Part shown: piece by piece, positions 1-64,000 of the stretch
How positions within the stretch are numbered: position 1 is the first letter of the stretch
Layout of the letters: every line of letters starts with the position of its first letter
Origin: an uncultured Eubacteriales bacterium
Lineage (GTDB): Bacteria > Bacillota > Clostridia > Lachnospirales > Lachnospiraceae
Assembly (NCBI GenBank): GCA_900549105.1
Contig: URND01000002.1
Coordinates: 3,581-67,580 of the forward strand
Direction of reading: 5' to 3'
Length of the DNA: 64,000 nt
Notes under the pieces: model-generated
Database searches by the model: none
What the model saw: only the letters and a program-made list of their open reading frames with translations
What the model was told of the DNA's origin: nothing
Translations under genes and position numbers: made by a program

Positions 1-188
1 TATTGTAATCACGATAAAGAATGTCTTTCACTATAGGTGTTAAGGAAAAGATGCGTGAAAAAATAAGCAATACAAGTGTTATTGCTTGTGTTGCCATTAA
101 AAGCATGACGGTTACTTGTAAATTCTTTGTTTCAATTAATGTTTCCTGCAAATAGGACAGCGTATCCATTCAAGCGCACTTTTCATAT

Positions 189-776
189 CTATCTTTTCAT
201 TGCCTCGTAGTAACCCAATTTATAAAATCTGTACCATTGCTCAACTTCTTGAGATGGCATAACATTAAGCCCCAACAATACTTCTTTTGCAAACTCCAAA
301 CTCGCTGTTCCATTAGCGGTAATAATATTCTGACTTCTGACCACTTGCTGATTTTTATAATATTTAGCTCCAGAATATTTTTTTCCAATATAATTCTGTA
401 TATCTTCCAATGTATTGCTTGTGTGTTCAATCTCATTCAACAAACCCATAGTTCCAAGAAAAACACTTGCGTCACAAATTCCCGCAATAATCACATTTCT
501 CAATAGGGCTTTATCTACAATGGGAGCTACTTGCTTTGCTTCATCTGTCCTCCAAGATTTACCACCAATCAAAACAAGTCCATAAAATTCTTTATCTATA
601 CATTCAGACAAGGTGTAGTCTGGAATTACAGTAAAACCACCTATTGATTTAACAGGTTTCTTTGTAATGGATACTGTTTTTACACAAAATCCATCTGTTT
701 GATTGATTGCAGCGGAAAGAGGTGTCGCTTCCCATTCGGCAAAATCATCTAAAATAACGAATAAAATTTCTTTCAC
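189..776 (-). CDS. DJ-1/PfpI-family (class I glutamine amidotransferase-like) protein
   Basis: 195-aa ORF with the Rossmann-like pattern 'VLIGGKS' and a putative nucleophile elbow 'IAGICDASVFLG' typical of DJ-1/PfpI proteins. The gene ends in TAG. Confidence 0.5.
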   Translation of the reverse strand: MKEILFVILDDFAEWEATPLSAAINQTDGFCVKTVSITKKPVKSIGGFTVIPDYTLSECIDKEFYGLVLIGGKSWRTDEAKQVAPIVDKALLRNVIIAGICDASVFLGTMGLLNEIEHTSNTLEDIQNYIGKKYSGAKYYKNQQVVRSQNIITANGTASLEFAKEVLLGLNVMPSQEVEQWYRFYKLGYYEAMKR

Positions 777-809
777 ACTAATTTTCTCCTGAATTCTGTC
801 TGCTCTTTT

Positions 810-1232
810 TTACCGTAACAAAGGTAAATTACCTGTCAACTTATTGACCTGCTTTTTGTTGCCGCAGATTGCTATGCCAATGTATTTCAACTCCCTCTCG
901 GAAGTGTTTGCCATTTTATCAATGAACTCATCATAAGTTTTACACCCCTGAGCCAAATCAGAGAAATCAACAACTGTTAGTTCTGAAAATTGCGGTTCAA
1001 ACAACTTTGTTCTGATGGATTTTAACAGCTCTGTATTTCCCTTTAATATCGGTACGGGAAACTGTATGATACCCATGTGGAAGTTTCCCTCTAAATCAGA
1101 CACGTCATTTCCGACAACATCTGGCATTTTCATTCCCATAGTAATACCAAGAATAGCAGCCGTATTAGCAATAATGCCGATTGGCAAATTTTCATCAACT
1201 ACAATCACACATTTTTCATTTTCTATATTCAT
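810..1232 (-). CDS. small cytosolic protein, DUF2000-like (tentative)
   Basis: 140-aa ORF with no other recognisable motifs. Its size and sequence resemble DUF2000-family proteins. It overlaps the downstream gene by 17 nt, suggesting an operon. Confidence 0.35.
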   Translation of the reverse strand: MNIENEKCVIVVDENLPIGIIANTAAILGITMGMKMPDVVGNDVSDLEGNFHMGIIQFPVPILKGNTELLKSIRTKLFEPQFSELTVVDFSDLAQGCKTYDEFIDKMANTSERELKYIGIAICGNKKQVNKLTGNLPLLR

Positions 1233-2130
1233 TTTCTTTTCCTCTTTTCTTAATCTTCAATCTACTTTCCGAAAGAAACAAGCCTATTAAGGTGAGTATC
1301 GTTCCTATTGCGGATACCCATGTAATTTTCTCCCTTAGCACAATAACCGATGTTGCAACAGTAATGACAGGCACCATATAGATATACACACTCGTCTTAA
1401 CAGCACCAAGCATTTTGACAGCATAATTCCAAGTAACAAAGCAAAGAGCTGATGCACCTATGCCCAGATAAATGAGATTTAAGGCATATTCTGGTTTTAC
1501 AACCTTTTGAATGTCTAAGTTGAAATCAAACACAAAAAGAAATGGAAGCATAAAGACAATTCCGTATGTAAATATTCTCCTTGTAGTTTGAACGGTGTTA
1601 TACCCATAACTGCTGATTTTTCTCGTAAGCAACGAATAAAGCGACCATATTAATGCTGCAGCAACCGCTAAAATATCTCCGATAGGATTTAATTCTAATT
1701 CCCTGCCGTTAAAACATATCAGGCATATTCCTACCATAGCAACGAAGAAGCCAATAAAGAACTGTATTTTTAGTTTTTCTTCTGTTTTCATAAAGATATG
1801 TGACAAAACAGCCGTAAAAAACGGAGCGATGGAAATAATAACGCCAACATTAGAAGCCATTGTATAGGTCAATGCGATATTTTCGAGCAGATAATATAAA
1901 CATATACCGCATAACCCCGCCGCAGCAAAAGTAAGCTCCTGCTTTCGGTCTTTTAACTTTAAGCGTTTAGGATAGACGATTATAAGAACCAACAATCCGA
2001 GTAAAAATCTGAAAAAAAGTATTTCTATTGGCGTAAAATCTACAAGAAGTATTTTTGTGGATATGAAGGTTGTTCCCCATATCAAAATCGTAATCAAGGC
2101 GGCTATATGCCCCCTAGTAGTCTTATTCAT
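1216..2130 (-). CDS. EamA/DMT-family transporter
   Basis: 304-aa ORF with about 10 predicted hydrophobic helices. The N-terminus 'IAALITILIWGTTFISTK' is an EamA-like signature. Confidence 0.7.
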   Translation of the reverse strand: MNKTTRGHIAALITILIWGTTFISTKILLVDFTPIEILFFRFLLGLLVLIIVYPKRLKLKDRKQELTFAAAGLCGICLYYLLENIALTYTMASNVGVIISIAPFFTAVLSHIFMKTEEKLKIQFFIGFFVAMVGICLICFNGRELELNPIGDILAVAAALIWSLYSLLTRKISSYGYNTVQTTRRIFTYGIVFMLPFLFVFDFNLDIQKVVKPEYALNLIYLGIGASALCFVTWNYAVKMLGAVKTSVYIYMVPVITVATSVIVLREKITWVSAIGTILTLIGLFLSESRLKIKKRGKENEYRK

Positions 2131-2953
2131 TGCTTTTTCCGCCCTCCTTGAAAATTCGTTTGTACGCGGCAGGCGATAATCCTATAAACATATTAAAGAA
2201 GTTTGAAAAGTGGCTCTGATCTGAAAATCCCGTCTGTATAGCCGCATCAATCGGGGAAACCCCTTGTTCCAACAATGCCTTTGCTCTATCAATACGAATG
2301 GCTTGAAGATACCGATATGGCGTGACGCCTTTCGATTTGGTAAACGCACGAAGCAAAGTTGACTTACTAAGACCGCTGCATTTACAAAGTCCTTCTAACG
2401 TGATATGTTCGGAAAAATGTTCTTCCATAAATGTGCAGGTATTCTCTATTTTCTTGCTGCACTCTGGAATACAGTTAGAGAAAGGCTGACCGTATTGTTC
2501 AATGAGCAGAGAAATGAGAAGCAACAGCATTTCTTCTTTTTCAAATTCCTTAGAGCCATCCATGATTTTCTGATGCAGAGAATGAAGATAACTATTCAGT
2601 TCATCATTTTTAATTACATTCTCTGAAAATCCAAGCAATGTCCTTTTCCCTGTAATTTCCTCTACTAATGAGGACATCGTTTCTTTGGAAATATTCAGCC
2701 CTCTGTAATCAAGCGTTCCTCCATCACATTGCACACAACTGTGATTGTCATTTGGATTGAATAAAAGTATGTTGCCTTGACCTATCGTATATTCCTTGTT
2801 TTTACAAGATAAGGAGCGTTTTCCTGCTTCTATAAACCCAATCACATAATAGTCGTGAAAATGATTGGGAAATGGCTGCCGGGTTCCTTCAAAACGATAT
2901 GCTTCAAGGTGTAAATCTTCGTCATAGCAGACTGTCCGTACTTCTTTTTGCAC
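2123..2953 (-). CDS. AraC-family transcriptional regulator (cupin N-terminal domain, HTH C-terminal domain)
   Basis: The C-terminal double-HTH motif 'GLSKSTLLRAFTKSKGVTPYRYLQAIRIDRAKALL' is typical of AraC/XylS regulators. The N-terminal part is a cupin-like sensing domain. Confidence 0.8.
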   Translation of the reverse strand: MQKEVRTVCYDEDLHLEAYRFEGTRQPFPNHFHDYYVIGFIEAGKRSLSCKNKEYTIGQGNILLFNPNDNHSCVQCDGGTLDYRGLNISKETMSSLVEEITGKRTLLGFSENVIKNDELNSYLHSLHQKIMDGSKEFEKEEMLLLLISLLIEQYGQPFSNCIPECSKKIENTCTFMEEHFSEHITLEGLCKCSGLSKSTLLRAFTKSKGVTPYRYLQAIRIDRAKALLEQGVSPIDAAIQTGFSDQSHFSNFFNMFIGLSPAAYKRIFKEGGKSNE

Positions 2954-3454
2954 AATAATACCTCCTTGTTTTACATATTATACTCGAAAAGTTCGGCAAT
3001 TTCTTGTATGATATCTTCATTTTTGAGAAAAGCGGCAAGGATTGTGATGTCCCCTGCCGCCTGTTTGCTATGCGTAAATGATTTCCTCAAAGATTGTTTT
3101 TGCCATTTGTGTTTCCTCCAGATAAGATATTCACTCCATAGTTATCATGTCTGCTGTTCATAACACGATTCGAGTGTTCTCCTTATCTGGTTTAACTCAT
3201 GTTTGGTAATCCTATAAGTGAGTGGGGTGTTATTAAAGAACTTTCTTGAAAAAGTCAAGAGTTTTGTTTATAATTTTTTTGTGGTAATTGCAAACCAATA
3301 AAAGATTATTCCGGCATCCTTTGAACCATCTGCCTGGACTTTGCCGTACCGTAATATTTAATCACGTATAGAAAAGTATTGAAGAGGACATTCGGAAAAT
3401 TAAGAAAAGGTTTGAAAATAATATTTTGATGCAAACAGTAGTGAGTGGTAAAAA

Positions 3455-3921
3455 ATGAATTTAAAAATGGATGATAAAATAGCAGAACCATACAAAAGTA
3501 ATTTTCAAAAGATACGGGTAATAACAGAACAGTGGGTAAACAACAATTTCTTTTTTATGAGCTACAATAAGCAAGATTTGCAGGTAAGAGATTTTTTGAT
3601 GGTGCCGAAGTATTTTTTCTCTCCGGAAATTATTGAAAAGCGTAAACCATTATCAGATACGTAAGAAGAACAGCATTTATAAAGCAATATAAATTAGATG
3701 CGAGAGGCTGGGTATTGGATGTCTTAAATTGTGTGAATAAGATTGAAGGACGCGATTTTAATCTGGAGCAGATGTACAAATTTCAAGATGCTTTGGCAAA
3801 GAAATATCCTAACAATAATCATATTAAGGATAAAATACGTCAGCAGCTTCAAATATTAAGGGATAAAGGAATTATAGAATTTAGAGGAAGGGGAAATTAC
3901 AGAAAAACAGCGTATAATTGA
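3455..3921 (+). pseudogene. DpnI/Dam-replacing-family (methyl-directed restriction endonuclease-like) gene remnant
   Basis: Two short ORFs in different frames (3455..3664 and 3715..3921) together resemble the N-terminus ('YKSNFQKIRVITEQWV') and the C-terminal winged helix ('KIRQQLQILRDKGIIEFRGRGNYRK') of DpnI/DRP proteins as I recall them. The middle catalytic section is missing and the fragments are joined out of frame. Confidence 0.45.
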
Positions 3922-3974
3922 ATTCAGAGAGCTGAGAAACCTTGAAGTGTTTGATGAAAACGGAGGAGAAATTT

Positions 3975-5471
3975 ATGAAAAAGTATAAAAGATTAATGCT
4001 GTTTTTTGTGTGTATGTGTTTTGCGGCCTTTAGCCTGTCTGCATGTAAAAAGTCAATGGAGACAGAAGCCAACGAAGCGAAGGAAACGCATGAAAAAGAA
4101 ACAGTGGAAAGTGAAATGCAAGAAAAAGAAACGGCGGAGTCTGAAAAAGAATCAGTGCCGGAAACGGAAGGGTCAGAGGAATCGGCGATTCAGTCACCTT
4201 CGGTATGCGGCAGTCTTTCTGTTGAAGGAACACAGCTTGTGGGCGAGCATGGCGAGGCTGTTCAGTTAAGGGGATTGAGTACTCATGGGATTGCCAGTTT
4301 TCCGCAGTATGTCAATGAAGAACTTTTTGGAGAGTTCCGCCGGGAGTGGAAAGCCAATATCATCCGCTTGGCCATGTATACGGCAGAATCCGGGGGCTAT
4401 TGCACAGATGGGGATAAGGAGTATTTGAAAGATTTAGTCCGAAACGGTGTGAAGTATGCCACCAGCCAGGACATGTATGTTATTGTTGACTGGCATATTT
4501 TGTCAGATAATAATCCAAATATGCATAAAGATGAGGCTATAGATTTTTTTGCGCAGATGTCCAAAGAATTTTCCGGGCATAACAATGTCATTTATGAAAT
4601 CTGTAATGAACCAAACGGCGGTACTTCCTGGGAAGAAATCAAGTCCTATGCTCAGGAGGTTATACCGGTGATTCGCGCCAATGCGCCGGATGCGGTGATT
4701 TTGGTGGGAACCCCGAATTGGTCCCAATATGTTAATGAAGCGGCGGCAAACCCGATTACCGGCTATGAAAATATTATGTATACGCTGCATTTTTATGCGG
4801 CTACGCATACCGATGATTTGCGCAGCACCATGACAGCGGCCATTGATGCGGCGCTTCCGGTATTTGTATCAGAGTATGGCATCTGTGACGCCAGCGGCAA
4901 CGGAAATATCGATGAGGCACAGGCAAATGCCTGGGTGCAGGTACTGAATCAATATAATGTTAGTTATATAGCATGGAATATTTCCAATAAAAATGAAACA
5001 TCGGCGATTATTAAAAGTACAGTGGAAAAAACCAGCGGATTTTCCTGGGAGGATTTAAGCGCTTCCGGCCAATGGCTTTACCAGGTTTTAACAAATGAAA
5101 AGGGGAGTGCCTTGGAGGAGGAGGCAGGCCCTGTTCAGAGCAGCAGCCTGGATACGGTCACAAAAAGCGGCGACATGGAGGTCCTGGGGACCCAGGTCAA
5201 ACATTGGGAGTCCAATGGCCAGCAATTTTATCAATATGATTTGACTATAAAAAATACTTCAGGACAGCCGTGCCAGAGTTGGGCGGTGGACGTGAAGTTC
5301 AACAGCGATATCTCTTTGTCTGACAGTTGGAATGGGCAGTATTCTGCCGAGGGAGATACGCTGCATATTTCTTCAATGGATTATAACGGAAATCTCTCCG
5401 CAGGCGGCAGCACGGGCGATGTGGGATTTATTGTCAGCGGCGCAGCGGGGCTGGAGATTTTAGATAATTAA
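3975..5471 (+). CDS. GH5 endoglucanase (cellulase) lipoprotein with a Glu-rich linker and a C-terminal carbohydrate-binding-like module
   Basis: An RBS (GGAGGAG) precedes the ATG at 3975. There is a signal peptide with lipobox 'LSAC'. The catalytic motifs are 'NVIYEICNEPNG' (acid/base NEP) and 'VFVSEYG' (nucleophile). The C-terminal ~100 aa form a Trp/Gly-rich beta module. Confidence 0.85.
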   Translation: MKKYKRLMLFFVCMCFAAFSLSACKKSMETEANEAKETHEKETVESEMQEKETAESEKESVPETEGSEESAIQSPSVCGSLSVEGTQLVGEHGEAVQLRGLSTHGIASFPQYVNEELFGEFRREWKANIIRLAMYTAESGGYCTDGDKEYLKDLVRNGVKYATSQDMYVIVDWHILSDNNPNMHKDEAIDFFAQMSKEFSGHNNVIYEICNEPNGGTSWEEIKSYAQEVIPVIRANAPDAVILVGTPNWSQYVNEAAANPITGYENIMYTLHFYAATHTDDLRSTMTAAIDAALPVFVSEYGICDASGNGNIDEAQANAWVQVLNQYNVSYIAWNISNKNETSAIIKSTVEKTSGFSWEDLSASGQWLYQVLTNEKGSALEEEAGPVQSSSLDTVTKSGDMEVLGTQVKHWESNGQQFYQYDLTIKNTSGQPCQSWAVDVKFNSDISLSDSWNGQYSAEGDTLHISSMDYNGNLSAGGSTGDVGFIVSGAAGLEILDN

Positions 5472-5483
5472 TTATAGACATTA

Positions 5484-7102
5484 ATGCAAGGGAATGAAGA
5501 GATGTTTAAGATTACAGAAGGCGATTTCAGAAATCAGGAATATGGTTCGGAAAATTATCTTACAAATTGGCCAATGTTATACATTCTTGAAAATGGAAAA
5601 CAAGTGTATATTGGTGAATCAAATCATGTAAAGACGCATATGATGGAGCACCATAGTTCTTTAGATAAGCGGATTTTTGATAAAGTACATTTTATTTACT
5701 CTTCAAAGTTTAATCAATCAGTCACATTTGATTATGAATCAAAGCTTATACAGTATATTGCGGCAGATGAATTGTTTGAAGTCAGAAATAAAAATGCTGG
5801 TATTGCAGATAAAGAATACTATGGAAAAAAAGATTATGATGAAAAATTTCATATTTTGTGGAGAAGGCTTCAAGAGGAAAAACTTGTAAAGAATTCCTTA
5901 GAGGAAATAGAAAATTCAGATTTGTTTAAATATTCTCCGTATAAAGAGTTGAATAATGACCAGAGAATTGCTGTTGAGGAAATCCTTCAGGCGATGAAAG
6001 AAAATAGAAAACAGAGTGTAGTTGTTAATGGAATGCCTGGTTCAGGAAAGACGATAGTAGCTATTTTTCTAATGAAATATTTAAAAGATAGTGAGGAATT
6101 TAAAGATAAGTCAATTGGTATGGTTGTTCCGCAGACATCTCTTAGAAGGACTTTGAAGAAAATTTTCAGAAGCATTTATGGACTTCGTCCCTCGGATGTT
6201 TTAAAACCGTCAGATGTTACAAAAAAGAAATATGATATTCTGCTTGTTGATGAGGCTCATAGACTGCATCAATATAAAAATATTTCATATAGAGGGGCAT
6301 ACAAACAGGCATGTGAGAGAATTGGCTTGACTATAGAAAATGATGAGTTGGATTGGATACTGCATCAGTGCGAATGTCCAGTGTTGTTTTACGACAAACT
6401 TCAGGTCGTTGGTCCTTCTGGAATCGACGTAATTCGCTTTGTAAAAAGATGGCTATTGATCGACGAAGCAGATTGACTCGTTATTATACATTATTATCAC
6501 AAATGCGGGTCAGAGGTGGAAATGATTATATTTCGTATATTGAAGGTTTGTTGAGCGGAAGGATAGCTGGGAGAAAAAGTTTTACAGATTATGAGTTTTT
6601 CATGGTAGAAGATTTTGAAATATTTAATCAGTTGCTTTTGGTTAAAGAATCGAAATTTTCATTATCCAGAATGGTTGCTGGGTATGCGTGGGATTGGTGC
6701 AGCAAAAAAGATAAGACACAATATGATATTGAGATTGAAGGGATAAAGAAGCAATGGAACCATTGTACCGAGAGTTGGGTTGATTCCGAGGAAGCAATTA
6801 ATGAAGTAGGATGTATTCATTCAGTTCAAGGATATGATTTGAATTACTGTTTTGTCATTATCGGAAGAGAAATTGGATATGATCTTGAAAAAGGATGTTT
6901 TATAGTTAGACCAGAATGTTATTTTGATAGATATGGAAAGAATACAGCAACCAATGAAGAACTTTTGGATTACATCAAACACATTTATTATGTGCTCATG
7001 ACAAGAGGAATTAGGGGAACGTATCTTTATATTTGCGATGAAGGATTAAAGGAGTATATGAGACGTTATATAGATGTATGGGAGGCGGACTATCATGAAT
7101 AA
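5484..7102 (+). pseudogene. DUF2075-type protein (GIY-YIG-like N-terminus plus SF1-helicase-like P-loop ATPase), frameshifted
   Basis: The N-terminus 'MLYILENGKQVYIGESNHVKTHMMEHH' is GIY-YIG-like. Walker A is 'NGMPGSGKT' and Walker B is 'ILLVDEAHRL'. The C-terminal helicase motifs 'IHSVQGYDLNYCFVIIG' and 'YVLMTRGIRGTYLYI' continue in a second frame (ORF 6353..7102) that overlaps the first ORF (5484..6476) by about 120 nt. This is either a true frameshift or a sequencing error. Confidence 0.6.
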
Positions 7103-7415
7103 AAATACAATTGAAAGAATCAGGAAATTTTCAGATGACAGAGACTGGAATCAATTTCATTCGCCTGCCAATCTTGCAAAATCGATAGTGATTGAGGCGG
7201 CAGAGCTTTTAGAATGCTTTCAATGGAATGATGAGGAGTATGATATCCAGCATGTAAAGGAAGAACTGGCGGATGTTTTGGTATATAGCCAGAATCTGTT
7301 GGATAAGTTGGGCTTAGATGCAGATGAAATTGTAAATATGAAGATGTCACAGAATGAAGAAAAGTATCCGGTGGAGAAAGCAAAGGGAAGTGCTGCAAAG
7401 TATGACCAGCTCTAA
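7095..7415 (+). CDS. MazG-like nucleoside triphosphate pyrophosphohydrolase (small all-alpha NTP-PPase)
   Basis: The ~106-aa protein (from MNKNTIERI) carries the EExxE/D metal-binding helices 'AAELLECFQW' and 'EELADVLVY'. Its start overlaps the end of the DUF2075 gene. Confidence 0.65.
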   Translation: MNKNTIERIRKFSDDRDWNQFHSPANLAKSIVIEAAELLECFQWNDEEYDIQHVKEELADVLVYSQNLLDKLGLDADEIVNMKMSQNEEKYPVEKAKGSAAKYDQL

Positions 7416-8049
7416 AAATAGTACATTAGATTGCTATAATGAAAATTCAGATTCATATGTAGCAGAGACTGTTGGGGTAGATTTTCAACAGATTCAGGAT
7501 AAGTTTTTGAATAGGTTTGATTTAGGAGCCTATATTCTTGATTTTGGTTGCGGTTCAGGGAGAGATACCCAATATTTTCTAGAGTAGGGATATAGAGTGG
7601 ATGTGATAGATGGCTCGGGAGAACTATGTAGAATAGCAAGTGAGTATACAGGAATTCAAGTAAAGCAGATGTTGTTTCAGAAATTGGATGTCTGTGAAAA
7701 ATACGATGGTATATAGGCATGTTCATCCATATTGCATCTCTCAAAAAAGGAATTGAAAGTAGTTTTCAGGAAAATGATAGCAATATCTCATTCAAAAGAA
7801 AATCCATTTAAAAGATATTTGGATTATTTGAAAGAAATGAGGCTTCTTAACATGGAGGAAGAATTACCATTTCGGAGACTTGGCAGAGAATTTATCAATT
7901 TGCTTGAGACAACAAACATGTCAAAGATTTCTGATAAGGAACATATCAAGAAGATCATGCAGATGCCAGTACACTTTTTGCAGGAATCCGGAAAAGGATT
8001 TTTTATAAAAAAGGATGGAGTTACATTGTCAATGAGGGAGGAACTGTGA
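7401..8049 (+). pseudogene. class I SAM-dependent methyltransferase interrupted by two in-frame TAG codons
   Basis: Motif I 'ILDFGCGSGRD' is present. A single reading frame continues through TAG at 7585-7587 ('YFLE*GYRVDVIDGS') and TAG at 7714-7716 ('YDGI*ACSSILHL', where methyltransferases normally have W or Y). The 3' part (ORF 7732..8049) is in the same frame. Confidence 0.5.
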
Positions 8050-8152
8050 TATGTGGCAGGTCATCTAATACTGGTAGAACAGATGAAGGAAGTTATTGAG
8101 TATAGGACAATGGACTATTATCGGAGAGGATACAGGCTTAAGGGGTGAAATC

Positions 8153-9397
8153 ATGGCGTACAGCGAGCTCGTGAAGAACTTTAACCGCATTCGTGAGTAT
8201 ATGCGTGAGTTTTATGTTTATGGTTTTAAAAGCCGGGATGAGTATACAGGGAAAAGCGCTCGTTCCTATGATGACGAGCGGCGCAGGTTGGAGAGTTGGC
8301 TTGGTGATTATATGCGGTTTCGGCAGACGCCGGATGGCAAAAATGTTTTCATTTCCATAGACAGCCGTGTTTCACGGCATAATCCGCTATATAAGGCGTG
8401 GAAAGCGAAGAGTTTTACCGATGGGGATATTACGCTGCATTTTATTCTGATGGACATTTTAGCTGTGTCAGATACGCTGATAACTCTTGGGGATATCACC
8501 AGCCGGGTTGACGCCTATCTTTCCGGTTTTGAAATGCCGAGGCTGTTTGATGAATCAACGGTGCGTAAGAAATTGAAAGAATATGTTTCAGAGGGAATTG
8601 TCATCGCTGAAAAGCGGGGAAAAACGATGTACTACAGCCGCGCAGAGATGTCGGAAGTTTATGGCACGGATGTATTAGACTTTTTTTCGGAAGTGTCACC
8701 GTGCGGAGTGATTGGCTCTTTTCTGCTGGATAAGGGAGACAGGCCTGAACCCCATTTTGCTTATAAGCATCATTATATGACCGGGGCTTTGGACAGTGAA
8801 ATTCTCTGTCGGCTTTTTATGGCTATGCGGGAGAAGCGGATGGTCACTCTTGAGACAATTAATCGGAATAAGGCGAGGGTTACAGAGAAAAAAGTGATTC
8901 CTCTGCGTATTATGTTCAGTGCTCAGAGCGGCCGCCAGTATCTCATGGCTTACTCACCGCGATTTCGGAGAATCACCCCCTATAGAACAGACAATATTAT
9001 TTCTGTGAAGGCTGATGCGGTCAGTCCCCGGTTTGATGAACTGAGGGAGAAGCTTGATGCGATGAAGGAACATATGTGGGGTGTGAGTACGCAGAGTAAA
9101 TCGGGGCAGCGCATGGAGCATGTGGAATTTACCCTTCGTTATGGGGATGATGAGCAGCATATTCACCAAAGGCTGGAACGGGAGAAACGATGCGGAAGCG
9201 TTGAGAAAATTGATAATCATACAAGCCGGTTTTCTGCGGATATTTATGATGCAAGTGAAATTGTTCCGTGGATTCGTACGTTTATCTGCCGTATTACTGA
9301 TATTCATTTTTCGGATAAAAATCTTGAAATCCAGTTTAAGAATGATATCCGGCAAATGTACAGGCTTTATGATGTGGAGGGCGGTGAAACGGTATGA
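8153..9397 (+). CDS. WYL-domain transcriptional regulator (first of a pair)
   Basis: An RBS (AAGGGGTGA) precedes the ATG at 8153. There is an N-terminal winged-HTH region and a C-terminal region typical of WYL/WCX regulators. It is translationally coupled to the next gene through an ATGA overlap at 9394. Confidence 0.55.
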   Translation: MAYSELVKNFNRIREYMREFYVYGFKSRDEYTGKSARSYDDERRRLESWLGDYMRFRQTPDGKNVFISIDSRVSRHNPLYKAWKAKSFTDGDITLHFILMDILAVSDTLITLGDITSRVDAYLSGFEMPRLFDESTVRKKLKEYVSEGIVIAEKRGKTMYYSRAEMSEVYGTDVLDFFSEVSPCGVIGSFLLDKGDRPEPHFAYKHHYMTGALDSEILCRLFMAMREKRMVTLETINRNKARVTEKKVIPLRIMFSAQSGRQYLMAYSPRFRRITPYRTDNIISVKADAVSPRFDELREKLDAMKEHMWGVSTQSKSGQRMEHVEFTLRYGDDEQHIHQRLEREKRCGSVEKIDNHTSRFSADIYDASEIVPWIRTFICRITDIHFSDKNLEIQFKNDIRQMYRLYDVEGGETV

Positions 9398-10305
9398 TTT
9401 TCAGTGAACTCTACAGTGTTTATTATAATACAGTTGCGGAAATTTTGAAGGCTGCGATTGACCATCCTCTGGGAAAAAATGAATTGAGGCGGATTGTGGA
9501 GGAGCGGGCCTTTGGCGAAAGTATATTGAATATTGAACCTTCATTGATGGAAGGCAGATGGCAGCTATTGAAGCGGGACGGAACTACCCCTATTCAGAGT
9601 GTGCCTTCGATGCCGCTGACGATGATACAAAAGCGTTGGCTGAAAGCAATTTCCCTGGATTCAAGAATTCGATTGTTTCAGGATGAACTCATGGTTCTTC
9701 CGGATGTGGAGCCGCTTTTTACGGAAGAAGATATCTGCATCTTTGATAAGTATGCGGACGGTGATAATTATAGGGATGAAGCATACATAAAAAATTTTCG
9801 GCGGATTCTGGATGCTGTCAGAAACCGCTATCCTCTGAGCATCGATGTTCTTAATCGCAGAGGTCATAGGACACCTATAATATTAATGCCAGAATATTTG
9901 GAGTATTCTGAGAAGGATGATAAATTCCGGCTGATCGGTTCGGGATGCCGTTTTGGCAGAACAGTGAATCTGGGAAGAATTATCCGTTGCGAGCGGTATA
10001 CGGGGGCAAATGTCATTGGTTCTAATGAACGGAAGCTTCAGAGGCCGCGAAGTGTTCAATTTGAACTTGTAAATCGGAGGAATGCCCTGGAGCGGGTTCT
10101 TCTGCATTTTGCTCATTTTGAGAAGCAGGCGGAACGAATTGATGGCCAGCGCTATAAGGTAACGATTTATTATGATAAAGATGATGAGACGGAGATGGTT
10201 ATTCGAATTCTTTCATTTGGACCTATGATAAAGGTTACAGCCCCGGCCCATTTCATAAACTTAATAAAAGAGCGGTTGATTCATCAGAAAAGTTGCGGGT
10301 TTTAA
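9394..10305 (+). CDS. WYL-domain transcriptional regulator (second of a pair)
   Basis: The C-terminus 'YKVTIYYDKDDETEMVIRILSFGPMIKVTAPAHFINLIKERL' resembles the WCX extension of WYL regulators. The paired arrangement is like PafB/PafC. Confidence 0.55.
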   Translation: MIFSELYSVYYNTVAEILKAAIDHPLGKNELRRIVEERAFGESILNIEPSLMEGRWQLLKRDGTTPIQSVPSMPLTMIQKRWLKAISLDSRIRLFQDELMVLPDVEPLFTEEDICIFDKYADGDNYRDEAYIKNFRRILDAVRNRYPLSIDVLNRRGHRTPIILMPEYLEYSEKDDKFRLIGSGCRFGRTVNLGRIIRCERYTGANVIGSNERKLQRPRSVQFELVNRRNALERVLLHFAHFEKQAERIDGQRYKVTIYYDKDDETEMVIRILSFGPMIKVTAPAHFINLIKERLIHQKSCGF

Positions 10306-10325
10306 AAGGTTCGCAACTTTTTTTC
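10292..10325 (+). terminator. putative intrinsic terminator after the WYL pair
   Basis: A 6-bp stem (GTTGCG...CGCAAC) encloses a 14-nt loop and is followed by TTTTTTT. The stem is weak but the T-tract is strong. Confidence 0.4.
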
Positions 10326-10384
10326 CGTGATAAGCTATTTGCCGTTATATAAAATGGGAATAGAAATAAGAAAGGGTGAGCAGG

Positions 10385-12211
<1,827 letters not shown>

Positions 12212-12261
12212 AGATACACCTTCCTTGATTTTTTATGATTTTGAAAATCGAAAGGATGATG

Positions 12262-13671
12262 TCAGGCTTTGTGACCGCCAATCTGCTGGTTGCGTTCAAT
12301 GGCAGTGGCTCCATCCTCGAAACTCATGCCTTTCAATATAGCATTTTTCCCATATTTCTTTTGAATATCCAGTATGGCCTTCTGAATTTTCCTGTCCCGT
12401 TTTGCAGTCCTTTCTTTTCTATCGATTTCTTCCGGTGTCGTAAATAAATCATATTGAATATAATTGTCTGCCTTGGATTCATCGATAACATTATTGAAGG
12501 TGACGCTCAGCCGATGAATCGACAGCTTTGAATTGACGATGCGGTCATAAAGGGACAGGGCCGCTGCCGACAATTCCGTGGCGGAAGAGGTGTGGACATT
12601 CAGATTCACACTCCCATGGGCCGGTTTTGGCACGGCCTGCCCAAAGTGGTTTATATGAAGCGGGCCGGAATAATTCTCTGAGTTCTTATCATAACCGATA
12701 TGAAGGACAATTTGATTTGCCGCCAATCCCTTATCAAACAGGTCCAGCGCCAGACTATCGGTCATTTCATGGACAACCAGCCTTGCCTTTTCCTTGGAAT
12801 AGGGGCATGAAAGAACCTGTCCCGAACCGATGGAATTGCTGTTTGGTTTATAGTTTTTGATATCCTGCATGGTGACCGGTTCCACGCCCCAGGCATGGTC
12901 GATAAGCAGTTCAGCGTCCACACCAAAAAGTCGGAACAAAAAGTCCTCATTATAAAGGGACATCACAGCCACATCTCCCATGGTATACATGGCATTGTCC
13001 CTCAGGCGTTTGGCGATACCATTTCCAATGCGCCAGAAAGAGGTGAGGGGCTGATGTTCCCAAAGCAACTTTCGATAATTCATTTCATCCAATTCAGCAA
13101 TTCGAACGCCGTCCTTATCGGCATCCACATGTTTCGCCACAATATCCATGGCAATTTTTGCAAGGTACATGTTTGGACCAATGCCTGCCGTGGCCGTAAT
13201 CCCGGTTTCAGACAGAACATCCAGAATCATGGTTTTTGCCAAATCATGGGGCGACATGGGAGTGCCGTCTGAGTTGCAGTAAACAGATTGATAGGAGGTC
13301 ACATCCATGAATACTTCATCGATAGAATAAACATGGATATCGGAGGCGCTCACATATTTCAGATAAATATTATAGATATTGGCGGAGACATCGATATATT
13401 TCTGCATTTGCGGCGTGGCAACGATTAAATCAATTGTTTTGCCGTTGGCGGCTTTAATCTCCTTTAATTTTTCTTTGACTTCGAACAATCTTGGACGGCC
13501 GGGAATGCCAAATGCTTTAAGTGAAGGAGAGACGGCCAGGCAGATAGTTTTATCCGTGCGGCTTTCATCAGCCACCACCAGATGGGCAGTCAGGGGATTA
13601 AGCCCCCGTTCCACACATTCGACGGAGGCATAAAAACTTTTTAAATCAATGGCAATATAAACGTTGGACAT
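12262..13671 (-). CDS. Y-family (translesion) DNA polymerase, UmuC/UvrX-like
   Basis: The N-terminus 'YIAIDLKSFYASVE' carries the catalytic Asp of the ImpB/UmuC family, and 'SIDEVFMDVT' is the second catalytic motif. Confidence 0.85.
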   Translation of the reverse strand: MSNVYIAIDLKSFYASVECVERGLNPLTAHLVVADESRTDKTICLAVSPSLKAFGIPGRPRLFEVKEKLKEIKAANGKTIDLIVATPQMQKYIDVSANIYNIYLKYVSASDIHVYSIDEVFMDVTSYQSVYCNSDGTPMSPHDLAKTMILDVLSETGITATAGIGPNMYLAKIAMDIVAKHVDADKDGVRIAELDEMNYRKLLWEHQPLTSFWRIGNGIAKRLRDNAMYTMGDVAVMSLYNEDFLFRLFGVDAELLIDHAWGVEPVTMQDIKNYKPNSNSIGSGQVLSCPYSKEKARLVVHEMTDSLALDLFDKGLAANQIVLHIGYDKNSENYSGPLHINHFGQAVPKPAHGSVNLNVHTSSATELSAAALSLYDRIVNSKLSIHRLSVTFNNVIDESKADNYIQYDLFTTPEEIDRKERTAKRDRKIQKAILDIQKKYGKNAILKGMSFEDGATAIERNQQIGGHKA

Positions 13672-13791
13672 AATAATGCGCTCCCTTCACTAATCAAAAA
13701 CAAACAAACGTTCTGTATAGAAATAATTCTAGAACAAAAGTTCGGATAAGTCAAGGGAGCAATGGAAAAAAGTAAGTGGAAGTTTATGGTA

Positions 13792-14580
13792 TCATGCCCC
13801 AATATCTTTCTTTGTATATTTTGCAAAGGCGGCCGCGATGCCAATTGCGGCGTAGAGTATGCCAAGGGCCAGCAGCCGCAGGTCGATGGCGTTGTCGGAA
13901 ATGATATCTGCGGCTTCGGCATAGGCAAAAGGCGTGATGTATTTTAGAAATTCGGCCTGGCTGCTGATGTTTTTAAAGATGTTTAAAAAGTAGAGCAGGG
14001 CTGCCAGCCCGAGGCCTGCGCCGACACCGCTGTGGCGCAGAAAGGCGGAGATGCCAAAGCATATGCCTGCAATTTCAAGCTGCAGGACAGTGTAGGCGCC
14101 ATGGAGCAGCAGAAATTCTCTGACAGCCGGTTCTTCCCCGATAAGGGCGAAGGATGCGGCTGAGACGGCCATAACAAACAGGTTCATAATAACTAATTGG
14201 AAGATAACAGCCAGCAGTTTTTGGAAAATGACGGTTCGCCGACGGATGGGATGCGTCAGCAAAAATTCGGCTGTTTTTTCTTTTTCCTCTTTGGCAAGGG
14301 CGTTGACGCCGAGCAGAGCGGCAAAAAATCCGCCGCCAATGCTTAAAATATTGCCGCATTCAATGGCATAGAAACCCATGACATCCCCGAAGTTTAAACG
14401 GTCCATGCCGAAAGCCTGGGTAAAGCTGCCCATGTTGGAAAACATATCGGTAAGGCCCTCCATATCCGTGTTCATTTCAGGAAACATTATCATACAGATA
14501 AGGAGCATAAGGGCAATGGCTGTCGTCCATACGCATAAGGAGATGCGGTTTTGTCTGAGTTCATGAAAAAAGAGTGTCAT
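13792..14580 (-). CDS. ABC-2-type transporter permease
   Basis: 262-aa polytopic membrane protein whose start overlaps the upstream ATPase gene by 4 nt. Confidence 0.6.
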   Translation of the reverse strand: MTLFFHELRQNRISLCVWTTAIALMLLICMIMFPEMNTDMEGLTDMFSNMGSFTQAFGMDRLNFGDVMGFYAIECGNILSIGGGFFAALLGVNALAKEEKEKTAEFLLTHPIRRRTVIFQKLLAVIFQLVIMNLFVMAVSAASFALIGEEPAVREFLLLHGAYTVLQLEIAGICFGISAFLRHSGVGAGLGLAALLYFLNIFKNISSQAEFLKYITPFAYAEAADIISDNAIDLRLLALGILYAAIGIAAAFAKYTKKDIGA

Positions 14581-15458
14581 TGCTTTTTATCCTCCTTTGC
14601 ATAATAGTGAAGAAAAATTTCTTCCAAATCCGGTTCGGTGATTGTCATGTCAGTGAGGGTCAGATGACTTAATTCGGTTATCAAACGGTTGATGTCGCCG
14701 TCATATAAAAAGCTGACAGAGTTTTCTGTCCGGATAATATTTTTCATGGATGGCAGTTGGGGCGGCACAGAAATGCCGTGCAAAGTAATCTGCCGTGTTT
14801 TTGTATCCGAGAGGTTTTCAACTGAGTCGCAGGCAATCAGGCGGCCCTCCCGAATAATTGCCGCATTGCCGCAGTGATGTTGTATTTCCGAGAGAACATG
14901 GGAAGAGAGAAAAATCGTGGCGCCCTCAGCATTTCTCTCATGGATTAATTCAAAAAAAGCCTTTTGCATAAGCGGGTCCAGCCCGCTGGTTGGCTCATCC
15001 AGAATATATAATTCGGGTTTATGCATAAATGCGCATACAATGGACACTTTTTTTCGATTGCCGAGGGACAGTTCGTCGACTTTCTTTTTTGTATCCAGCT
15101 TAAATCGTTCGCACAGATAATGGGCTTCCTCCCGGCAGTTTTTGCCGTGAAGGGCGGCCGACATGTTCAGAATTTCGTTGACCCGCATGCCGTGGTAAAA
15201 CATGGATTCAGAGGGCATATAGCCGATATTGGAAAGTATCTCCACAGGATTGGCGCTGATATCTTTGCCAAAAATCCGGGCATTGCCGGAGGTTGGCGCA
15301 ATAAGGCCGAGCAGAGTCCGAATTGTCGTGCTTTTTCCCGCGCCGTTGGGACCGATAAAACCGAATATATCTCCTGATTCGACAGCGAGATTCATATCGA
15401 TGATTCCGCGGGCTTTTCCGTAGGATTTTGTCAGATTTTGCGTTTCTATTACTTTCAT
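14577..15458 (-). CDS. ABC transporter ATP-binding protein
   Basis: Walker A is 'GPNGAGKST', the ABC signature is 'LSLGNRKK' and Walker B is 'LYILDEPTSGLD'. Confidence 0.85.
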   Translation of the reverse strand: MKVIETQNLTKSYGKARGIIDMNLAVESGDIFGFIGPNGAGKSTTIRTLLGLIAPTSGNARIFGKDISANPVEILSNIGYMPSESMFYHGMRVNEILNMSAALHGKNCREEAHYLCERFKLDTKKKVDELSLGNRKKVSIVCAFMHKPELYILDEPTSGLDPLMQKAFFELIHERNAEGATIFLSSHVLSEIQHHCGNAAIIREGRLIACDSVENLSDTKTRQITLHGISVPPQLPSMKNIIRTENSVSFLYDGDINRLITELSHLTLTDMTITEPDLEEIFLHYYAKEDKKQ

Positions 15459-16093
15459 TATTCATTTCCTTTCCCCGGTGTTTCACGGCAGTAGGCCATT
15501 TGCCAGAGGTCCAGGATTTCCAGGAAATCCTTTTCGAGCTGGTCAAAATCAAGGCTATCCTGCTGCAGGGCTTTCCAGAGATAACCTTCTGTTGTCCAAT
15601 ACATGGTCTTTATAATCATCTCCAGGTTCAGGCCGGGCCGAAAATCTTCCGGGTGAATTTTCGGCATGAAGACCGCAGCGCTGTCCCGGATGATCCCTAT
15701 ATAACTTTCTTGAATTTCGGTGGAAATTTCCGGGTCTTTTTCATAAAAAGCCTTTAAAGCAAATGCCGTCAGATCCGGGTATTTTCTCATAATAGACAGT
15801 TTCGCATACATTCCCCGGCGCATCATTTCAAATAAATTCTCCGATTCATAACATGCGTAGTCTTTAATCGTCTGCATGGTCATTTCTGCGGCCTTATTCC
15901 ACAAAAAGAAATAGAGTTCCTTTTTGTTATGAAAGTAGTGGAAAAGTAACGATTTGCTGATTCCGGCTGTCTGGGCGATTTCTCCGACGGGGCTTTTTTT
16001 ATAGCTGTTCCGGCTGAATACGTGATATCCGGCGTTGATAATCCGCTGCTGTTTTTCCTCCGGCAGAGTAAAAAATTTATCATTCATAGGCAT
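15458..16093 (-). CDS. TetR/AcrR-family transcriptional regulator
   Basis: The N-terminal HTH is 'SPVGEIAQTAGISKSLLFHYFHNKKELY'. The gene sits upstream of, and co-oriented with, the ABC exporter pair. The start is probably at MPMNDKFF rather than the longer 16174 ORF. Confidence 0.7.
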   Translation of the reverse strand: MPMNDKFFTLPEEKQQRIINAGYHVFSRNSYKKSPVGEIAQTAGISKSLLFHYFHNKKELYFFLWNKAAEMTMQTIKDYACYESENLFEMMRRGMYAKLSIMRKYPDLTAFALKAFYEKDPEISTEIQESYIGIIRDSAAVFMPKIHPEDFRPGLNLEMIIKTMYWTTEGYLWKALQQDSLDFDQLEKDFLEILDLWQMAYCRETPGKGNE

Positions 16094-16234
16094 ACCTCCG
16101 TTAACCGTTGTGGTTAACTCAAGTATGACACGATTGACCGTTTTTGAGAAGACCCATAAAATAAGCTTATTCATGATTGGCGGCTTGTCCGCATATATTA
16201 ATGTAAAATAGTAGGAGAAGCGTGGAGGCGGTAC

Positions 16235-17335
16235 ATGGAAAAAAGAGATGGAAGTCTGCGGATTGTTCAGGTTGAGATTATGCTTTTGGCGTTTTTAATT
16301 CTGTTCGGCATTTTAAAATGGCTGTCTTCGAAGACATCTGTCTTTGCGGCGGCCGGCGGCGGAGAAGCGGAAACGGGACAGGCTGCGGCGGAAGAGGATT
16401 TTATTCGGTGGGTTGATTTTAATGTGAGCGATGAGGCATTGAGCCAGGCTTATGACTATGATATTGGGACGTATCTGTCTGAAAATCATGTGAATTGGAT
16501 TGAACTTCTGGCCTATCTTGCAGTTCAGTATGGCGGGGATTTCAGCCGGTACAAAGCCCGGGATATGGCGGAGGCGGTGGAAAAAATTCAAGGCCAGGGC
16601 ATTGAAGCCCTGACGGAAAATCTGAAATATTATGATTATTATCGGGAAGCCTATGAGGCGGTGCTCGGCGGCATGGTTGGGGTTTATGAGGCGGAAGAGG
16701 CGGGAACAGCTTCCGGCGAGGATGAAAGTTCTGCGGAAAACAAGGTTTGGAAACAGGTGTATGGACTGAAGGCTTTCAGCCCGATTGCGAAGGGTTTTCC
16801 CTATTCAGAATATGACGATTTTGGAGCATCCCGAAGCTACGGTTATCAGAGGAATCATTTGGGCCATGATATATTGGGGCAGGTGGGAACGCCGATTATT
16901 GCCATTGAGAGCGGGACTGTGAGTGCTCTTGGCTGGAATCAATTTGGGGGCTGGCGCATTGGCATCCTCAGCTTTGATCGAAAGCGGTATTACTACTATG
17001 CCCATCTCAGACAGGACAGGCCCTATGCGGAGGGGCTGGAAGAGGGAGACATTGTTCAGGCCGGGGATGTGATTGGATATATGGGGCGGACCGGTTACAG
17101 CACAGAAGAAAACACGAACAATATCGACGTATATCATTTACATTTGGGGCTGCAGTTGATTTTTGATGAATCACAGCGGGAAGGGTCAAATGAAATCTGG
17201 ATTGATGTGTATCCGCTGACCCGTTTTCTGACCCGGCATGCCTCGGAAACAGTTCGAAATGATAGGACAAAGGAGTGGAGCCGGCGTTATCAAATCCGCG
17301 ACCCGGAGGTGCCGCATGTATCCGGGGAAGAATAA
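16235..17335 (+). CDS. M23-family metallopeptidase with an N-terminal membrane anchor
   Basis: The M23 motifs 'HLGHDILGQVGTPIIAIESGTV' and 'YYYYAHL' are present, together with an N-terminal transmembrane helix. Confidence 0.75.
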   Translation: MEKRDGSLRIVQVEIMLLAFLILFGILKWLSSKTSVFAAAGGGEAETGQAAAEEDFIRWVDFNVSDEALSQAYDYDIGTYLSENHVNWIELLAYLAVQYGGDFSRYKARDMAEAVEKIQGQGIEALTENLKYYDYYREAYEAVLGGMVGVYEAEEAGTASGEDESSAENKVWKQVYGLKAFSPIAKGFPYSEYDDFGASRSYGYQRNHLGHDILGQVGTPIIAIESGTVSALGWNQFGGWRIGILSFDRKRYYYYAHLRQDRPYAEGLEEGDIVQAGDVIGYMGRTGYSTEENTNNIDVYHLHLGLQLIFDESQREGSNEIWIDVYPLTRFLTRHASETVRNDRTKEWSRRYQIRDPEVPHVSGEE

Positions 17336-17394
17336 GATGCGGTGCAAGTTTAGCAGAATATTTGATATTTTCTAAAAGAATCTCTGCGAAAAAA

Positions 17395-17489
17395 TGTCGA
17401 CTGGGGTCATTCGGTGTCAAATAGGGTCAGCCCGGGTCGAAGATTGCGATTGGTTAGTCTTGCGATAATCCTTTTTCAGAGAATATAAT
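17395..17489 (+). promoter_or_regulatory. putative spo0A promoter region with 0A-box-like elements
   Basis: TGTCGAC lies at 17395-17401, GGTCGAA at 17435-17441 and TTGCGAT at both 17444-17450 and 17460-17466. A TATAAT lies at 17484-17489, about 36 nt upstream of the GTG start. Confidence 0.3.
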
Positions 17490-17524
17490 ACAAATAGTTT
17501 CAAAGACAGAAGGAGGAGAATAAG

Positions 17525-18325
17525 GTGAGCAAAATTAATGTGGCGATTGTGGATGATAATGAGCGGATGTTGGGGCTTTTGGAAAATATTTTGAGTGAGG
17601 ACAAGAGTATTTCTGTTGTCGGAAAAGGCGGCGACGGTGTTCAGGCGTTGGAATTAATTCGCGAAAAGGAGCCGGATGTGGTGCTTCTTGATCTGATTAT
17701 GCCGAAACTTGACGGCCTTGAGGTTATGCAGAAGGTGAACCGGGAACCGGCGCTCAAAAAGAAACCGGCGTTTATTGTCATCTCAGCCATCGGACAGGAG
17801 AATATTACGGAAGATGCCTTTGGCCTCGGAGCCAGTTACTATATTATGAAACCATTTGACAATGATGTTGTTTTAAATAAAATAAAGCAGATACAGAGGG
17901 ATAAGACGGCAAAGCTTGTTCATACTAAGCATAACATGGTATCCGAGGGTGTCAGCGAATATTCGGCGGTCAATCTGGAGACAGATGTCACGAATATTAT
18001 CCATGAGATTGGTGTTCCGGCCCATATTAAAGGATACCAGTATTTGAGAGATGCCATTATCATGTCGGTGGAAAACCGGGAAGTCATTAACTCGATTACC
18101 AAAGTGCTGTATCCAACGATTGCAAAGATGAATCAAACAACGCCGAGCCGGGTGGAGCGGGCCATCCGTCATGCGATTGAAGTGGCGTGGAGCCGGGGAA
18201 AGATGGATACAATCAATGAATTGTTCGGATATACGATTAATACCGGGAAAGGGAAGCCGACAAACTCGGAATTTATTGCCCTGATTTCTGACAAAATGCG
18301 TTTGGAATATAAAACTAAGGGGTAA
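17525..18325 (+). CDS. spo0A: Sporulation master regulator Spo0A
   Basis: The GTG start is preceded by GGAGGAG. The receiver domain is '[14 protein letters not shown]...[13 protein letters not shown]'. The Spo0A-specific C-terminal DNA-binding domain is '[16 protein letters not shown]' and '[15 protein letters not shown]'. Confidence 0.92.
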
Positions 18326-18407
18326 AATAAATAAATATCTTTTAATGTTCTCTCAAATATTGTATAATATATACAATAAATGTATTTGAGGGAGGTAGCG
18401 GATTTAT

Positions 18408-19844
18408 ATGAAGAAGATATTATTTGTATCGTCGGAAGCTGTACCGTTTATAAAAACAGGGGGATTAGCAGACGTTGCCGGCACATTGCCAAAGTCATTC
18501 AATAAAGATGAATTCGATGTCCGTGTTGTTATCCCGAAATATCGGGCAATTCCCGAACATTACCGAAATCAGATGAAGTATCGCACACATTTTTACATGG
18601 ATTTTGCCGGAGAAAACCGGTATGTCGGTGTTATGGAACTTGAGTGGGGCGGAGTTACGTTTTATTTTATAGATAATGAATATTATTTTTATGGAGATAA
18701 ACCGTATGAAGACGGCGTTTGGGATTTAGAAAAATTTGCTTATTTCAGCAAAGCGGCTCTTTCAATCCTGCCGCTCATTGATTTCCAGCCGGATGTGGTT
18801 CACTGCCATGACTGGCAGACGGGGCTTGTCCCGGTGTACTTAAAGACAGATTTCTGCAGAGGAGATTTCTTCTCCCGGATGAAAGCTGTTATGACGATTC
18901 ATAACCTGAAGTTCCAGGGAACATGGAATCCGAAGGATATTATGAATATTACCGGGCTGCCGGGTTATCTGTTTACGCCGGATAAGCTGGAAGCCTATAA
19001 AGATGCGAACTATCTGAAAGGCGGCCTTGTGTATGCGGACTGGATTACCACTGTCAGCCCGACCTATTCGGAAGAAATTAAGATGCCGTTTTACGGCGAG
19101 GGGTTAAACGGCTTGCTCTGCGCCCGTGCCGGGCAGCTCAGCGGTATTTTGAATGGAATTGATTATGAGGAATATAATCCGGAGACGGATTCGAATCTTG
19201 CTTATAAATACAATGCCATTAACTTCCGTAAATTAAAAGTGAAAAATAAACTGGCTCTTCAGGCTGAATTGGGCCTGGAGCAGAATGAGAAAAAATTTAT
19301 GATCGGACTTGTGTCCCGGTTGACGGATCAGAAGGGTCTGGATTTGGTGGCCTATATGATGGACCAGATTTGCACCGAGGATACGCAGCTTGTAGTGCTT
19401 GGAACCGGCGACAGCAAGTATGAGAATATGTTCCGGCATTTTGCATGGAAATATCCGGAGAGGGTATCGGCAAATATATTCTATTCCGATGAACGCTCTC
19501 ATAAGATTTATGGTTCCTGCGATGCATTTCTCATGCCGTCCCTGTTTGAACCTTGCGGTCTCAGCCAGTTGATGAGTTTGCGTTACGGCACGGTTCCGAT
19601 TGTCCGCGAGACGGGCGGTTTAAAAGATACGGTTCAGCCGTATAATGAATTCGAATCGACAGGTACGGGCTTCAGCTTTGCAAATTATAATGCCCATGAA
19701 ATGATGGATACTATTAATTATGCGAAGCATATCTATTATGATAAGAAACGGGAATGGAACAAGATTATTGACCGGGCAATGGCTGCAGATTTCTCATGGA
19801 ATATGTCTGCACGCAGGTATGAGGATTTATATCGGATGTTATGA
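18408..19844 (+). CDS. glgA: Glycogen synthase (ADP-glucose type)
   Basis: The N-terminus 'KILFVSSEAVPFIKTGGLADVAGTLPK' is the GlgA hallmark, and the protein has a GT5/GT1 fold. Confidence 0.9.
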   Translation: MKKILFVSSEAVPFIKTGGLADVAGTLPKSFNKDEFDVRVVIPKYRAIPEHYRNQMKYRTHFYMDFAGENRYVGVMELEWGGVTFYFIDNEYYFYGDKPYEDGVWDLEKFAYFSKAALSILPLIDFQPDVVHCHDWQTGLVPVYLKTDFCRGDFFSRMKAVMTIHNLKFQGTWNPKDIMNITGLPGYLFTPDKLEAYKDANYLKGGLVYADWITTVSPTYSEEIKMPFYGEGLNGLLCARAGQLSGILNGIDYEEYNPETDSNLAYKYNAINFRKLKVKNKLALQAELGLEQNEKKFMIGLVSRLTDQKGLDLVAYMMDQICTEDTQLVVLGTGDSKYENMFRHFAWKYPERVSANIFYSDERSHKIYGSCDAFLMPSLFEPCGLSQLMSLRYGTVPIVRETGGLKDTVQPYNEFESTGTGFSFANYNAHEMMDTINYAKHIYYDKKREWNKIIDRAMAADFSWNMSARRYEDLYRML

Positions 19845-20776
19845 GTGAGTATTTAAAGAAAACCTGGGTGGTATTTCTGCTGGCATCGGTGTGCTGCTTC
19901 TTGTGGGGAAGCGCTTTCCCAGGTGTTAAAATCGGCTATGAATGGTTTCACATTGCATCCGGGGAGACGGCAGCCCAGATATTATTTGCGGGGTGCCGTT
20001 TTTTCCTTGCCGGTATTTTGGTGATTCTTTTCGGCAGCTTGACATCGGGAAAGTTTTTGCGGCCCATCGGTGGGGAGTGGAAACATGCGGCAGTGATCAG
20101 TCTGTTTCAGACAATTTTGCAGTACATATTATTTTAGATCGGCCTGGCCCACACGGCAGGAACAAAGGCATCCATTATTATCGGTTCCAATGTATTTATT
20201 GTCATTTTGACGGCAAGCCTTATTTTCCGGCAGGAAAAGCTGACGCGGCAGAAAATCGTGGGCTGTCTTATCGGCTTTGTCGGCGTTGTTCTTATTAATC
20301 TGGCGCCGGGGGAAATGTCGCTGGCTGTGAGTTTTGGGGGCGAGGGACTAGTCCTGATTTCAACGGTAGCCTATGCCTTTTCCTCTGTCATTATGAAGAA
20401 ATATGCAAAGAAGGATAACCCGGTCATGCTGAGCGGCTACCAGTTTTTTATCGGCGGTATTGTCATGATGGCCGCGGGATATTTGATGGGCGGACGGGTT
20501 TGGGCAGTTTCCGGGAGAGCCATGCTGATTCTTTTATATCTGTCCTTTGCCTCGGCGGCGGCTTATACGATATGGAGTCAGCTTCTCAAATATAACCCGG
20601 TATCAAAGGTGGCTGTCTTTGGGTTTATGAATCCGGTGTTTGGAGTGTCTCTTTCAGCAATTTTGCTCCATGAAAATAATCAGATACCTTTATGGCAGGG
20701 GATAGCGGCTTTAATCTGCATTACTGTCGGAATTATTATCAGTCACAGAGAAGGGCGAGGGGCGGAAGCTTCATAA
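19841..20776 (+). pseudogene. EamA/DMT-family transporter interrupted by an in-frame TAG
   Basis: A single frame reads 'TILQYILF*IGLAHTAGTKASIIIG' with TAG at 20135-20137 where EamA proteins normally have Tyr. The ORFs at 19841..20137 and 20207..20776 are in the same frame. Confidence 0.6.
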
Positions 20777-20803
20777 AATTCGCCCGGCGGAGATATTTTT
20801 CCG

Positions 20804-20832
20804 TTGACAGTCTGTGTCATATAAGTTAGAAT
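20804..20832 (+). promoter_or_regulatory. sigma-A-type promoter of the peptide ABC transporter operon
   Basis: The -35 TTGACA lies at 20804-20809. A 17-nt spacer leads to the -10 TAGAAT at 20827-20832. Confidence 0.5.
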
Positions 20833-20880
20833 AAGAAAGAATCGGCCATGAAGGCCGACATATGGTTAGGTTGAATGAAA

Positions 20881-20926
20881 CCACGAAGGTTTCGCTGCTT
20901 TTTGTGCGAATCTTTGTGGTTTTTTC
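20881..20926 (+). promoter_or_regulatory. terminator-like hairpin plus U-tract in the 5' leader (possible attenuator)
   Basis: CCACGAAG at 20881-20888 pairs with CTTTGTGG at 20912-20919 (one G-U pair). This is followed by TTTTTT and lies about 35 nt before the SBP start codon. Confidence 0.35.
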
Positions 20927-20961
20927 GTTATTATAAAGCCGAAGAATGGAGAGAAAGAGAT

Positions 20962-22569
20962 ATGAAAAAAAGAATATTTTGCATTTTATTAACGGCTGTC
21001 ATGTGTGTGTCCCTGCTGGCGGCCTGCGGTTCAGAAACAAAGGAAACAGCTGCCGGAGAGACGTCAGCCGACAGTCATAGTACAACCGGGGACAGTGCAG
21101 GAAATCCGGAGGAGGAGAAGATGCTGCGAATCGCCTTTCCGGATACGCTGACAACTGTGGATGTGGCGAATGTCACCTCGGCAACAATGTTAAAAGAGGT
21201 GGCCGGTGTGTGTGAAACCTTGGTCCATGCGGATGAAGACTTTATTCTTCAGCCGAATCTTGCCGTGGAATGGGAAATGACCGGAGATACAACCTGGGAA
21301 TTTAAGCTGCGGGATGATGTGACTTTTCATGATGGAACGCCGATGAATGCTGAAGCGGTGAAATGGTCCATTGAGTGGGAACTGGAAAATAATCCGGCTT
21401 TTGCCGGTTCGACTTTTATTGAATCGGCGGAGGTTTTAGACGAATATAGGATTCAATTTAATACTTCGCAGAAGACAACGGATCTGCCGGCGGCCCTGTC
21501 CTATGTGGGGACGGCCGTTGTGGCGCCTTCCTCTGTGGATGGGAATGGAAATTTTGTTAAGGCTGTGGGAACCGGATATTTTAAGCAGGATGCCTTTGAT
21601 GAAACCTCCGGAGTTTTTGAATGTTCTGTGTATGACGGATACTGGAAGCCGGTGGAAACCAATGTTACCCGCCGCGTTGTGCGGAGCATTACCGATGCCG
21701 GCGCCCGGAGCCTTGCGGTGCAGAGTGGAGAAGTTGACATTGCGTCGGATATACCTTTCAGTGATTTGGAAAGCCTTGCAAATTCAGAAAATGTCAAGGT
21801 TTCAAAATTTAATACGGCGCGGACTTATTTTTATAATTATAATATGAAGAAAGACATTTTTCAGGATGAGCGGGTGCGTAAGGCTTTAATTTATGCCATT
21901 AATAAAGAAGAGCTGGTCAACGATGTGCTTCTCGGGGTGGGCGGCGTGCCAAAGGGTATGCTGATGGATGATATGCCGTGGGCCAACCTTGATGTGGACA
22001 CTTACGATTATGATGTGGATAAAGCGGTAAGTCTGCTTGAGGAGGCCGGATATACGGACAGTGATAAGGATGGATATCTGGATAAGGATGGAGAAAAACT
22101 CACTTTGAAGCTGGTTACCTTTACAAAAAGGCCGGGCTGTTCTTTGATTGTCCAGGCAACCCAGGGCTATTATGCGAATATCGGCATTGATACAACGGTG
22201 GAAGTGCTGGAGTGGTCGGCCATGAATGAGCTGATTCAAAACGGGGATTTTGATATGGCCCTGAATTCAGCGGCATCCGCCTATATACCGACACCGGCCT
22301 ACTATATGGAAACTTATTATAAAAATAACGACATTGGGTATGAGAATGAGGCTGTGAACGCTTTGCTGGATGCATGCAAGGCGACGGCGGACATGGAAGA
22401 AAAATATGCGTACAGCAAAGAAGCCCAGGCACTGGCCCAGGAGGATGCGGCAATTTTTACGCCGGCCTTGTACGGCGCTGTCTTTGCCTTATCGAAAGAT
22501 GTGACGGAATTTCAGTATAACGCGGCAGCCCATGATTTTATTGTGCCTTATGAGACGTCTTTAAACTAA
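20962..22569 (+). CDS. ABC transporter substrate-binding lipoprotein, family 5 (OppA/DppA-like)
   Basis: The signal peptide with lipobox 'LLAACGS' and the overall family-5 SBP layout support this call. The longer ORF starting at 20875 is leader sequence. Confidence 0.8.
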   Translation: MKKRIFCILLTAVMCVSLLAACGSETKETAAGETSADSHSTTGDSAGNPEEEKMLRIAFPDTLTTVDVANVTSATMLKEVAGVCETLVHADEDFILQPNLAVEWEMTGDTTWEFKLRDDVTFHDGTPMNAEAVKWSIEWELENNPAFAGSTFIESAEVLDEYRIQFNTSQKTTDLPAALSYVGTAVVAPSSVDGNGNFVKAVGTGYFKQDAFDETSGVFECSVYDGYWKPVETNVTRRVVRSITDAGARSLAVQSGEVDIASDIPFSDLESLANSENVKVSKFNTARTYFYNYNMKKDIFQDERVRKALIYAINKEELVNDVLLGVGGVPKGMLMDDMPWANLDVDTYDYDVDKAVSLLEEAGYTDSDKDGYLDKDGEKLTLKLVTFTKRPGCSLIVQATQGYYANIGIDTTVEVLEWSAMNELIQNGDFDMALNSAASAYIPTPAYYMETYYKNNDIGYENEAVNALLDACKATADMEEKYAYSKEAQALAQEDAAIFTPALYGAVFALSKDVTEFQYNAAAHDFIVPYETSLN

Positions 22570-22590
22570 ACTGTTTTTGGAGAGATACCT

Positions 22591-23538
22591 ATGGTTAAAT
22601 ATATTGTTAAACGCATCATCACTGTTTTTATTGTTTTATGGATGGTGGCAACTCTGACTTATTTTACGGTGCATGTGACACCGGGGGATACGGCGGCGGC
22701 CATTTTGTATTCCATTGGCGGGGAAAGTGCTGTCAGCAGTGAAAACCTTGAACATGTGCGGAACAAATATGATTTGAACCGGCCGGTGTATGAACAATAT
22801 TTTGAATGGGTGACTCGTGCCTTCCGGGGAGAACTGGGAACATCTTATAAATACAATAAGCCGGTGGCCTATATGCTGAAACTCCGGGTGCCGAACACGA
22901 TTCGCCTTGGGTTTGCGGCGGTGGCCTTATCGGTGGTTATCGCCATTCCCTTCGGTATTATCAGCGCTCTGCATCACAATCGTCTGCCGGACCACGTGGG
23001 GCGTTTATTTACTCTGTTAATATCTTCTTTTCCGGCTTTTTGGGTAGCTATTGTGCTGATTATTGTCTGCGCTTTGAAGCTCAAATTGCTCCCGGCGGGC
23101 GGTATGGAGGGGCCGCAGAGCATTATTCTTCCGGCGGTGACCCTGTCGATGGGGATGACGGCGGCGACAACCCGCATGATGCGCAGCAGCATGCTGGATG
23201 TGATGGGGCAGGATTACATATGGGTAGCGAGGACGAAGGGACTTCCATGGAATAAAATTATGACACGGCATATGCTCCGAAATGCGCTGCCTCCGATTAT
23301 TACAGTCATCGGGCTTCAGATTGGCCATATTCTCGGCGGGGCCGTTATCATTGAAAATATTTTTTCATGGCCAGGGGTTGGCGGTCTCCTGATTGACGCC
23401 ATCAATGCAAAGGATACGCCGATGATTGAGGGCTGTGTTTTGCTGATTGCCTTTGGGTATGCAGTGATAAATCTGATTGTGGATATCCTGTACGCATGTC
23501 TGAATCCGAAACTTAAATTGACCGGGGAGGATGGCTGA
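22591..23538 (+). CDS. ABC transporter permease (OppB/DppB-like)
   Basis: The EAA-like motif region 'ARTKGLPWNKIMTRHMLRNALPPII' is present, with six transmembrane helices. Confidence 0.85.
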   Translation: MVKYIVKRIITVFIVLWMVATLTYFTVHVTPGDTAAAILYSIGGESAVSSENLEHVRNKYDLNRPVYEQYFEWVTRAFRGELGTSYKYNKPVAYMLKLRVPNTIRLGFAAVALSVVIAIPFGIISALHHNRLPDHVGRLFTLLISSFPAFWVAIVLIIVCALKLKLLPAGGMEGPQSIILPAVTLSMGMTAATTRMMRSSMLDVMGQDYIWVARTKGLPWNKIMTRHMLRNALPPIITVIGLQIGHILGGAVIIENIFSWPGVGGLLIDAINAKDTPMIEGCVLLIAFGYAVINLIVDILYACLNPKLKLTGEDG

Positions 23539-24389
23539 TGCGAAAACAGAAGAAAAAAATAGTCAACAGAAAAAATTATATTCTGTACATCGGGGCCTTT
23601 TTATCGGTTTTTGTTTTGCTTGTTACGGTTTTCGGCCCGCTTTTTGAGCCTTATAATCCGACAAAGATGGAACTGTCCCAAAAATTTATCGCCCCATGCC
23701 GGGAATTTATTTTTGGAACGGACCATCTCGGAAGAGATATTTTCAGCCGGGTGATTGAGGGGGCAAGGGTTTCACTGGTTATTGCGGGCTGTGTTGTCCT
23801 TTTCAGCGCGGTACTCGGCGTGGCGCTTGGGATGATTTCCGGCTATGTGGGAGGCGCTGTGGACATGATTATCATGCGGGTGGTGGATGCACTGCTGGCA
23901 TTTCCGACAATTATTTTTGCCCTGGCCCTTTCAACCATGATGGGGACCGGTCAGACTAACCTGATTATTGCTATTACCTGTATCCAGTGGACGCGGTATG
24001 CCCGAATCGCGCGGGGTGAAACGCTGATGCTGAAAAATGCCGAATATGTGGAAGCGGCCAGAAGTATCGGCAATAATACGGCTCAGATTTTGGCGAAATA
24101 TATTTTCCCCAATGTGGTGTCAAAGATTATTATTCTTGCGTCGCTGGATATTGGAACGATTATCTTATACTGTGCATCTCTGAGCTTTTTGGGCCTGGGG
24201 GCCCAGCCGCCGTCCCCCGACTGGGGCGTTATGATCAGCGAGGGAAAGGATTACATACAGTATGCGCCGTGGCTGACACTGTTTCCGGGCTTAGCCATTG
24301 CTGTTTCGGCCCTGGCCTTTAATATGCTCGGCGACGGCCTGCGGGATTTGCTTGACCCGAGAATGAAGGAAGTAGTGAGGACGGATTAA
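23538..24389 (+). CDS. ABC transporter permease (OppC/DppC-like)
   Basis: It has the binding-protein-dependent permease fold and its start overlaps the upstream gene (ATGA). Confidence 0.85.
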   Translation: MRKQKKKIVNRKNYILYIGAFLSVFVLLVTVFGPLFEPYNPTKMELSQKFIAPCREFIFGTDHLGRDIFSRVIEGARVSLVIAGCVVLFSAVLGVALGMISGYVGGAVDMIIMRVVDALLAFPTIIFALALSTMMGTGQTNLIIAITCIQWTRYARIARGETLMLKNAEYVEAARSIGNNTAQILAKYIFPNVVSKIIILASLDIGTIILYCASLSFLGLGAQPPSPDWGVMISEGKDYIQYAPWLTLFPGLAIAVSALAFNMLGDGLRDLLDPRMKEVVRTD

Positions 24390-24390
24390 C

Positions 24391-25398
24391 ATGAAGAAAT
24401 TGTTGGAAATAAAAAATCTGGATGTGGGATTTCTGTCGGCCAATGCCTATGTGCAGGTGCTGAACCAGGTTTCACTGGATATTTATGAAAATGAAGTCCT
24501 TGCGGTTGTCGGAGAAACGGGATGCGGTAAATCGGTGACCGGGAGTACGGTGCTTCATCTTCTGCCTGAAAATGCCATTGTGCAAGGGGAGATTTATTAT
24601 GAAGGGCAGGAAATACTCGGGCTGACGGAGGAGGAATTTCGAAAATTCCGCGGCAGGGAAATCGCCGCCATACCGCAGAGCCCTTCAACTTCCCTGGACC
24701 CCATGATGGAGGTTGGGGAGCAGGTGGCTGAATGTGTGACGGGCGGCCGCCGTCGGAAAAAAGCGGAGCGGAAGAATATCCAATCAAGAGTGTGGGATAT
24801 TTTTTCCCGGCTGAGGCTTCCGGGAGACCGAAAAATCTGCCATGCCTATCCGTGTCAGCTCAGCGGCGGTATGAACCAGCGGGTTCTCATTTCCATGGGG
24901 GTGATTATGGAGCCTAGGCTTCTCATTGTGGATGAGCCGACCAAGGCAGTGGACTGGATTTTGAGAAAAGAAGTTGTCCGTGTACTCCGGCAGATGAAGG
25001 ATGATCTGAAGTGCTCGATGATGCTTATCACCCACGATTTTGGGGCCGCTTCTCAGATAGCGGACCGAATTGCCGTGATGTACTGCGGCCAGATTGTGGA
25101 AACGGGAAAAGCGGATGAGATTCTGAATCATCCGAGACATCCCTATACCAAAGGTTTAATTCAGGCGCTGCCATCCAGAGGCTTCCATGTGATGGAGGGA
25201 TTTATGCCGTCATTTTCAGAACTTCCGGAGGGCTGCCGTTTTGCGCCAAGATGTCCTCAGTGTTTGGAACGGTGTCGGCATCAGATTCCGGAAATATACA
25301 GGGATGAAACGGGGCGGCAGGTCCGCTGTCTTTTGTTTGAGGAGAGCAAAGGGGCCTATCGGAGTCCCTGTCTTGAGGAGGCGGTGTTTCATGCTTGA
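24391..25398 (+). CDS. ABC transporter ATP-binding protein (OppD/DppD-like)
   Basis: Walker A is 'GETGCGKS', the signature is 'LSGGMNQR', Walker B is 'LLIVDEPT', and there is a C-terminal oligopeptide-transporter extension. Confidence 0.85.
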   Translation: MKKLLEIKNLDVGFLSANAYVQVLNQVSLDIYENEVLAVVGETGCGKSVTGSTVLHLLPENAIVQGEIYYEGQEILGLTEEEFRKFRGREIAAIPQSPSTSLDPMMEVGEQVAECVTGGRRRKKAERKNIQSRVWDIFSRLRLPGDRKICHAYPCQLSGGMNQRVLISMGVIMEPRLLIVDEPTKAVDWILRKEVVRVLRQMKDDLKCSMMLITHDFGAASQIADRIAVMYCGQIVETGKADEILNHPRHPYTKGLIQALPSRGFHVMEGFMPSFSELPEGCRFAPRCPQCLERCRHQIPEIYRDETGRQVRCLLFEESKGAYRSPCLEEAVFHA

Positions 25399-26155
25399 AG
25401 TTTCACATTTGAGTAAAACCTATACCTCCGGTTTTTTCGGAAATAAAAAGGTAGATGCGGTGAAGGATGTTTCTTTTAAAATCAATGAGGGAGAAATTTT
25501 TGGGCTGATCGGGGAGAGCGGAAGCGGTAAAACGACCCTCACCCGCATGATTGGCGGCTTTTTGAAGCCGTCTTCGGGGGAGATTACTTTTGAAGGGAAA
25601 AATCTGATAAAGGCGCGGGCGAGGGAATGGCACGAACTGCGCCGTCAGATACAGTTTGTATTTCAGCATCCCCAGATGACCTTTCATCCCCGGAGAGATA
25701 TTTATTTTGCCTGCGCCGAGCCGATTCGGCTGTATCATCTGGACAGGCATATTACGGAAAAGGAAATGGTCCGCCATATGCTGCGGCGAGTTGGAATCCC
25801 GGAGGATCAGTGGCACAAATATCCCCATGAAATCAGCGGCGGTCAGGCTCAGAGAATCGCTATTGCCAGAGCTTTGTCCCTGAATCCAAAACTTTTAATC
25901 TGTGATGAGCCGACTTCCATGCTGGATGTTTCTGTTCAGGCACAGATTTTACGGCTCCTTTTGCGGGCCAATGAGAAATATCATGTGGCGATGCTTTTTA
26001 TCTCCCATGATTTGGATGTCATCCGGGCGGTCTGCCGACGGGTGGCTGTTATGCATCAGGGAGAGATTGTCGAAATGGGAACGGTGGAGGAAGTTTTTGG
26101 AAATCCCCGCCATGATTATACAAAAAAACTGCTTTCAGCCCACATGCAGGTATAA
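25391..26155 (+). CDS. ABC transporter ATP-binding protein (OppF/DppF-like)
   Basis: Walker A is 'GESGSGKTT', the signature is 'ISGGQAQR' and Walker B is 'LLICDEPTSMLD'. The start at MLEVSHL overlaps the stop of the upstream gene. Confidence 0.85.
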   Translation: MLEVSHLSKTYTSGFFGNKKVDAVKDVSFKINEGEIFGLIGESGSGKTTLTRMIGGFLKPSSGEITFEGKNLIKARAREWHELRRQIQFVFQHPQMTFHPRRDIYFACAEPIRLYHLDRHITEKEMVRHMLRRVGIPEDQWHKYPHEISGGQAQRIAIARALSLNPKLLICDEPTSMLDVSVQAQILRLLLRANEKYHVAMLFISHDLDVIRAVCRRVAVMHQGEIVEMGTVEEVFGNPRHDYTKKLLSAHMQV

Positions 26156-26323
26156 AGAAAACTTGTATATTTTTTGAAAAGTGGTAAAATAAAGTTGGTG
26201 TTAAGCAAGGTCGTTTGGTGGTTCGCGAGGGGCAGATTATCGAAGGGCTTTGTTTTTCGTGATATGATTTGGGACCGTGTGGCGGCGTGTCTCTTTAAAT
26301 AGATAAGGAAATGAGTACAAAAG

Positions 26324-29300
26324 ATGTTAAATGAAAAAATACTGAAAGAAGAACTTCTTGTTGGCGTGGATGTGGGCTCAACAACAACAAAAATTGTTGC
26401 GATTGATGAAAAAAGTAAGAATATTGTATTTTCAGATTATCGGAGACATAATGCGGCGCAGGTTCAAAGCGTATACTGTGCGGTGAATCAGTTGATTGAA
26501 CATTTTCCGGAGGCACGGGTGCGGCTGGCTTTGACCGGTTCCGGGGCAAAGCTGATTGCGGAAAGTCTGGATGTACCTTATATTCAGGAGGTCGTGGCAA
26601 ACTCAATTGCATTGAGAGAGCGTTATGATAATATCCGTACAGCCATAGAGCTTGGCGGGCAGGATGCAAAAATGATATTTTTCAGCCGGGATAGGGCGGA
26701 CAATTCCTTAAATGTGGCCGATATGCGCATGAACGGCAGTTGCGCCGGGGGAACAGGGGCCTTTATCGATGAGGTCGCATCTATTTTAAAGGTTCCGATT
26801 GAAGAATTTAATGAATTGGCGGCTCAGGGAACCTGTGTTTATGATATTTCCGGGCGGTGCGGCGTTTATGCGAAAACAGATATTCAGCCGCTGCTGAATC
26901 AGGGGGTGTCAAAACAGGATTTGGCCCTGTCCGCTTTTCATGCCATTGCGAAGCAGACCATCGGCGGCCTGGCCCAGGGGCTGGATATTGAGAAACCTGT
27001 TGTTTTTGAGGGCGGGCCTCTCACTTTTAATCCGACGCTGATTCGGGTATTTATCGAGCGGCTGAATCTGGCGCCGGATGAGGCGATTATTCCGGAGCGC
27101 CCGGAGATTATGATTGCCTATGGGGCGGCGCTTTCGCTGGACACAATGTTTTCCAAAGACAGCAGAGAAGTTTCTATACCGAATATATTAAAGCTTTTGA
27201 AGGAAAATCCTATTGCGGAGGCCAGTCAGGCGATGAATCAGGCCGAGCCCTTTTTTGCATCGGCGGAAGAAGAGAAATCTTTTTTGGAGCGGCATCGATT
27301 GCCGGAATGCAGTTTTAAAAAACCGGCTGCTGGTCAGACGGTTCACGCCTATCTGGGCATTGACTCGGGAAGCACGACAACAAAATTTGTTTTAATGGAT
27401 GAGGATGAAAATATTCTCGATTCTTTCTATGCGCCGAATGAGGGGAATCCTCTGGATGTGGCAAAAAGGGCGTTGATTGCTCTCAGAGACAGTTATCGGG
27501 AAGCCGGAGTCGGGCTGGATATACTGGCTGTGGGAACGACTGGCTATGGCGAGCTCCTTTTTGCGGAAGCCTTTGGCGCAGAGTGTCATGTGGTAGAGAC
27601 TGTGGCCCATGCCCGGGCGGCTGAGAAATATGTGGAAGATGCCACCTTTATTTTGGATATCGGCGGCCAGGATATGAAGGCTATCTGGCTGGACAGCGGT
27701 ATTATTACAAATATTGTTGTCAATGAGGCCTGTTCCTCAGGCTGCGGTTCCTTCCTTGAAAACTTTGCGGCATCCTTACATATTCCGGTGGAAGAAATTG
27801 CCGGAACAGCATTTTCCTCCAAAAATCCGGCGGCCCTTGGCAGCCGCTGTACCGTGTTTATGAACAGCAGTATTGTGACGGAGCAGCGCAACGGTAAATT
27901 ATCGGCGGATATTATGGCCGGGCTTTGCCGTTCAATTATAGAAAATGTATTTACGAAGGTTATTCGTATTTCCAATCTGGACTCCCTGGGCGATAAAATA
28001 GTCGTTCAGGGCGGCACCTTCCAAAATGATGCGGTGCTGAGAGCTATGGAGCAATATATTGGAAAAGAAGTTATTCGGTCGCCTTATCCGGGAATTATGG
28101 GGGCCATTGGCGTGGCATTGCTCACAAAAGAGAGGTTCAGCGCCGGGACACTGGAGAAATCTTTTATCGGTTTGGATGCCATGGATGATTTTTCTTACAC
28201 TCAGGAGTCGAATTTTCCGTGTCCGTTTTGCACGAATCACTGTAAGCGGACAATCGTCACCTTCTCCAATGGAAAATCCTGGGTAACGAATAACAGGTGC
28301 GAGCGGGGCGAGATTCTCGGTGACCCGCGGGAAGAGAATGTTAAGAAACAGCTTCAGGAAAAAATGCAGGCGGCGGAGGAGATTCCGAATCTTTTTAGGA
28401 CCCGGGAGGAACTTTTGTTTAAAGATTATCCGGCCCCGGAAATTATATCGGACCAGCAGATAACGATTGGTATACCGAGAGTATTGTCCTTTTGGGAGAC
28501 AATGCCTTTCTGGACAACCTTCTGGAAAGCCCTCGGATTTAAAGTGCGGCTGTCGGATAAGAGTACCCGCCGGATGTATGAAAACGGCTTGTCGGCAGTT
28601 ACTTCGGATACGGTATGTTTTCCGGCCAAACTGGTGCACGGGCATATACGAAATCTGGTGGAAAAAAAGGTTGACAGGATTTTTATGCCGTCCATCACAA
28701 CGGTAACTTCCGAGAATACGGAAAAGACAAGCGAATCCATGTGTGCGGTTGTGAAGGGGTATCCATATGTGATACGGAATTCGGATAACCCGCAGAAACG
28801 GTGGGGCGTGCCTTTCGATACGCCGCTCTTCCACTGGTATGGGGTGGTTGACCGGGACAGACAGTTAACCGAATATATGAAAGAAACTTTCCATATTCTG
28901 CCGGCACAGACAGCAGCGGCGATTAAGGCGGCGGATGCGGCCCAGGAAACATTTCACCGGGAGTTGAAGGAAGCGGGGCAGGCTGTGCTGGAAGAAGCGG
29001 AGCACCGCGGAACTTATGCGGTTGTTCTTGCATCCCGGCCGTATCAAAATGATGCTTTAGTCAATCATGATTTGCCGGCCATGTTTACCCGCTTGGGTAT
29101 TCCGGTGCTGACGGCGGATTCTTTGCCGGAACTGGAAAAAGTGGATTTGAGCAAAAGCCGTCTCGATGTGGTGAATAATTATCATGCCCGAATGCTCGGT
29201 TCGGCGATTATGGCGGCCCGGAGCCCTCATTTGGAGTATGTTCAGATTGTCAGCTTTGGCTGCGGCCATGATGCCTATCTTTCCGATGAGATTATTCGGA

Positions 29301-30700
29301 TGATGAAGGCTGTTTCGGGGAAAATCCCTCTCATATTAAAGCTGGATGAGAGTGATATTCAGGGGCCGCTGCGGATTCGTGTCCGTTCTTTCGTTGAAAC
29401 TGTCGCCATGCGGCGCGGTAAGAATGAAGAAATGCTTATCGAAGCATTGGAGGACCCTTATCCGGTGAAATTGACAAAAGAAAATATAAAAGAAAAGGTT
29501 GTTCTCGTACCGAATACATCCCATGCTTTCTGCCGGATTATGTCTGCGGCCCTCTGCGGCCAGCATGTAAAGGCCGTGCCGTTGGATATCGGGCGGGAAG
29601 AGGCAATCCGGCTCGGCAAACAATATGTTCACAATGATATTTGTTTCCCGGCCCAGATTGTTATCGGAGAAGCACTGGCAGCCCTTCGAAGCGGAAAATA
29701 TGATGCCGACGAGGCGGCTATCGGTATGGGCAAGTATATCGGCGACTGTCGTTTGACCCACTACAGCGCTTTATTGCGGAAGGCGCTGGATGATGCCGGA
29801 TACGCCAATGTGCCGATTTTGACCAATGATGATGAAGATTATCATAAATTACACCCGGGATTTCGGATGAACATCCTCTCGTCGCTGCGCATTGCCATAG
29901 CGCTGCCGATGATTGATGCGCTGGAGGAATTGCTGCGGAAAGTCCGGCCTTATGAATTGGAGCCGGGAAGCGCCAATGCCGCCTTTGAAAAGGGGATGGA
30001 TGCCCTTGTTGACGGCTTGCAAAAGCATGGCATCCGCGGCGCAAAACGGGGCTTTGCAAAAGCGATTGATATCATAAAAGAGGTTCGATATGACCGCACC
30101 TACCGCAGGCCGGAGGTTTTGATTGTTGGCGAGTATCTTTTGAACTTCCATCCGGGGGCAAATCATGATATCGAGGATTATCTGGAGCGGAACGGATTTG
30201 AGATTATCGAAGCCCGGATGACCGATGTTATCCGAAAGATTTACTTTGTTTTAGATTCCCAGATTCGGGAATACCATTTGAAACGCCCGCTTGGGAAAAA
30301 GATTTGGTTCCATACGGCCAACGAATTTTTTGAGTTTGCCCATAATATAACGGATTCCATAGCTAAAAGACATCCGTTATATACGCCGGCCTGCCGTCTG
30401 CCGGATTTGGTTAAGGGCAGCGATCCAATCATGCATCATACCTTTGATGCGGGCGAAGGCGTATTGATTCCGGGGGAAATCCTTCATCATGCCAAACACG
30501 GCTGCCGGAATTTCGTTATTTTGCAGCCTTTCGGCTGCCTGCCAAACCATGTTTTCGGCCGGGGCGTGGCTAAACGGCTGAAAGAAATTTACCCGGATGC
30601 TCAGATTTTACCGTTGGATTATGACCCGGATGTGAGCTTTGCCAATCTGGAAAATCGATTGCAGATGCTCATTATGAATGCAAAAACAGCAGAGGAATAG
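26324..30700 (+). CDS. large fusion protein: two BadF/BadG/BcrA/BcrD (HgdC-like) activase ATPase domains plus a 2-hydroxyacyl-CoA-dehydratase-like (DUF2229/HgdB-like) C-terminal region
   Basis: The acetate/sugar-kinase-fold ATPase N-terminus 'VGVDVGSTTTKIV' recurs at about residue 345 as 'LGIDSGSTTTKFV'. There is a Cys cluster 'CPFCTNHCKRT...CERG'. The 1458-aa length matches the 'CoA-substrate-specific enzyme activase' fusions common in Clostridia. Confidence 0.7.
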   Translation: MLNEKILKEELLVGVDVGSTTTKIVAIDEKSKNIVFSDYRRHNAAQVQSVYCAVNQLIEHFPEARVRLALTGSGAKLIAESLDVPYIQEVVANSIALRERYDNIRTAIELGGQDAKMIFFSRDRADNSLNVADMRMNGSCAGGTGAFIDEVASILKVPIEEFNELAAQGTCVYDISGRCGVYAKTDIQPLLNQGVSKQDLALSAFHAIAKQTIGGLAQGLDIEKPVVFEGGPLTFNPTLIRVFIERLNLAPDEAIIPERPEIMIAYGAALSLDTMFSKDSREVSIPNILKLLKENPIAEASQAMNQAEPFFASAEEEKSFLERHRLPECSFKKPAAGQTVHAYLGIDSGSTTTKFVLMDEDENILDSFYAPNEGNPLDVAKRALIALRDSYREAGVGLDILAVGTTGYGELLFAEAFGAECHVVETVAHARAAEKYVEDATFILDIGGQDMKAIWLDSGIITNIVVNEACSSGCGSFLENFAASLHIPVEEIAGTAFSSKNPAALGSRCTVFMNSSIVTEQRNGKLSADIMAGLCRSIIENVFTKVIRISNLDSLGDKIVVQGGTFQNDAVLRAMEQYIGKEVIRSPYPGIMGAIGVALLTKERFSAGTLEKSFIGLDAMDDFSYTQESNFPCPFCTNHCKRTIVTFSNGKSWVTNNRCERGEILGDPREENVKKQLQEKMQAAEEIPNLFRTREELLFKDYPAPEIISDQQITIGIPRVLSFWETMPFWTTFWKALGFKVRLSDKSTRRMYENGLSAVTSDTVCFPAKLVHGHIRNLVEKKVDRIFMPSITTVTSENTEKTSESMCAVVKGYPYVIRNSDNPQKRWGVPFDTPLFHWYGVVDRDRQLTEYMKETFHILPAQTAAAIKAADAAQETFHRELKEAGQAVLEEAEHRGTYAVVLASRPYQNDALVNHDLPAMFTRLGIPVLTADSLPELEKVDLSKSRLDVVNNYHARMLGSAIMAARSPHLEYVQIVSFGCGHDAYLSDEIIRMMKAVSGKIPLILKLDESDIQGPLRIRVRSFVETVAMRRGKNEEMLIEALEDPYPVKLTKENIKEKVVLVPNTSHAFCRIMSAALCGQHVKAVPLDIGREEAIRLGKQYVHNDICFPAQIVIGEALAALRSGKYDADEAAIGMGKYIGDCRLTHYSALLRKALDDAGYANVPILTNDDEDYHKLHPGFRMNILSSLRIAIALPMIDALEELLRKVRPYELEPGSANAAFEKGMDALVDGLQKHGIRGAKRGFAKAIDIIKEVRYDRTYRRPEVLIVGEYLLNFHPGANHDIEDYLERNGFEIIEARMTDVIRKIYFVLDSQIREYHLKRPLGKKIWFHTANEFFEFAHNITDSIAKRHPLYTPACRLPDLVKGSDPIMHHTFDAGEGVLIPGEILHHAKHGCRNFVILQPFGCLPNHVFGRGVAKRLKEIYPDAQILPLDYDPDVSFANLENRLQMLIMNAKTAEE

Positions 30701-30714
30701 CGGAGGAAAAAACA

Positions 30715-31593
30715 ATGTATGAATTAGTACAGGTATCGGAAAACAGCTATTATATAGAAAGTCCTGCCAAAATAGGACTTGTGAAACTGGGCGGTGATGA
30801 AGTCTGCCTGATTGACAGTGGAAATGATAAGGATGCCGGGCGGAAAATCCGGAAGATTCTCGATGCCAACGGTTGGAAACTGACAGCCATATATAATACC
30901 CATTCCAATGCGGACCACATTGGCGGAAACAAGTATCTTCAGGGGCAGACCGGCTGCAAAATTTATGCGCCGGGGACGGAGTGCGATTTCACCAATCATA
31001 CGGTGCTGGAACCATCATTTTTATATGGCGGTTATCCGTGTAAAGACCTCCGGCATAAATTTCTGATGGCCCAGGGAAGCAATGCCGAATATCTGACAAA
31101 GGATGTTTTGCCGAAGGGTTTTTCGATGATTGAACTGCCGGGACATTTCCTGGATATGGTGGGATTTCGAACGCCGGATGATGTGGTTTATCTGGCAGAC
31201 TGCCTGTCGAGCAGGGAAACTCTGGATAAATACCAGATTGGTTTTATCTATGATGTGGGCGCTTATATAAAGACCCTTGAGATGGTAAAAACATTAAAGG
31301 CGAAAATATTCATTCCGGCCCACGCGGCGGCTGCGGAGGATATTTCTGAGCTGGCCCAGTACAATATAGATAAGGTTTATGAGATAGGGGAAAAAATCAT
31401 CGAACTCTGCAAAGAACCGCTTTCCTTTGAAGTGATTTTACAGAAATTGTTTATCGAATATGGACTGGAAATGAACTTTGAACAGTATGTGCTTGTCGGA
31501 AGTACGGTGCGTTCCTATCTTTCATGGTTAAAGGATACGGGAAAATTGAATACCGAATTTGTTCATAATATGCTGCTTTGGCAACAGGTTTAA
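30715..31593 (+). CDS. MBL-fold metallo-hydrolase
   Basis: 'IYNTHSNADHIGG' is an HxHxDH-like metal-binding motif, and the protein has a beta-lactamase-like fold. Confidence 0.65.
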   Translation: MYELVQVSENSYYIESPAKIGLVKLGGDEVCLIDSGNDKDAGRKIRKILDANGWKLTAIYNTHSNADHIGGNKYLQGQTGCKIYAPGTECDFTNHTVLEPSFLYGGYPCKDLRHKFLMAQGSNAEYLTKDVLPKGFSMIELPGHFLDMVGFRTPDDVVYLADCLSSRETLDKYQIGFIYDVGAYIKTLEMVKTLKAKIFIPAHAAAAEDISELAQYNIDKVYEIGEKIIELCKEPLSFEVILQKLFIEYGLEMNFEQYVLVGSTVRSYLSWLKDTGKLNTEFVHNMLLWQQV

Positions 31594-31707
31594 AGCAGGA
31601 GAATCATTAGAGGGCGACAGTCAATAAGGCTGCCGTCCTTTTTTGCGTATATTTGGAAAAAGATATGCACATACTAGCTCTAAATAAGAGGAAGGCAGGA
31701 AAAGAAT

Positions 31708-32916
31708 ATGAAGGACAGGGCTTATTTTGAAATCCGCCTGGAAAGTCTCGGCGGTTTGGGGGCAAACCTGTGCGGGAAAATGCTTGGCGAACTGGGGGTG
31801 AAATACCTCGGCCTGAACGGGGCGGCATTTTCCAGTTACGGCTCGGAAAAACGGGGCTCACCCGTCAGTTCATTTATACGGTGGTGTGAGGGCGATAAAG
31901 AAATATTGATTAACAGCCCGGTGCGGGAACCGGACATTCTCGGCATCTTTCAGGAAAATATTTTGTTAAAGTATCCATGGCCGGATATTTTGGAGATGCC
32001 CCGGAAAATCGTTGTCAATACCCGGAAGGACGGCGATGCGCTGGCAGAAAGTTATCCATGGCTTTCCGGCCATATTTATTATCTTGACGGCATCGCCATT
32101 GCCATGCAGACAAAAAGTCGTATGAATATGATTATGCTTGGCGCCATGATGAAAGCGCTGGAGGATGAAGATATTATAAGCGGACAAAGCCTGGGGAGCG
32201 GACAGAATCAGGAAAGCGGGACGAATCAGGAAAGCGGGACGAATCAGGAAAGCGGGACGAATCAGGAAAGTGGGATGAGTCGGGGGAGTGAGCAGAATCG
32301 GATGGTCAGGGATTTTCTGGCCTGCGGAAGGCAGTTGATTGAAGAGACCGTCGGCAAAAAATATCCTGACCTTCTGGAAATCAATTTAAATGGATTTATG
32401 GCCGGACATGCCATGGTTCAGCATTTTCACAGAAAGACAGAGGAAAAAAGGATTTCGGAGCCCCGGCAGGAAAAGCTTGTCTGGGGTTATGAAAATGCAC
32501 CCATTGGCGGTGCAAATCCTCTGGCCGGAAGTATGGCATCCAATGATTTATCGGCATCGCGGAGCGGTTATCTGCCCCTGTTTGATGCGTCCAAATGTAT
32601 TCACTGCGGTCTTTGCGATTCGACTTGTCCCGATATGGTGTTCCAGTTTAAACGGGGAACTTATAAAGGAAAAGAACAGATGATGAATCAGGGGCTGGAT
32701 TATCACTACTGCAAAGGCTGCCTCCGGTGTGTTGCCGTCTGTCCGGTGAATGCACTTGTCGCCGGTGTGGAAGCAGAACATCCGGCGCCTCAGTGGTTTG
32801 TGCCGGATAAGGATTTGACAGCTTCGAACATGCATTGGACCCAGAAGGCTTCGGATGGATGGATTACCGGGGAAAGTTATATGAGTGAACGCCGGAATGA
32901 CGGAGGTGTCAGATAA
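31708..32916 (+). CDS. 2-oxoacid:ferredoxin oxidoreductase gamma subunit fused to the delta (2x[4Fe-4S] ferredoxin) subunit, with a repetitive linker
   Basis: The PorG-like N-terminus is 'FEIRLESLGGLGANLCGKML'. The C-terminal cluster motifs are 'CIHCGLCDSTCP' and 'CKGCLRCVAVCP'. The linker contains (NQESGT)x4. Confidence 0.75.
   Translation: MKDRAYFEIRLESLGGLGANLCGKMLGELGVKYLGLNGAAFSSYGSEKRGSPVSSFIRWCEGDKEILINSPVREPDILGIFQENILLKYPWPDILEMPRKIVVNTRKDGDALAESYPWLSGHIYYLDGIAIAMQTKSRMNMIMLGAMMKALEDEDIISGQSLGSGQNQESGTNQESGTNQESGTNQESGMSRGSEQNRMVRDFLACGRQLIEETVGKKYPDLLEINLNGFMAGHAMVQHFHRKTEEKRISEPRQEKLVWGYENAPIGGANPLAGSMASNDLSASRSGYLPLFDASKCIHCGLCDSTCPDMVFQFKRGTYKGKEQMMNQGLDYHYCKGCLRCVAVCPVNALVAGVEAEHPAPQWFVPDKDLTASNMHWTQKASDGWITGESYMSERRNDGGVR
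32205..32276 (+). repeat. in-frame 18-bp tandem repeat (4 units, gaatcaggaaagcgggac) in the PorGD linker
   Basis: Three perfect units and one degenerate unit are directly visible. They encode NQESGT repeats. Confidence 0.9.
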
Positions 32917-35168
32917 TGGAAAAGAGAGAAATTCAGGCTCAGAAGGTGCTTTTTGACAGTGGAAATGAGCTGGCGGCCTATGCGGCAAAGCAGATTAATT
33001 ATCATGTTATGGGATATTATCCGATTACACCTTCCACCCAGATTGCGGAAAATCTGGATGCGATGAAGGCGGAAGGGCTTCATGATATATCGCTGGTGGC
33101 TGCGGAAGGCGAACACAGTGCGGCGGGGATTTGTTATGGAGCTTCGGCCTGCGGAGGCCGGGTGTTCAATGCGACCAGTGCAAACGGACTTTTATATGCG
33201 CTGGAGCAGCTGCCTGTCCAGTCGGGAACCCGTTTTCCGATGGTGATGAATGTGGCCTGCCGGACCGTCTCCGGCCCTCTGTCGATTAAGGGGGACCACA
33301 GTGATATCATGTATGCCTTAAATACGGGGTGGATTATTCTTTTTGCCGATACGCCTCAGGCTGTTTACGATATGAATATATGCGGATTGAAGCTGGCGGA
33401 AAAAGTGAATCTTCCGGTGATTGTGGCCTTTGACGGCTTTTTTACAAGTCATCAGAAACGGCGATGCATGGTTTTTGAGTCGGACGAGGTTGTCCGGGAA
33501 TTTGTCGGCAGGCGGGAGCCGGAGGTGGATTTGCTGGATATGAACCATCCGGTCACCATCGGTTCCTATATGAATGAACCGGATATTATCAATAATAAAT
33601 ACCAGCTTCATCAGGCGATGAAATCAGCGGAAAAATGGCTGCCGACGATTTATGAGGAATATGGAGAGATTTCCGGGCGGAATTATGGAACGGCACAGGA
33701 ATATCAGATGGAAGATGCGGAAATTGCTGTTTTTATTCTGGGTTCGGCTTATCATACGATGCGCTCTGCTGTTCAGAAGCTCCGCGCTGAGGGCAAGAAA
33801 GTCGGCGTGTTTACCGCCGGTGTTCTTCGGCCGTTTCCGGCGGAAGCTCTTTACAACATTTGTAAAAATGTAAAAACAGTGATTGTTGCCGACAGGCAGG
33901 ACAGCTACGGCGCCGGCGGCGGAAATATGACGCTGGAAATCAAGGCAATGCTTCAGAGTTTTGGCAGGGGCGGTAATGATATTCGGGTACTCAGCCGGAT
34001 TTACGGCCTTGGCGGTAAAGATTTTTACGCTGAGGACGGTGAAATGCTTTTTCGGGAGGGTGAGAATCCGAAGGCCAAAGCCTTTGATTATATCGGAGTG
34101 ACGAAGGGTATCGGCGGCCGGGAGGAAATACAATATTATGAGCCGATTAGGAAAGAGGCGGCCTCGCCGGGAATTATCCGTCGGAGCATAAACCCGGAAA
34201 ACGGCCATGTTCAGATTGAAAATGCCCGAATCAATGAATTGACTGCCATGCCGAAGCGTCTCAGCCCGGGGCATGGGGCCTGTCCGGGATGCGGAATTCC
34301 GGTAAACGTAAACCTTCTGCTTAAAGGTATTGAAGGCCATGTGGTTATATTGTTTCAGACCGGCTGCGGCATGGTGGTGACTACCGGTTATCCGAAAACT
34401 TCTTTTAAAATACCTTATATTCATAACCTGTTTCAGAATGGGGCGGCAACTTTATCCGGAGTCGTCGAAATGTTTAAACAGCGGCAGAAACGGGGCGAAT
34501 ACCCGGAAGGCGATGTTACCTTTGTGATGGTCAGCGGCGACGGCGGTATGGATATCGGTTTGGGCTCGGCGATCGGCGCGGCTCTCCGGGGAAGTCATTT
34601 GATTTTGCTGGAGTATGATAACGGCGGATATATGAATACGGGATATCAGTTGTCCTACTCCACACCGATGGGGGCAAAAAGTTCGACTTCCCATGTGGGG
34701 CCGAAGCAATACGGAAAAACCTTCTTCCATAAAGATACGGCAGCGATTATGGCGGCCACGGGAATGCCTTATGTGGCAATGGCCGCCGAGTCCAATCCGG
34801 CGGATTTTGTAAAGAAAGCGGCAAAGGCCCAGGTTTACGCCAAATCCGAGGGAATGGCTTATATCCGTGCATTATCGGCCTGCCCGCTGAACTGGTCCGA
34901 TAAACCGGAGGAAGAGCGGACCATCATAGGAAAGGCTGTGGACTGCTGTTACTTCCCGCTTTACGAAGTGGAAAAAGGGCAGACATCTTTGAGTTACAAC
35001 CCGGAAAAGACGAATAAAAAAATCCCGGTGCTTGATTGGCTGTCATTGATGGGACGGACACGGCATTTGGGAAAACCCCAGTACAGGGGCGTTGTTGAGG
35101 ACATCCAAAAAGAAATCGACAGACGGTGGGAACGGCTGAAAGCCCTTTCCGACCATCCGTTGTTATAA
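32916..35168 (+). CDS. 2-oxoacid:ferredoxin oxidoreductase alpha-beta fusion (TPP-binding)
   Basis: The alpha-type N-terminus is 'GYYPITPSTQIAE'. The beta/TPP region is 'TGCGMVVTTGYP' and 'MVSGDGGMDIGLG'. The start overlaps the gamma-delta gene (ATAATGG). Confidence 0.8.
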   Translation: MEKREIQAQKVLFDSGNELAAYAAKQINYHVMGYYPITPSTQIAENLDAMKAEGLHDISLVAAEGEHSAAGICYGASACGGRVFNATSANGLLYALEQLPVQSGTRFPMVMNVACRTVSGPLSIKGDHSDIMYALNTGWIILFADTPQAVYDMNICGLKLAEKVNLPVIVAFDGFFTSHQKRRCMVFESDEVVREFVGRREPEVDLLDMNHPVTIGSYMNEPDIINNKYQLHQAMKSAEKWLPTIYEEYGEISGRNYGTAQEYQMEDAEIAVFILGSAYHTMRSAVQKLRAEGKKVGVFTAGVLRPFPAEALYNICKNVKTVIVADRQDSYGAGGGNMTLEIKAMLQSFGRGGNDIRVLSRIYGLGGKDFYAEDGEMLFREGENPKAKAFDYIGVTKGIGGREEIQYYEPIRKEAASPGIIRRSINPENGHVQIENARINELTAMPKRLSPGHGACPGCGIPVNVNLLLKGIEGHVVILFQTGCGMVVTTGYPKTSFKIPYIHNLFQNGAATLSGVVEMFKQRQKRGEYPEGDVTFVMVSGDGGMDIGLGSAIGAALRGSHLILLEYDNGGYMNTGYQLSYSTPMGAKSSTSHVGPKQYGKTFFHKDTAAIMAATGMPYVAMAAESNPADFVKKAAKAQVYAKSEGMAYIRALSACPLNWSDKPEEERTIIGKAVDCCYFPLYEVEKGQTSLSYNPEKTNKKIPVLDWLSLMGRTRHLGKPQYRGVVEDIQKEIDRRWERLKALSDHPLL

Positions 35169-35192
35169 ATTTAAAATTCAGGAGGAAGAATA

Positions 35193-35816
35193 ATGGATTT
35201 CAGAGAAAGTGAAACAATGAAAAATTTAATGCGGGCTTTTGCAGGCGAAAGTCAGGCGAGAAACAGATATACAATGGCGGCATCTCAGGCAAAAGCCAAC
35301 GGCTTGTATGTGATTGAAACCGTGTTTACCTTTACCGCGGATCAGGAAAAAGAACATGCGAAATTATTTTACAGCCATTTAAAAGATATGGCCGGCGAGA
35401 CCATTGCTATCGACGGCGGCTACCCGGTGGACATTGCCCCGGAGGTATCCAAATTGCTCCGCATGGCGCAGCACAACGAATTGGAAGAGTACGATGATGT
35501 GTACAAACATTTCGGCGATACGGCCAAACAGGAAGGATTTGCCCAGATTGGAAATCTTTTCCACAACATTGCAGCCGTTGAGAAAACCCATGCGGACCGC
35601 TTTGAGCATTTCGCACAGCTCATGGAGCAGGGCAAACTTTTTGTGGCTGACCAGGAAACCGCCTGGATGTGCTTAAACTGCGGCTATATTTATACCGGCA
35701 AAGAAGCCCCGAAGGCCTGCCCGGTGTGCCGGCATGAGCAGGGATATTTTATCCGACAGGTGATGGCGCCATTTGATTTTTCACAGGTGAGCTGCCTTTG
35801 CGGCTGCCAAAACTAA
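35193..35816 (+). CDS. Rubrerythrin (diiron four-helix bundle plus C-terminal rubredoxin-like Cys4)
   Basis: 'NLMRAFAGESQARNRY' and 'EKEHAKLF' are ferritin-like E..H motifs. The C-terminus has 'CLNCGY...CPVC'. Confidence 0.85.
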   Translation: MDFRESETMKNLMRAFAGESQARNRYTMAASQAKANGLYVIETVFTFTADQEKEHAKLFYSHLKDMAGETIAIDGGYPVDIAPEVSKLLRMAQHNELEEYDDVYKHFGDTAKQEGFAQIGNLFHNIAAVEKTHADRFEHFAQLMEQGKLFVADQETAWMCLNCGYIYTGKEAPKACPVCRHEQGYFIRQVMAPFDFSQVSCLCGCQN

Positions 35817-35843
35817 AGACAAAAACTAAAGGCAGATGATTGC

Positions 35844-35869
35844 GGCAGGCGGATTGCCTGCCGTTTTTA
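35844..35869 (+). terminator. rho-independent terminator after the rubrerythrin gene
   Basis: The stem CGGCAGGC / GCCTGCCG has a GGATT loop and is followed by TTTTT. Confidence 0.75.
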
Positions 35870-35971
35870 AATAGCGCCCTGCTATTTGCTGTATTGCCGA
35901 GTCGATGCTTGTATTCCCGCAGATTTTATTGTAACATAAATGATAGAAATCAGTGTGAGGTGACAAACAGG

Positions 35972-37147
35972 ATGGGGAAAGCGGAAATCTGTCCGGTACA
36001 TAAAAAATGCGGCGGCCCCTGCCGTTATCAGGGTGTGCCCTATGAGGAACAGTTAAAAATAAAAGAAAAAATGGTTGGAAAACTGATGGGAAAATATTGC
36101 AAAATCCATCCTATCGTGGGGATGGAAAATCCAACCCACTATCGGAATAAAGTTCATGCAGTTTTTGACAGGGACAGAAAGGGAAACATTATTTCCGGCG
36201 TGTACAGAGAGGGTACCCATCAGGTTATCCCTGTGGAATCCTGCATGATTGAGGATGAATTGGCAGATGAAATCATAGGGACGATTCGCAAGCTGGCGAA
36301 ATCTTTCAAGATAAAAACTTATGATGAGGATACGGGATACGGACTGCTGCGGCATGTGCTTGTGAAACGGGGATTTGCCACGGGGCAGATTATGGTGGTT
36401 ATCATTACCGGTTCCCCGGTGTTCCCTTCCCGCAATAACTTTGTCAAGGCGCTTTTAAAAGAGCATCCGCAGATTACAACAATTATTCATAATATCAATG
36501 ATAAGCGGACGAGCATGGTTTTGGGCGAGCGGGAAAAAGTGCTCTACGGCAAGGGTTATATCGAGGATATTCTCTGCGGCAAAAAATTCCGTATCTCGGC
36601 AAAATCTTTCTACCAGGTGAATCCGGTTCAGACGGAGGTGCTTTATAAAAAGGCCATCGAGGCGGCAGGCTTTACCGGAAAAGAGTATGTGATTGATGCT
36701 TACTGCGGTATTGGCACTATCGGTATGATTGCCAGTGATTACGTGGATGAGGTGATTGGCGTTGAACTTAATCGGGATGCCGTCCGGGATGCCATCGGCA
36801 ATGCGAAGGCAAACAACATAAAAAATATCCGTTTTGTCTGCGATGATGCAGGAAAATTCATGGTAAAACTGGCCGCAGCGGCTCAGCGGGATAAAAGCGT
36901 CCGTCTGCCGGATGTGGTTCTTATGGACCCGCCGAGGAGCGGCAGCGACGAAGCCTTTCTGAGTTCCCTCGTGAAAATGAATCCAAAGACAGTTGTGTAT
37001 GTCTCCTGCAACCCGGTGACCCTGGAGCGGGATGTGAAATGGCTTGAGAAAAAGGGATATAAGGCAAGGGGCGTGTGGCCGGTGGACATGTTCCCGGCGA
37101 CGGAGCATGTGGAGACTATAGTGTCGATACAAAGAAAAGATATGTAG
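35972..37147 (+). CDS. 23S rRNA (uracil-C5)-methyltransferase, RlmD/RumA family (TRAM plus [4Fe-4S] plus class I MTase)
   Basis: The N-terminal Cys cluster is 'CPVHKKCGGPCRY'. Motif I is 'DAYCGIGTIG'. 'PPRSG' and the catalytic Cys in 'YVSCNP' are present. The long ORF from 35840 probably starts at MGKAEI. Confidence 0.8.
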   Translation: MGKAEICPVHKKCGGPCRYQGVPYEEQLKIKEKMVGKLMGKYCKIHPIVGMENPTHYRNKVHAVFDRDRKGNIISGVYREGTHQVIPVESCMIEDELADEIIGTIRKLAKSFKIKTYDEDTGYGLLRHVLVKRGFATGQIMVVIITGSPVFPSRNNFVKALLKEHPQITTIIHNINDKRTSMVLGEREKVLYGKGYIEDILCGKKFRISAKSFYQVNPVQTEVLYKKAIEAAGFTGKEYVIDAYCGIGTIGMIASDYVDEVIGVELNRDAVRDAIGNAKANNIKNIRFVCDDAGKFMVKLAAAAQRDKSVRLPDVVLMDPPRSGSDEAFLSSLVKMNPKTVVYVSCNPVTLERDVKWLEKKGYKARGVWPVDMFPATEHVETIVSIQRKDM

Positions 37148-37488
37148 AAATCCTTAATTTTAGGCATTTTCATAAGCATATTGTGTTTACAGATGAGGGT
37201 GAGAAAATGAGGAATAAGGAGATTAAGGATTACATTAATGTGTCGGTGGTGGTTGATATAGAGTGGGGAGATACAAGAAATTGAACGGAGTATAAACTAG
37301 TATGACATATATATTTTTATGAGCGGACTAGGGGTAATCTCAATATAAGCTTACAATTTTTATGAGTTTCGATAAGATATATTTGCCCTATTATAGTGTT
37401 TTCATAATGTAGCAAAAATGTGTAGAGAATAGGTTAGTAAGATGGTAAAATGTGCATATAGAGTTTTCATGCTAAAGGGGGCTTAATA

Positions 37489-38175
37489 ATGAGATTAGTC
37501 AATTATTGGTATATTGATAAGCAAGGTATAGATAATTTATTATCCCAGATATCTTCAGATTTTATTCAAGAAGAGCATATAAAGATGACTCAAAAAGGAG
37601 CTGGCAGCGTTTCTGGAAATATAGGTTTGGCGAAATTACTTAAACAACTGTTTAATGTAGATGTAAACTTGTCCGGTGGGGTTGAAACTACTCGTACAAT
37701 TGAAAAAGTAGAAATACAACCTTATGAAACAAAAATCCAACATCTCAAAAAGTATATTGAAGAAAATGAAGTTTTGTTGCGTAATAAACAGGAAATATTT
37801 ACAAAGTATGAGCTGGGAAAAACAAACTTTGTTTTTGGCAATATTGAATTTGATACAAAATTAAATGTAAAAAATTGGGAAGAAGCAGTGGGATTTATAC
37901 AGCAATGGGGATATATACCATTTTATAATAACGGTATAAATATGTATGACGAAAGAGATGATTATTTTAAGAATTCTAATGCTATTAATGCTGAAATAGT
38001 AATGAGCATGGGAATTGACAAAATGCAGACTTCCTATTCTGGATTTACTTCACATCTTGCGACTTCATTAAGAAAATTAGGTGGTAAAGACATTCCTTTA
38101 GGAGTTTTCGGACATATTTTGCAACTGAGTTCTGATTTTTATCAAATTAAGCCATATGCTGTTTGGCTAGGATAA
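37489..38175 (+). CDS. hypothetical protein (228 aa, no recognisable domain), first gene of the AT-rich island
   Basis: AAAGGGGG lies 8 nt upstream of the ATG. The ORF has an AT-rich codon composition distinct from the flanking genes. Confidence 0.5.
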   Translation: MRLVNYWYIDKQGIDNLLSQISSDFIQEEHIKMTQKGAGSVSGNIGLAKLLKQLFNVDVNLSGGVETTRTIEKVEIQPYETKIQHLKKYIEENEVLLRNKQEIFTKYELGKTNFVFGNIEFDTKLNVKNWEEAVGFIQQWGYIPFYNNGINMYDERDDYFKNSNAINAEIVMSMGIDKMQTSYSGFTSHLATSLRKLGGKDIPLGVFGHILQLSSDFYQIKPYAVWLG

Positions 38176-38267
38176 ATTGTAGAATGTACAACTTTATAAT
38201 CGCTTCATATATAATTGATAAATAGTTTTTTGTCTAAAATAGAGATAAAAATTTGGGAGGAATTAAA

Positions 38268-40295
38268 ATGATACTACCGTTAAGTGTAAAAAATCAAAGT
38301 ATAGAGTCGTCTGGGATTACGAATGACTATAAGGAAGCTATATGTGAATATATATGGAATGGTCTTGAAGCTCATGCGACAGAAATTAATATTAATTTTA
38401 GTCATAATATTGCCTATGGTATTGATAACCTCTCAATTTCAGATAATGGTGATGGGATTAGTTATGAGGAATTAGGAGATACATTTGGGGCATTTTTGGC
38501 TTCAAAGAAGAATCTTATGTCTTTGAAAATGAAATCTAAAGCGAATAAAGGAAAAGGACGATTTTCTTTTATGGCATTTGCATGTAGTGCAAAATGGACT
38601 ACGGTATATAATGATGGTAAAGAATTAAAAACATATGATATTATTTTGGAAAATGACAAAAAGGAAGTAATAATTTGTACGGAGCCAACAACGTCAATAG
38701 AAAGAAACACAGGTACTAAAGTATTTTTTAGTAATATTTATTCTTTGACAACAGAGAACATGGCTTTTGATGTACTTGAGCCTGTATTACTAAAAGAATT
38801 TGCATGGTTTTTATATTTATTCAAAAATCGAAATATAAGTATTTGTGTAGATGGAACACCTATTAATTATGGAAAATATATTAATACTGAGTTAAGCGAG
38901 AAAGTATCAAAAATAATTGATAATATCAGATTTGAAATTAATTTAGTTGTATGGCAAGAATCTATAAAAGAAAAATTTTGTTGTTATTATTTTGATAGTA
39001 CTGATATTGTAAGGGGTAGAGAAACTACGACATTTAATAGAAATACTATTGATTTTAATCATAGTGTTTTTGTAAAGTCTGAATTTTTTGATGAGAAAGA
39101 TGATATAGAAAAACAATTGGACGCTTTGCAAATTAGTTTGTTTGAATCAGAGGATGACAAAAAAACATTTAAAAAATTAAAAAAATTTATATCTTCTTTT
39201 ATCGAAAAAAAGATTGGAACATATATGTCACAAAGAGCAGAAAAGGCAATAAAAGAGATGATGGAGGAAAGAAAAACCTTTCCGACATTTTCCGATGATG
39301 CTTATGGGAGGATGAGAAAGCAAGACTTAGTAAAGATTACAGAAGAAATATATAAGATTGAACCTAAAATATTTTATAAACTTAAACCTATTCAGGAAAA
39401 ATCTTTGCTTGGATTCTTAAATTTGCTTTTAAATTCTGAGGAAAGAGAGAATGTATTATCAATAATTGAACAAATCGTTGAATTGTCGCCAGAGCAAAGG
39501 CAGGATTTTTCAGATATGTTGAAAAAAACTAAATTGGAAAATATTATAGAGTCTATAAAATTTATAGAGGGTAGATACAAAGTTATAGAACTGCTGAAAA
39601 CTATAGTATACGATTTGACGCAATTTGCTAATGAAAGAGATCATATTCAGAAAATTGTAGAACAACATTTTTGGCTTTTTGGAGAACAATATAATCTTGC
39701 CAGTGCCGATCAGCAGATGAAAAAGGCATTAGAGAAATACATCAATATTTTATATGGAGAAAACGACATTAATGCAACATTAAAGGAGGATGTTGAACAA
39801 GAGCGAAGAATGGATATTTTTATGTGTAATTCAAGAGAAGTCGAGAATTCATTTGAAACAGTGTTAGAAGAGAATATCATTGTAGAATTAAAAGCGCCAA
39901 AAGTTTCGTTATCAAAAAAGGTTTTAAGGCAAGTTGAAGATTATATGGATTTTATAAGAAAACAACCAGACTTTAATAGCGAGTACAGACGGTGGAAATT
40001 TATTGCTGTATGCAGACGAGTTGATGAAGATATAAAAAGTCGTTATGAAACCTTTAAAGATAAAGGAAAAATAGGATTAGTAGTACAAGTAGAAAATTAT
40101 GAAGTGTATGCATACACATGGGACGATGTATTTAAAAGTTTTGAACTAAGACATGCCCCAATTTTGAAGCGGTTAAAATATGACAGAGAACAGTTGGCAA
40201 AAGAACTTATGGATGAAGTTGCATCGGATGAGGGGCGTGGTAAAGTAGATGCTTTAACAGACATAGCGGTATCAACTATTTCAAACGTACAATAA
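38268..40295 (+). CDS. GHKL (histidine-kinase/MORC-type) ATPase fused to a C-terminal PD-(D/E)xK-like nuclease domain
   Basis: GGGAGG lies 8 nt upstream of the ATG at 38268. The N-box-like motif is 'EAICEYIWNGLEAHATEININF', the G1 box is 'ISDNGDGIS' and the G2-like motif is 'GKGRFSFMAF'. The C-terminal 'RMDIFMC...IIVELKAPK' gives a D...E-x-K pattern. Confidence 0.55.
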   Translation: MILPLSVKNQSIESSGITNDYKEAICEYIWNGLEAHATEININFSHNIAYGIDNLSISDNGDGISYEELGDTFGAFLASKKNLMSLKMKSKANKGKGRFSFMAFACSAKWTTVYNDGKELKTYDIILENDKKEVIICTEPTTSIERNTGTKVFFSNIYSLTTENMAFDVLEPVLLKEFAWFLYLFKNRNISICVDGTPINYGKYINTELSEKVSKIIDNIRFEINLVVWQESIKEKFCCYYFDSTDIVRGRETTTFNRNTIDFNHSVFVKSEFFDEKDDIEKQLDALQISLFESEDDKKTFKKLKKFISSFIEKKIGTYMSQRAEKAIKEMMEERKTFPTFSDDAYGRMRKQDLVKITEEIYKIEPKIFYKLKPIQEKSLLGFLNLLLNSEERENVLSIIEQIVELSPEQRQDFSDMLKKTKLENIIESIKFIEGRYKVIELLKTIVYDLTQFANERDHIQKIVEQHFWLFGEQYNLASADQQMKKALEKYINILYGENDINATLKEDVEQERRMDIFMCNSREVENSFETVLEENIIVELKAPKVSLSKKVLRQVEDYMDFIRKQPDFNSEYRRWKFIAVCRRVDEDIKSRYETFKDKGKIGLVVQVENYEVYAYTWDDVFKSFELRHAPILKRLKYDREQLAKELMDEVASDEGRGKVDALTDIAVSTISNVQ

Positions 40296-40341
40296 TCATT
40301 AATAAATTGGGGAATTGCAATAATTGGACACGAAAAAGCAG

Positions 40342-40420
40342 CCAGTCCGTCTAGTGGTGTGCGAAGCGAAAGCCGCTAGTACGGACTAGCCTGTGTTGGA
40401 TTGGCGTAAGCCAATCCAAC
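40342..40420 (+). other. two adjacent stem-loops at the 3' edge of the island
   Basis: The first is an imperfect ~13-bp hairpin (CCAGTCCGTCTAG ... CTAGTACGGACTAG). The second is a perfect 11-bp hairpin GTTGGATTGGC-GTAA-GCCAATCCAAC at 40395-40420. No strong U-tract follows on the + strand. Confidence 0.5.
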
Positions 40421-40587
40421 TTGTATCCCGGATATCTAACAGTGGGGTACAAATACAATAGGAAATAGGAATCAAAATGCTCGAAACGCTGATTATATAA
40501 GGCTTTAGAAGCATTAGGACTGTATGTGACAAAATTGAAAAATATCACATATTCCATAAATAACTGAAAACCGTTGAATCAAGAGAT

Positions 40588-40616
40588 TTGAATTTAGGTA
40601 TTAAGCATAGTATAAT
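40588..40616 (+). promoter_or_regulatory. sigma-A-type promoter of the GntR-family gene
   Basis: The -35 TTGAAT, a 17-nt spacer and the -10 TATAAT lie about 25 nt upstream of the ORF. Confidence 0.5.
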
Positions 40617-40640
40617 GGCAGAAAAGGTTAAGGTGAGATT

Positions 40641-41315
40641 ATGAAAGGGAATAAGATGTTATCACAAAGTGTTGCGGATAATATTCTATCCATGATAACA
40701 ATAGAAAAAAGATTTTCTGTCGGCGATAAATTACCAAATGAACTGGATTTATCAGAAGAATTGAACGTAAGCCGTACTACGCTGCGAGAAGCAATCCGAA
40801 TTTTGGTTGCTTTGGATATACTGGAAATTCAAAGAGGAAAAGGAACATATGTCAAAGAAAATGCATTTAAAAAGCAACAGGATTTAGAACAGCTATCAAA
40901 TATAAAAGTTAATGCGAGAGATTTATATGAAATGCGCTTGATATTTGAACCGGAGGCTGCTTATTATGCTGCTTTAAGGGCAACAGATTCCGAAATAAAG
41001 AGGATATTAGAATTTGGCAAAAAGGTGGAAAAGGAAATCAGCAATCATCAAGACAGAACAGATGATGAACATTCTTTTCACAAAGCGATTGCACAGGCTA
41101 CCCATAATGAATTTATGAATAAACTTATGCCGATTTTATATCAGGCGATTTCAAAGGGAGTATACTTATCTTTACAGAGTGATAAGGCCATTGAAGATAC
41201 AATAAATGACCACAGAATGATTATGGAATTTTTGGAGCAGCGTAATGCAGAGGGCGCCAAAAATGCTATGAAGATTCATATCATGCACGCAATGAAAGAA
41301 TTAGGACTTGATTAA
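40641..41315 (+). CDS. GntR-family transcriptional regulator (FadR/FCD subfamily)
   Basis: The N-terminal wHTH is 'LPNELDLSEELNVSRTTLREAIRILVALDILEIQRGKGTYV' and the C-terminus is an all-helical FCD-like domain. Confidence 0.8.
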   Translation: MKGNKMLSQSVADNILSMITIEKRFSVGDKLPNELDLSEELNVSRTTLREAIRILVALDILEIQRGKGTYVKENAFKKQQDLEQLSNIKVNARDLYEMRLIFEPEAAYYAALRATDSEIKRILEFGKKVEKEISNHQDRTDDEHSFHKAIAQATHNEFMNKLMPILYQAISKGVYLSLQSDKAIEDTINDHRMIMEFLEQRNAEGAKNAMKIHIMHAMKELGLD

Positions 41316-41458
41316 CATTCTAGGTTCTTGCCCTGAAGGCAGGGACCTATATTTTTGAATATAGACATCATACAACTAATTGACATCATACAAATTAGAG
41401 AATATAATCAGAGTGAGAATAGGATTCTTAATATAATGATTTTAGGAGGCATGATGAA

Positions 41459-42079
41459 ATGAAGAAAATTGATTTGTCTGCATGGGAACGAAGCTTGCAC
41501 TATCAAGTATTCCGAGATAGTGTACAACCACAGTATTGTGTGAGCTTTGACCTTGATATTACGAACTTTTTGTCACAAATCAGATTGAAAGGTTATTCAT
41601 TTACGTTTTCTTTTGTATTTGCTGTTTCAAAGTGTGCAAATGAGATTAAGGAGTTCCGATACCGATTTGTAGATGGTGAGCCTGTTGAGTTTGAAAGAAT
41701 TAATACAGCATTTACCTATTTGAATAGAGAAACGGAGTTATTTAAAGTTGTAAATGTGGAAATGCAAGATACGCTGGAAGAATATGTGGCGGTAGCAACT
41801 CGAATTGAAAAAGAGCAAAAGGAGTATTTTACTGCTCCACTAGGAAATGATGTATTCCAGTTTTCAGCTTTCCCTTGGGTGAGTTTTACTCATATTTCCC
41901 ACACGGATTCGGGCAAAAAAGATAATGCAACGCCGCTATTTGATTGGGGTAAATATTACGAAAAGGACGGTAAAATTTTATTGCCATTTTCAGCACAGGT
42001 GCATCATTCTTTTGTAGATGGTGTGCATATCGGGAAATTAGCAGAGAAATTGCAGCACTATTTGGATACTTATAAATAA
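41459..42079 (+). CDS. chloramphenicol O-acetyltransferase-family (type A CAT-like) protein
   Basis: It shows CAT architecture throughout. The C-terminus 'WGKYYEKDGKILLPFSAQVHHSFVDGVH' aligns with the CAT catalytic-His region (HHAVCDGFH), and the N-terminus 'IDLSAWERSLHY' is also CAT-like. Confidence 0.75.
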   Translation: MKKIDLSAWERSLHYQVFRDSVQPQYCVSFDLDITNFLSQIRLKGYSFTFSFVFAVSKCANEIKEFRYRFVDGEPVEFERINTAFTYLNRETELFKVVNVEMQDTLEEYVAVATRIEKEQKEYFTAPLGNDVFQFSAFPWVSFTHISHTDSGKKDNATPLFDWGKYYEKDGKILLPFSAQVHHSFVDGVHIGKLAEKLQHYLDTYK

Positions 42080-42097
42080 TGTGTTAGGAGGATAGGT

Positions 42098-42523
42098 GTG
42101 AGTAATCGTAAGGCAGCTTTTTCGGCAGAAAGCTATACCCTTTCGGGCATTCCGCATGTCAGATGCTTCGCATGGGCGCGCTGCGTCAGGCTTCGCGCGA
42201 TAAGGTATGATAAAGATATTTTAAATACTATACCGTATTATGATAAAGCTTATAATCAGATAGCAGATGTGGTTTCAGCTGCATTTTCAAATAAGGCAGT
42301 ATCTTGGCTGGATATAGGCTGTGGGACTGGCAAAATGGCAAAAGTGGCATTTGAACAATGCAATGTGGAAAAGATGATTTGTACGGATAATTCATCTGTT
42401 ATGTTAAAGGTTGCAAGACAGAAAATCAGTTTTCCCAGTGTAGAATTTTTAAAACTTCCAGTAGAAGAAATAAACTATGATTCGCAATTTGATGTAATTA
42501 CTTCTATCTTGGTGAATCACTAG
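42098..42523 (+). pseudogene. class I SAM methyltransferase, C-terminally truncated, with copy 1 of a 66-bp repeat embedded in its 5' end
   Basis: Motif I 'LDIGCGTGK' is present. The ORF ends at '...ILVNH' before the usual post-IV motifs, and the downstream frame is broken by several stops. Confidence 0.45.
42142..42207 (+). repeat. 66-bp GC-rich repeat, copy 1
   Basis: ttcgggcattccgcatgtcagatgcttcgcatgggcgcgctgcgtcaggcttcgcgcgataaggtat. It is about 91% identical to copy 2 at 47176-47241 in the same orientation. Confidence 0.8.
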
Positions 42524-42752
42524 ATGACATTTGAGCAGATACAATACAGAATATTTTCCAATAACAATACAAGAACAAATTAAGATTCTAAGAGATTGTG
42601 GCTTTATGAATGTAGAGATTTTTTGGTGTTCATATATGCAGGTTGGAATTTTAGCAATATGACGAATATGGAAATGTGCAAGGTATGTATTCAGTAAATT
42701 CAGGTATGCAAGAATGAAAAAATAGAGTAAAATAAAGAAAAGTGTGCAGAGA

Positions 42753-44046
42753 GATGATAGATTTGAATATGGAGTTGCGATTGGCAGATAATTCTGCCAT
42801 TGTATCAGAAATAGTAGAAAAAACAATCAAAACTATATATCCCCATTATTACCCGGCAGGTGCAGTGCAGTTTTTTCTTGATTTGCACTGCAAAGAGAGG
42901 ATTGAAGAGGCGATGACTTCCGAAGAAATCTATCTTGTGTTGGTACAGGAAAAACTGATAGGTACTGGGAGTATTCGGAAGAATGAGATTTGCAGATTAT
43001 TTATTTTGCCTGAGTATCAGGGAAAGGGCTATGGAAGCAGATTGATGGATTTGCTGGAAGCAAGGATTTTTGAGAATTATCCAAAGGTTCATGTGGCCGC
43101 TTCTTTTCCGGCGGAAAGTATGTATTTGAAACGGGGATATCAGATTGTATCCTACGAAAAAATTGAAGCAGAAAACGGAGATTTCCTTTGCTATCATATT
43201 ATGGAGAAAAGAAACGGGGAAGGAAGCTGTTTGTATGGAAAAGGGCCTGTAAAGGAGAGCGGTATGGTTAGAAAACACGGAAAAGAGCCATATAATATTG
43301 TGGTTTTGCATGGCGGGCCGGGAGCAGCAGGCTCAGCCTTTGGACTTGCAAGGCTGATTTCAAAAGAGTTTGGCGTCCTTGAGCCGATGCAGTCAAAATA
43401 TACGATTGAGGAGCTGGAAGAAGAGTTAATGGAGCAAATTGAAGAGAGTTGCGCTGGAAAAGTTATTTTGGCAGGACATTCCTGGGGCGCATGGCTGGCA
43501 GGATTATTTGCAGAAAGATTTCCGGATAAAGTGGAAAAAGTAATTTTGATTGGCAGCGGTCCTTTGGATGAATATTATGTTCCTCAAATCGGAGAACGCA
43601 GAAAAGAAAATATGTCATCAGAGGAAGCGGAAGAATTTGAAAAGATTCTGCGGCAGTTAGAGAACGGTTTTGGAGAGAAGGATGAATACCTGCAGCGATT
43701 AGGTGAAATATGTGATAAAGCAGACGGATATCATGAAGAGGAAGCTTTGAGGGATAAGGCAGACGTAAACGGAGATTTGTACGAAAAGGTTTGGAAGGAA
43801 GCTGCAGAGTTACGGAAATCCGGAAAACTGCTGGAAAGGCTTGGAAGGATTTCCTGCCCGATGGTGCTGATTCAAGGAGCGGTTGACCCACATCCGGCGG
43901 CGGGGGTTATTGAACCATTAAAAGCTCTTAATGTGGACATAAAATCATATGTACTTGATAAATGCGGTCATACTCCGTGGAGAGAAAAATATGCCAGAGA
44001 AGAATTTGCGAGGGTTTTGTTTTCTGAATTACGGGCCGGAAAATGA
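42753..44046 (+). CDS. GNAT N-acetyltransferase fused to an alpha/beta-hydrolase domain
   Basis: The GNAT motif A is 'ICRLFILPEYQGKGYGSRLMDLLE'. The hydrolase nucleophile elbow is 'LAGHSWGAWLAG' (GxSxG). Confidence 0.65.
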
Positions 44047-44137
44047 ATAGCGGCTATTCCGGATATTGATGAACTGGGAATTATAAATCCGCATATATTA
44101 TATAGAGATTCAATAAAATAATAAGGTATGCAGGAAA

Positions 44138-45058
44138 ATGAAAGAATATGTAGTAATATCCCTGGAAACACATTTATTTTTTGCCAGAATTATGAGGGAG
44201 CATGCGTTGTTTCTTCTGGCTGCCTTTCCGGCAGGGGAAGTGGAATATAGAAAACAGGCGGATTGGTTTCGAGAACAGTTTGAAAAAGTATTAGGGCATA
44301 CGGTAGGGCTTGCCAATGGAATAGCAGGCAAAGATGTACTGGGTTCCGGCGAAGTGTTCACTGAATTTACGGAAATGGCGGAGCAGCAGACAAGAAGGTT
44401 GACCAGGATTCCGATTAATATTCGGATTACGCAGGCGGAACAGAGATTGCGAGCCGGCGATGGAATCGGTTGTCAGAACAGAAGAATGGTACAGCAGGTG
44501 CGTCTCCTAAATCAGAGAGCCCTGTATCTGATGGATGGATTGATTGCATTTAAAGAGAAAATCTTGCAGGAGATTGGGGCCTGTCATCTGTATACAGCGA
44601 ATTATCCGCTGTTGATTGAGCATATTCTGCGGGAGGCAAAATTATATCGGCAGATTATAACTGAACTGGAAGAAAAGGGATGTATGCCGCCAAAAAATTT
44701 GAAAGAGGCAGAATTGTTCTGGAATCAGATTATGATGGAACATGCCATGTTTATTCGTGGGCTGCTTGACCCGACAGAATGTGAGCTTATGAAAACAGCA
44801 GATGATTTTGTCGGTGACTATTGTCGTTTATTGGAAGAGGCGAGAAAACAGGATTGCCGTACGCTAGATGCATTGACAAGAAAAACGCTGGAAACGACGG
44901 AACAGTATCGCGACTTTAAAGCGGCAGGTACGGAAGAAATTACAGGCTGCGGCATACGTTCCATTATTCTGCCATTGCTGGCAGACCACGTGCTCCGGGA
45001 AGCCAATCATTATCTGCGCATCCTTAAAACAGAGGGTGGCAACGGAGAATGGACTTAA
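44138..45058 (+). CDS. DUF2935-like protein (repeated 'E-H-A-L/M-F' helical motifs), function unknown
   Basis: The recurring motifs 'IMREHALFL', 'IMMEHAMFIRGL' and 'LADHVLREANHY' are as I recall for DUF2935. There are no catalytic motifs. Confidence 0.45.
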   Translation: MKEYVVISLETHLFFARIMREHALFLLAAFPAGEVEYRKQADWFREQFEKVLGHTVGLANGIAGKDVLGSGEVFTEFTEMAEQQTRRLTRIPINIRITQAEQRLRAGDGIGCQNRRMVQQVRLLNQRALYLMDGLIAFKEKILQEIGACHLYTANYPLLIEHILREAKLYRQIITELEEKGCMPPKNLKEAELFWNQIMMEHAMFIRGLLDPTECELMKTADDFVGDYCRLLEEARKQDCRTLDALTRKTLETTEQYRDFKAAGTEEITGCGIRSIILPLLADHVLREANHYLRILKTEGGNGEWT

Positions 45059-45186
45059 TATTCTGCCAGGTGAATATGTGAAGAAAAAATTTATCCCCCA
45101 CTTTATTACCTGCCTGCGTTATAATAGGTAATAAGGTGGGTAAATATATGTCTGAAATGAAAATGCACGCGTGATGCAAGGAGGAT

Positions 45187-45591
45187 ATGCTTATGCAAAA
45201 GAGAAAGAATGATTTGAATTTTGATAAATTTATAAAATTCCCGATGCCTGAGAAAATATTTAACGGTCCAAAAATAAAAGTCAGAGAAGATGGGCAGGTT
45301 TTCATCAGTCCATCGGTGATTAAAATGATAAAGGAAAATAACGAGGAGATGTGGGTGGATTCTCGGTACTCGGAGGATTATAAAACCATCGCCATAAAAC
45401 TGGATGGGGACAAGAGTTTCAGGTTTCCGAGAGGCGGTGCGATGAAGTTTAAGAAATGGAAAGAGATTCTCCAAAAGTTTGGTTATTCGATACCGGCTGT
45501 GTACTGGCTGGAATGGAATCCGGAAGAAAATCTCTGGATTGGCCGGCTTCAGGAAGTATCCGAATCTCCGGATATCGGGAGAATGGGATGA
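45187..45591 (+). CDS. hypothetical protein (134 aa)
   Basis: The ORF has an ATGA stop/start overlap with the next gene at 45588, indicating translational coupling. Confidence 0.4.
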   Translation: MLMQKRKNDLNFDKFIKFPMPEKIFNGPKIKVREDGQVFISPSVIKMIKENNEEMWVDSRYSEDYKTIAIKLDGDKSFRFPRGGAMKFKKWKEILQKFGYSIPAVYWLEWNPEENLWIGRLQEVSESPDIGRMG

Positions 45592-46112
45592 TAAAACGGC
45601 AGAAGGAGATGTCGGATTATGAATATACACAGCTGGACAAAATGGTATACCAGTTATACTTAGTTTATGGAAAAGGTTTGGAATTTGATGAATGTCGAAG
45701 TATTGCCTTTCTGAAATATGTTGAAGTGAGGAATGAACTGGATAACTTTTATAATGAGGATTTGCTGTGGATATATTCCCAAAATCGGATTATTGATGCC
45801 TTTAAGGATGAGCGGAGAAAAAGAAATGATAAGATTCGTTTAGAGGCAAAATTATCTTTGAATCAATTTATTGGAGATTCCGATGAGCCGGTTTATACTA
45901 TTTTATTTCCTGTTCGTGGGAACTTTGTTAATCATGTGTGCTTATGGAATGATATGAGACGATTTGGAAAAAGGTGCTATAAGATTTTATCTGCCCTGTA
46001 CTGGGGCGATGAGGACTGGGAGATTGTAGACGGGTTGAAAATATCTGCGAAGGAATACTTTGAAATGAAAAATTATCTTAGAATAAAATTGAAAGAGTAT
46101 GTGGAAATATGA
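45588..46112 (+). CDS. small sigma-70-family-like protein (ECF/TcdR-sized, regions 2 and 4)
   Basis: 'LLWIYSQNRIIDAFKDERRKRN' is region-2.2-like. 'CYKILSALYWGDEDWEIVDGLKISAKEYFEMKNYLRIKLKE' is a region-4-like HTH. The protein is 175 aa and coupled to both the upstream and downstream genes. Confidence 0.4.
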   Translation: MIKRQKEMSDYEYTQLDKMVYQLYLVYGKGLEFDECRSIAFLKYVEVRNELDNFYNEDLLWIYSQNRIIDAFKDERRKRNDKIRLEAKLSLNQFIGDSDEPVYTILFPVRGNFVNHVCLWNDMRRFGKRCYKILSALYWGDEDWEIVDGLKISAKEYFEMKNYLRIKLKEYVEI

Positions 46113-47590
46113 GGAAGATAACAAAGAGAAGTATCCGGGATGAAGATATTGATATCGGGCGGATTTCGAAGCGCTTGGAAGAAATTGCGGCTGCAATTAA
46201 AATGAATAATAAGAATAATCTGACGGATATAAATGTCATTTGTGAAGAGATTTTTGGCCGGATTTTGGATAGATTGTATGATATCCATCTTGTGTCACTG
46301 TCCGCAAAAGTATCAGGGAATTTTATAGCAGTGGATTTGATTGATTACGAAAACAGAATCGCATTTCAGGTGACATCAAGGGATGATAGAGAAAAGATAG
46401 AGAAAACGATTGAAAAGTTTAATGGTTCTGATTTAATTGGGTATATCGATACTCTGAATATTCTTGTTTTAAATTCCAATATTCATCATTATAGAGAGCC
46501 GGATATTGTCCGCCTGGAAAATGGAAAAGAATTTTCCTATTCGAAAAACATTTTGAATTTTAACAAACTGATTGAAGAGATAGCTAAGAAAAATGTTGAG
46601 AAAAACGGATTTATTGTGGACGTATATGATATCATCAATATGGTATATGATTCCGGGCGGCTGCGTTATTTCAGTATAAACAGGAAAACGGAAATGCTGA
46701 TGCAGACGGAGAGTGATGACTTCGGTGATGTCAGATTGTGGAAGAAAGGGTACGGCGATATTCAACTGACAGCCTATATCCCACTGTCTTATGAGGAAGA
46801 GATATGCTGTATGATGGAAAATCGCCAGCATAATATATCCGGCGTGTATCCTACATTTAATCAGGATAAGCTGCTTGAAGATTATTTTGTTTCGGAAGAA
46901 GAATTTGAAAATAAGCATAATGTCGGCCGATTTGAGGATGAAGAAGAGATTTTTATGCAGATTGAAAACATGCGTATATGTGTCAATGCGCATACGGCCC
47001 ATCATATCTACAAATTATTTGAAGAATTAAAAGACGAGTATATCGCGGCTCAGAATCAAATCGCTTCTGTTCTGGGAGTCGAAGGGCTGAAAAAAGTAGG
47101 AAAAAAGTACCTGCTTATGACCATCGATGGGACGGCATGGAAGGAAATATTGTTTTTTGCGAAAAATCATGCCCATTCGGGCACCCCGCATGTCAGATGC
47201 TCCGCATGGGCGCGCTTCGTCAAGCTCCGCGCGATAAGGTATAGTTGTTTCAAGGAAGATGGCGAAGAGGAATGGAATATATTTAATAATTGCACGGGAG
47301 ACAGAGTTACATTGTCCTTGAATGTCTATGGAAAAATTCGCGGGGATATATTGGCAGAAATCTCTGTTGATTTATCGGAATTTGAGAATGATAAGTTGAA
47401 TTTGTATTGGAGTCCGGGGTACAAGTTTGATACAAATTGTATGGATTGTTTTGACAATGTTGTCAAATGGAAGGCGGATTATACGAAAGAGTGGATTGAA
47501 AACAAACTGTTAAAAAAGGCCCATGATTTTTGGGTCGAATATCATAAAAGAAATTCGGGATGGAGAAGATTATTTGGTGTAAAGGAGTGA
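46109..47590 (+). CDS. hypothetical 493-aa protein with an N-terminal conflict-system-like domain; copy 2 of the 66-bp repeat lies in its 3' third
   Basis: Its start overlaps the sigma-like gene (ATGA). The N-terminal ~110 aa 'INVICEEIFGRILDRLYDIHLVSLSAKVSGNFIAVDLIDYENRIAFQVTSRDDREKIEKTIEKF' resemble, by uncertain recall, the SMEK-type N-terminal domains described in NTP-dependent conflict systems. Confidence 0.4.
   Translation: MRKITKRSIRDEDIDIGRISKRLEEIAAAIKMNNKNNLTDINVICEEIFGRILDRLYDIHLVSLSAKVSGNFIAVDLIDYENRIAFQVTSRDDREKIEKTIEKFNGSDLIGYIDTLNILVLNSNIHHYREPDIVRLENGKEFSYSKNILNFNKLIEEIAKKNVEKNGFIVDVYDIINMVYDSGRLRYFSINRKTEMLMQTESDDFGDVRLWKKGYGDIQLTAYIPLSYEEEICCMMENRQHNISGVYPTFNQDKLLEDYFVSEEEFENKHNVGRFEDEEEIFMQIENMRICVNAHTAHHIYKLFEELKDEYIAAQNQIASVLGVEGLKKVGKKYLLMTIDGTAWKEILFFAKNHAHSGTPHVRCSAWARFVKLRAIRYSCFKEDGEEEWNIFNNCTGDRVTLSLNVYGKIRGDILAEISVDLSEFENDKLNLYWSPGYKFDTNCMDCFDNVVKWKADYTKEWIENKLLKKAHDFWVEYHKRNSGWRRLFGVKE
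47176..47241 (+). repeat. 66-bp GC-rich repeat, copy 2
   Basis: ttcgggcaccccgcatgtcagatgctccgcatgggcgcgcttcgtcaagctccgcgcgataaggtat. It is read in the same frame as copy 1 (..PHVRC.AWAR.V.LRAIRY). Confidence 0.8.
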
Positions 47591-47594
47591 TATC

Positions 47595-48626
47595 ATGTTG
47601 GCCTATACTTATATTGAAAAGGGAAAATTTGAATTGCGGGAGAAACCAAAGCCGGAGCTGCAGAATGAGAAGGATGCTATTGTCAGGATAACCCTTGCCA
47701 GTATCTGTACAAGCGATTTACATATTAAGCACGGTTCAGTTCCAAGAGCTGTACCGGGGGTGACCGTGGGGCATGAGATGGTAGGCATCGTGGAGACCGT
47801 GGGGGATGCGGTAAAAACAGTAAAGCCGGGAGACAGGGTCACTATAAATGTGGAAACATTTTGCGGAGAATGTTTTTTCTGTAAAAACGGTTATGTAAAT
47901 AATTGTACCGATTCCGATGGCGGATGGGCGTTGGGCTGCCGTATTGACGGCGGACAGGCGGAGTATGTCCGTGTGCCTTATGCAGACCAGGGATTAAACC
48001 GGATACCGGATAGTGTGACGGATGAACAGGCATTATTTGTCGGAGACATTCTTGCTACAGGATTTTGGGCGGCTCGGATATCTGAAATTAAACCGGAGGA
48101 TACGGTGCTTATTATCGGTGCGGGTCCTACCGGAATATGTACCTTATTGTGCGTGATGCTGAAAAAGCCGAAACGGATTATCGTATGCGAGAAAGATAAA
48201 GTTCGGAGAGAATTTGTACAGAAATATTATCCGGAGGTAAGTGTTGTTGAGCCGGAGCAGCTTCAGCAATTTGTAAAAGAAAACAGCGATCACGGCGGAG
48301 CGGATGTGATACTGGAGGTTGCCGGGGCAAAAGATACTTTCAGGATGGCATGGGAAAATGCAAGACCCAATGCCATTGTGACTGTTGTGGCCTTGTATGA
48401 CGAGGCGCAGATATTGCCGCTGCCGGATATGTATGGGAAAAATCTGACTTTCAAAACGGGCGGTGTCGATGGCTGTGACTGCGAAGAAATACTTCGGCTG
48501 ATTGAGGAAGGAAAAATTGATACAACGCCTTTGATTACCCATACATATCCTCTTGAGCATATTGCAGAAGCCTATGATTTGTTTGAAAACAGGCGGGACA
48601 ATGTTATCAAAGTGGCTATTAAATAA
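47595..48626 (+). CDS. Zn-dependent alcohol dehydrogenase (MDR superfamily)
   Basis: The catalytic Zn motif is 'GHEMVGIVETVGDAV', the structural Zn motif is 'CGECFFCKNGYVNNC' and the Rossmann motif is 'IIGAGPTG'. Confidence 0.85.
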   Translation: MLAYTYIEKGKFELREKPKPELQNEKDAIVRITLASICTSDLHIKHGSVPRAVPGVTVGHEMVGIVETVGDAVKTVKPGDRVTINVETFCGECFFCKNGYVNNCTDSDGGWALGCRIDGGQAEYVRVPYADQGLNRIPDSVTDEQALFVGDILATGFWAARISEIKPEDTVLIIGAGPTGICTLLCVMLKKPKRIIVCEKDKVRREFVQKYYPEVSVVEPEQLQQFVKENSDHGGADVILEVAGAKDTFRMAWENARPNAIVTVVALYDEAQILPLPDMYGKNLTFKTGGVDGCDCEEILRLIEEGKIDTTPLITHTYPLEHIAEAYDLFENRRDNVIKVAIK

Positions 48627-48634
48627 AATTTTTC

Positions 48635-49096
48635 TTAATTTAGAAGCCAGATGAAAAAGTTTAAGTACCCTGCAAAGGCTACCCATAGCAGGTATGGCAG
48701 CATCAGATATTCGGTTGATTTTGATATTTGACGAAAGAGAACGGTTGTTTTGAGAATCAGCAGCCACAGTAAAATGAGCCAGATAAATGCAAACAGGTAC
48801 AGCTTCAGATTGAAAAAGATAATCGGCCAGAAAAAATTAAATACAAGCTGAATACCGTATGCAGTCAAAGCAGCGGTGTGTGGTTTCCCGGATGTAAGCA
48901 CCAGATAGGATGCGATTCCCATAAGGATATATAGAATCGTCCATACCACAGGGAACAGCCAGCCGGGAGGGGCCAGAAACGGTTTATTAAGAGATTCAAA
49001 CATTTCCATGTTGTTTCGGGTTAAAAGTGCAGATAAGCCTCCGATTGCGAGCGGTATGGCAAGACAGGCAATCAGGTTTTTCCATTGAATTTTCAA
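48635..49096 (-). CDS. TspO/MBR-family (tryptophan-rich sensory) membrane protein
   Basis: 153 aa with five transmembrane helices and a Trp-rich sequence 'PPGWLFPVVWTILY', convergent with the alcohol dehydrogenase gene. Confidence 0.8.
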   Translation of the reverse strand: MKIQWKNLIACLAIPLAIGGLSALLTRNNMEMFESLNKPFLAPPGWLFPVVWTILYILMGIASYLVLTSGKPHTAALTAYGIQLVFNFFWPIIFFNLKLYLFAFIWLILLWLLILKTTVLFRQISKSTEYLMLPYLLWVAFAGYLNFFIWLLN

Positions 49097-49241
49097 AAAA
49101 TCACCCCTTACTACTGTTATGATTCAGGAGGACTTTTTATTCTATTTTTATTTAGGCTATTATTTAAAGCAAGGACGATTAACAAGATTTATTGGGTGGC
49201 AAAGTAATATTTTGACAAGAGAATGAGGAGAAATTGAGAAT

Positions 49242-52200
49242 ATGGGATTTTTAAACAGGATTTTTGGTTATAAAAAAGTAAAAATGGATAATTCTCCAAA
49301 GGATTCTATTATATCGGAAAATTCCATTCCTAAGAATGAAAATGTTATCAAATTGATTGAACTGAAATCTTTTATTGGTTCTTTAATGGATGCTGACAGG
49401 TATATTGCAAAGAGTGAATATAATGAAGAAGTAAAGAACTGCTCTGATGTCATTTCATTTTTTAATGTATTGAAAAGCAGCGGAATGTTGGATAAGTTTT
49501 GCCAGCTTAATGGCATTTCTCTGGCCGAAATTGAAGATACTTTATATTGTTATGAAAATATAGAAAAGCAGATGGCGCAGCATAATGATGATTTTGTTGT
49601 GAGGACCATGGTTAGGGAGAAGTTTTACCTGGATAATGTTTTGAAAGCAGTTGACCCGGTAATTTCTTTGGATGAAGACCAGAGAAGGGTGATTTTAACG
49701 GATGAAGATTATTGTTTAGTTATTGCAGGTGCAGGTGCCGGAAAGACAACAACCGTTGCTGCAAAGGTAAAATATCTTGTGGATAAGCAGGAGGTTAAAC
49801 CTTCGCAGATTCTTGTCGTTTCATATACAAATAAAGCGGTAAATGAGCTGAAGGAAAAGATACATGGCGCCTTAAAAATTGAGTGCCCGATTGCAACATT
49901 TCATTCTGTGGGAAATACTATCATACATGCGAATACACCGGATGTACAGTTGAAAATTGTTGAAGATTATAGATTATATTTTGTAATCAGAGATTATTTT
50001 CGAGGTTCTCTTATGCGGAAAGAGAGCGTTGTCAATAAACTGATTATGTTTTTTGCTTCCTATTTTGATGCACCGTATGAGGGTGACGATTTAAATGGAT
50101 TCTTCAATAATATTGCGAAAGCAAATTATTCAACGATGAGAAGCGACCTGGAAGATTTTAAGCGTGAAGTCATTGATGCAAGAACGAAGAAGTCAGTCAC
50201 CATTCGAAATGAGGTTTTGAGGTCTCATCAGGAGGTGGAGATTGCAAATTTTCTTTATCTTAACAACATTGATTATGAGTATGAGCCTATTTATCCGTAT
50301 AATATGCCATATGCCCGGAAACCATATACGCCGGATTTTGTCATCTATCAGGATGGCAGGAGCGCCTATATAGAACATTTTGGAATATCGGAAAATGGAC
50401 AAAACGACATATATTGCCAGGAAGAATTGGACCGATATAAAAAGGCGGTAAATGATAAAGTAAAGTTACATAAGCAGCATGGAACGACATTGATTTATAC
50501 ATTTTCATCATATAATGACAAAAAACCGTTGTTAGTTCATCTTCGCGAGGAGATGGAGGAAAAAGGCTTCGAACTTAAACAAAGGTCAGATAAAGAAGTA
50601 ATGGAAATGTTGGTCGCAGGAGAAGAGAACCGATATGTCCGTAAGTTAGTCAATCTTATCTGCCGGTTTATTTCTAATTTCAAAGTCAATGGATATACGG
50701 AGGAGGAGTTTAGCCGCATGTATCATTCTACCCAGAATGTACGGAGCAGACTGTTTTTGGATATTTGTAATGATTGTTATCTGGAGTATGAAAGATGGTT
50801 GAAAGAGAACAGCGCGGTTGACTTTGAAGATATGATTAATGAATCTGCCAAAATTCTCAAAGAAGTAAAAGAAATGAAGCAGAAACTGGATTATAAGTAC
50901 ATTATCGTGGATGAGTATCAGGATATTTCCAGACAGCGATTTGACCTTGTTAAGGCATTGTCTGAAGTGACAAATGCAAAGATTATTGCGGTTGGCGATG
51001 ACTGGCAGTCTATTTATGCCTTCAGCGGTTCGGATATTACTCTTTTCACTAAATTTAAGGAGAAGATGGGCTATGCCAGGATGCTGAAGATTGTAAAGAC
51101 TTATAGAAATTCTCAGGATGTCATAGATATTGCCGGGAACTTTATACAGCGTAATACGGAACAGATTCCTAAACAGTTGATTTCAGATAAGAGAATAGAG
51201 AATCCTGTGATTATATATACATATGATAGTACATTAAAAAGCAGAGATGGAAGTCGTAGAAACGGAGCAAATTATGCGTTGGCGCGTGCGGTAGAAACGG
51301 CGTTAGCCCAACTCCTGGAGTATAAGAAAAAAGAAAATAAAGAGCCGGGACCGATTTTATTGCTGGGAAGATTTGGCTTCGATGGAGATAATCTGGAAAG
51401 GTCAGGCTTGTTTGAATATATAAATCGGGGAAATAAAGTGAAGAGTGTTAAATATCCGAAATTGGATATTACCTTTATGACGGCCCATTCATCTAAGGGG
51501 TTGGGATATGATGATGTTATTATTGTGAATGGAAAAAATGAAACTTATGGATTTCCGTCAAAAATTGAAGATGACCCGGTTTTGGCTTTTGTGATTAAAG
51601 GGGACAGGTCTATTGATTATGCGGAAGAGAGAAGATTATTCTATGTTGCTATGACGAGAACAAAGAATAGAGTTTTCCTGATTGCACCGGAGAAAAATCC
51701 ATCAGAGTTTCTGCTTGAATTAAAGAGGGATTATAAGAATGTTATCCTATGTGGGGAGTGGAATGATGAAAACATTTCAACCACATTGAAGAAGTCATGC
51801 CCTCTTTGCGGATTTCCGATGCAGCTTAAATATAAAAGAGCATACGGTTTGCGGCTTTATATATGTACGAATGAGCCGGAGATTTGTGGGTTTATGACTA
51901 ATGATTATCGCTCTGGCAAGATGTCGATTCAAAAATGTGATAAATGTCAGGATGGATATCTGATTGTAAAACAGGGACAGAATAAAGATTTCTTTCTGGG
52001 ATGTACGAATTATAAAGCAGATGGAAGTGGATGTGGGAAGATGGTCAGCAAGAAGGCTTTTTATGAGCAGATGGGATATGAGACAGAGGGACCCGCAGTC
52101 AGACAGGATATCAGGACTCAGGGAAAAATCGAGGGAAAGTCCCGGAAAGTGGTTTTAGATATCGAAAGAAAGCCTGTTGTCAGTGAAGAACTTAAAGATG

Positions 52201-52610
52201 ACTATATCGAAGTTGTGCGTGCGGATGTAAAACCGGTGATGTATGGAAAATATGATGTGAATGATTTGATCTATATGGTAATAAAAATACTTCAGGATAT
52301 CAGCAGAGACAGGTTTTACGGTGTAACAGTACTTGCTGATGTGCTGAAGGGAGTGACCAGTAAACAAATATTGGATGATAAATTGGATGAGATACCTGAA
52401 TTTGGCTTTTTAAAGGATATGCCCTGGGAAACAATTCAGGCAGTTATTGAGTGGATGATATATGAGCATTTGATTTTGAAGACAAAGGGAAGGTATCCGG
52501 TGCTGCATTCAACCTATGAAGGTTTACATTATTCAGAAATCATTACGCAAAATAAACTCAAAAAGCTTAAGAAATATTTAGAGGAAGAGGTGGTTCTATG
52601 GAATCCGTAG
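49242..52610 (+). CDS. UvrD/Rep-family SF1 helicase with an inserted PD-(D/E)xK-like module, C-terminal topoisomerase-type zinc ribbons and an RQC-like winged helix
   Basis: Walker A is 'AGAGAGKTTT', motif II is 'IIVDEYQDISR', motif III is 'IAVGDDWQSIYAFSG' and the motif VI region is 'FYVAMTRTKNRV'. The insert is 'EVEIANFLYLNNIDYEYEP...YTPDFVIYQDGRSAYIEHFG'. The Cys ribbons are 'CPLCGF...C', 'CDKCQDG' and 'CTNYKADGSGC'. The C-terminal region 'GVTVLADVLKG...YPVLHST' resembles the RecQ RQC winged helix. Confidence 0.75.
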   Translation: MGFLNRIFGYKKVKMDNSPKDSIISENSIPKNENVIKLIELKSFIGSLMDADRYIAKSEYNEEVKNCSDVISFFNVLKSSGMLDKFCQLNGISLAEIEDTLYCYENIEKQMAQHNDDFVVRTMVREKFYLDNVLKAVDPVISLDEDQRRVILTDEDYCLVIAGAGAGKTTTVAAKVKYLVDKQEVKPSQILVVSYTNKAVNELKEKIHGALKIECPIATFHSVGNTIIHANTPDVQLKIVEDYRLYFVIRDYFRGSLMRKESVVNKLIMFFASYFDAPYEGDDLNGFFNNIAKANYSTMRSDLEDFKREVIDARTKKSVTIRNEVLRSHQEVEIANFLYLNNIDYEYEPIYPYNMPYARKPYTPDFVIYQDGRSAYIEHFGISENGQNDIYCQEELDRYKKAVNDKVKLHKQHGTTLIYTFSSYNDKKPLLVHLREEMEEKGFELKQRSDKEVMEMLVAGEENRYVRKLVNLICRFISNFKVNGYTEEEFSRMYHSTQNVRSRLFLDICNDCYLEYERWLKENSAVDFEDMINESAKILKEVKEMKQKLDYKYIIVDEYQDISRQRFDLVKALSEVTNAKIIAVGDDWQSIYAFSGSDITLFTKFKEKMGYARMLKIVKTYRNSQDVIDIAGNFIQRNTEQIPKQLISDKRIENPVIIYTYDSTLKSRDGSRRNGANYALARAVETALAQLLEYKKKENKEPGPILLLGRFGFDGDNLERSGLFEYINRGNKVKSVKYPKLDITFMTAHSSKGLGYDDVIIVNGKNETYGFPSKIEDDPVLAFVIKGDRSIDYAEERRLFYVAMTRTKNRVFLIAPEKNPSEFLLELKRDYKNVILCGEWNDENISTTLKKSCPLCGFPMQLKYKRAYGLRLYICTNEPEICGFMTNDYRSGKMSIQKCDKCQDGYLIVKQGQNKDFFLGCTNYKADGSGCGKMVSKKAFYEQMGYETEGPAVRQDIRTQGKIEGKSRKVVLDIERKPVVSEELKDDYIEVVRADVKPVMYGKYDVNDLIYMVIKILQDISRDRFYGVTVLADVLKGVTSKQILDDKLDEIPEFGFLKDMPWETIQAVIEWMIYEHLILKTKGRYPVLHSTYEGLHYSEIITQNKLKKLKKYLEEEVVLWNP

Positions 52611-53164
52611 ATATGAAAAAACTTGAGACAGCCATTCTGTATTTACAGAGAATTGCCGATGGGCATAATCCGGTGAACAATATGCCGGCGGATGATGATG
52701 CGGTGCTTAACAATCCAAATGTGATTCGCTGCATGTATTTTGTAAAAGAGATACTGGAAGAAGTGAAGCGCAACAATGGTTATATTGGAAAGAAAGCAAG
52801 AAAAATCGACAAACCGAATTTTCCGCTGGAGGCACTGTCTTCATTTATGTATAAGGAAGATAAATCGATATCCAAGCTGGTAGCGCAGATGAATGAACTG
52901 ATTGATGAAAATGTTTATCAGAAACTGTCTTATAAACCGATTGTGCAGTGGCTTAAACAGAATGGTTTTCTGACAGAGGAATTTAGTCAGGAATTAAATA
53001 AAATATGTACCATGCCTACGGAAAAGGGTAGTCAGTTGGGGATTAGGGCTGAAAGAAAAACCAGTTTCAAGGGTGTGGACTATATGATTATTCTGTACGG
53101 CCGGCAGGCTCAGGAGTATATTGTAAAAAACATGGAGACGATTCTTAGCAGTGCGGAAGCGTGA
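52598..53164 (+). CDS. hypothetical protein (188 aa) overlapping the helicase 3' end
   Basis: The 13-nt overlap with the helicase stop suggests co-translation. No recognisable motifs. Confidence 0.4.
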   Translation: MESVDMKKLETAILYLQRIADGHNPVNNMPADDDAVLNNPNVIRCMYFVKEILEEVKRNNGYIGKKARKIDKPNFPLEALSSFMYKEDKSISKLVAQMNELIDENVYQKLSYKPIVQWLKQNGFLTEEFSQELNKICTMPTEKGSQLGIRAERKTSFKGVDYMIILYGRQAQEYIVKNMETILSSAEA

Positions 53165-53188
53165 TGAAAAGATTCTGGAAGAGGTGAG

Positions 53189-53941
53189 ATGATGACTTTG
53201 CGGAAAGAAGTGCTTGCGTTTATAAAAAAGGAATATAATGTGGAAGCAGAATGTCCCTGGGCCAGATATCCGGAGAATGAGGTTTTCCGCCATGAGGATA
53301 ATAATAAATGGTTTGCCCTCATCATGCCTGTTGGGAAAAAGCACCTGGGGATGGGCGGCGAGGGCTATGTCGATATTATCAATGTAAAACTTGATTCGAT
53401 GCTCATCGATATGCTGAGGCAGCAGGAGGGATTTCTCCCAGCCTATCATATGAATAAGTCCAACTGGATAAGTATCCGGCTGGATGGAAGTGTAGAGTTG
53501 GAGCAAATATACAATCTGATTTCTCAGAGTTATATTGCAACGGCCAGTAAGAAAAATAAGAAGAAGTTAAATCGTATAGGACCAAAGGACTGGATTATTC
53601 CGGCAAATCCAAAATATTATGATGTGGTTGGCGCTTTTGAGGCTTCTGATACAGTCACATGGAAACAAAGCAGCGATATTCATGTTGGGGATATTGTTTA
53701 TATGTATGTGGCGGCGCCTTACTCATCCATTATGTATAAGTGTAAAGCTGTTGAGGTGAATATCCCACGAAGATATTCCGATAAAAATCTAACTATAAAG
53801 AACACAATGGTTTTAGAACTTTTGGAAAAGTACGCGCCGGGCACGTGGTCCTTTGAGAAGATAAAGCAGTTTGGCGTGTATGCTGTCCGTGGACCAAGAA
53901 GCATGCCGGCGGAACTTAAAAGAGAGATGGAACGCGGATAG
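53189..53941 (+). CDS. YjbR/MmcQ-family domain fused to an EVE/PUA-like domain
   Basis: The N-terminus 'ECPWARYPENEVFRHEDNNKWFALIMPVGKKHL' is YjbR-like. The C-terminus 'DWIIPANPKYYDVVGAFEASDTVTWKQSSDIHVGDIVYMYVAA' is EVE/PUA-like. Confidence 0.5.
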   Translation: MMTLRKEVLAFIKKEYNVEAECPWARYPENEVFRHEDNNKWFALIMPVGKKHLGMGGEGYVDIINVKLDSMLIDMLRQQEGFLPAYHMNKSNWISIRLDGSVELEQIYNLISQSYIATASKKNKKKLNRIGPKDWIIPANPKYYDVVGAFEASDTVTWKQSSDIHVGDIVYMYVAAPYSSIMYKCKAVEVNIPRRYSDKNLTIKNTMVLELLEKYAPGTWSFEKIKQFGVYAVRGPRSMPAELKREMERG

Positions 53942-53987
53942 GGGCTGTTTTTTTATTAAAATTTTCTGAAACGACCGCTATCGGCTG

Positions 53988-54869
53988 CTATTTTTTTCCG
54001 AGTTCCCAGAAAGCCACAGCGCTGGCGGCGGCAACATTTAAGGAGTCTACGCCGTGGGACATGGGGATGCGAACGGTATAATCACAGTTTGCAATGGTGG
54101 ATGGGGACAGCCCGTCACCTTCTGTGCCGAGCAGGATGGCAAGTTTATCTTCGGCTCTCAGCCGGGCATCATCAATAGGGATGGAATCATCTCTTAATGC
54201 CATCGCCGCGGTTCTAAAGCCCAGTTTTTGCAAAAGCTTCATGCCGGTGTCAGGCCATTCGGAATCTTCGCTGCCGAGAAAGGTCCACGGTATTTGAAAG
54301 ACCGTTCCCATGCTGACACGGATAGCCCGGCGGTACAACGGATTGCTGCATCCGGGGGTGAGCAGCACGGCATCGATATTGAGCGCTGCGGCCGAGCGGA
54401 AAATGGCGCCGATATTTGTGGGATTCATGATGTTCTCAAGAATGGCAATACGGCGGGCTTGTCCGCATATATTTTCAACGGAGGGCAGGGGCGGACGCCG
54501 CATGGCGCAGAGAACGCCGCGGGTCAGCTTGAATCCGGTCAGCTGCGTCAGAATTTCAAAGTCCGAAGTAAAGACGGGAATATCCCCGCATCGGGCAATC
54601 ACATCACGGGCCTGCCCCTCTATATGTTTGCGCTCCAGCAGGAGGGAGATAGGCTGACAGCCTGCATCCAGGGCGCGCTCGATAACCTTCGGGCTTTCGG
54701 CAATGAAAATACCTTTTTCAGGTTCATGGCGGTTAAGCAATTGATTTTCGCTCAGGCGGGCATAGACATCCAGTTCGGGAGCTTCAAAGTCTGCAATTTC
54801 TATAATGTTTGGCGCATACATCATTTCATTTCTCCTGCTTTCCATTTCTTTTTTAAAACATTTTACCAC
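53988..54869 (-). CDS. TrmH/SpoU-family RNA 2'-O-methyltransferase
   Basis: The SPOUT motifs 'ILENIMNPTNIGAIFRSAAALNID', 'ILLGTEGDGLS' and 'IPMSHGVDSLNVAAASAV' are present. Confidence 0.75.
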   Translation of the reverse strand: MVKCFKKEMESRRNEMMYAPNIIEIADFEAPELDVYARLSENQLLNRHEPEKGIFIAESPKVIERALDAGCQPISLLLERKHIEGQARDVIARCGDIPVFTSDFEILTQLTGFKLTRGVLCAMRRPPLPSVENICGQARRIAILENIMNPTNIGAIFRSAAALNIDAVLLTPGCSNPLYRRAIRVSMGTVFQIPWTFLGSEDSEWPDTGMKLLQKLGFRTAAMALRDDSIPIDDARLRAEDKLAILLGTEGDGLSPSTIANCDYTVRIPMSHGVDSLNVAAASAVAFWELGKK

Positions 54870-55018
54870 ATCTTAAATGATAGGGCCATGGATGTGTTCG
54901 GAAATACGTAGAAAAAATCCTGTGAGTATGCTAAAATGAGGGGGCGTTTTTCTAAAAAACCTTGACTGTAAACCCGGTTGATACTTTATTCTGTATAAAA
55001 ATGACAGAAGGTGATGAG

Positions 55019-55855
55019 ATGACAATTAAAGAAGTTGAGGAGAAAACGGGGCTTGCCCGTTCGAATATCCGTTTTTATGAAAAAGAAAAATTGATTCAGC
55101 CGACAAGAAATGTGGGGAATGGCTACAGAGAGTATTCGGAAGAGGATGTGGAAGTCATCAAAAAGATTGCGTACCTGCGGACTCTGGGGATTTCGATTGA
55201 GACTATCCATCGGCTGATTCTCGGGGAAATTTCTCTGCAAGAGACGCTTCGTATCCAGGTGGAGAAGCTGGACGGGCAGATGGTGGATTTGGAGCAGGCG
55301 AAGGCTATATGCGGTAAAATGCTGCAGGATAAGACGGTCAGTTTTGATAACCTGGATGTGGGAGCCTACGTGCCGGAGGTGAAAGAGTACTGGCAGTCAA
55401 ATTCAAATATTTTCAGGTTGGATTCGGTGGGCTTTCTCTATGTGTGGGGCGGTTCCCTTACCTGGGGCGTTTTGACTGCTGCGGTTTTGCTCATTGCTCT
55501 ACTGGCCTGGCCGAAGCTGCCGGAAAAGATTCCGATTCAATGGAGTGACGGTGAGGTGAGTAGGGCGGCCAACAGAATCTTTATATTTGTTTATCCGCTG
55601 GCCTGCGGGGTTATCCATTTTCTTTTCAGGCCCTTATGGCAGAGTAATCTAAGGGCGTATGTTTGGTTTCACAATGATTTGGTTGCGGATTATCTGGCAA
55701 ACTTTTTTTGCTTTGTCATTTTATCCGTGGAAATATTTTCCGTGTTATATATCTATGGCATAGTGAAATACGTGCAAATCTTACTTTTTATCGATTGTGC
55801 AGTCTTTGCGGTTTTATTGGCTTTGGGGATGTACAAGCTGATGAAAAAGCGTTAA
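55019..55855 (+). CDS. MerR-family transcriptional regulator with a C-terminal multi-pass membrane domain
   Basis: An RBS (GAAGGTGATGAG) precedes the start at MTIKEV. The HTH is 'MTIKEVEEKTGLARSNIRFYEKEKLIQPTRNVGNGYREYSEEDV'. The C-terminal ~140 aa are hydrophobic. Confidence 0.75.
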   Translation: MTIKEVEEKTGLARSNIRFYEKEKLIQPTRNVGNGYREYSEEDVEVIKKIAYLRTLGISIETIHRLILGEISLQETLRIQVEKLDGQMVDLEQAKAICGKMLQDKTVSFDNLDVGAYVPEVKEYWQSNSNIFRLDSVGFLYVWGGSLTWGVLTAAVLLIALLAWPKLPEKIPIQWSDGEVSRAANRIFIFVYPLACGVIHFLFRPLWQSNLRAYVWFHNDLVADYLANFFCFVILSVEIFSVLYIYGIVKYVQILLFIDCAVFAVLLALGMYKLMKKR

Positions 55856-55963
55856 AATAGGTTGAAAACGGGGGCTGCAATAAATATAGAAATAATGAGG
55901 CAGACGTGATAACATAGTAGACATATTGCGGCGATAACGATGAATAGCCCGTTGGGGGTATGA

Positions 55964-57727
55964 ATGGAACAGAATAGACGATACACGGTAAAAGAATTAA
56001 TCGGGAGATTTCTTCCTTATTTTAAACCATATTATAAGACTTTGTGTCTGGACTTATTTTGCGCAGCGCTGACCACAATTTGTGAAATGATACTGCCGTT
56101 GATTATCAGACAGATTACCAATACTGCTTTGCAGGATATTGCTTTATTGACAACAAGAATGATACTTGCTTTGGGCTTTCTTTATTTTGTACTGCGGGTG
56201 ATAGACAGTATTGCCAGTTTTTATATGGCAGATATGGGACATGTTATGGGTGCGAAGATAGAGACTGATATGAGGCGCAGCGCGTACGCACATTTGCAGC
56301 AATTGTCCAATACATATTTTAATAATACAAAAGTCGGTCAGATTATGGGACGCATTACCAATGATTTGTTCGAGGTTACGGAGTTTGCACATCACTGTCC
56401 GGAGGAATTTTTTATAGCGGGAGTTAAGATAATCGTATCCTTTATCATACTTGCGGGCATCCATTTGCCGCTTACGGTTATGGTATTTGTCTTTGTTCCG
56501 ATTATGACGATTGTATGCCGGATACTCAATAAGAAGATGCGTTCTGCCTTTATCGACCAGCGTCATCAGATTGGTGAGTTAAATGCCAAAATTGAGGATA
56601 GTTTACTGGGGCAAAAGGTAGTAAAGGCATTTACCAATGAAGATATTGAAACGCAAAAATTTGAGGAAGGTAATCAGAAATTTTTAGGAATCAAGTCATA
56701 TACCTATCGGTTGATGGGGCTTTTTGGCACTTCCACCAGAGTGTTTGACGGGTTGATGTATCTGACAGTTATTATAGGCGGCGGCTTTTTCATGAAGTAT
56801 GGCGTGATTCTTCCCGGGGATATGGTAGCTTATGTTATGTATGTTTCCACCCTGATTGCTACGGTGAGAAGAATTATTGAGTTTGCGGAACAGTTTCAGA
56901 GAGGGATTACGGGTATTGAGCGGTTCGTGCAGATTATGGATGCGGATGTGGAGATTTTTGATGAGCCGGATGCGCAGGATTTGGAGAATCCGAAGGGAGA
57001 AATTGAGTTTGACCATGTCAGCTTTGAATATCCGGATGACCATAATAAGGTATTCCATAATTTGAATTTGAAGATACATGCAGGAGAAAAGATTGCTATT
57101 GTAGGACCCTCAGGTGCAGGGAAGACTACACTTTGTAATTTGATTCCAAGATTTTATGATGTATCGGGTGGTGAAATTATACTGGATGGAAAAGATATAA
57201 AGAAGCTTACTTTGAAGAGTCTGCGCAGGAGTATCGGTATGGTACAGCAGGAGGTTTATCTGTTTTCAGGAACAGTATATGAGAATATTGTTTATGGTAA
57301 ACCGGGTGCAACCTATGAGGAAGTAAGGGAAGCGGCAAAGCGTGCCGGAGCAGACGAGTTTATTCAGAATTTAAAGGACGGGTATGACACATATGTCGGT
57401 GAGCGTGGCGTGAAGCTATCCGGTGGACAAAAGCAGAGAATAAGTATTGCCAGAGTTTTTTTAAAGAATCCTCCGATTATTATTTTGGATGAGGCAACCT
57501 CTGCTCTTGACAATGAAAGTGAGTTCGCAGTTGCCAAATCTCTGCATGAGCTGGCAAAGGGACGTACAACACTTACCATAGCGCATAGATTGTCAAGCAT
57601 CAGAAATTCAGACAGGATTTTGGTGTTGACAGAGGAAGGAATTGTGGAGGAAGGAAATCATGACCAGCTTATGGAACGCGGGGGAATCTATTGTCAGTTT
57701 TACAGAATGGCAAATGAGATAAAATAG
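55964..57727 (+). CDS. ABC exporter, fused permease-ATPase (MsbA/MdlB-like)
   Basis: Six N-terminal transmembrane helices precede Walker A 'GPSGAGKTT', signature 'LSGGQKQR' and Walker B 'IILDEATSALD'. Confidence 0.85.
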   Translation: MEQNRRYTVKELIGRFLPYFKPYYKTLCLDLFCAALTTICEMILPLIIRQITNTALQDIALLTTRMILALGFLYFVLRVIDSIASFYMADMGHVMGAKIETDMRRSAYAHLQQLSNTYFNNTKVGQIMGRITNDLFEVTEFAHHCPEEFFIAGVKIIVSFIILAGIHLPLTVMVFVFVPIMTIVCRILNKKMRSAFIDQRHQIGELNAKIEDSLLGQKVVKAFTNEDIETQKFEEGNQKFLGIKSYTYRLMGLFGTSTRVFDGLMYLTVIIGGGFFMKYGVILPGDMVAYVMYVSTLIATVRRIIEFAEQFQRGITGIERFVQIMDADVEIFDEPDAQDLENPKGEIEFDHVSFEYPDDHNKVFHNLNLKIHAGEKIAIVGPSGAGKTTLCNLIPRFYDVSGGEIILDGKDIKKLTLKSLRRSIGMVQQEVYLFSGTVYENIVYGKPGATYEEVREAAKRAGADEFIQNLKDGYDTYVGERGVKLSGGQKQRISIARVFLKNPPIIILDEATSALDNESEFAVAKSLHELAKGRTTLTIAHRLSSIRNSDRILVLTEEGIVEEGNHDQLMERGGIYCQFYRMANEIK

Positions 57728-57780
57728 CAGGGAAATCATAGAATAGAAGGACACTACCTTATTTTCCGGGAGGTTTAAAA

Positions 57781-58527
57781 ATGATTCTTTATTTTACAGG
57801 CACAGGCAACAGTGAATTTGTGGCGAAGCGGATTGGGGAAAAGACCGGGGATGAAACCCTGAATTTGTTTGAGAAGATTCGGGATGGGGATTATTCCAGA
57901 ATAAGATCGGCAAGTCCCTTTGTGTTTGTTGTACCCACCTATGCGTGGCAGATTCCCCATATTGTCAGGGATTGGATTCGGCGCGCAAAGTTTGGCGGAA
58001 ACCGTAAGGCTTATTTTGTTATGACCTGCGGGGACAGTATTGGAAATGCCGGTGAATATATCGAAAAGTTGTGTGTGAAAAAAGGTTTTAACTATATGGG
58101 CTGTGCGAAAATCATTATGCCGGAAAACTATATTGCCATGTTTCAGGCGCCGGACAGGGATGAAGCCGTCCGAATTGTGGAAAGGGCGATTCCGGCGATA
58201 GATGATGTTATTGAGGTCATTAAAAAAGGAGAACGGATTCCACAGAAAAAGATGACTGCTGTGGGAAAAATCAGTTCTGCCCTGGTAAATAAAATTTTTT
58301 ATCCTGCATTTGTCCATGCAAAGCCCTTTTATACGACGGAGGCCTGCATTGGCTGTGGAAAATGTGAAACCGTCTGCCCGATGAATAATATTGATATTAT
58401 CGATGGCCGTCCGGTTTGGGATAATCATTGTACCCATTGTATGGCCTGCATCTGCGGCTGCCCGGAAGAGGCGATTGAATACGGCAAAAAAAGTAAAGGA
58501 AAGCCGAGATATCAATGTCCAATGTAG
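57781..58527 (+). CDS. flavodoxin-like domain fused to a 2x[4Fe-4S] ferredoxin domain
   Basis: The N-terminus 'ILYFTGTGNSEFVAKRI' is a flavodoxin FMN-site motif. The C-terminus has 'CIGCGKCETVCP' and 'CTHCMACICGCP'. Confidence 0.7.
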   Translation: MILYFTGTGNSEFVAKRIGEKTGDETLNLFEKIRDGDYSRIRSASPFVFVVPTYAWQIPHIVRDWIRRAKFGGNRKAYFVMTCGDSIGNAGEYIEKLCVKKGFNYMGCAKIIMPENYIAMFQAPDRDEAVRIVERAIPAIDDVIEVIKKGERIPQKKMTAVGKISSALVNKIFYPAFVHAKPFYTTEACIGCGKCETVCPMNNIDIIDGRPVWDNHCTHCMACICGCPEEAIEYGKKSKGKPRYQCPM

Positions 58528-58601
58528 ATGAAGGGATTGTTATCCCGTGGACTTTAGTTTATAATAATCAGGTAATATAAAGAATAAGAGAGGTTATTCA
58601 G

Positions 58602-60140
58602 ATGATAAATGTCAGAGAATACAGAGGACATATTCGAAATTGGGAAGCGCTCTGCGGAGAGCTTGGCATTGATAAGACATTGTCCAGAGAGGAACGCGAG
58701 GAACAGATTCTTATAAAGGCTTATGAGACCTGGGGATACGATATGGCAAATCATATGCACGGCATGTTCGCTTTTGCATTGTGGGATGAGGAAGAGCAGA
58801 AGCTTTTCTGCCTGAGAGACCAGTTTGGAACGAAGCCGTTTTATTATTATGAAACAGAAGAAGGCCATCTTCTCTGTGGTACAACCATTCGTAAGATTAT
58901 GGAGCAGCCGGGCTTTGTGAAAAAGCTGAATGAAGAAATGCTCCAGTTGTATTTGAGCCTGACCTATGTGGCCGGGGAAAATACATTTTTCCGGGGAGTA
59001 AAAAAACTTATGCCCGGCCGGTATCTTGTCTGGCAGGACGGAAAACTTAAAATAGAGCGTTATTGGACGCCGGAGTTTCACCCGGATGAAAGCAAAACGC
59101 TGGAGGATTGGGCCGATGAGATTCATACAACCCTTCAGGAGATTATGCCGGAGGTGAAATCTGAAGATGAGACGGCAGAGTCCTTCCTGTCCGGCGGCGT
59201 GGATTCCTCCTATGTGCTGGCAATGTCGGATGTGAAGCTGACCGATTCCTGCGGTTATGAAGAGGCCCGTTTTGATGAATCGGGGATGGCGCGGCAGACG
59301 GCGGAGATTCTCGGAAGAGAGAATGCCAGATGCCTGATTACGCCGGAAGAATATTTTGAGATTGTTCCTTATGTAATGTACAATATGGAGCAGCCGCTGG
59401 GGGATGCCTCAGCCATAGCCTTTGCCATAGCCTGCAAAGCGACGGCGGAACATACAAAGCTCTGTTATTCCGGCGAGGGCGCTGATGAATTTTTCGGCGG
59501 TTACAATATGTACCGCAATGCGGAGCGGTATGGAGAGAACCTGAAAACATTTTATGTGGGCAACACCAATATTATGAAAGAGGACGAGAAAAAGCGGATT
59601 CTCAAAAAATATGACCCGGATGTCCTCCCGATTGAGCTGGTGGAACGGATTTATGAGGAAACCGAAGGCCTGGACCCGCTGGCTAAAATGTCCAACGTGG
59701 ATATTCAGATTTGGCTTGAAGGAGATATTTATTTAAATGTGGACAAAATGAGTACAGCCGCAGGGCTGGAAATCCGGATGCCTCTGACGGACAGGCGGAT
59801 TTTTGACATTGCCTCCCGGATGCCGTCAAGATTTAAAGTCAATGAGGAGCAGAATAAGGTGGCTTTCCGTACGGCTGCGGCAAAAGTTCTTCCGGAGGAA
59901 ATTGCCTTCCGCAAGAAGCTTGGATTTATCGTGCCTATTCGTATATGGATGGCTGATGAACGCTATAATCAGGATGTGCAGGCGAAATTCCACAGCGATA
60001 TGGCGGCACAGTTTTTCAATGTGGATGAAATCAATGCGATTTTTGATGATTATGTTGGCGGAAATTCGGACAACTGGAGAAAGGTGTGGACCATCTACAC
60101 ATTCCTTGTTTGGTATGAAGAATATTTCGTAAAACGCTGA
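58602..60140 (+). CDS. asparagine synthetase B-family protein lacking the N-terminal ~60-70 residues of the glutaminase domain
   Basis: The synthetase PP-loop is 'LSGGVDSSYV'. The remaining glutaminase-domain residues are 'HMHGMFAFALWDEEEQKLFCLRDQFGTKPFYY'. The ORF starts at Met with a stop immediately upstream, and there is no Cys1. Confidence 0.65.
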   Translation: MINVREYRGHIRNWEALCGELGIDKTLSREEREEQILIKAYETWGYDMANHMHGMFAFALWDEEEQKLFCLRDQFGTKPFYYYETEEGHLLCGTTIRKIMEQPGFVKKLNEEMLQLYLSLTYVAGENTFFRGVKKLMPGRYLVWQDGKLKIERYWTPEFHPDESKTLEDWADEIHTTLQEIMPEVKSEDETAESFLSGGVDSSYVLAMSDVKLTDSCGYEEARFDESGMARQTAEILGRENARCLITPEEYFEIVPYVMYNMEQPLGDASAIAFAIACKATAEHTKLCYSGEGADEFFGGYNMYRNAERYGENLKTFYVGNTNIMKEDEKKRILKKYDPDVLPIELVERIYEETEGLDPLAKMSNVDIQIWLEGDIYLNVDKMSTAAGLEIRMPLTDRRIFDIASRMPSRFKVNEEQNKVAFRTAAAKVLPEEIAFRKKLGFIVPIRIWMADERYNQDVQAKFHSDMAAQFFNVDEINAIFDDYVGGNSDNWRKVWTIYTFLVWYEEYFVKR

Positions 60141-60157
60141 AATGATAGAGTAAAATG

Positions 60158-60186
60158 TGACAGGTGTTCAGGAGGAATGCCTGTCA
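60158..60186 (+). terminator. weak hairpin after the asnB-like gene
   Basis: TGACAGG...CCTGTCA forms a 7-bp stem with a 15-nt loop, followed by a T-rich sequence. Confidence 0.3.
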
Positions 60187-60246
60187 TATTTCTATGTACT
60201 ATATTTAGAAGAGAAGAACATGGGGCAGAAAGCAGGAGGTGGAGAA

Positions 60247-61035
60247 ATGTCGGTGAAGAAGACCGTGTTTTTTGATATCGATGGAACGCTGTGGAATTGG
60301 CATAATGAGATTCCGGAAAGTACGATTCGGGCGATTCGGAGTCTGCGGCAAAATGGACATCAGGCCTTTTTGTGCAGCGGGCGCAGCCGGGCCTATATTC
60401 AGAACCCGGATTTGTTTGCCATTGGTTTTGACGGCGTTGTGTCGGGATGCGGAACGATGATTGAGTATGGCGGCGAGACCATTTTTTATAAAAAACTGGA
60501 TGTGGATTTGGTGGAACACACGGTAAATACCGTAAGAAAATATGGGATGCGTCCCATACTGGAAGGCAGAGAATATCTGTATATGGATGAGAGAGAATTT
60601 GCCAAAGATAATTATGGGAAAAAGGTGAAAGCGGAGGTCGGTTCCCGGCTGCTGACCATTGCAGGCGAGTGGGGCCAATGGGAAATATCCAAGTTATCCT
60701 GTGCAACAGAAGCGGCGGACCAGGAAAAATGCTATGAGGAATTAAAGGACTGTTTTGACTTTATTATACATGATATACCGGTGACAGAATTTGTCCCGAA
60801 GGGATATCATAAGGGGACCGGAATAGCGAAGGTGTGTGAAATGCTGGACACAGATATTGAGGACACGATTGCCTTTGGGGACAGCGCCAATGATATTGGC
60901 ATGCTTCGGGCGGCGGGCTTCGGGGTAGCCATGGGCAACAGTTCTGAAGATGTCAAACTGGAAGCGGATTATGTGACAACGCCGGTTATGGAAGACGGTA
61001 TATGGAAGGCATGTAAACACCTGGAGCTTATATAG
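60247..61035 (+). CDS. Cof-type HAD-IIB phosphatase
   Basis: HAD motif I is 'VFFDIDGTLW', motif III is 'KGTGI' and motif IV is 'FGDSANDIGM'. Confidence 0.75.
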   Translation: MSVKKTVFFDIDGTLWNWHNEIPESTIRAIRSLRQNGHQAFLCSGRSRAYIQNPDLFAIGFDGVVSGCGTMIEYGGETIFYKKLDVDLVEHTVNTVRKYGMRPILEGREYLYMDEREFAKDNYGKKVKAEVGSRLLTIAGEWGQWEISKLSCATEAADQEKCYEELKDCFDFIIHDIPVTEFVPKGYHKGTGIAKVCEMLDTDIEDTIAFGDSANDIGMLRAAGFGVAMGNSSEDVKLEADYVTTPVMEDGIWKACKHLELI

Positions 61036-61200
61036 AGAGTGACGATTTGGAATAAGGAGTTCTTTTAAATAATGTATGAATAAAATTCATGGCTTTGTGA
61101 AAAGTTTACGGGTAGAAAATGTAGACGAAATCTGTATGTCAAAGTTATAATAATAAGGGAAACATAGGACTGACAGAAGATAAGAGGGGGAGGAATAGCC

Positions 61201-62070
61201 ATGACTTTAACACAGCTCAGATATTTCAGAGAGATTGTGCGTCTTGGCGGGTTTACAAAGGCGGCCAACAAGCTATTCATCAGTCAGTCGACGTTGAGTA
61301 AATCCATACGGGCGCTGGAAGATGAGTATAAGGTCATATTAATTAACCGGGGAGCAAAGAATTTTGAGGTAACAAAAGAAGGTATGATTCTGTATGATTA
61401 TGCCGAAAGAATATGCAGCTTTTACGATCAGCAGGTGCAGGAACTGGCGGATCAGTTAAGCCGTTCCAATAATGTGATTCGGTTGGGGGTACCGCCGACA
61501 GCAGGAGCTATTTACTGTAATTCAATCATACACAGATTTCAGAAGACATATCCCGAAATACTTTTGGAAATACAGCAGATTACGTCGAAGGATATTGTTG
61601 ACAAAGTGTCGGAAGGCAAGCTGGATGCCGGTTTTATCATTGAGCCCTTTGAAGACGGCCGCTTTGAAAAAAAGAAAGTGCTGGAGACAGAGGCTGTTTT
61701 GGTGGTGCCCAAAAAGCATCGTCTGGCCAGGCGCCGGAACGTATCCTTTGAGGAGATACGTCATGAACGGATGCTGATGGTCAGCCCGGAATATATGTAC
61801 TACGATTTGGTGAAGGAGAAATGTCTGGCGGCCGGTTTTATGCCGCAGTTTGCATTTGAGAGTTATCAGTGGGAGTTTATATTTGAAATGGTAGCCAATG
61901 AGCAGGGGGTGACAATATTCCCAAAGCCGCTGGTCGATAAATTTAATAACGCCAGAGTGAATTGGATTCATCTGGAAAATCCCGAATTTGACTGGACACT
62001 GTCGGTTATCCGTCAAAAGGATAAAGTAGTTACAACGCCAATGAAATGTTTTTGGAATATATTTGATTGA
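61201..62070 (+). CDS. LysR-family transcriptional regulator
   Basis: The HTH is 'MTLTQLRYFREIVRLGGFTKAANKLFISQSTLSKSIRALE' and the C-terminus is an LysR substrate-binding domain. Confidence 0.85.
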   Translation: MTLTQLRYFREIVRLGGFTKAANKLFISQSTLSKSIRALEDEYKVILINRGAKNFEVTKEGMILYDYAERICSFYDQQVQELADQLSRSNNVIRLGVPPTAGAIYCNSIIHRFQKTYPEILLEIQQITSKDIVDKVSEGKLDAGFIIEPFEDGRFEKKKVLETEAVLVVPKKHRLARRRNVSFEEIRHERMLMVSPEYMYYDLVKEKCLAAGFMPQFAFESYQWEFIFEMVANEQGVTIFPKPLVDKFNNARVNWIHLENPEFDWTLSVIRQKDKVVTTPMKCFWNIFD

Positions 62071-62088
62071 ATAAAGAAAAGGTCAGAG

Positions 62089-62120
62089 CTGTTCTGCAGG
62101 ATTGCAGGACAGTTTTTCTT
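62089..62120 (+). terminator. rho-independent terminator after the LysR gene
   Basis: The stem CTGTTCTGC / GCAGGACAG (one G-U pair) has an AGGATT loop and is followed by TTTTTCTTT. Confidence 0.6.
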
Positions 62121-62291
62121 TATGAATGGAATTCATGAATCATGTTTTTTTTAACTGGGAGTTTTTGTCATGGGTCAATGAATTAAATCAATTTTTCAAT
62201 GGTGTCGGATATTGTTATAATTTAATCACAAGCTAAATTCCGGCCGGAAGAAACAAATAAAAAATAAGCGTAAAATTAAGGAGGACATAAA

Positions 62292-63194
62292 ATGAGCTTT
62301 GCTGATTTTGATATTCAGTCTTTTCAGGCAGAAGACGGTGCGGTCATTCGATATGTGGATATGGGCAAGGGCAAACCGATGATGTACATGATGGGGTTTG
62401 GAAGCAGTATTGAATCTCAGGCGTTGTTTATTGAGGCGATGCAGGAATCGGGGCGTATTATTGCTTTTGACCAGAGGGCTTTCGGTTTGACACCGGCGGC
62501 CGGAGAGATGGGGATTCATCAGTCAGCCCGTGACGCAAGGGCGTTGATGAAGCATCTGGGGCTTGAGGATATAACCCTGTTCGGTTATTCAATGGGAGCT
62601 GCGGAAATATTTTCTTATGTTCGTCAATTTGGAACCGAAGGGCTGGCGAAAGTGATTATTGGCGATATGTCTCCAAAGCTGATCAATGAGGGCGATTGGA
62701 AATACGGCTTATATCAGGGATGGTATACACGGGAAATGTTTGAAAATGATCTGCGCTTAATGAAAACGGATTATAAGCGATTTGCATTGATCGTGGCAGA
62801 GGGTCTGCTGTTTCAGAAAAATCCGGAGGATGTTCGTGATTTCTCGGGGACGGCGGATGAGATTCGGGCGCGGATTCTCGGGCAGAGAAACGATCTGATT
62901 GCCCAGGTGTTGATTCAGGGAATGGTGGATGTCAGTGAAGAGCATGCTGCGGCGAATTATCATTACTGGTCAACTATGGCCAGAGAGGATTTCAGAGATG
63001 TTTTGCCGTTGATTGATGTTCCGGCGCTGATTATGTATGCTGATCCGGGGTCGGGCTATAGTCCGGCAACCGCTGAATATATGCAGTCCCGGATTCCAAA
63101 TGCGGCGCTGATGCCGATGTATGATTGTACGCATATGGCGGCGGCTGAGAGTCCGAAGCAGTGGCGGGGCTGTATTAAAAAATTTGCTTATTGA
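62292..63194 (+). CDS. alpha/beta-hydrolase-fold protein
   Basis: The nucleophile elbow is 'LFGYSMGAA' (GxSxG) and a C-terminal His lies in 'YDCTHMAA'. Confidence 0.7.
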   Translation: MSFADFDIQSFQAEDGAVIRYVDMGKGKPMMYMMGFGSSIESQALFIEAMQESGRIIAFDQRAFGLTPAAGEMGIHQSARDARALMKHLGLEDITLFGYSMGAAEIFSYVRQFGTEGLAKVIIGDMSPKLINEGDWKYGLYQGWYTREMFENDLRLMKTDYKRFALIVAEGLLFQKNPEDVRDFSGTADEIRARILGQRNDLIAQVLIQGMVDVSEEHAAANYHYWSTMAREDFRDVLPLIDVPALIMYADPGSGYSPATAEYMQSRIPNAALMPMYDCTHMAAAESPKQWRGCIKKFAY

Positions 63195-63228
63195 TAAAAT
63201 GATTTGATTGAAGGGATGGGTGAGTGAA

Positions 63229-64000
63229 ATGGAAGCTATTGGTGTTATTGGTATGATTGTGGCCATTGCGGCCCTTGTTTATTTGACATTTAAAGGTATG
63301 AACGGTTTTGTTGCGTCCTTAATTGCAACAGTTATTCTTATTGTAACAAGTGGATTGCCGTTTTGGGATACGCTTGTGAATACTTATGCGGCATCACTGG
63401 GAAGTGTTTTTGCATCTTATTTGTTTATGTTCTGTGTGGCTTCTGCCTACAGCGAATTGATGAAACAAAGTGGTGCGGCGGAGTCGATTGCCAATTTCCT
63501 GTTTGGCATTTTTGGGGTTAAAGCCTCCTGTGCGGCGACGTTGATTATTTCCTTTTTGCTGGCATATAGTGGAATCAACGCATTTATTATTATTTTTGCG
63601 ATATATCCGGTTGCGGTACCTGTATTCCGCAAGGCGAATATTTCCAAGAATCTTATGCCGGCAATTTTCCTGTATGGTTCGGTTGTTTTAAATGTTGTAA
63701 CTCCAGGCTCCCCTTCCATGTTGTGTATTGCGCTGTCTGAAAAACTTGGCACGAGTACATTCAGCGCACCGGTCATGGCCGGGATTATCCTTGTTTTGGC
63801 TTTTGCGATTGGTATCGGTTATTTTACGTGGTCAGCAAAATCATTGAGAGCAAAGGGAGATGCTTTTACAGCCTCCGAGAGTGATGCAGCGCTGATTGCC
63901 GGAAGTACCTCCGGTAAAGAGCTGCCGCCGTTCGGACTGGCAATTCTTCCGTATGTTGCAATTATTGTTTTAAAATTGGTATTGGCAAATAGTATGAGCG
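63229..64000 (+). CDS. polytopic membrane permease (GntP/ion-transporter superfamily-like), 3'-truncated by the window edge
   Basis: The ATG at 63229 opens a frame that runs to the window end with hydrophobic helices 'IGVIGMIVAIAALVYL'. It is absent from the ORF track because there is no stop codon. Confidence 0.5.
   Translation, partial: MEAIGVIGMIVAIAALVYLTFKGMNGFVASLIATVILIVTSGLPFWDTLVNTYAASLGSVFASYLFMFCVASAYSELMKQSGAAESIANFLFGIFGVKASCAATLIISFLLAYSGINAFIIIFAIYPVAVPVFRKANISKNLMPAIFLYGSVVLNVVTPGSPSMLCIALSEKLGTSTFSAPVMAGIILVLAFAIGIGYFTWSAKSLRAKGDAFTASESDAALIAGSTSGKELPPFGLAILPYVAIIVLKLVLANSMS

What the first reader, a model, noticed from the sequence alone, without database searches (positions are those of the whole stretch)
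42142..47241. 66-bp GC-rich direct repeat (about 91% identical) bracketing a 5-kb accessory block
Copy 1 (42142-42207) and copy 2 (47176-47241) differ at 6 of 66 positions, are in the same orientation and are much more GC-rich than their surroundings. Each carries the internal direct repeat CCGCATG...CGCATGG and a GCGCGC...GCGCGC mini-palindrome. Both sit inside ORFs in the same reading frame: the 5' end of the truncated methyltransferase, and residues ~355-380 of the 493-aa protein. The enclosed 5 kb carries the truncated methyltransferase 3' part, the GNAT plus alpha/beta-hydrolase fusion, the DUF2935-like gene, a hypothetical gene, the sigma-like gene and most of the 493-aa gene. This looks like duplicated target or att sequence around an inserted block, or a small dispersed repeat element. 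Recombination between the copies would excise the block.
Basis: seen in the sequence. Interest (0 to 1): 0.55.

Follow-up and report, generated by a model that had tools for sequence, protein, structure and literature searches.

The report
Small mobile repeat inserted in-frame
The two GC-rich repeats are separate insertions of a roughly 70-bp mobile repeat (MITE-like, apparently undescribed) that is scattered through the genomes of a human-gut Lachnospiraceae lineage; they are not the ends of an inserted 5-kb block.

Summary
In detail: the 66-mers differ at 6 positions, and both lie in ORFs in the same frame. The full unit is 74 nt: 42135-42208 and 47169-47242.

The att or target-duplication reading is wrong.
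- The same unit occurs at about 47 distinct sites (69 before merging orthologues) in Frisingicoccus-like gut contigs.
- Most copies are intergenic, in either orientation.
- About 20 sites come from one metagenome.
- Strains 2-4% diverged keep the same gene order whether the copy-2 site holds 0, 1 or 2 units. A third site, empty in the window at 48626/48627, is filled in others.

Five empty/filled site pairs give a 70-bp element (ACCC...AAGGT) with imperfect terminal inverted repeats. An AT is duplicated in four pairs, and the target consensus is Y-AT-R. Units also form head-to-tail arrays with a period of exactly 72 and variable copy number.

Because 72 = 24 codons and four of six frames are open, the element survives inside genes:
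- methyltransferase (+24 aa);
- SMEK-domain protein (+24 or +48 aa, in a low-confidence loop);
- a DUF2520 protein (+48 aa, opposite strand).
One insertion splits a gene.

No transposase partner was found. There was no match in Rfam, plasmids, phages or a literature string search. Verdict: a new member of a known kind, of moderate interest.

The parts
42135..42208 (+). Repeat copy 1 (site A). The 70-bp element is 42137-42206, flanked by AT at 42135-42136 and 42207-42208. It sits in frame in the N-terminus of the class I SAM methyltransferase ORF and encodes TLSGIPHVRCFAWARCVRLRAIRY.
   Evidence: The empty allele L063 reads GAAAGCT-AT-GATAGA where the window reads GAAAGCT-AT-[70 bp]-AT-GATAAA. 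The 223-aa homologues lack exactly these 24 aa. P0102 (246 aa) is a full-length methyltransferase that carries them.
47169..47242 (+). Repeat copy 2 (site B). The element is 47171-47240, flanked by AT. It sits in frame in the SMEK_N-domain protein and encodes AHSGTPHVRCSAWARFVKLRAIRY (residues 355-378).
   Evidence: The site is empty in L005-L008 and L064-L066 (469-aa proteins P0003-P0009), single in the window and L002, and holds two tandem units in L009-L012 (P0001, 517 aa). In the AlphaFold model residues 357-384 have pLDDT below 50 and follow directly after helix 341-354.
48620..48635 (.). Empty target site C. The ADH stop codon TAA ends at 48626. In other strains a copy of the same element sits between this stop and the convergent TspO gene.
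   Evidence: The window, L005-L008 read GCTATTAAATAAAATTTTTCTT. L002, L009-L012, L032 and L064-L066 carry the element there.
42098..42523 (+). Host gene 1: a truncated class I SAM-dependent methyltransferase ORF of 141 aa. Full-length relatives are 223 aa, or 246 aa with the element.
   Evidence: Pfam Methyltransf_25/11/31; alignment A8.
46109..47590 (+). Host gene 2: a SMEK_N-domain protein of 493 aa (469 aa without the element).
   Evidence: Pfam PF21941, E = 2.8e-33; alignment A3.

Best explanation
Both copies are independent insertions of a non-autonomous, MITE-like mobile repeat that is dispersed in the chromosomes of Frisingicoccus-like Lachnospiraceae.

Anatomy (shown). The element is 70 bp: ACCC[A/T]TTCGGGCA..CCG[C/T]ATGTCAGATGCT-N-CGCATGGGCGCGCT-N-CGTCA[A/G]GCT-N-CGCGCGA[T/C]AAGGT. 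Its ends are imperfect inverted repeats (ACCCATTCGGGC against ACCTTATCGCGC). It encodes no protein of its own.

Insertion (shown). It goes into an AT dinucleotide in an AT-rich, roughly palindromic Y-AT-R context. The AT ends up on both sides, so each event adds 72 bp.

After insertion (shown). Units multiply locally into head-to-tail arrays in which the ends are separated by that same AT, giving a period of exactly 72. Copy number at one site differs between strains.

Survival in genes (shown). Because 72 bp is 24 codons and four of the six frames lack stops, an insertion into a gene often leaves the frame open. It then persists as a 24-aa or 48-aa loop insertion.

Mechanism (inferred, not shown). 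A DDE transposase encoded elsewhere in the genome mobilises it in trans. The best fit is an IS30-type copy-out-paste-in enzyme. IS30 makes 2-bp duplications, prefers near-palindromic hot spots or its own ends, and produces head-to-tail end-to-end junctions with a 2-bp spacer. Identical neighbouring units point additionally to slippage or unequal crossing-over.
For: - Dispersal: 4 copies in other Lachnospiraceae or Frisingicoccus MAGs and 50 human-gut metagenome loci. nhmmer gave 104 hits, 87 of them unique, at 69 sites or arrays, about 47 after merging orthologues. Neighbouring genes are ordinary housekeeping genes: ThrRS, FeoB, PTS, MatE, Fe-ADH and others.
- Insertion polymorphism with known polarity: sites A, B, C, D and E each have an empty allele. 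Distant homologues lack the insert, so empty is the ancestral state.
- Duplication: a net gain of +72 with AT on both sides at sites A, B, D and E.
- Target: position -1 is T or C in 30 of 33 sites and position +1 is A or G in 28 of 33.
- Arrays: the period is 72 in every array. Copy number differs between orthologous loci: L026 x1 against L044 x3, L028 x2 against L050 x3, and 0, 1 or 2 units at site B.
- In-frame survival: methyltransferase, SMEK, and a DUF2520 protein on the opposite strand. One insertion falls in the stop-containing frame and splits a PDDEXK_2 gene.
- The IS30 properties are quoted from PMC9333248.
- Orientation relative to GC skew is 24:16, so there is no strand bias.
Against: - No transposase or full-length parent element with matching ends was found in the window, next to any copy, or as a multi-copy ORF in about 750 kb of fetched loci. 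Mobilisation in trans and the IS30-like assignment therefore rest on analogy only.
- Site C shows a net gain of +70, not +72, with no clean duplication.
- The terminal inverted repeats are short and imperfect: 8-9 of 12 positions, or 10 of 14 with the AT included.
- An AT duplication cannot be formally told apart from a 72-bp unit inserted without duplication.
- Copies were retrieved with an exact 25-nt core. Conservation of that core and the copy counts are therefore biased.
Confidence: 0.8

Rival explanations
1. The two copies are duplicated target or att sequences made when the 5-kb block between them integrated. Recombination between them would excise the block.
For: They are direct repeats in the same orientation flanking accessory-looking genes. 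The wider region varies between strains.
Against: The block is present in the same order in strains whose second site is empty, for example L005-L008. The same repeat occurs at dozens of unrelated sites. Each copy has its own empty allele with its own AT duplication. Synteny breakpoints lie elsewhere: window 46204 in L002, and upstream of GNAT in L064. No integrase or recombinase lies in the block.
Confidence: 0.02
2. The similarity is only a conserved protein-coding motif shared by the two proteins.
For: Both copies are translated in the same frame.
Against: Close homologues of both proteins lack exactly these 24 residues. Most copies are intergenic, and some are read on the opposite strand or in a frame with a stop codon. 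Identity is at the nucleotide level, and the variable positions are not synonymous sites.
Confidence: 0.01
3. It is a minisatellite-like interspersed repeat of the MIRU type. On this view it spreads and changes copy number by replication slippage, unequal crossing-over and gene conversion, without any dedicated transposase.
For: Tandem arrays of 1-3 units vary in copy number between strains. Adjacent units are identical in L044 (units 2 and 3) and in L050 (a and b). A 64-nt variant has lost 10 nt between GCT-N-CG direct repeats. No transposase was found.
Against: Slippage explains array growth but not the first arrival of a unit at about 47 unrelated sites with precise ends, an AT duplication and a Y-AT-R target. 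Terminal inverted repeats are present. The 64-nt deletion variant recurs at three unrelated loci, as expected if the variant itself is copied.
Confidence: 0.12
4. It is a single-strand, hairpin-recognised element of the REP/RAYT or IS200/IS605 (PATE) type, moved by an HUH tyrosine transposase.
For: On the minus strand the unit carries three C-GNA-G mini-hairpin motifs whose middle base is the most variable position. A 3-bp hairpin CCC-NTTC-GGG shows compensatory changes, CCT/AGG and CTC/GAG. All copies in the window locus point the same way.
Against: - There is no strand bias over 40 sites: 24:16 relative to GC skew.
- A 2-bp duplication and terminal inverted repeats are present, which this class lacks.
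- There is no conserved 4-5-nt left-flank target.
- There is no GTAG head and no inverted REP doublets.
- No Y1 transposase lies near any copy.
- The folding energy of single copies does not differ from shuffles, with z between -1.8 and +0.3.
Confidence: 0.05
5. It is primarily a functional cis-acting RNA or DNA module, such as an mRNA 3' stabiliser, a terminator or a protein-binding site, kept by selection rather than spread as selfish DNA.
For: Many copies sit 0-25 nt from gene ends. Sequence is strongly conserved except at three loop-like positions. There is weak covariation in one hairpin.
Against: There is no Rfam match and no significant fold. Orientation is unbiased. Copies occur inside coding regions and can disrupt a gene. 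Presence or absence varies between near-identical strains.
Confidence: 0.08

Closest known systems
Bacterial MITEs in general (for example Correia/NEMIS, RUP, ERIC/RU elements; reviews PMC10969869 and PMC3184786)
   Same: The element is tiny, non-coding and multi-copy. It has terminal inverted repeats and a short target duplication, shows insertion polymorphism between strains, lies mostly between genes, and is occasionally intragenic with an open frame.
   Different: - At 70 bp it is at the very small end of the range.
- The terminal repeats are only about 12-14 nt and imperfect.
- The duplication is AT, not the TA of IS630/Tc1-type MITEs.
- No parent IS is known.
- There is no sequence similarity to any described family in Rfam, plasmid or phage collections, or a literature string search.
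Rickettsia palindromic elements (RPE)
   Same: They insert into protein-coding genes without breaking the frame and add a peptide segment that the host protein tolerates (PMC10969869). Here three proteins carry 24-aa or 48-aa inserts. The SMEK insert maps to a low-confidence loop directly after a helix.
   Different: RPEs are about 100-150 bp, are confined to Rickettsia, and lie predominantly in ORFs. This element is 70 bp, is found in Lachnospiraceae, is mostly intergenic, and forms tandem arrays. There is no sequence relationship.
MIRU-type interspersed VNTRs of Mycobacterium (for example the 57-bp in-frame VNTR in leuA, PMC2704214)
   Same: Units of 40-100 bp are dispersed at tens of loci. 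They are arranged head to tail, their copy number varies by strain, and their lengths are compatible with an open reading frame.
   Different: Here there are terminal inverted repeats, a defined 2-bp duplication, and empty alleles with precise boundaries. These point to transposition as the founding event. Arrays are short, at 1-3 units.
IS30-family insertion sequences (mechanistic analogue only)
   Same: IS30 makes a 2-bp target duplication, prefers near-palindromic targets, inserts next to its own ends, and gives exclusively head-to-tail end-to-end junctions with a 2-bp spacer (PMC9333248). This matches the AT duplication, the Y-AT-R target, and arrays with an AT between the ends of adjacent units.
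   Different: No IS30-family transposase and no full-length element with these ends was seen. The link is an inference from behaviour.
REP/REPIN-RAYT and IS200/IS605-derived PATEs
   Same: They are short, GC-rich, hairpin-containing, mostly extragenic repeats.
   Different: Here there is no strand bias, no GTAG motif, no inverted doublets and no associated Y1 transposase. A duplication and terminal inverted repeats are present.

Membership tests
MITE (non-autonomous DNA transposon) | Small size and no coding capacity for a transposase | tested here: met
   The unit is 70 bp, or 72 with one AT.
MITE (non-autonomous DNA transposon) | Terminal inverted repeats | tested here: met
   ACCC[A/T]TTCGGGC against the reverse complement of GCGCGATAAGGT matches at 8-9 of 12 positions, or 10 of 14 with the AT included. 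The repeats are short and imperfect.
MITE (non-autonomous DNA transposon) | Target-site duplication, shown by comparing empty and filled alleles | tested here: met
   An AT lies on both sides and once in the empty allele at sites A, B, D and E, with a net gain of +72. Site C is an exception at +70.
MITE (non-autonomous DNA transposon) | Many dispersed copies and insertion polymorphism between strains | tested here: met
   There are about 47 non-orthologous sites, and about 20 in one metagenome. Sites B and C occur in all four presence/absence combinations.
MITE (non-autonomous DNA transposon) | An autonomous parent IS with the same ends in the same genomes | not testable with these tools
   None was found in the window, beside any copy, or in about 750 kb of loci. 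No complete genome of the lineage was available.
IS30-mobilised element | 2-bp duplication, near-palindromic target, and head-to-tail end junctions with a 2-bp spacer | tested here: met
   The IS30 properties are taken from PMC9333248.
IS30-mobilised element | An IS30-family DDE transposase that recognises these ends | not testable with these tools
   No such gene was seen, and binding or activity cannot be tested in silico here.
IS630/Tc1-mariner-type MITE | TA target duplicated at both ends | tested here: not met
   The symmetric parse gives AT, not TA. A TA parse makes the element ends asymmetric, and it predicts +70 per insertion and a 70-nt array period. The observed values are +72 at 4 of 5 sites and a period of 72.
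IS200/IS605-derived PATE or REP/RAYT | No duplication, a fixed 4-5-nt left-flank target, and strand-biased insertion | tested here: not met
   A duplication is present, no conserved left flank exists beyond Y-AT, and orientation is 24:16.
Rickettsia palindromic element | Membership of one of the RPE sequence families, about 100-150 bp, in Rickettsia | tested here: not met
   The size (70 bp) and the host (Lachnospiraceae) both differ. The resemblance is functional only.
Known structured RNA family (Rfam 15) | A score at or above a family's gathering threshold | tested here: not met
   There were no hits at gathering thresholds. The best overlapping hits were chance-level, with E = 0.13-5.

The most novel reading that the evidence does not exclude
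The element may be more than a passive MITE. On this reading it is a structured module: three C-GNA-G (or U-N-C) mini-hairpins with free, hypervariable loop bases, plus a covarying terminal hairpin. A recombinase not yet identified, possibly domesticated, would handle it. Its in-frame 72-bp arrays would act as a contingency (VNTR) mechanism that varies proteins in a defence-island-like region, for example 0, 1 or 2 units in the SMEK-domain protein.
Probability: 0.07. Interest if true: 0.65.

Novelty: new member of a known kind. Interest (0 to 1): 0.35.

Why it matters
- It corrects a tempting misreading. These direct repeats do not mark the ends of a mobile island.
- It documents a small mobile repeat, apparently undescribed, that is currently polymorphic among human-gut Lachnospiraceae strains.
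- Such elements break metagenome assemblies; several contigs here end inside a copy.
- They create spurious small ORFs, such as P0095-P0101.
- They can add peptide loops to proteins or split genes.
- They provide ready-made strain-typing markers, both presence/absence and VNTR.
- If the partner transposase is found, the system would be a compact model for MITE mobilisation and in-frame tolerance in gut Firmicutes.

Tried and rejected
- Rfam, at gathering and permissive thresholds, on the window, the 5.6-kb region, one copy and a triple array: nothing credible.
- Single-sequence folding of both strands: not better than shuffles.
- Alignment folding and pair counts on 49 copies: only modest covariation, mostly in the 3-bp terminal hairpin. 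Some of the supporting copies are orthologous or belong to one subfamily, so this was not used as strong evidence.
- A search with the four open-frame peptides joined into one query: it returned only tiny ORFs made by tandem dimers, not the host proteins, because of how the word index works.
- Viral contigs, plasmids and phages: no copies.
- Literature string search for the core sequence: none.
- Search for a parent transposon:
  - Pfam on ORFs lying between or beside copies found only housekeeping genes. One weak Cas12f-TNB zinc-ribbon hit is the C-terminus of a large PKD-domain protein.
  - Scans for end-like sequences in the window were at chance level.
  - Pfam on 30 window ORFs found no transposase. 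A weak IS110 hit lies in a BcrAD-type ATPase and falls below the family's cut-off.
  - All-against-all ORF clustering of the fetched loci found no multi-copy ORF.
- The TA-duplication (IS630-type) model was considered because the flanks read Y-A-TA...TA-T-R. It was rejected because it predicts +70 per event and a 70-nt array period.
- The co-orientation with neighbouring genes seen in a first rough count did not hold against GC skew: 24:16.

Full report
**Observation**

The repeat is real. Window 42142-42207 and 47176-47241 differ at 6 of 66 positions. The shared stretch is slightly longer than reported: 74 nt, ATACCC...AAGGTAT, at 42135-42208 and 47169-47242, and the flanks beyond it are unrelated. 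A 31-nt core occurs exactly twice in the window and never in 100 shuffles. The copies are 58-62% GC, against 43% for the window. Both lie in ORFs in the same phase: residues 13-37 of a 141-aa methyltransferase fragment and residues 354-378 of a 493-aa SMEK_N-domain protein.

**It is a dispersed repeat, not a pair**

- An exact-core scan of species-representative genomes found four more copies, in three uncultured Lachnospiraceae MAGs and a Frisingicoccus MAG. All four are intergenic and in unrelated contexts.
- A scan of metagenome contigs returned 50 human-gut loci.
- A profile search over everything fetched gave 104 hits, 87 of them unique, at 69 sites or arrays. About 47 remain after merging orthologous sites.
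- About 20 sites come from one sample at uniform coverage of 12-15x, so a single genome carries at least some twenty sites. This is a lower bound, because retrieval required an exact 25-nt core.
- Several contigs end inside a copy.
- Neighbouring genes are ordinary chromosomal genes: ThrRS, FeoB, PTS, MatE, Fe-ADH, TruA and others.
- No copy was found in viral contigs, plasmids or phages.

**The 5-kb "block" is not bracketed by its own insertion scars**

Contigs from related strains are 2-4% diverged across this region. L005-L011 keep the order GntR-CAT-methyltransferase-GNAT/hydrolase-DUF2935-two hypothetical genes-SMEK-ADH-TspO. L012 is cut off at its left end and carries an IS21-type insertion. 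L002 shares only the SMEK-ADH-TspO part with the window. Three sites differ in state between strains.

| Site | Window | Other strains |
|---|---|---|
| A (methyltransferase) | filled | filled in every related locus that reaches the methyltransferase; empty in the more distant L063 |
| B (SMEK) | one unit | empty in L005-L008 and L064-L066; one unit in L002; two tandem units in L009-L012 |
| C (between the ADH stop and TspO) | empty (48626/48627) | empty in L005-L008; filled in L002, L009-L012, L032 and L064-L066 |

The states of B and C occur in all four combinations. Where synteny does break, it breaks away from the repeats: L002 diverges at window 46204, and L064 lacks GntR-CAT-methyltransferase. 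No allele joins the left flank of copy 1 to the right flank of copy 2.

**Polarity and anatomy of insertion**

SMEK homologues from 98% down to about 50% identity lack exactly the 24 residues...FFAKNH|N[C/Y]FKEDG. Methyltransferase homologues of 223 aa likewise read ...FSAES|YDRDIL. P0102 (246 aa) is a full-length enzyme that carries the insert. Empty is therefore the ancestral state.

At the DNA level:

| Site | Empty allele | Filled allele | Net gain |
|---|---|---|---|
| A | GAAAGCT-AT-GATAGA | GAAAGCT-AT-[ACCC...AAGGT]-AT-GATAAA | +72 |
| B | AAAAATC-AC-AATTGT | AAAAATC-AT-[GCCC...AAGGT]-AT-AGTTGT | +72 |
| D (L037 against L035/L057) | one AT | the same AT pattern on both sides | +72 |
| E (L051 against L056) | GAAAAT-AT-AATTTT | the same AT pattern on both sides | +72 |
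| C | AAATAAAATTTTTCTT | no clean duplication, within A/T runs | +70 |

The simplest description is a 70-bp element plus a duplicated AT. An equivalent description is a 72-bp unit inserted without duplication.

The element ends are imperfect inverted repeats: ACCCATTCGGGC against ACCTTATCGCGC. Across 33 non-redundant sites the base before the left AT is a pyrimidine in 30, and the base after the right AT is a purine in 28. The surroundings are A/T-rich, so the target is roughly palindromic, Y-AT-R.

**Arrays**

Units also occur head to tail with a period of exactly 72, so adjacent ends are separated by one AT. Copy number differs between orthologous loci: L026 x1 against L044 x3, L020/L056 x1 against L043 x2, L028 x2 against L050 x3, and 0, 1 or 2 units at site B. 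Some neighbouring units are identical, which suggests slippage or unequal exchange. Others differ at 3-4 positions. Units truncated at the 5' end precede full units at four loci. A 64-nt variant that has lost 10 nt between GCT-N-CG repeats recurs at three unrelated loci.

**Why it survives in genes**

Seventy-two bases are 24 codons, and four of the six frames of the consensus lack stop codons.

- Sites A and B use the same plus-strand frame.
- A DUF2520/Rossmann protein (L023) carries two units read on the opposite strand.
- The insertion in L037 fell in the plus-strand frame that contains TAA, and it splits a PDDEXK_2 gene that is intact in L035.

Insertion is therefore frame-blind; what persists is filtered afterwards. 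An AlphaFold model of the window SMEK protein has mean pLDDT 83.7 and pTM 0.82. It places the insert directly after helix 341-354, in a segment (357-384) with pLDDT below 50. Low confidence is expected there in any case, because no other aligned sequence has the insert.

**Structure**

- Rfam gives nothing.
- Single copies fold no better than shuffles.
- On 49 distinct copies the 3-bp hairpin CCC-NTTC-GGG shows compensatory CCT/AGG and CTC/GAG changes, and one pair of the GCGCG/CGCGC helix shows T-A. The number of independent events is small.
- The three most variable columns (34, 49 and 59, at 1.3-1.6 bits) are each the middle base of a GCT-N-CG motif, which reads C-GNA-G on the other strand.
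- Orientation relative to local GC skew is 24:16, so there is no strand bias.

**Mechanism**

Shown:
- dispersed copies with precise ends;
- ancestral empty sites;
- a 2-bp duplication at four of five sites;
- a palindromic target preference;
- head-to-tail arrays with a 2-bp spacer;
- no strand bias.

Inferred: a transposase encoded elsewhere mobilises the element in trans. These behaviours match what is described for IS30: copy-out-paste-in transposition, a 2-bp duplication, near-palindromic hot spots, insertion next to its own ends, and exclusively left-end-to-right-end junctions with a 2-bp spacer (PMC9333248). No such transposase, and no full-length element with these ends, was found in the window, beside any copy, or as a multi-copy ORF in about 750 kb of loci.

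I put about 0.8 on "independent insertions of a mobile MITE-like repeat" and about 0.35 on the IS30-type partner specifically. A recombination-only, MIRU-like history is the main rival, at about 0.12. HUH-type ssDNA elements are disfavoured by the duplication, the terminal repeats and the lack of strand bias.

**Comparison with known families, and novelty**

In kind it is a bacterial MITE (reviews PMC10969869 and PMC3184786). It resembles Rickettsia palindromic elements in being tolerated in frame inside proteins. It resembles MIRU-type VNTRs in its array behaviour (compare the 57-bp in-frame leuA VNTR, PMC2704214). It is a member of neither family by sequence, size or host.

A literature search for the core string found nothing, and the MITE review that was read mentions no Clostridia or Firmicutes family. 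I therefore rate it a new member of a known kind, of moderate interest. Its practical relevance is to strain typing, assembly breaks and spurious ORFs in gut Lachnospiraceae.

Noticed in passing
window 42742-44046: GNAT acetyltransferase and alpha/beta-hydrolase form a single 434-aa ORF in the window. Related strains (L005-L011, L064) have two adjacent genes of about 160 and 260 aa, so this looks like a fusion by loss of the stop and spacer.
   Followed up: partly
window 42098-42523: The methyltransferase exists in several states between strains: 141 aa here and in L005/L007; 127 aa in L008-L011 (P0103); full-length 246 aa with the repeat (P0102); and 223 aa without it (P0104 and others). The window copy looks like a decaying gene.
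   Followed up: partly
window 38253-40295 and upstream of GntR in L005, L009, L064: The segment left of GntR differs between strains. The window has a 680-aa HATPase_c_3 protein. L009 has a GmrSD-type protein. L005 has RhuM, DUF4238 and a D5-type primase. L064 has HsdR plus GmrSD and lacks GntR-CAT-methyltransferase. This looks like a defence-island or integration hot spot.
   Followed up: no
window 49242-52610: The 1122-aa UvrD-type helicase with RQC and topoisomerase-type zinc-ribbon domains is absent at this position in related strains. They carry a PhdYeFM/ParE toxin-antitoxin pair directly (L005) or after an extra 355-aa gene (L009), so this is a second variable slot next to TspO.
   Followed up: no
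L012:2249-4596: One related strain has an IS21-type insertion (rve/Mu-transposase-C plus IstB) between DUF2935 and the small hypothetical genes. It is unrelated to the 70-bp repeat.
   Followed up: no
repeat columns 34, 49 and 59 (window 42168, 42183, 42193 and 47202, 47217, 47227): The three most variable positions of the repeat family are each the middle base of a GCT-N-CG motif (C-GNA-G on the other strand). They vary by transversions as well as transitions, while the flanking bases are nearly invariant. Whether this reflects free loop bases or hypermutable loop bases was not resolved.
   Followed up: partly
window 48620-48635 against L002:4078-4151: Insertion at the ADH/TspO site adds 70 bp, not 72 bp, relative to the empty alleles, and there is no clean AT duplication. 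The empty alleles carry two extra A's in an A/T run. It is unclear whether this is an indel at insertion, a later homopolymer change or a footprint.
   Followed up: partly
L009-L012, L005-L008, L064-L066, L002 and the window (sites B and C): Presence or absence at the two polymorphic sites occurs in all four combinations among haplotype groups that are 2-4% apart. This implies recombination between strains in this region, or repeated gain or loss.
   Followed up: partly
Relatives annotate this stretch differently, as genes of 132+60+84 aa or 132+174 aa.
   Followed up: no
P0095-P0101 (metagenome proteins): Public protein collections contain small "hypothetical proteins" of 59-130 aa that are simply translations of tandem copies of this repeat. 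These are annotation artefacts caused by its open frames.
   Followed up: yes

What the first reader, a model, noticed from the sequence alone, without database searches (positions are those of the whole stretch)
45187..47590. Translationally coupled three-gene unit: hypothetical gene, small sigma-like factor and a 493-aa protein with a conflict-system-like N-terminal domain
ATGA overlaps lie at 45588 and 46109. The 175-aa middle protein has a sigma-70 region-4-like HTH ('ILSALYWGDEDWEIVDGLKISAKEYFEMKNYLRIKLKE') and a region-2.2-like segment. The downstream 493-aa protein begins with a ~110-aa domain ('INVICEEIFGRILDRLYDIHLVSLSAKVSGNFIAVDLIDYENRIAFQVTSRDDREKIEKTIEKF') that I tentatively associate with SMEK-type N-terminal domains from NTP-dependent conflict systems. 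A small alternative sigma factor coupled to such a protein could be a dedicated transcriptional arm of an immunity or bacteriocin-like module, as with TcdR/UviA-type sigma factors in Clostridia.
Basis: partly seen in the sequence, partly recalled or inferred. Interest (0 to 1): 0.55.

Follow-up and report, generated by a model that had tools for sequence, protein, structure and literature searches.

The report
Sigma-like controller pair plus SMEK nuclease
Three overlapping genes in a gut Lachnospiraceae chromosome join a predicted Mrr-like ('SMEK') defence nuclease to a conserved two-gene module, one member of which looks like a very divergent sigma factor; in other bacteria the same module sits in front of several different anti-phage genes.

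Summary
Three real genes (45193-45591, 45588-46112, 46109-47590) are joined by ATGA overlaps.

- **ORF3.** Its N-terminus is a clear SMEK_N domain (Pfam E 2.8e-33). It matches the solved 'Mrr domain' of the Kordia jejudonensis short-Argonaute partner (E 1.3e-26). This domain is a nuclease-type effector also reported in short pAgo and short Lamassu systems. The roughly 300-aa C-terminal domain has no known relative.
- **ORF2.** It passes no Pfam or NCBIfam sigma model. A 49-member family profile hits sigma region 2 (FliA E 4.5e-4; hhalign E 9.6e-4). The top named Foldseek matches of its AlphaFold model are mostly sigma factors in both libraries. I read it as probably a very divergent sigma-70-like protein.
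- **Co-conservation is split.** The triad exists only in Frisingicoccus relatives, and ORF3 homologs elsewhere stand alone. ORF1-ORF2 is a conserved overlapping pair in about 10 contexts, with a variable gene downstream: SMEK nuclease, Shedu SduA, PADLOC candidate PDC-S56, a TIR-model hit, unknowns, or nothing.

My best reading is a new sigma-like 'controller' pair driving an adjacent defence nuclease. Regulation itself is inferred, not shown. The finding is moderately interesting.

The parts
45178..45184 (+). Shine-Dalgarno AAGGAGG for ORF1, 8 nt upstream of ATG 45193
   Evidence: Read directly from the sequence. The 132-aa homologs start at the equivalent ATG.
45193..45591 (+). ORF1, 132 aa (alternative start 45187). 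Small partner protein of unknown fold. It is always encoded directly upstream of, and overlapping, an ORF2-family gene.
   Evidence: No Pfam, NCBIfam, PADLOC, PHROG or PDB-sequence hit. Homologs at 21-89% identity lie upstream of ORF2 homologs in L002, L040, L041, L039/L050, L043, L051, L054, L055, L058 and L065; the small genes upstream in L061 and L064 were not aligned.
45588..46112 (+). ORF2, 174 aa. Divergent sigma-70-like two-domain protein: an N-terminal helical region-2-like domain and a C-terminal HTH region-4-like domain.
   Evidence: The family has 82 representatives among 1.84 billion clusters. Its profile hits FliA at 4.5e-4, SigH at 3.4e-3 and SigA at 0.02 over region 2. Two of 49 members hit Pfam Sigma70_r2 at 9.7e-6. 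hhalign against FliA/RpoS/RpoH gives E 9.6e-4. The AF2 model has pLDDT 77, and sigma factors dominate its top Foldseek hits in PDB and BFVD.
46109..47590 (+). ORF3, 493 aa. SMEK-domain protein: an N-terminal Mrr-like nuclease effector plus a family-specific C-terminal domain.
46160..46582 (+). SMEK_N (Mrr-like PD-(D/E)xK-type) domain, ORF3 residues 18-158. Invariant residues are E46, D76, Q87, T89 and K96.
   Evidence: Pfam PF21941 at 115 bits against a cut-off of 27. PDB 'Mrr domain from Kordia jejudonensis Mrr-APAZ pAgo' at E 1.3e-26. Invariant columns in 52 homologs.
46676..47587 (+). C-terminal alpha/beta domain of ORF3 (about residues 190-493). No recognised family; presumed sensor or regulatory part.
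   Evidence: The AF2 model is confident (mean pLDDT 83, pTM 0.81). Foldseek hits in PDB are all weak (sliding clamps and p32, TM 0.07-0.12). There is no Pfam or PDB-sequence hit.
47170..47244 (+). 75-nt GC-rich MITE-like repeat inserted in frame in ORF3. It adds 24 aa in a loop and has short terminal inverted repeats (ATACC...GGTAT in other copies).
   Evidence: AF2 pLDDT is about 30 over residues 357-384. A second copy lies at window 42119-42208.
46060..46089 (+). Promoter-like site (TTGAAA-18-TAAAAT) inside the 3' end of ORF2, about 20 nt upstream of ORF3. It is a consensus match only.
   Evidence: The number of such sites in the region is not above the shuffle expectation.

Best explanation
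**ORF3.** ORF3 is a self-contained defence-type protein. Its N-terminal SMEK (Mrr-like, PD-(D/E)xK-type) domain is the effector and presumably cuts DNA. Its unique C-terminal domain of about 300 aa presumably holds the effector off until a signal is sensed. Close and distant homologs function as single genes in defence-island-like neighbourhoods.

**ORF1-ORF2.** In this Frisingicoccus-type chromosome the ORF3 gene has been captured behind a conserved two-gene module. ORF2 is a very divergent sigma-70-like protein with sigma-2-like and sigma-4-like domains. ORF1 is its obligate, translationally coupled partner of unknown fold, possibly an anti-sigma or co-factor.

**Proposed mechanism.** The pair acts as a portable 'controller' that sets transcription of whatever gene lies behind it. 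Here that is the SMEK nuclease; elsewhere it is Shedu SduA, the PADLOC candidate PDC-S56, a protein hitting a TIR-effector model, or unknown proteins.

**Shown versus inferred.** The gene structure, the domain identities, the conservation of the pair and the variability of the downstream gene are shown. Sigma function, the role of ORF1, regulation of ORF3 and anti-phage activity are inferred.
For: - **Gene structure:** ATGA overlaps at both junctions.
- **SMEK domain:** SMEK_N E 2.8e-33. PDB Mrr domain of the KjAgo partner E 1.3e-26. PADLOC pAgo-associated REase model E 1.3e-27.
- **SMEK in the literature:** it is described as a nuclease effector in short pAgo and short Lamassu systems (PMC10810196, PMC12205087, bioRxiv 10.1101/2023.06.08.544223, PMC12663957).
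- **Stand-alone ORF3 homologs:** they lie next to KAP-NTPase/QueC-like/TatD genes, PIN7+AAA_21 genes and a Schlafen-AlbA gene.
- **Sigma-like evidence for ORF2:**
- **ORF1-ORF2 pair:** it is conserved and overlapping in about 10 independent contexts.
- **Downstream genes:** these include SduA (PADLOC 1.4e-126, Pfam SduA_C 4.9e-18), PDC-S56 (4e-236) and a TIR-effector model hit (6e-11).
- **Junction in L039/L050:** the same 4-nt ORF2/downstream overlap joins ORF2 to a different gene.
- **Precedents:** two-gene regulators placed before diverse immune operons are known (CapK/CapS, CapH/CapP, CapW: PMC13373217). So is an ECF sigma/anti-sigma pair controlling a defence island (DdvS/DdvA: PMC11506125).
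Against: - ORF2 itself matches no sigma model in Pfam or NCBIfam.
- hhalign probability is only 22%. The family profile does not find a genuine ECF sigma in L006. All Foldseek E-values are 0.004 or higher.
- No conserved promoter motif was found upstream of the pair.
- In two contexts (L061/62, L065) no same-strand gene follows the pair. L042 lacks ORF1.
- Most ORF3 homologs do without the pair.
- ORF3 lies in the same operon as its presumed regulator, so a sigma would have to act at the promoter upstream of ORF1. That region is not conserved between contexts.
- An alcohol dehydrogenase gene follows ORF3 by 4 nt and may be co-transcribed.
- No experiment bears on any function.
Confidence: 0.5

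Rival explanations
1. Protein-level system. ORF1 and ORF2 are not transcription factors. They are the sensing subunits of a multi-protein defence complex with exchangeable effectors (SMEK nuclease, SduA, TIR-like, membrane protein), as pAgo/APAZ or LmuB do for their effectors. The sigma-like fold would be used to bind RNAP or DNA as an infection sensor.
For: The downstream gene is swapped at a precise 4-nt overlap junction. Effector-type diversity is typical of abortive-infection systems. SMEK is a swappable effector in pAgo and Lamassu systems (PMC10810196, PMC12663957).
Against: SMEK-CTD and SduA homologs occur as complete single-gene units without the pair. Gaps of 236-309 nt separate the pair from the next gene in L055 and L064, and there is no downstream gene in L061 and L065. 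No interaction data exist.
Confidence: 0.15
2. Coincidental adjacency. ORF1-ORF2 is an independent small regulatory or selfish module that tends to land in variable, island-like regions. It has no functional link to ORF3. The overlaps reflect compaction after insertion.
For: The triad is restricted to Frisingicoccus relatives. The pair occurs with unrelated or no downstream genes. L001 keeps a 5'-truncated ORF3 without the pair. The region has low GC and is variable.
Against: The ATGA coupling is conserved between lineages in which ORF2 is only 80% identical (L002/L040 against the window). Recognised defence proteins lie downstream in 4 of about 10 contexts, which is more than expected for arbitrary genes. 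This was not tested statistically.
Confidence: 0.2
3. Toxin-antitoxin-like arrangement. ORF2 is an HTH DNA-binding protein rather than a sigma factor. With ORF1 it represses the operon and/or neutralises the ORF3 nuclease.
For: The ORF2 C-terminal region also matches an ArsR-type HTH repressor (E 1e-3). The genes are small and overlapping and sit upstream of a nuclease.
Against: ORF3 homologs are maintained alone in many genomes, so the nuclease is not intrinsically toxic. The N-terminal domain consistently aligns to sigma region 2, not to antitoxin folds.
Confidence: 0.1

Closest known systems
SMEK / Mrr-like effector domain of short prokaryotic Argonaute partners (K. jejudonensis SMEK-APAZ, S2B-clade nuclease effectors) and of short Lamassu LmuA
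   Same: The N-terminal 160 aa are homologous, at E 1.3e-26 to the solved Kj domain. They share the conserved DiN..E, D, QxT and K positions. The domain sits at the N-terminus of a larger protein as an effector.
   Different: There is no APAZ domain, no pAgo and no LmuB/SMC neighbour. The C-terminal 300 aa form a family-specific domain with no known relative. The protein is a single-gene unit restricted to Clostridia in the searches made.
'Cap' controllers of adjacent pathways (CapW; CapH+CapP; CapK+CapS), PMC13373217
   Same: A small conserved regulator module, here two overlapping genes, is encoded directly upstream of diverse and otherwise unrelated immune genes.
   Different: There is no sequence or fold relationship: the known controllers use WYL-HTH, protease or STAS-kinase proteins, whereas this one is sigma-like. 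Here the regulator is translationally fused into the same operon instead of being separated by a regulated promoter. Regulation has not been shown.
DdvS/DdvA ECF sigma / anti-sigma pair controlling a CBASS-CRISPR island in Myxococcus (PMC11506125)
   Same: It is a dedicated small sigma-type factor with a partner protein, associated with defence genes.
   Different: DdvS is a bona fide ECF sigma recognised by standard models. ORF2 is not. ORF1 is not a transmembrane anti-sigma and lies upstream of the sigma-like gene.
TcdR/UviA/BotR/TetR group-5 sigma factors of Clostridia
   Same: It is a small alternative sigma-like protein in a Clostridia genome next to a potentially harmful protein.
   Different: No toxin, bacteriocin or holin genes are present. 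No direct similarity was tested. ORF2 fails the Sigma70_r2 and Sigma70_r4 models; from general knowledge, group-5 sigma factors usually match these at least weakly.
Shedu (SduA)
   Same: It is another single-protein PD-(D/E)xK-type defence nuclease. In L058/L059 an SduA gene occupies the position behind the ORF1-ORF2 pair that ORF3 occupies here.
   Different: ORF3 has no SduA_C domain, so the relation is positional and not homologous.

Membership tests
SMEK_N domain proteins (Pfam PF21941 / NCBIfam NF033859) | Match to the family HMM above the curated cut-off | tested here: met
   Pfam 115.2 bits against 27. NCBIfam 79.4 bits against 30.
SMEK_N domain proteins (Pfam PF21941 / NCBIfam NF033859) | Homology to the structurally solved Mrr-like domain, with conservation of the acidic, Q-x-T and K positions | tested here: met
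   PDB Kj Mrr domain at E 1.3e-26 over residues 17-174. E46, D76, Q87, T89 and K96 are invariant in 52 homologs.
SMEK_N domain proteins (Pfam PF21941 / NCBIfam NF033859) | Nuclease activity | not testable with these tools
   Only weak collateral DNase activity is reported, for the KjAgo complex (cited in PMC12205087).
Short pAgo nuclease systems (SMEK-APAZ + pAgo) | APAZ domain fused to the effector, and an adjacent short pAgo (MID-PIWI) gene | tested here: not met
   The PADLOC Aga_REase model matches only model positions 9-164 of 463. No other Pfam domain is found in ORF3. The neighbours are ORF2 and an alcohol dehydrogenase.
Short Lamassu (LmuA with SMEK effector + LmuB) | Adjacent SMC-like LmuB gene and an LmuA C-terminal domain | tested here: not met
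   There is no SMC-like gene next to ORF3 in the window or in L002-L007. There is no PADLOC Lamassu hit.
Sigma-70 family | Match to Sigma70_r2 and Sigma70_r4 (or an NCBIfam sigma model) above the curated cut-off | tested here: not met
   ORF2 has 0 families at E <= 1 in Pfam and NCBIfam. Only 2 of 49 relatives hit Sigma70_r2, best E 9.7e-6.
Sigma-70 family | Profile-level homology of the N-terminal domain to region 2 and of the C-terminal HTH to region 4, in collinear order | tested here: inconclusive
   Family profile against PDB: FliA 4.5e-4, SigH 3.4e-3, SigA 0.02. hhalign against FliA/RpoS/RpoH: E 9.6e-4, probability 22%. Against RpoE+ECF: E 0.064, collinear from region 2 to region 4. No hit to the ECF sigma of L006.
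Sigma-70 family | Sigma-2 / sigma-4 two-domain fold | tested here: inconclusive
   The AF2 model has pLDDT 77. Nearly all of the top 50 PDB hits, and most named BFVD hits, are sigma factors. However, E is 0.004-0.6 and TM 0.25-0.40.
Sigma-70 family | Binds RNAP core and directs promoter-specific initiation | not testable with these tools
   No conserved promoter motif was found upstream of the pair.
TcdR/UviA-type (group 5) sigma factors | Located beside toxin, bacteriocin or holin genes that it activates | tested here: not met
   The neighbours are DUF2935, ORF1, a SMEK protein and an alcohol dehydrogenase. No similarity search against group-5 members was run.
'Controller of adjacent pathways'-type regulator modules | The same regulator module recurs directly upstream of diverse, unrelated immune genes | tested here: inconclusive
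   Recognised defence proteins lie downstream in 4 of about 10 contexts: SMEK, SduA, PDC-S56 and a TIR-model hit. The others are unknown proteins or have none. The sample is small and there is no statistical control.
'Controller of adjacent pathways'-type regulator modules | Regulates transcription of the adjacent gene in response to a signal | not testable with these tools
   -

The most novel reading that the evidence does not exclude
ORF1-ORF2 defines a previously undescribed, portable sigma-like 'controller' (or RNAP-monitoring sensor) module of Firmicutes. It is plugged in front of interchangeable defence effectors (SMEK nuclease, Shedu, PDC-S56, TIR-like and membrane proteins). In other words, a dedicated mini-sigma factor and its partner switch on, or directly license, abortive-infection effectors when phage interferes with host transcription.
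Probability: 0.2. Interest if true: 0.8.

Novelty: new variant of a known kind. Interest (0 to 1): 0.5.

Why it matters
How toxic single-gene defence nucleases are kept silent and then switched on is an open question. Only a few dedicated regulator modules are known (CapW, CapH/P, CapK/S, and one ECF sigma pair).

A conserved sigma-like two-gene module that recurs in front of Shedu, SMEK and other candidate defence genes would add a new class of regulator. It would also give a concrete, testable handle: RNAP binding, the promoter and the inducing signal.

Separately, the finding defines a stand-alone SMEK + C-terminal-domain protein family in Clostridia. This family is a candidate single-gene defence system with an unexplored sensor domain.

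Tried and rejected
- **ORF2 and relatives:** Pfam, NCBIfam, PADLOC and PHROG scans gave nothing. For ORF1, ORF2 and ORF3, all three were scanned against Pfam, NCBIfam, PADLOC and PHROGs; ORF1 and ORF2 gave nothing, and ORF3 gave only its SMEK/pAgo-REase hits.
- **ORF2 in mobile elements:** tblastn of ORF2 against 72,556 plasmids and 50,697 phages found no match. A viral-contig scan also found none.
- **ORF2 against genuine sigma factors:** hhalign of the family against a single genuine ECF sigma found nothing. hmmsearch of the family profile against all ORFs of the fetched loci did not find the genuine ECF sigma of L006 either.
- **ORF1:** profiles against PDB sequences and Pfam gave nothing meaningful. 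My impression from reading the sequence that ORF1 resembles an AbrB/SpoVT-type domain has no support from these searches, and I drop it.
- **L039 downstream proteins:** the 203-aa and 618-aa proteins show no similarity to ORF3 and no Pfam or PADLOC hit.
- **ORF3 fold:** Foldseek of the full ORF3 model gave only sliding-clamp and p32 matches with TM 0.07-0.12. I regard these as unreliable.
- **Promoter search:** a shared promoter motif upstream of ORF1 in 11 loci was not found; no k-mer exceeded the shuffles. A TGCGAA hexamer at -57 to -64 in 3 loci is a post hoc observation only.
- **The 75-nt repeat:** it has no Rfam match and no stable fold.
- **Technical limit:** alignment A4 was too divergent for the search for related loci.
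Full report
**Observation.** The window carries three + strand ORFs at 45187/45193-45591, 45588-46112 and 46109-47590. The sequence shows ATGA stop/start overlaps at 45588-45591 and 46109-46112. ORF1 probably starts at ATG 45193. The AAGGAGG at 45178-45184 is 8 nt upstream of that codon, and the homologs are 132 aa. ORF2 is 174 aa. All three have homologs in other assemblies, so they are genuine genes.

The unit is not closed downstream. A zinc alcohol dehydrogenase gene begins 4 nt after the ORF3 stop, and no + strand terminator-like site was found in 44000-49300. GC content falls to 0.29-0.44 between about 37 and 53 kb, against 0.45-0.51 in the flanks. The best relatives are annotated Frisingicoccus sp. 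or uncultured Lachnospiraceae.

**ORF3.** Residues 18-158 match Pfam SMEK_N (E 2.8e-33, 115 bits against a cut-off of 27). They also match NCBIfam SMEK_N (1.4e-22) and a PADLOC pAgo-associated REase model (1.3e-27, N-terminal part of the model only). A 52-member family profile matches the solved 'Mrr domain from Kordia jejudonensis Mrr-APAZ pAgo' at E 1.3e-26 over residues 17-174. The acidic, Q-x-T and Lys positions are conserved: E46, D76, Q87, T89 and K96 are invariant.

The literature describes SMEK as an Mrr-like nuclease effector. It is fused to APAZ in short Argonaute systems and to LmuA in short Lamassu (PMC10810196, PMC12205087, bioRxiv 10.1101/2023.06.08.544223, PMC12663957).

The remaining 300 aa or so fold confidently in AlphaFold (mean pLDDT 83, pTM 0.81). 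They have no Pfam or PDB-sequence relative. Their structural matches are unreliable (sliding clamps and p32, TM 0.07-0.12).

About 90 clusters share this SMEK+CTD architecture. All identified ones are from Clostridia: Frisingicoccus, Clostridium and Paraclostridium.

**ORF2.** ORF2 itself hits nothing in Pfam, NCBIfam, PADLOC or PHROGs. An exhaustive HMMER search found a small family: 82 representatives at E <= 1e-3 among 1.84 billion clusters, mostly 160-175 aa. The evidence for a sigma relationship is as follows.
- A profile of 49 members hits sigma factors first in the PDB sequence set: FliA 4.5e-4, SigH 3.4e-3 and many SigA at 0.02-0.1. All align ORF2 residues about 13-82 to region 2.
- Two of 49 members hit Pfam Sigma70_r2, best E 9.7e-6.
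- hhalign against E. coli FliA/RpoS/RpoH gives E 9.6e-4 (probability 22%) over region 2.
- hhalign against RpoE plus a Paraclostridium ECF sigma gives a weak (E 0.064) but collinear alignment from region 2 to the region-4 HTH.
- The AlphaFold model (pLDDT 77) has three long N-terminal helices, a poorly predicted hairpin and a C-terminal four-helix HTH unit.
- Nearly all of its top 50 Foldseek hits in the PDB are sigma factors. So are most named hits in BFVD, which include phage sigma factors and RpoE-like proteins with probability up to 0.95. However, E is 0.004 or higher and TM is 0.25-0.40.

My conclusion is that ORF2 is probably a very divergent sigma-70-like protein. It fails the formal family models.

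**ORF1.** No relative was detected in any library. Its homologs were recovered only through gene context.

**Co-conservation.** The full triad, with both overlaps, occurs in L041 (ORF2 97% identical) and in L002/L040 (ORF2 80%, ORF1 88-89%, ORF3 93%). All are Frisingicoccus-type contigs.

ORF3 homologs at 50-60% identity stand alone, without ORF1 or ORF2. Their neighbours include:
- a Schlafen/AlbA_2-HATPase_c_4-HTH gene (L003);
- PIN7 + AAA_21 (L004);
- KAP NTPase + QueC-like + TatD, which from general knowledge resembles QatABCD (L005);
- an ordinary ECF sigma + DUF4179 pair (L006).

L001 retains a 5'-truncated ORF3 next to the same dehydrogenase but has no ORF1 or ORF2.

In contrast, ORF1-ORF2 is a conserved pair. 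An ORF1 homolog (21-89% identity, alignment A10), or in L061/62 and L064 a small overlapping gene of about 146-151 aa that was not aligned, lies directly upstream of and overlapping an ORF2 homolog. This holds in about 10 independent contexts; only L042 lacks it.

What follows the pair varies:

| Context | Gene(s) after the pair |
|---|---|
| Window, L041, L002/L040 | SMEK+CTD |
| L039/L050 | 203-213-aa and 618-aa unknown proteins, joined by the same 4-nt overlap |
| L042/L043 | A membrane protein of about 210 aa |
| L051-53 | 161 aa + an M48-peptidase-like membrane protein + a protein matching PADLOC candidate PDC-S56 (E 4e-236) |
| L055-57 | A 262-aa protein hitting a PADLOC TIR-effector model (6e-11), after a 309-nt gap |
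| L058/59 | A full-length Shedu SduA (PADLOC 1.4e-126; Pfam SduA_C 4.9e-18) |
| L064 | A 167-aa unknown protein |
| L061/62, L065 | Nothing on the same strand |

Several of these loci sit among other defence genes: Lamassu-like SMC+Cap4 nuclease, AbiE, GmrSD and ParE.

**Interpretation.** ORF3 is best read as a single-protein, defence-type nuclease made of a SMEK effector plus a private sensor domain. The ORF1-ORF2 pair behaves like a portable controller placed in front of different effector genes. This is analogous in logic to the Cap regulators (PMC13373217) and to the DdvS/DdvA sigma/anti-sigma pair (PMC11506125), but it is unrelated to them in sequence.

I consider transcriptional control by a sigma-like factor the most likely mechanism (about 0.5). 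The rivals are a protein-level sensor complex with swappable effectors, coincidental adjacency in a variable island, and a TA-like repressor or antitoxin.

Several points count against the favoured model:
- sigma membership is below threshold;
- no conserved promoter lies upstream of the pair;
- some contexts have no downstream gene;
- ORF3 lies in the same operon as its presumed regulator.

**Side observation.** ORF3 carries a 75-nt GC-rich, MITE-like repeat inserted in frame (47170-47244, +24 aa). It falls in a loop that AlphaFold leaves disordered (pLDDT about 30). The repeat is absent from the 469-aa relatives and tandemly doubled in a 517-aa Frisingicoccus protein. Other copies lie in a methyltransferase gene (window 42119-42208) and in an intergenic region of L001. 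It has no Rfam match and no stable fold.

**Verdict.** The SMEK protein is a new member of a known effector family with a novel architecture. The sigma-like ORF1-ORF2 pair recurring before different defence genes is the more original element, but it rests on about 10 contexts and on sub-threshold homology.

Noticed in passing
window 47170-47244 and 42119-42208; also L001 about 4085-4150, and inside the ORF3 homologs of L002, L040 and L001: A GC-rich dispersed repeat of about 75 nt with short terminal inverted repeats (ATACC...GGTAT). It inserts in frame into coding sequence: +24 aa in ORF3, 0/1/2 copies among near-identical alleles, and also inside an intact 246-aa methyltransferase in L041. 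It resembles Rickettsia-palindromic-element-style in-frame MITEs. It has no Rfam hit and no stable fold.
   Followed up: partly
window 42098-42760: The SAM-methyltransferase gene is a pseudogene here. Relative to the intact 246-aa gene in L041 it has a TAT->TAG stop near 42521 and a deletion of about 176 nt.
   Followed up: yes
window 38253-40295: A 680-aa protein with an N-terminal HATPase_c_3 (GHKL/MORC-like) domain and weak C-terminal PD-(D/E)xK / HSDR_N_2 hits. It is a possible defence-type ATPase-nuclease in the lowest-GC part of the window.
   Followed up: no
window 49242-52610: A 1122-aa UvrD-type helicase with strong PADLOC GajB and DRT-helicase model hits. In L041 the ortholog has Zn-ribbon and RQC domains. 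It is followed by an overlapping 188-aa gene of unknown function at 52598-53164.
   Followed up: no
L006 4092-5654 (Paraclostridium bifermentans): A bona fide ECF sigma (Sigma70_r2 and r4_2) plus a DUF4179 anti-sigma-like protein lies about 335 nt upstream of the stand-alone ORF3 homolog. This is probably coincidental, but it is a second sigma-type neighbour of a SMEK+CTD gene.
   Followed up: no
P0065, P0084, P0088, P0089 (Logan contigs): Apparent chimeras. The ORF3-type C-terminal domain is fused to an N-terminal P-loop protein, or the SMEK_N domain is fused to an OLD-type ATPase/TOPRIM protein, with abrupt junctions at near-identity to normal family members. They may be real recombinants in defence islands or assembly artefacts.
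   Followed up: no
L050 -58, L051 -57, L061 -64 relative to the ORF1 start: The hexamer TGCGAA(T) lies at a similar distance upstream of ORF1 in three unrelated contexts. In each it is followed 23 nt later by a TAnnnT -10-like hexamer. It is absent from the window and is not significant in a k-mer test.
   Followed up: partly
L001 1-3042: In an uncultured Lachnospiraceae MAG, the 95%-identical ORF3 lacks its first 17 or more codons. It abuts unrelated lipoprotein genes, with no ORF1 or ORF2, while keeping the downstream dehydrogenase. This is evidence of decay or rearrangement of the locus.
   Followed up: partly
L042 6575-7846 and L043 6480-7877: Downstream of the ORF2 homolog, a conserved membrane protein of about 210 aa abuts a GMP-synthase ATP-pyrophosphatase fragment. 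In L042 the two are fused into one ORF. This suggests the module inserted into or next to guaA.
   Followed up: no

What the first reader, a model, noticed from the sequence alone, without database searches (positions are those of the whole stretch)
49242..53941. 1122-aa UvrD-like helicase with inserted nuclease-fold module, zinc ribbons and RQC-like domain, followed by an unknown protein and a YjbR plus EVE-like fusion
The helicase has full SF1 motifs, but between motifs I and II it carries a ~60-aa segment with a restriction-endonuclease-like pattern (E...YTPDF.IYQDG...IEHFG). It has three Cys4-type ribbons near residues 835-900 and a C-terminal region resembling the RecQ winged helix. Its stop overlaps a 188-aa unknown ORF. 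Then 25 nt later comes a protein joining a YjbR/MmcQ-like DNA-binding domain to a PUA/EVE-like domain. EVE domains read modified bases. A helicase-nuclease plus EVE reader in one locus could be a modification-dependent restriction-like system or a specialised repair factor.
Basis: partly seen in the sequence, partly recalled or inferred. Interest (0 to 1): 0.55.

Follow-up and report, generated by a model that had tools for sequence, protein, structure and literature searches.

The report
Helicase-nuclease pair beside resident YjbR-PUA gene
The three genes are real, but they are not one system. A large DNA helicase with a built-in junction-cutting nuclease and an optional small partner protein sit, apparently by chance, next to an already-described DNA-binding/base-reader fusion gene that tends to lie beside variable defence-gene hotspots.

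Summary
All three ORFs exist as described.

- **Helicase (1122 aa).** It is a helicase IV/UvrD-like SF1 motor with every motif intact. A ~230-aa insertion between the TFH motif and motif II has a ~130-aa core related to T7 endonuclease I, a PD-(D/E)xK Holliday-junction resolvase. The E-D-E residues are invariant and the canonical Lys is replaced by Phe. The protein also has two (not three) Cys4 ribbons and an RQC winged helix.
- **ORF3.** It is YjbR plus a PUA-like (ASCH/YTH/EVE superfamily) domain. This fusion class was described by Bell, Wolf and Koonin (2020) as sitting beside variable defence/MGE hotspots.
- **Triad.** It is not co-conserved. None of 60 informative helicase-anchored loci has ORF3, and none of 6 ORF3-anchored loci has the helicase or ORF2.
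- **ORF2.** It is an optional, translationally coupled partner: 7 of 60 helicase loci and 15 of 43 ORF2 loci. It belongs to a large uncharacterised family whose KilAC/antirepressor-like C-terminal module also occurs fused to RecQ, next to RecD2, and next to a stand-alone copy of the same nuclease.
- **Neighbours.** Genes around the helicase are typically defence genes.

Most likely this is an accessory (defence-type) helicase-nuclease module. It is not an EVE-guided restriction system.

The parts
49242..52610 (+). 1122-aa helicase IV/UvrD-like SF1 helicase-nuclease gene
   Evidence: ORF. Pfam UvrD-helicase 5e-52, AAA_19, UvrD_C, RQC and Zn_ribbon_Top1. NCBIfam helicase IV scores 297 bits, below the cutoff of 543. 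All SF1 motifs are present.
49242..49661 (+). Variable N-terminal region (aa 1-140), no recognised domain
   Evidence: No Pfam or PADLOC hit. Only 31-49% identical among orthologs whose cores are 75-90% identical.
49947..50639 (+). Insertion (aa ~236-466) between the TFH motif and motif II. E. coli HelD lacks it; it maps between PcrA residues ~132 and ~169.
   Evidence: BLASTP against E. coli HelD aligns window 105-235 to HelD 164-290 and window 467-828 to HelD 350-674, so ~232 aa here correspond to ~60 aa in HelD. PcrA alignment.
50154..50546 (+). T7-endonuclease-I-like PD-(D/E)xK nuclease core (aa 305-435). Invariant residues: E330, E347, D364, Q369, E377, H378, K405, H409. F379 occupies the canonical Lys position.
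   Evidence: Profile A5 against PDB hits only T7 endonuclease I (2pfj 0.0013, 1m0d 0.0019), with E20/D55/E65 aligned. Eighteen of 19 members hit Pfam Phage_endo_I, best 7e-5. PHROGs Holliday junction resolvase 8.8e-6; PADLOC PDC-S68 8e-11. Residues are conserved down to 31-44% identity.
51798..51887 (+). Cys4 zinc ribbon 1 (aa 853-882, CPLC...C-x6-C)
   Evidence: Pattern scan. Pfam Zn_ribbon_Top1 gives 2 stretches in the C-terminal segment.
51936..52034 (+). Cys4 zinc ribbon 2, topoisomerase type (aa 899-931)
   Evidence: Pfam Zn_ribbon_Top1 at 897-924, 33.9 bits against a cutoff of 32. Pattern scan.
52248..52520 (+). RQC winged-helix domain (aa 1003-1093)
   Evidence: Pfam RQC 2.2e-13, 50.5 bits against a cutoff of 23. 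NCBIfam RQC_minor_1 4e-11. PADLOC DpdF 4e-6.
52598..53164 (+). ORF2, 188 aa: facultative helicase partner. N-terminal helical module (aa 1-60) plus KilAC/antirepressor-like C-terminal module (aa ~63-185).
   Evidence: Overlaps the helicase stop by 13 nt. No Pfam, NCBIfam or PADLOC hit. The family has 1906 clusters at 50% identity. AF2 pLDDT 85 with no significant PDB match. BFVD antirepressor hits with probability 0.85-0.95. Distant members hit Pfam ANT at 8.7e-4 and PHROG anti-repressor at 1.6e-4. The C-module is fused to RecQ.
53189..53941 (+). ORF3, 250 aa: MmcQ/YjbR (aa 1-125) plus PUA-like (ASCH/YTH/EVE superfamily) domain (aa ~131-250). A resident backbone gene, not part of the helicase module.
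   Evidence: Pfam YjbR 8.9e-21. PDB 2kfp 2.9e-28. AF2 pLDDT 85.7. Foldseek: 3h9x TM 0.96 for the N-terminal half; ASCH and YTH at probability 1.0 for the C-terminal half. Weak Pfam EVE in 10 of 47 members. The class is described in PMC7641849. Not co-conserved with the helicase or ORF2.

Best explanation
The locus contains two unrelated units.

Unit 1 is an accessory helicase-nuclease module made of the helicase and ORF2.
- The helicase is an SF1A (UvrD/helicase IV-like) ATP-driven motor.
- It carries a T7-endonuclease-I-like PD-(D/E)xK module inserted at a position corresponding to PcrA residues ~132-169. From memory, not tested here, this is the region of accessory domain 1B.
- A C-terminal DNA-binding tail holds two Zn ribbons and an RQC winged helix.
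- Inferred mechanism: the RQC domain and ribbons anchor the enzyme on duplex or branched DNA, the motor unwinds or translocates, and the inserted nuclease cuts the branched or unwound DNA it encounters.
- ORF2 is an optional, translationally coupled adaptor. Its KilAC/antirepressor-like C-terminal module is interchangeable: free-standing after this helicase, fused to the C-terminus of a RecQ that is itself coupled to this helicase, next to RecD2, or next to a stand-alone copy of the same nuclease. The N-terminal module of the free-standing form plausibly docks it to its partner.
- The module sits in variable, defence-gene-rich neighbourhoods. Its most likely role is defence against phages or mobile DNA by degrading their replication or recombination intermediates.

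Unit 2 is ORF3, an ordinary member of the already-described MmcQ/YjbR-EVE(PUA-like) fusion class. It is a backbone gene beside which variable genes accumulate.

Shown: the domain identities, residue conservation, co-occurrence statistics and neighbourhood content. Inferred: catalytic activity, substrate, the role of ORF2, and the defence function.
For: - Domains and motifs.
- The insert is absent from E. coli HelD.
- The insert is T7 endonuclease I-like, with E330/D364/E377 aligned to E20/D55/E65. Eighteen of 19 members hit Phage_endo_I. PHROG HJ resolvase 9e-6 and PADLOC PDC-S68/S69. The stand-alone homolog in L010 hits PADLOC HEAT_CxxC_PD-DEXK. Residues stay invariant down to ~31% identity.
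- Helicase-ORF2 pairs have overlapping or abutting stop and start codons in 15 of 43 informative ORF2-anchored loci and 7 of 60 helicase-anchored loci.
- A RecQ with the ORF2 C-module overlaps the helicase stop in L085-87. RecD2 lies next to ORF2 in 6 loci. A stand-alone nuclease lies next to ORF2 in L010.
- Defence neighbours: AbiEi/AbiEii, N6_N4 methyltransferases, SNF2, SLFN-like helicase and MazG-like; PDC-S06 at 1e-155, type IV REase-like at 4e-36 and mad2; HNH_4, AAA_13, Fic and ImmA/XRE; DUF262/HEC-06 and GIY-YIG on a plasmid; and a SMEK / Aga_REase-type protein in the window itself.
- ORF3 independence. Literature.
Against: - The canonical catalytic Lys of the (D/E)xK motif is Phe379, so nuclease activity is not guaranteed.
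- All Pfam and PDB matches of the insert are below curated thresholds.
- No experiment and no known defence-system model covers the helicase specifically. The PADLOC GajB and DRT hits are generic UvrD-core matches.
- Association with RecQ and RecD2, and with UvrX on the plasmid, fits a repair role equally well.
- Most helicase loci lack ORF2 and most ORF2 loci lack the helicase, so the adaptor role is inferred from context only.
- In this genome the 24-nt ORF2-ORF3 gap, with no terminator-like site in it, means ORF3 is probably co-transcribed. A local functional link cannot be excluded.
Confidence: 0.55

Rival explanations
1. DNA repair or recombination enzyme. In this reading the helicase-nuclease is a specialised housekeeping-type factor that processes stalled forks, Holliday junctions or recombination intermediates. 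ORF2, RecQ and RecD2 would be repair partners rather than defence components.
For: - The nuclease module is related to a Holliday-junction resolvase.
- The RQC domain is typical of RecQ.
- The closest curated family is helicase IV.
- RecQ is translationally coupled to the helicase in L085-87, and RecD2 lies next to ORF2.
- UvrX lies near the plasmid homolog.
- The helicase core is highly conserved, at 75-90% identity across Lachnospiraceae.
Against: - The neighbourhoods are not syntenic and are dominated by defence or toxin genes.
- In the one contig recovered from the closest relative, no helicase lies next to its ORF2 or ORF3 copies.
- Homologs occur on plasmids of many phyla.
- The same nuclease module occurs in PADLOC defence candidates.
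Confidence: 0.25
2. Helicase-nuclease, ORF2 and the YjbR-EVE-like protein would form one modification-dependent (type IV-like) restriction system, in which the PUA/EVE-like domain reads modified bases and directs the nuclease.
For: - The three genes are tightly packed on one strand, with a 13-nt overlap and a 24-nt gap.
- The arrangement is identical in near-identical contigs L056-59.
- ORF3 does contain a PUA-like fold.
- PUA/EVE domains fused to nucleases are known modification-dependent restriction enzymes (PMC7897488 and PMC6765204, listed).
- Rare helicase-YjbR-EVE fusions are mentioned in PMC7641849.
Against: - ORF3 is absent from all 92 helicase-anchored loci. Among 55 ORF2-anchored loci it occurs only in L013, 6 kb away and without the helicase.
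- None of 6 ORF3-anchored loci has the helicase or ORF2.
- ORF3 and SpoU are backbone synteny in L013, while ORF2 lies elsewhere.
- The YjbR-EVE class is already known to flank unrelated variable genes.
Confidence: 0.05
3. The inserted PD-(D/E)xK module is catalytically inactive and serves only as a junction- or DNA-recognition (or dimerisation) domain of a pure helicase. This reading is compatible with either a defence or a repair role.
For: The canonical Lys (T7 endonuclease I K67) is replaced by Phe379 in the window protein and in the aligned family members checked. Inactive PD-(D/E)xK domains used for DNA binding are known in other proteins (general knowledge).
Against: - Three metal-binding acidic residues, plus the adjacent H378, Q369, K405 and H409, are invariant down to 31% identity and in the stand-alone L010 nuclease. 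This pattern is typical of active sites in which the Lys has migrated.
- Stand-alone and C-terminal effector-like versions exist in the defence candidates PDC-S68 and PDC-S69.
Confidence: 0.15

Closest known systems
E. coli DNA helicase IV (HelD, NCBIfam NF008276)
   Same: It is the best-scoring curated family (297 bits). The SF1 core is 30-31% identical on both sides of the insert. JGI names fragments of this family 'DNA helicase-4'.
   Different: The score is below the equivalog cutoff of 543. E. coli HelD has ~60 aa where this protein has a ~232-aa nuclease-bearing insertion. HelD also ends (684 aa) where the Zn ribbons and RQC tail begin here, and its first ~160 residues did not align.
Phage T7 endonuclease I (PD-(D/E)xK Holliday-junction resolvase; PDB 2pfj, 1m0d, 1fzr; Pfam PF05367)
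   Same: It is the only non-helicase PDB family hit by the insert profile. The E20, D55 and E65 equivalents are invariant, and the shared 'YTPDF' and 'E..G' strands align.
   Different: Here the module is embedded inside a helicase. K67 is replaced by Phe. Scores are below Pfam's gathering threshold. Whether the T7 enzyme's domain-swapped dimer architecture is kept is unknown.
Helicase-nuclease fusions (AddA/RecB with a C-terminal PD-(D/E)xK; the single-gene defence proteins Nhi and Hhe)
   Same: An SF1 helicase and a nuclease are combined in one polypeptide. The AddA and RecB models give partial hits on the helicase core.
   Different: The nuclease is inserted within the motor, between TFH and motif II, rather than appended at a terminus. 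It belongs to the T7 endonuclease I type. No AddB/RecC-type partner is present. Nhi and Hhe were not among the displayed PADLOC hits, and this comparison rests on general knowledge.
Gabija GajB (UvrD-like helicase)
   Same: GajB models give strong PADLOC hits (down to 8e-48) on the UvrD core.
   Different: The hits cover only the generic SF1 core. No GajA (OLD/TOPRIM) gene is adjacent; the neighbours are TspO and ORF2. GajB chains in the PDB are ~493-499 aa; from general knowledge they carry no nuclease insert, Zn ribbons or RQC.
MmcQ/YjbR-EVE fusion proteins (Bell, Wolf and Koonin 2020, PMC7641849)
   Same: ORF3 has the same two-domain architecture, with YjbR N-terminal and a PUA-superfamily domain C-terminal. 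It comes from a Firmicutes host and sits beside variable or defence genes: helicase plus ORF2 here, Wadjet and R-M in L153, an integrase in L160.
   Different: It lacks the DUF1831 domain common in the streptococcal examples. The C-terminal domain reaches Pfam EVE only below threshold, and its best structural matches are ASCH and YTH.
Phage antirepressor KilAC/ANT domain (Pfam PF03374)
   Same: The C-terminal module of the ORF2 family gives weak Pfam ANT hits (8.7e-4 and 8e-3), PHROG anti-repressor hits (1.6e-4), and BFVD fold matches to antirepressor proteins at probability 0.85-0.95.
   Different: ORF2 itself hits no library. All matches are below thresholds. ORF2 has a distinct conserved N-terminal module, and its context is helicase or nuclease genes rather than phage lysogeny switches.
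PADLOC phage-defence candidates PDC-S68 and PDC-S69
   Same: They share the same nuclease module: the insert against PDC-S68 gives 8e-11, and the L010 stand-alone nuclease against PDC-S68 gives 1.9e-29.
   Different: In the PDC-S68 model the matching module is at the C-terminus of a ~1200-position profile, and PDC-S69 is a 289-position profile; here the module is inserted inside a helicase. They are candidates only, and no paper was found that describes them.

Membership tests
SF1A UvrD/Rep/PcrA-like helicases | Complete set of helicase motifs Q, I, Ia, II, III, IV, V and VI, and Pfam UvrD-helicase/UvrD_C above threshold | tested here: met
   Motifs located at residues 143, 163, 195, 557, 585, 621, 747 and 802. 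PF00580 scores 177.7 bits against 23, and PF13361 scores 53.4 against 25.6. PDB UvrD and PcrA hits at 1e-36 to 1e-33.
DNA helicase IV (HelD) equivalog NF008276 | Whole-protein score above the curated cutoff (543 bits), and the same domain layout as E. coli HelD | tested here: not met
   297 bits against 543. The protein has a ~170-aa net insertion and a ~290-aa C-terminal extension relative to HelD, and the N-terminal ~100 aa are unrelated.
PD-(D/E)xK nucleases, T7 endonuclease I type (PF05367) | Conserved catalytic E, D and E residues in the alpha-beta-beta-beta core | tested here: met
   E330, D364 and E377 align to E20, D55 and E65 and are invariant.
PD-(D/E)xK nucleases, T7 endonuclease I type (PF05367) | Catalytic Lys of the (D/E)xK motif | tested here: not met
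   Phe379 occupies the K67 position. Invariant H378 and K405 might substitute, but this was not tested.
PD-(D/E)xK nucleases, T7 endonuclease I type (PF05367) | Score above Pfam's gathering threshold (29.1 bits) | tested here: not met
   The window protein scores 15-17.6 bits. Eighteen of 19 members match at E up to 1, best 7e-5. No 3D model of the insert was made.
RQC winged helix (PF09382) | Pfam score above threshold | tested here: met
   50.5 bits against 23 at residues 1003-1093.
Topoisomerase-type C4 zinc ribbon (PF01396) | Four Cys in CxxC...CxnC spacing, and Pfam score above threshold | tested here: met
   33.9 bits against 32 at residues 897-924. Two ribbons are found, at 853-882 and 899-931, not three.
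MmcQ/YjbR (PF04237) | Pfam score above threshold, and a structural match to solved YjbR proteins | tested here: met
   74.8 bits against 30.1. 2kfp at 2.9e-28. Foldseek 3h9x with TM 0.96.
EVE domain (PF01878) | Pfam EVE above threshold, or closest structural match to EVE structures | tested here: inconclusive
   The window protein has no hit even at E up to 10. Ten of 47 homologs give weak EVE hits, best 0.008. The profile finds nothing in the PDB by sequence. The best Foldseek matches are ASCH and YTH, with no EVE entry in the top 50. Membership of the PUA-like superfamily is met; the specific EVE family is unresolved.
MmcQ/YjbR-EVE fusion class (PMC7641849) | YjbR followed by a PUA/EVE-type domain in one protein, sitting at a conserved position adjacent to variable MGE or defence genes | tested here: met
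   Architecture. More than 1800 homologs, mostly ~246 aa and named MmcQ/YjbR. Variable flanks in the window, L153, and L159 versus L160. Text of the paper.
Modification-dependent (type IV) restriction system with a PUA/EVE reader | The reader domain is fused to, or conserved in an operon with, the nuclease | tested here: not met
   No ORF3/PUA-like gene in the 92 helicase-anchored loci; among the 55 ORF2-anchored loci it occurs only in L013, 6 kb from ORF2 and without the helicase. None of 6 ORF3-anchored loci has the helicase.
Gabija | A GajB helicase encoded next to a GajA OLD-family ATPase/TOPRIM nuclease | tested here: not met
   The adjacent genes are TspO (upstream, opposite strand) and ORF2. 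No GajA-like gene is present. The GajB hits are generic.
KilAC/ANT antirepressor domain (PF03374), for ORF2 | Pfam score above threshold (25.3 bits) | tested here: not met
   ORF2 has no hit. The distant family members P0403 and P0429 score 20 and 16.9 bits. Supporting but marginal PHROG and BFVD matches exist.

The most novel reading that the evidence does not exclude
The helicase-nuclease together with an ORF2-type module would be an uncharacterised modular anti-phage or anti-plasmid system. The ORF2-type module can be free-standing or fused to a coupled RecQ. In this reading the KilAC-like ORF2 module is a plug-in sensor or adaptor shared by three helicase classes (UvrD/helicase IV-like, RecQ, RecD2) and by a stand-alone T7-endonuclease-I-like nuclease. 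It would target these enzymes to branched replication or recombination intermediates of invading DNA.
Probability: 0.2. Interest if true: 0.6.

Novelty: new variant of a known kind. Interest (0 to 1): 0.35.

Why it matters
Helicase-nuclease fusions are common tools of both DNA repair and anti-phage defence. In this family a Holliday-junction-resolvase-type nuclease sits inside the motor and is combined with an RQC tail. I could not find that layout described. The family is abundant in human-gut and rumen Lachnospiraceae (more than 500 metagenome hits), with distant relatives on plasmids of many phyla.

ORF2 is the less expected element. It belongs to a very large, unannotated family (~1900 clusters at 50% identity), and its C-terminal module repeatedly attaches to different helicases. 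It may therefore be a general helicase accessory domain.

The negative result also matters. The attractive 'EVE reader plus nuclease' reading arises from adjacency alone, and YjbR-EVE genes are already known to sit next to unrelated variable genes.

Tried and rejected
1. My first reading of the insert motif was Vsr/DUF559-like. Pfam, PDB, PHROGs and PADLOC gave no support for it, and all pointed to T7 endonuclease I / PD-(D/E)xK instead.
2. The ORF2 profile against PDB sequences gave only prion-protein hits at E=0.01-0.3. I judged these spurious.
3. The profile of the ORF3 C-terminal domain against PDB sequences gave no hits. Only the structure comparison was informative.
4. A homolog search with the insert alone returned only fragments of 431 aa or less, so it gave no information on architecture.
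5. Gabija and DRT hits in PADLOC are generic UvrD-core matches. No partner genes are present.
6. The phage collection gave only 4-8 kb unannotated 'Bacteriophage sp.' virome fragments and no complete phage. The 12 IMG/VR contigs carry distant homologs only, so no convincing phage origin emerged.
7. Foldseek of the ORF2 model against the PDB found nothing significant. The best meaningful matches were PadR/MarR winged helices at E>0.1.
8. Literature searches for this helicase architecture and for PDC-S68/S69 found nothing relevant.
9. The promoter and terminator scan found no more sites than in shuffled sequence, so it was uninformative.
10. No tRNA genes were found in the window.

Full report
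**Observation**

- the helicase at 49242-52610 (1122 aa);
- ORF2 at 52598-53164 (188 aa), whose ATG lies 13 nt before the end of the helicase gene;
- ORF3 at 53189-53941 (250 aa), after a 24-nt gap.

Near-identical metagenome contigs (L056-L059, 98% nt identity) show the same order: TspO(-), helicase, ORF2, YjbR gene, SpoU methylase(-).

**The helicase**

Pfam gives UvrD-helicase (5e-52), AAA_19, UvrD_C, one topoisomerase-type zinc ribbon and RQC, all above threshold. Every SF1 motif is present. The closest solved structures are UvrD, PcrA and Rep.

The best curated family is E. coli helicase IV, but at 297 bits against a cutoff of 543. Direct BLASTP with E. coli HelD aligns residues 105-235 and 467-828 at about 30% identity. 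HelD has ~60 residues where the window protein has ~232. HelD also lacks the C-terminal 290 residues.

Cysteine spacing shows two Cys4 ribbons, at 853-882 and 899-931, not three.

**The insert**

An alignment of 24 homologs shows these invariant residues: E323, S327, E330, E347, D364 (in YTPDF), Q369, E377-H378 (in IEHFG), K405 and H409.

- A profile of the ~130-aa core hits only one non-helicase family in the PDB, T7 endonuclease I (2pfj 0.0013, 1m0d 0.0019). E330, D364 and E377 align with the catalytic E20, D55 and E65. Phe379 falls at the position of K67.
- Eighteen of 19 members hit Pfam Phage_endo_I (best 7e-5). Minor hits to the bunyavirus L-protein N-terminal domain and TnsA-N also appear; from memory, both are PD-(D/E)xK families.
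- PHROGs gives 'Holliday junction resolvase' (8.8e-6) and 'endonuclease' (9.4e-5).
- PADLOC gives the defence candidates PDC-S68 (8e-11) and PDC-S69.
- The motif residues persist in homologs only 31-44% identical: viral contigs, a Paenisporosarcina plasmid, and a stand-alone 304-aa nuclease in L010. The L010 nuclease also hits the PADLOC model HEAT_CxxC_PD-DEXK.

I conclude that the insert is a PD-(D/E)xK module of the T7 endonuclease I type with an intact acidic triad but a displaced or lost lysine.

**ORF3**

The N-terminal half is a standard YjbR domain (Pfam 8.9e-21; PDB 2kfp 2.9e-28).

The C-terminal half has no Pfam hit even at E up to 10 and no PDB sequence-profile hit. A confident AlphaFold model (pLDDT 85.7) does match known folds: YjbR structures for the N-terminal half (3h9x, TM 0.96), and ASCH and YTH domains for the C-terminal half (probability 1.0, TM 0.45-0.62). 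Ten of 47 family members give sub-threshold Pfam EVE hits. The domain is therefore PUA-like. Calling it 'EVE' specifically remains unresolved.

[quoted passage not shown] In Streptococcus, and similarly in Actinobacillus, they report that these genes occupy conserved positions next to highly variable regions holding mobile elements and defence genes (PMC7641849).

**Co-conservation**

| Anchor | Loci | Result |
|---|---|---|
| ORF2 | 55 in total, 43 informative | 15 have the insert-bearing helicase directly upstream with overlapping or abutting stop and start. One (L010) has a stand-alone nuclease of the same family. 27 have neither. |
| Helicase (metagenome) | 80 in total, 60 informative | The full architecture is retained. 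7 have stand-alone ORF2 downstream. 3 have a RecQ whose extra C-terminal ~120 residues match ORF2 positions 63-185, and this RecQ gene overlaps the helicase stop. 50 have neither. |
| ORF3 | 6 independent loci | None contains the helicase or ORF2. |

Further points:
- L003 and L009 show the helicase 3' part up to the contig end. L011 and L034 keep only a remnant of the helicase 3' end.
- The ORF3 PUA-like profile hits none of the 92 helicase-anchored loci. Among ORF2-anchored loci it hits only L013, where it is 6 kb from ORF2 and no helicase is present.
- ORF3 flanks are metabolic genes, or an R-M cluster plus Wadjet JetABCD (L153), or an integrase (L160).
- Nucleotide comparison with L013, the closest relative, shows that ORF3 and the SpoU methylase gene are shared backbone. 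The L013 ORF2 copy lies after a RecD2-like gene, and its homology to the window starts only 7 nt before the ORF2 start.

The triad is therefore not a conserved unit. The helicase-ORF2 link is real but facultative.

**ORF2**

ORF2 has no hit in Pfam, NCBIfam, PADLOC or PHROGs. It belongs to a very large family, with 1906 clusters at 50% identity at E up to 1e-3.

The family has a conserved ~60-aa N-terminal helical module and a ~120-aa C-terminal module that is duplicated in some members. The AlphaFold model (pLDDT 85.3) has no significant PDB match; the best meaningful resemblances are PadR/MarR winged helices at E>0.1.

Three weak, independent lines point to the phage antirepressor KilAC/ANT domain for the C-module:
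- Pfam ANT in the distant members P0403 (8.7e-4) and P0429 (8e-3);
- PHROG anti-repressor families (1.6e-4);
- BFVD fold matches to antirepressor proteins at probability 0.85-0.95 and E=0.02-0.16.

By context the module is tied to DNA-processing enzymes. It lies after the UvrD-like helicase, is fused to RecQ behind HRDC, sits ~45 nt upstream of a RecD2/YrrC-type helicase in six loci (Pfam-confirmed for L043), and lies next to the stand-alone nuclease in L010.

**Neighbourhoods**

The surroundings of the helicase are not syntenic and are rich in defence or conflict genes:
- SLFN-like helicase, MazG-like, AbiEi/AbiEii, two N6_N4 methyltransferases and SNF2;
- PDC-S06 (1e-155), a type IV REase-like helicase (4e-36) and mad2;
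- HNH_4, AAA_13, Fic and ImmA/XRE;
- GIY-YIG and DUF262/HEC-06 next to the plasmid homolog.

In the window itself, a SMEK-domain protein that hits the PADLOC model Aga_REase-PNTD lies 1.6 kb upstream, and a MORC-like HATPase lies in a 29% GC stretch further up.

Distant helicase homologs (27-36% identity) occur on 113 plasmids of many phyla. No complete phage carries the helicase.

**Interpretation**

The best-supported reading is an accessory helicase-nuclease module (helicase with or without ORF2), most likely acting in defence against invading DNA. It sits beside a resident YjbR-PUA gene of a class already known to border such variable genes. A repair or recombination role is the main rival, given the Holliday-junction-resolvase ancestry of the nuclease, the RQC domain, and the RecQ and RecD2 associations.

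The modification-dependent triad model fails its own refutation test. Catalytic competence of the nuclease is inferred only and is qualified by the missing canonical lysine.

**Novelty and score**

ORF3 belongs to an already-described class. Helicase-nuclease fusions are a known kind. The specific layout here (a T7-endonuclease-I-type nuclease inserted in the SF1 motor, plus Zn ribbons, plus RQC) and the ORF2 helicase-associated module appear undescribed in the literature I could search. I rate the finding as a new variant of a known kind, with moderate-to-low interest (0.35).

Noticed in passing
window 42119-42208 and 47153-47242; L056 1-52: A 90-nt GC-rich direct repeat (83% identity) occurs 5 kb apart. 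One copy lies inside the SMEK-domain ORF. A third copy abuts the TspO gene in the near-identical contig L056, where the window instead carries the alcohol-dehydrogenase-like gene 47595-48626. It could be a small repeated element or a recombination scar marking a variable segment.
   Followed up: partly
window 46109-47590 (with small ORFs 45187-45591 and 45456-46112 upstream): A 493-aa SMEK_N domain protein (Pfam 2.8e-33) hits the PADLOC model Aga_REase-PNTD1-PNTD2 (1.3e-27). It is a second defence or conflict-type gene 1.6 kb upstream of the helicase.
   Followed up: partly
window 37489-40295: A 680-aa HATPase_c_3 (MORC-like) protein and an unknown 228-aa ORF lie in a stretch of only 29% GC, against 40-50% elsewhere. 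This is probably horizontally acquired DNA.
   Followed up: no
window 41459-42079: A gene of the chloramphenicol acetyltransferase (CAT) family (Pfam 2e-39) sits in the same variable region.
   Followed up: no
L085, L086 and L087 (~9430-11960); L114 3522-5927 (-): RecQ proteins (DEAD, Helicase_C, Zn-bind, RQC, HRDC) carry an extra C-terminal ORF2-like module. In L085-87 the RecQ gene overlaps the stop of the UvrD-like helicase-nuclease gene.
   Followed up: partly
L010 1981-2895: A stand-alone 304-aa protein has a C-terminal nuclease module of the same family as the helicase insert (PDC-S68 1.9e-29; HEAT_CxxC_PD-DEXK 1e-6). It is encoded directly upstream of an ORF2 homolog, downstream of an EF-Tu-like ORF (my reading of the translation; not domain-tested).
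   Followed up: partly
L016 8650-9825; L083 4932-6056; also L019, L020, L085, L086, L094, L107: An HNH_4 endonuclease protein of ~375-390 aa with an unannotated N-terminal domain recurs next to the helicase or ORF2 in about 10 loci. It has no PADLOC hit.
   Followed up: no
L011 4390-4494; L034 7876-8007: ORF2 is preceded only by a short remnant of the helicase 3' end (68-77% identical to the last ~35-45 codons). This suggests deletion of the helicase with ORF2 retained.
   Followed up: no
L004-L006 (Fibrobacter intestinalis and relatives): An ORF2 homolog 64% identical to the window protein occurs alone in Fibrobacter, a different phylum from the Lachnospiraceae hosts. This suggests horizontal spread of ORF2 on its own.
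   Followed up: no
P0166 and P0171 (ORF3 homologs, 411-426 aa): Some YjbR-PUA proteins carry an additional C-terminal GNAT acetyltransferase domain.
   Followed up: no
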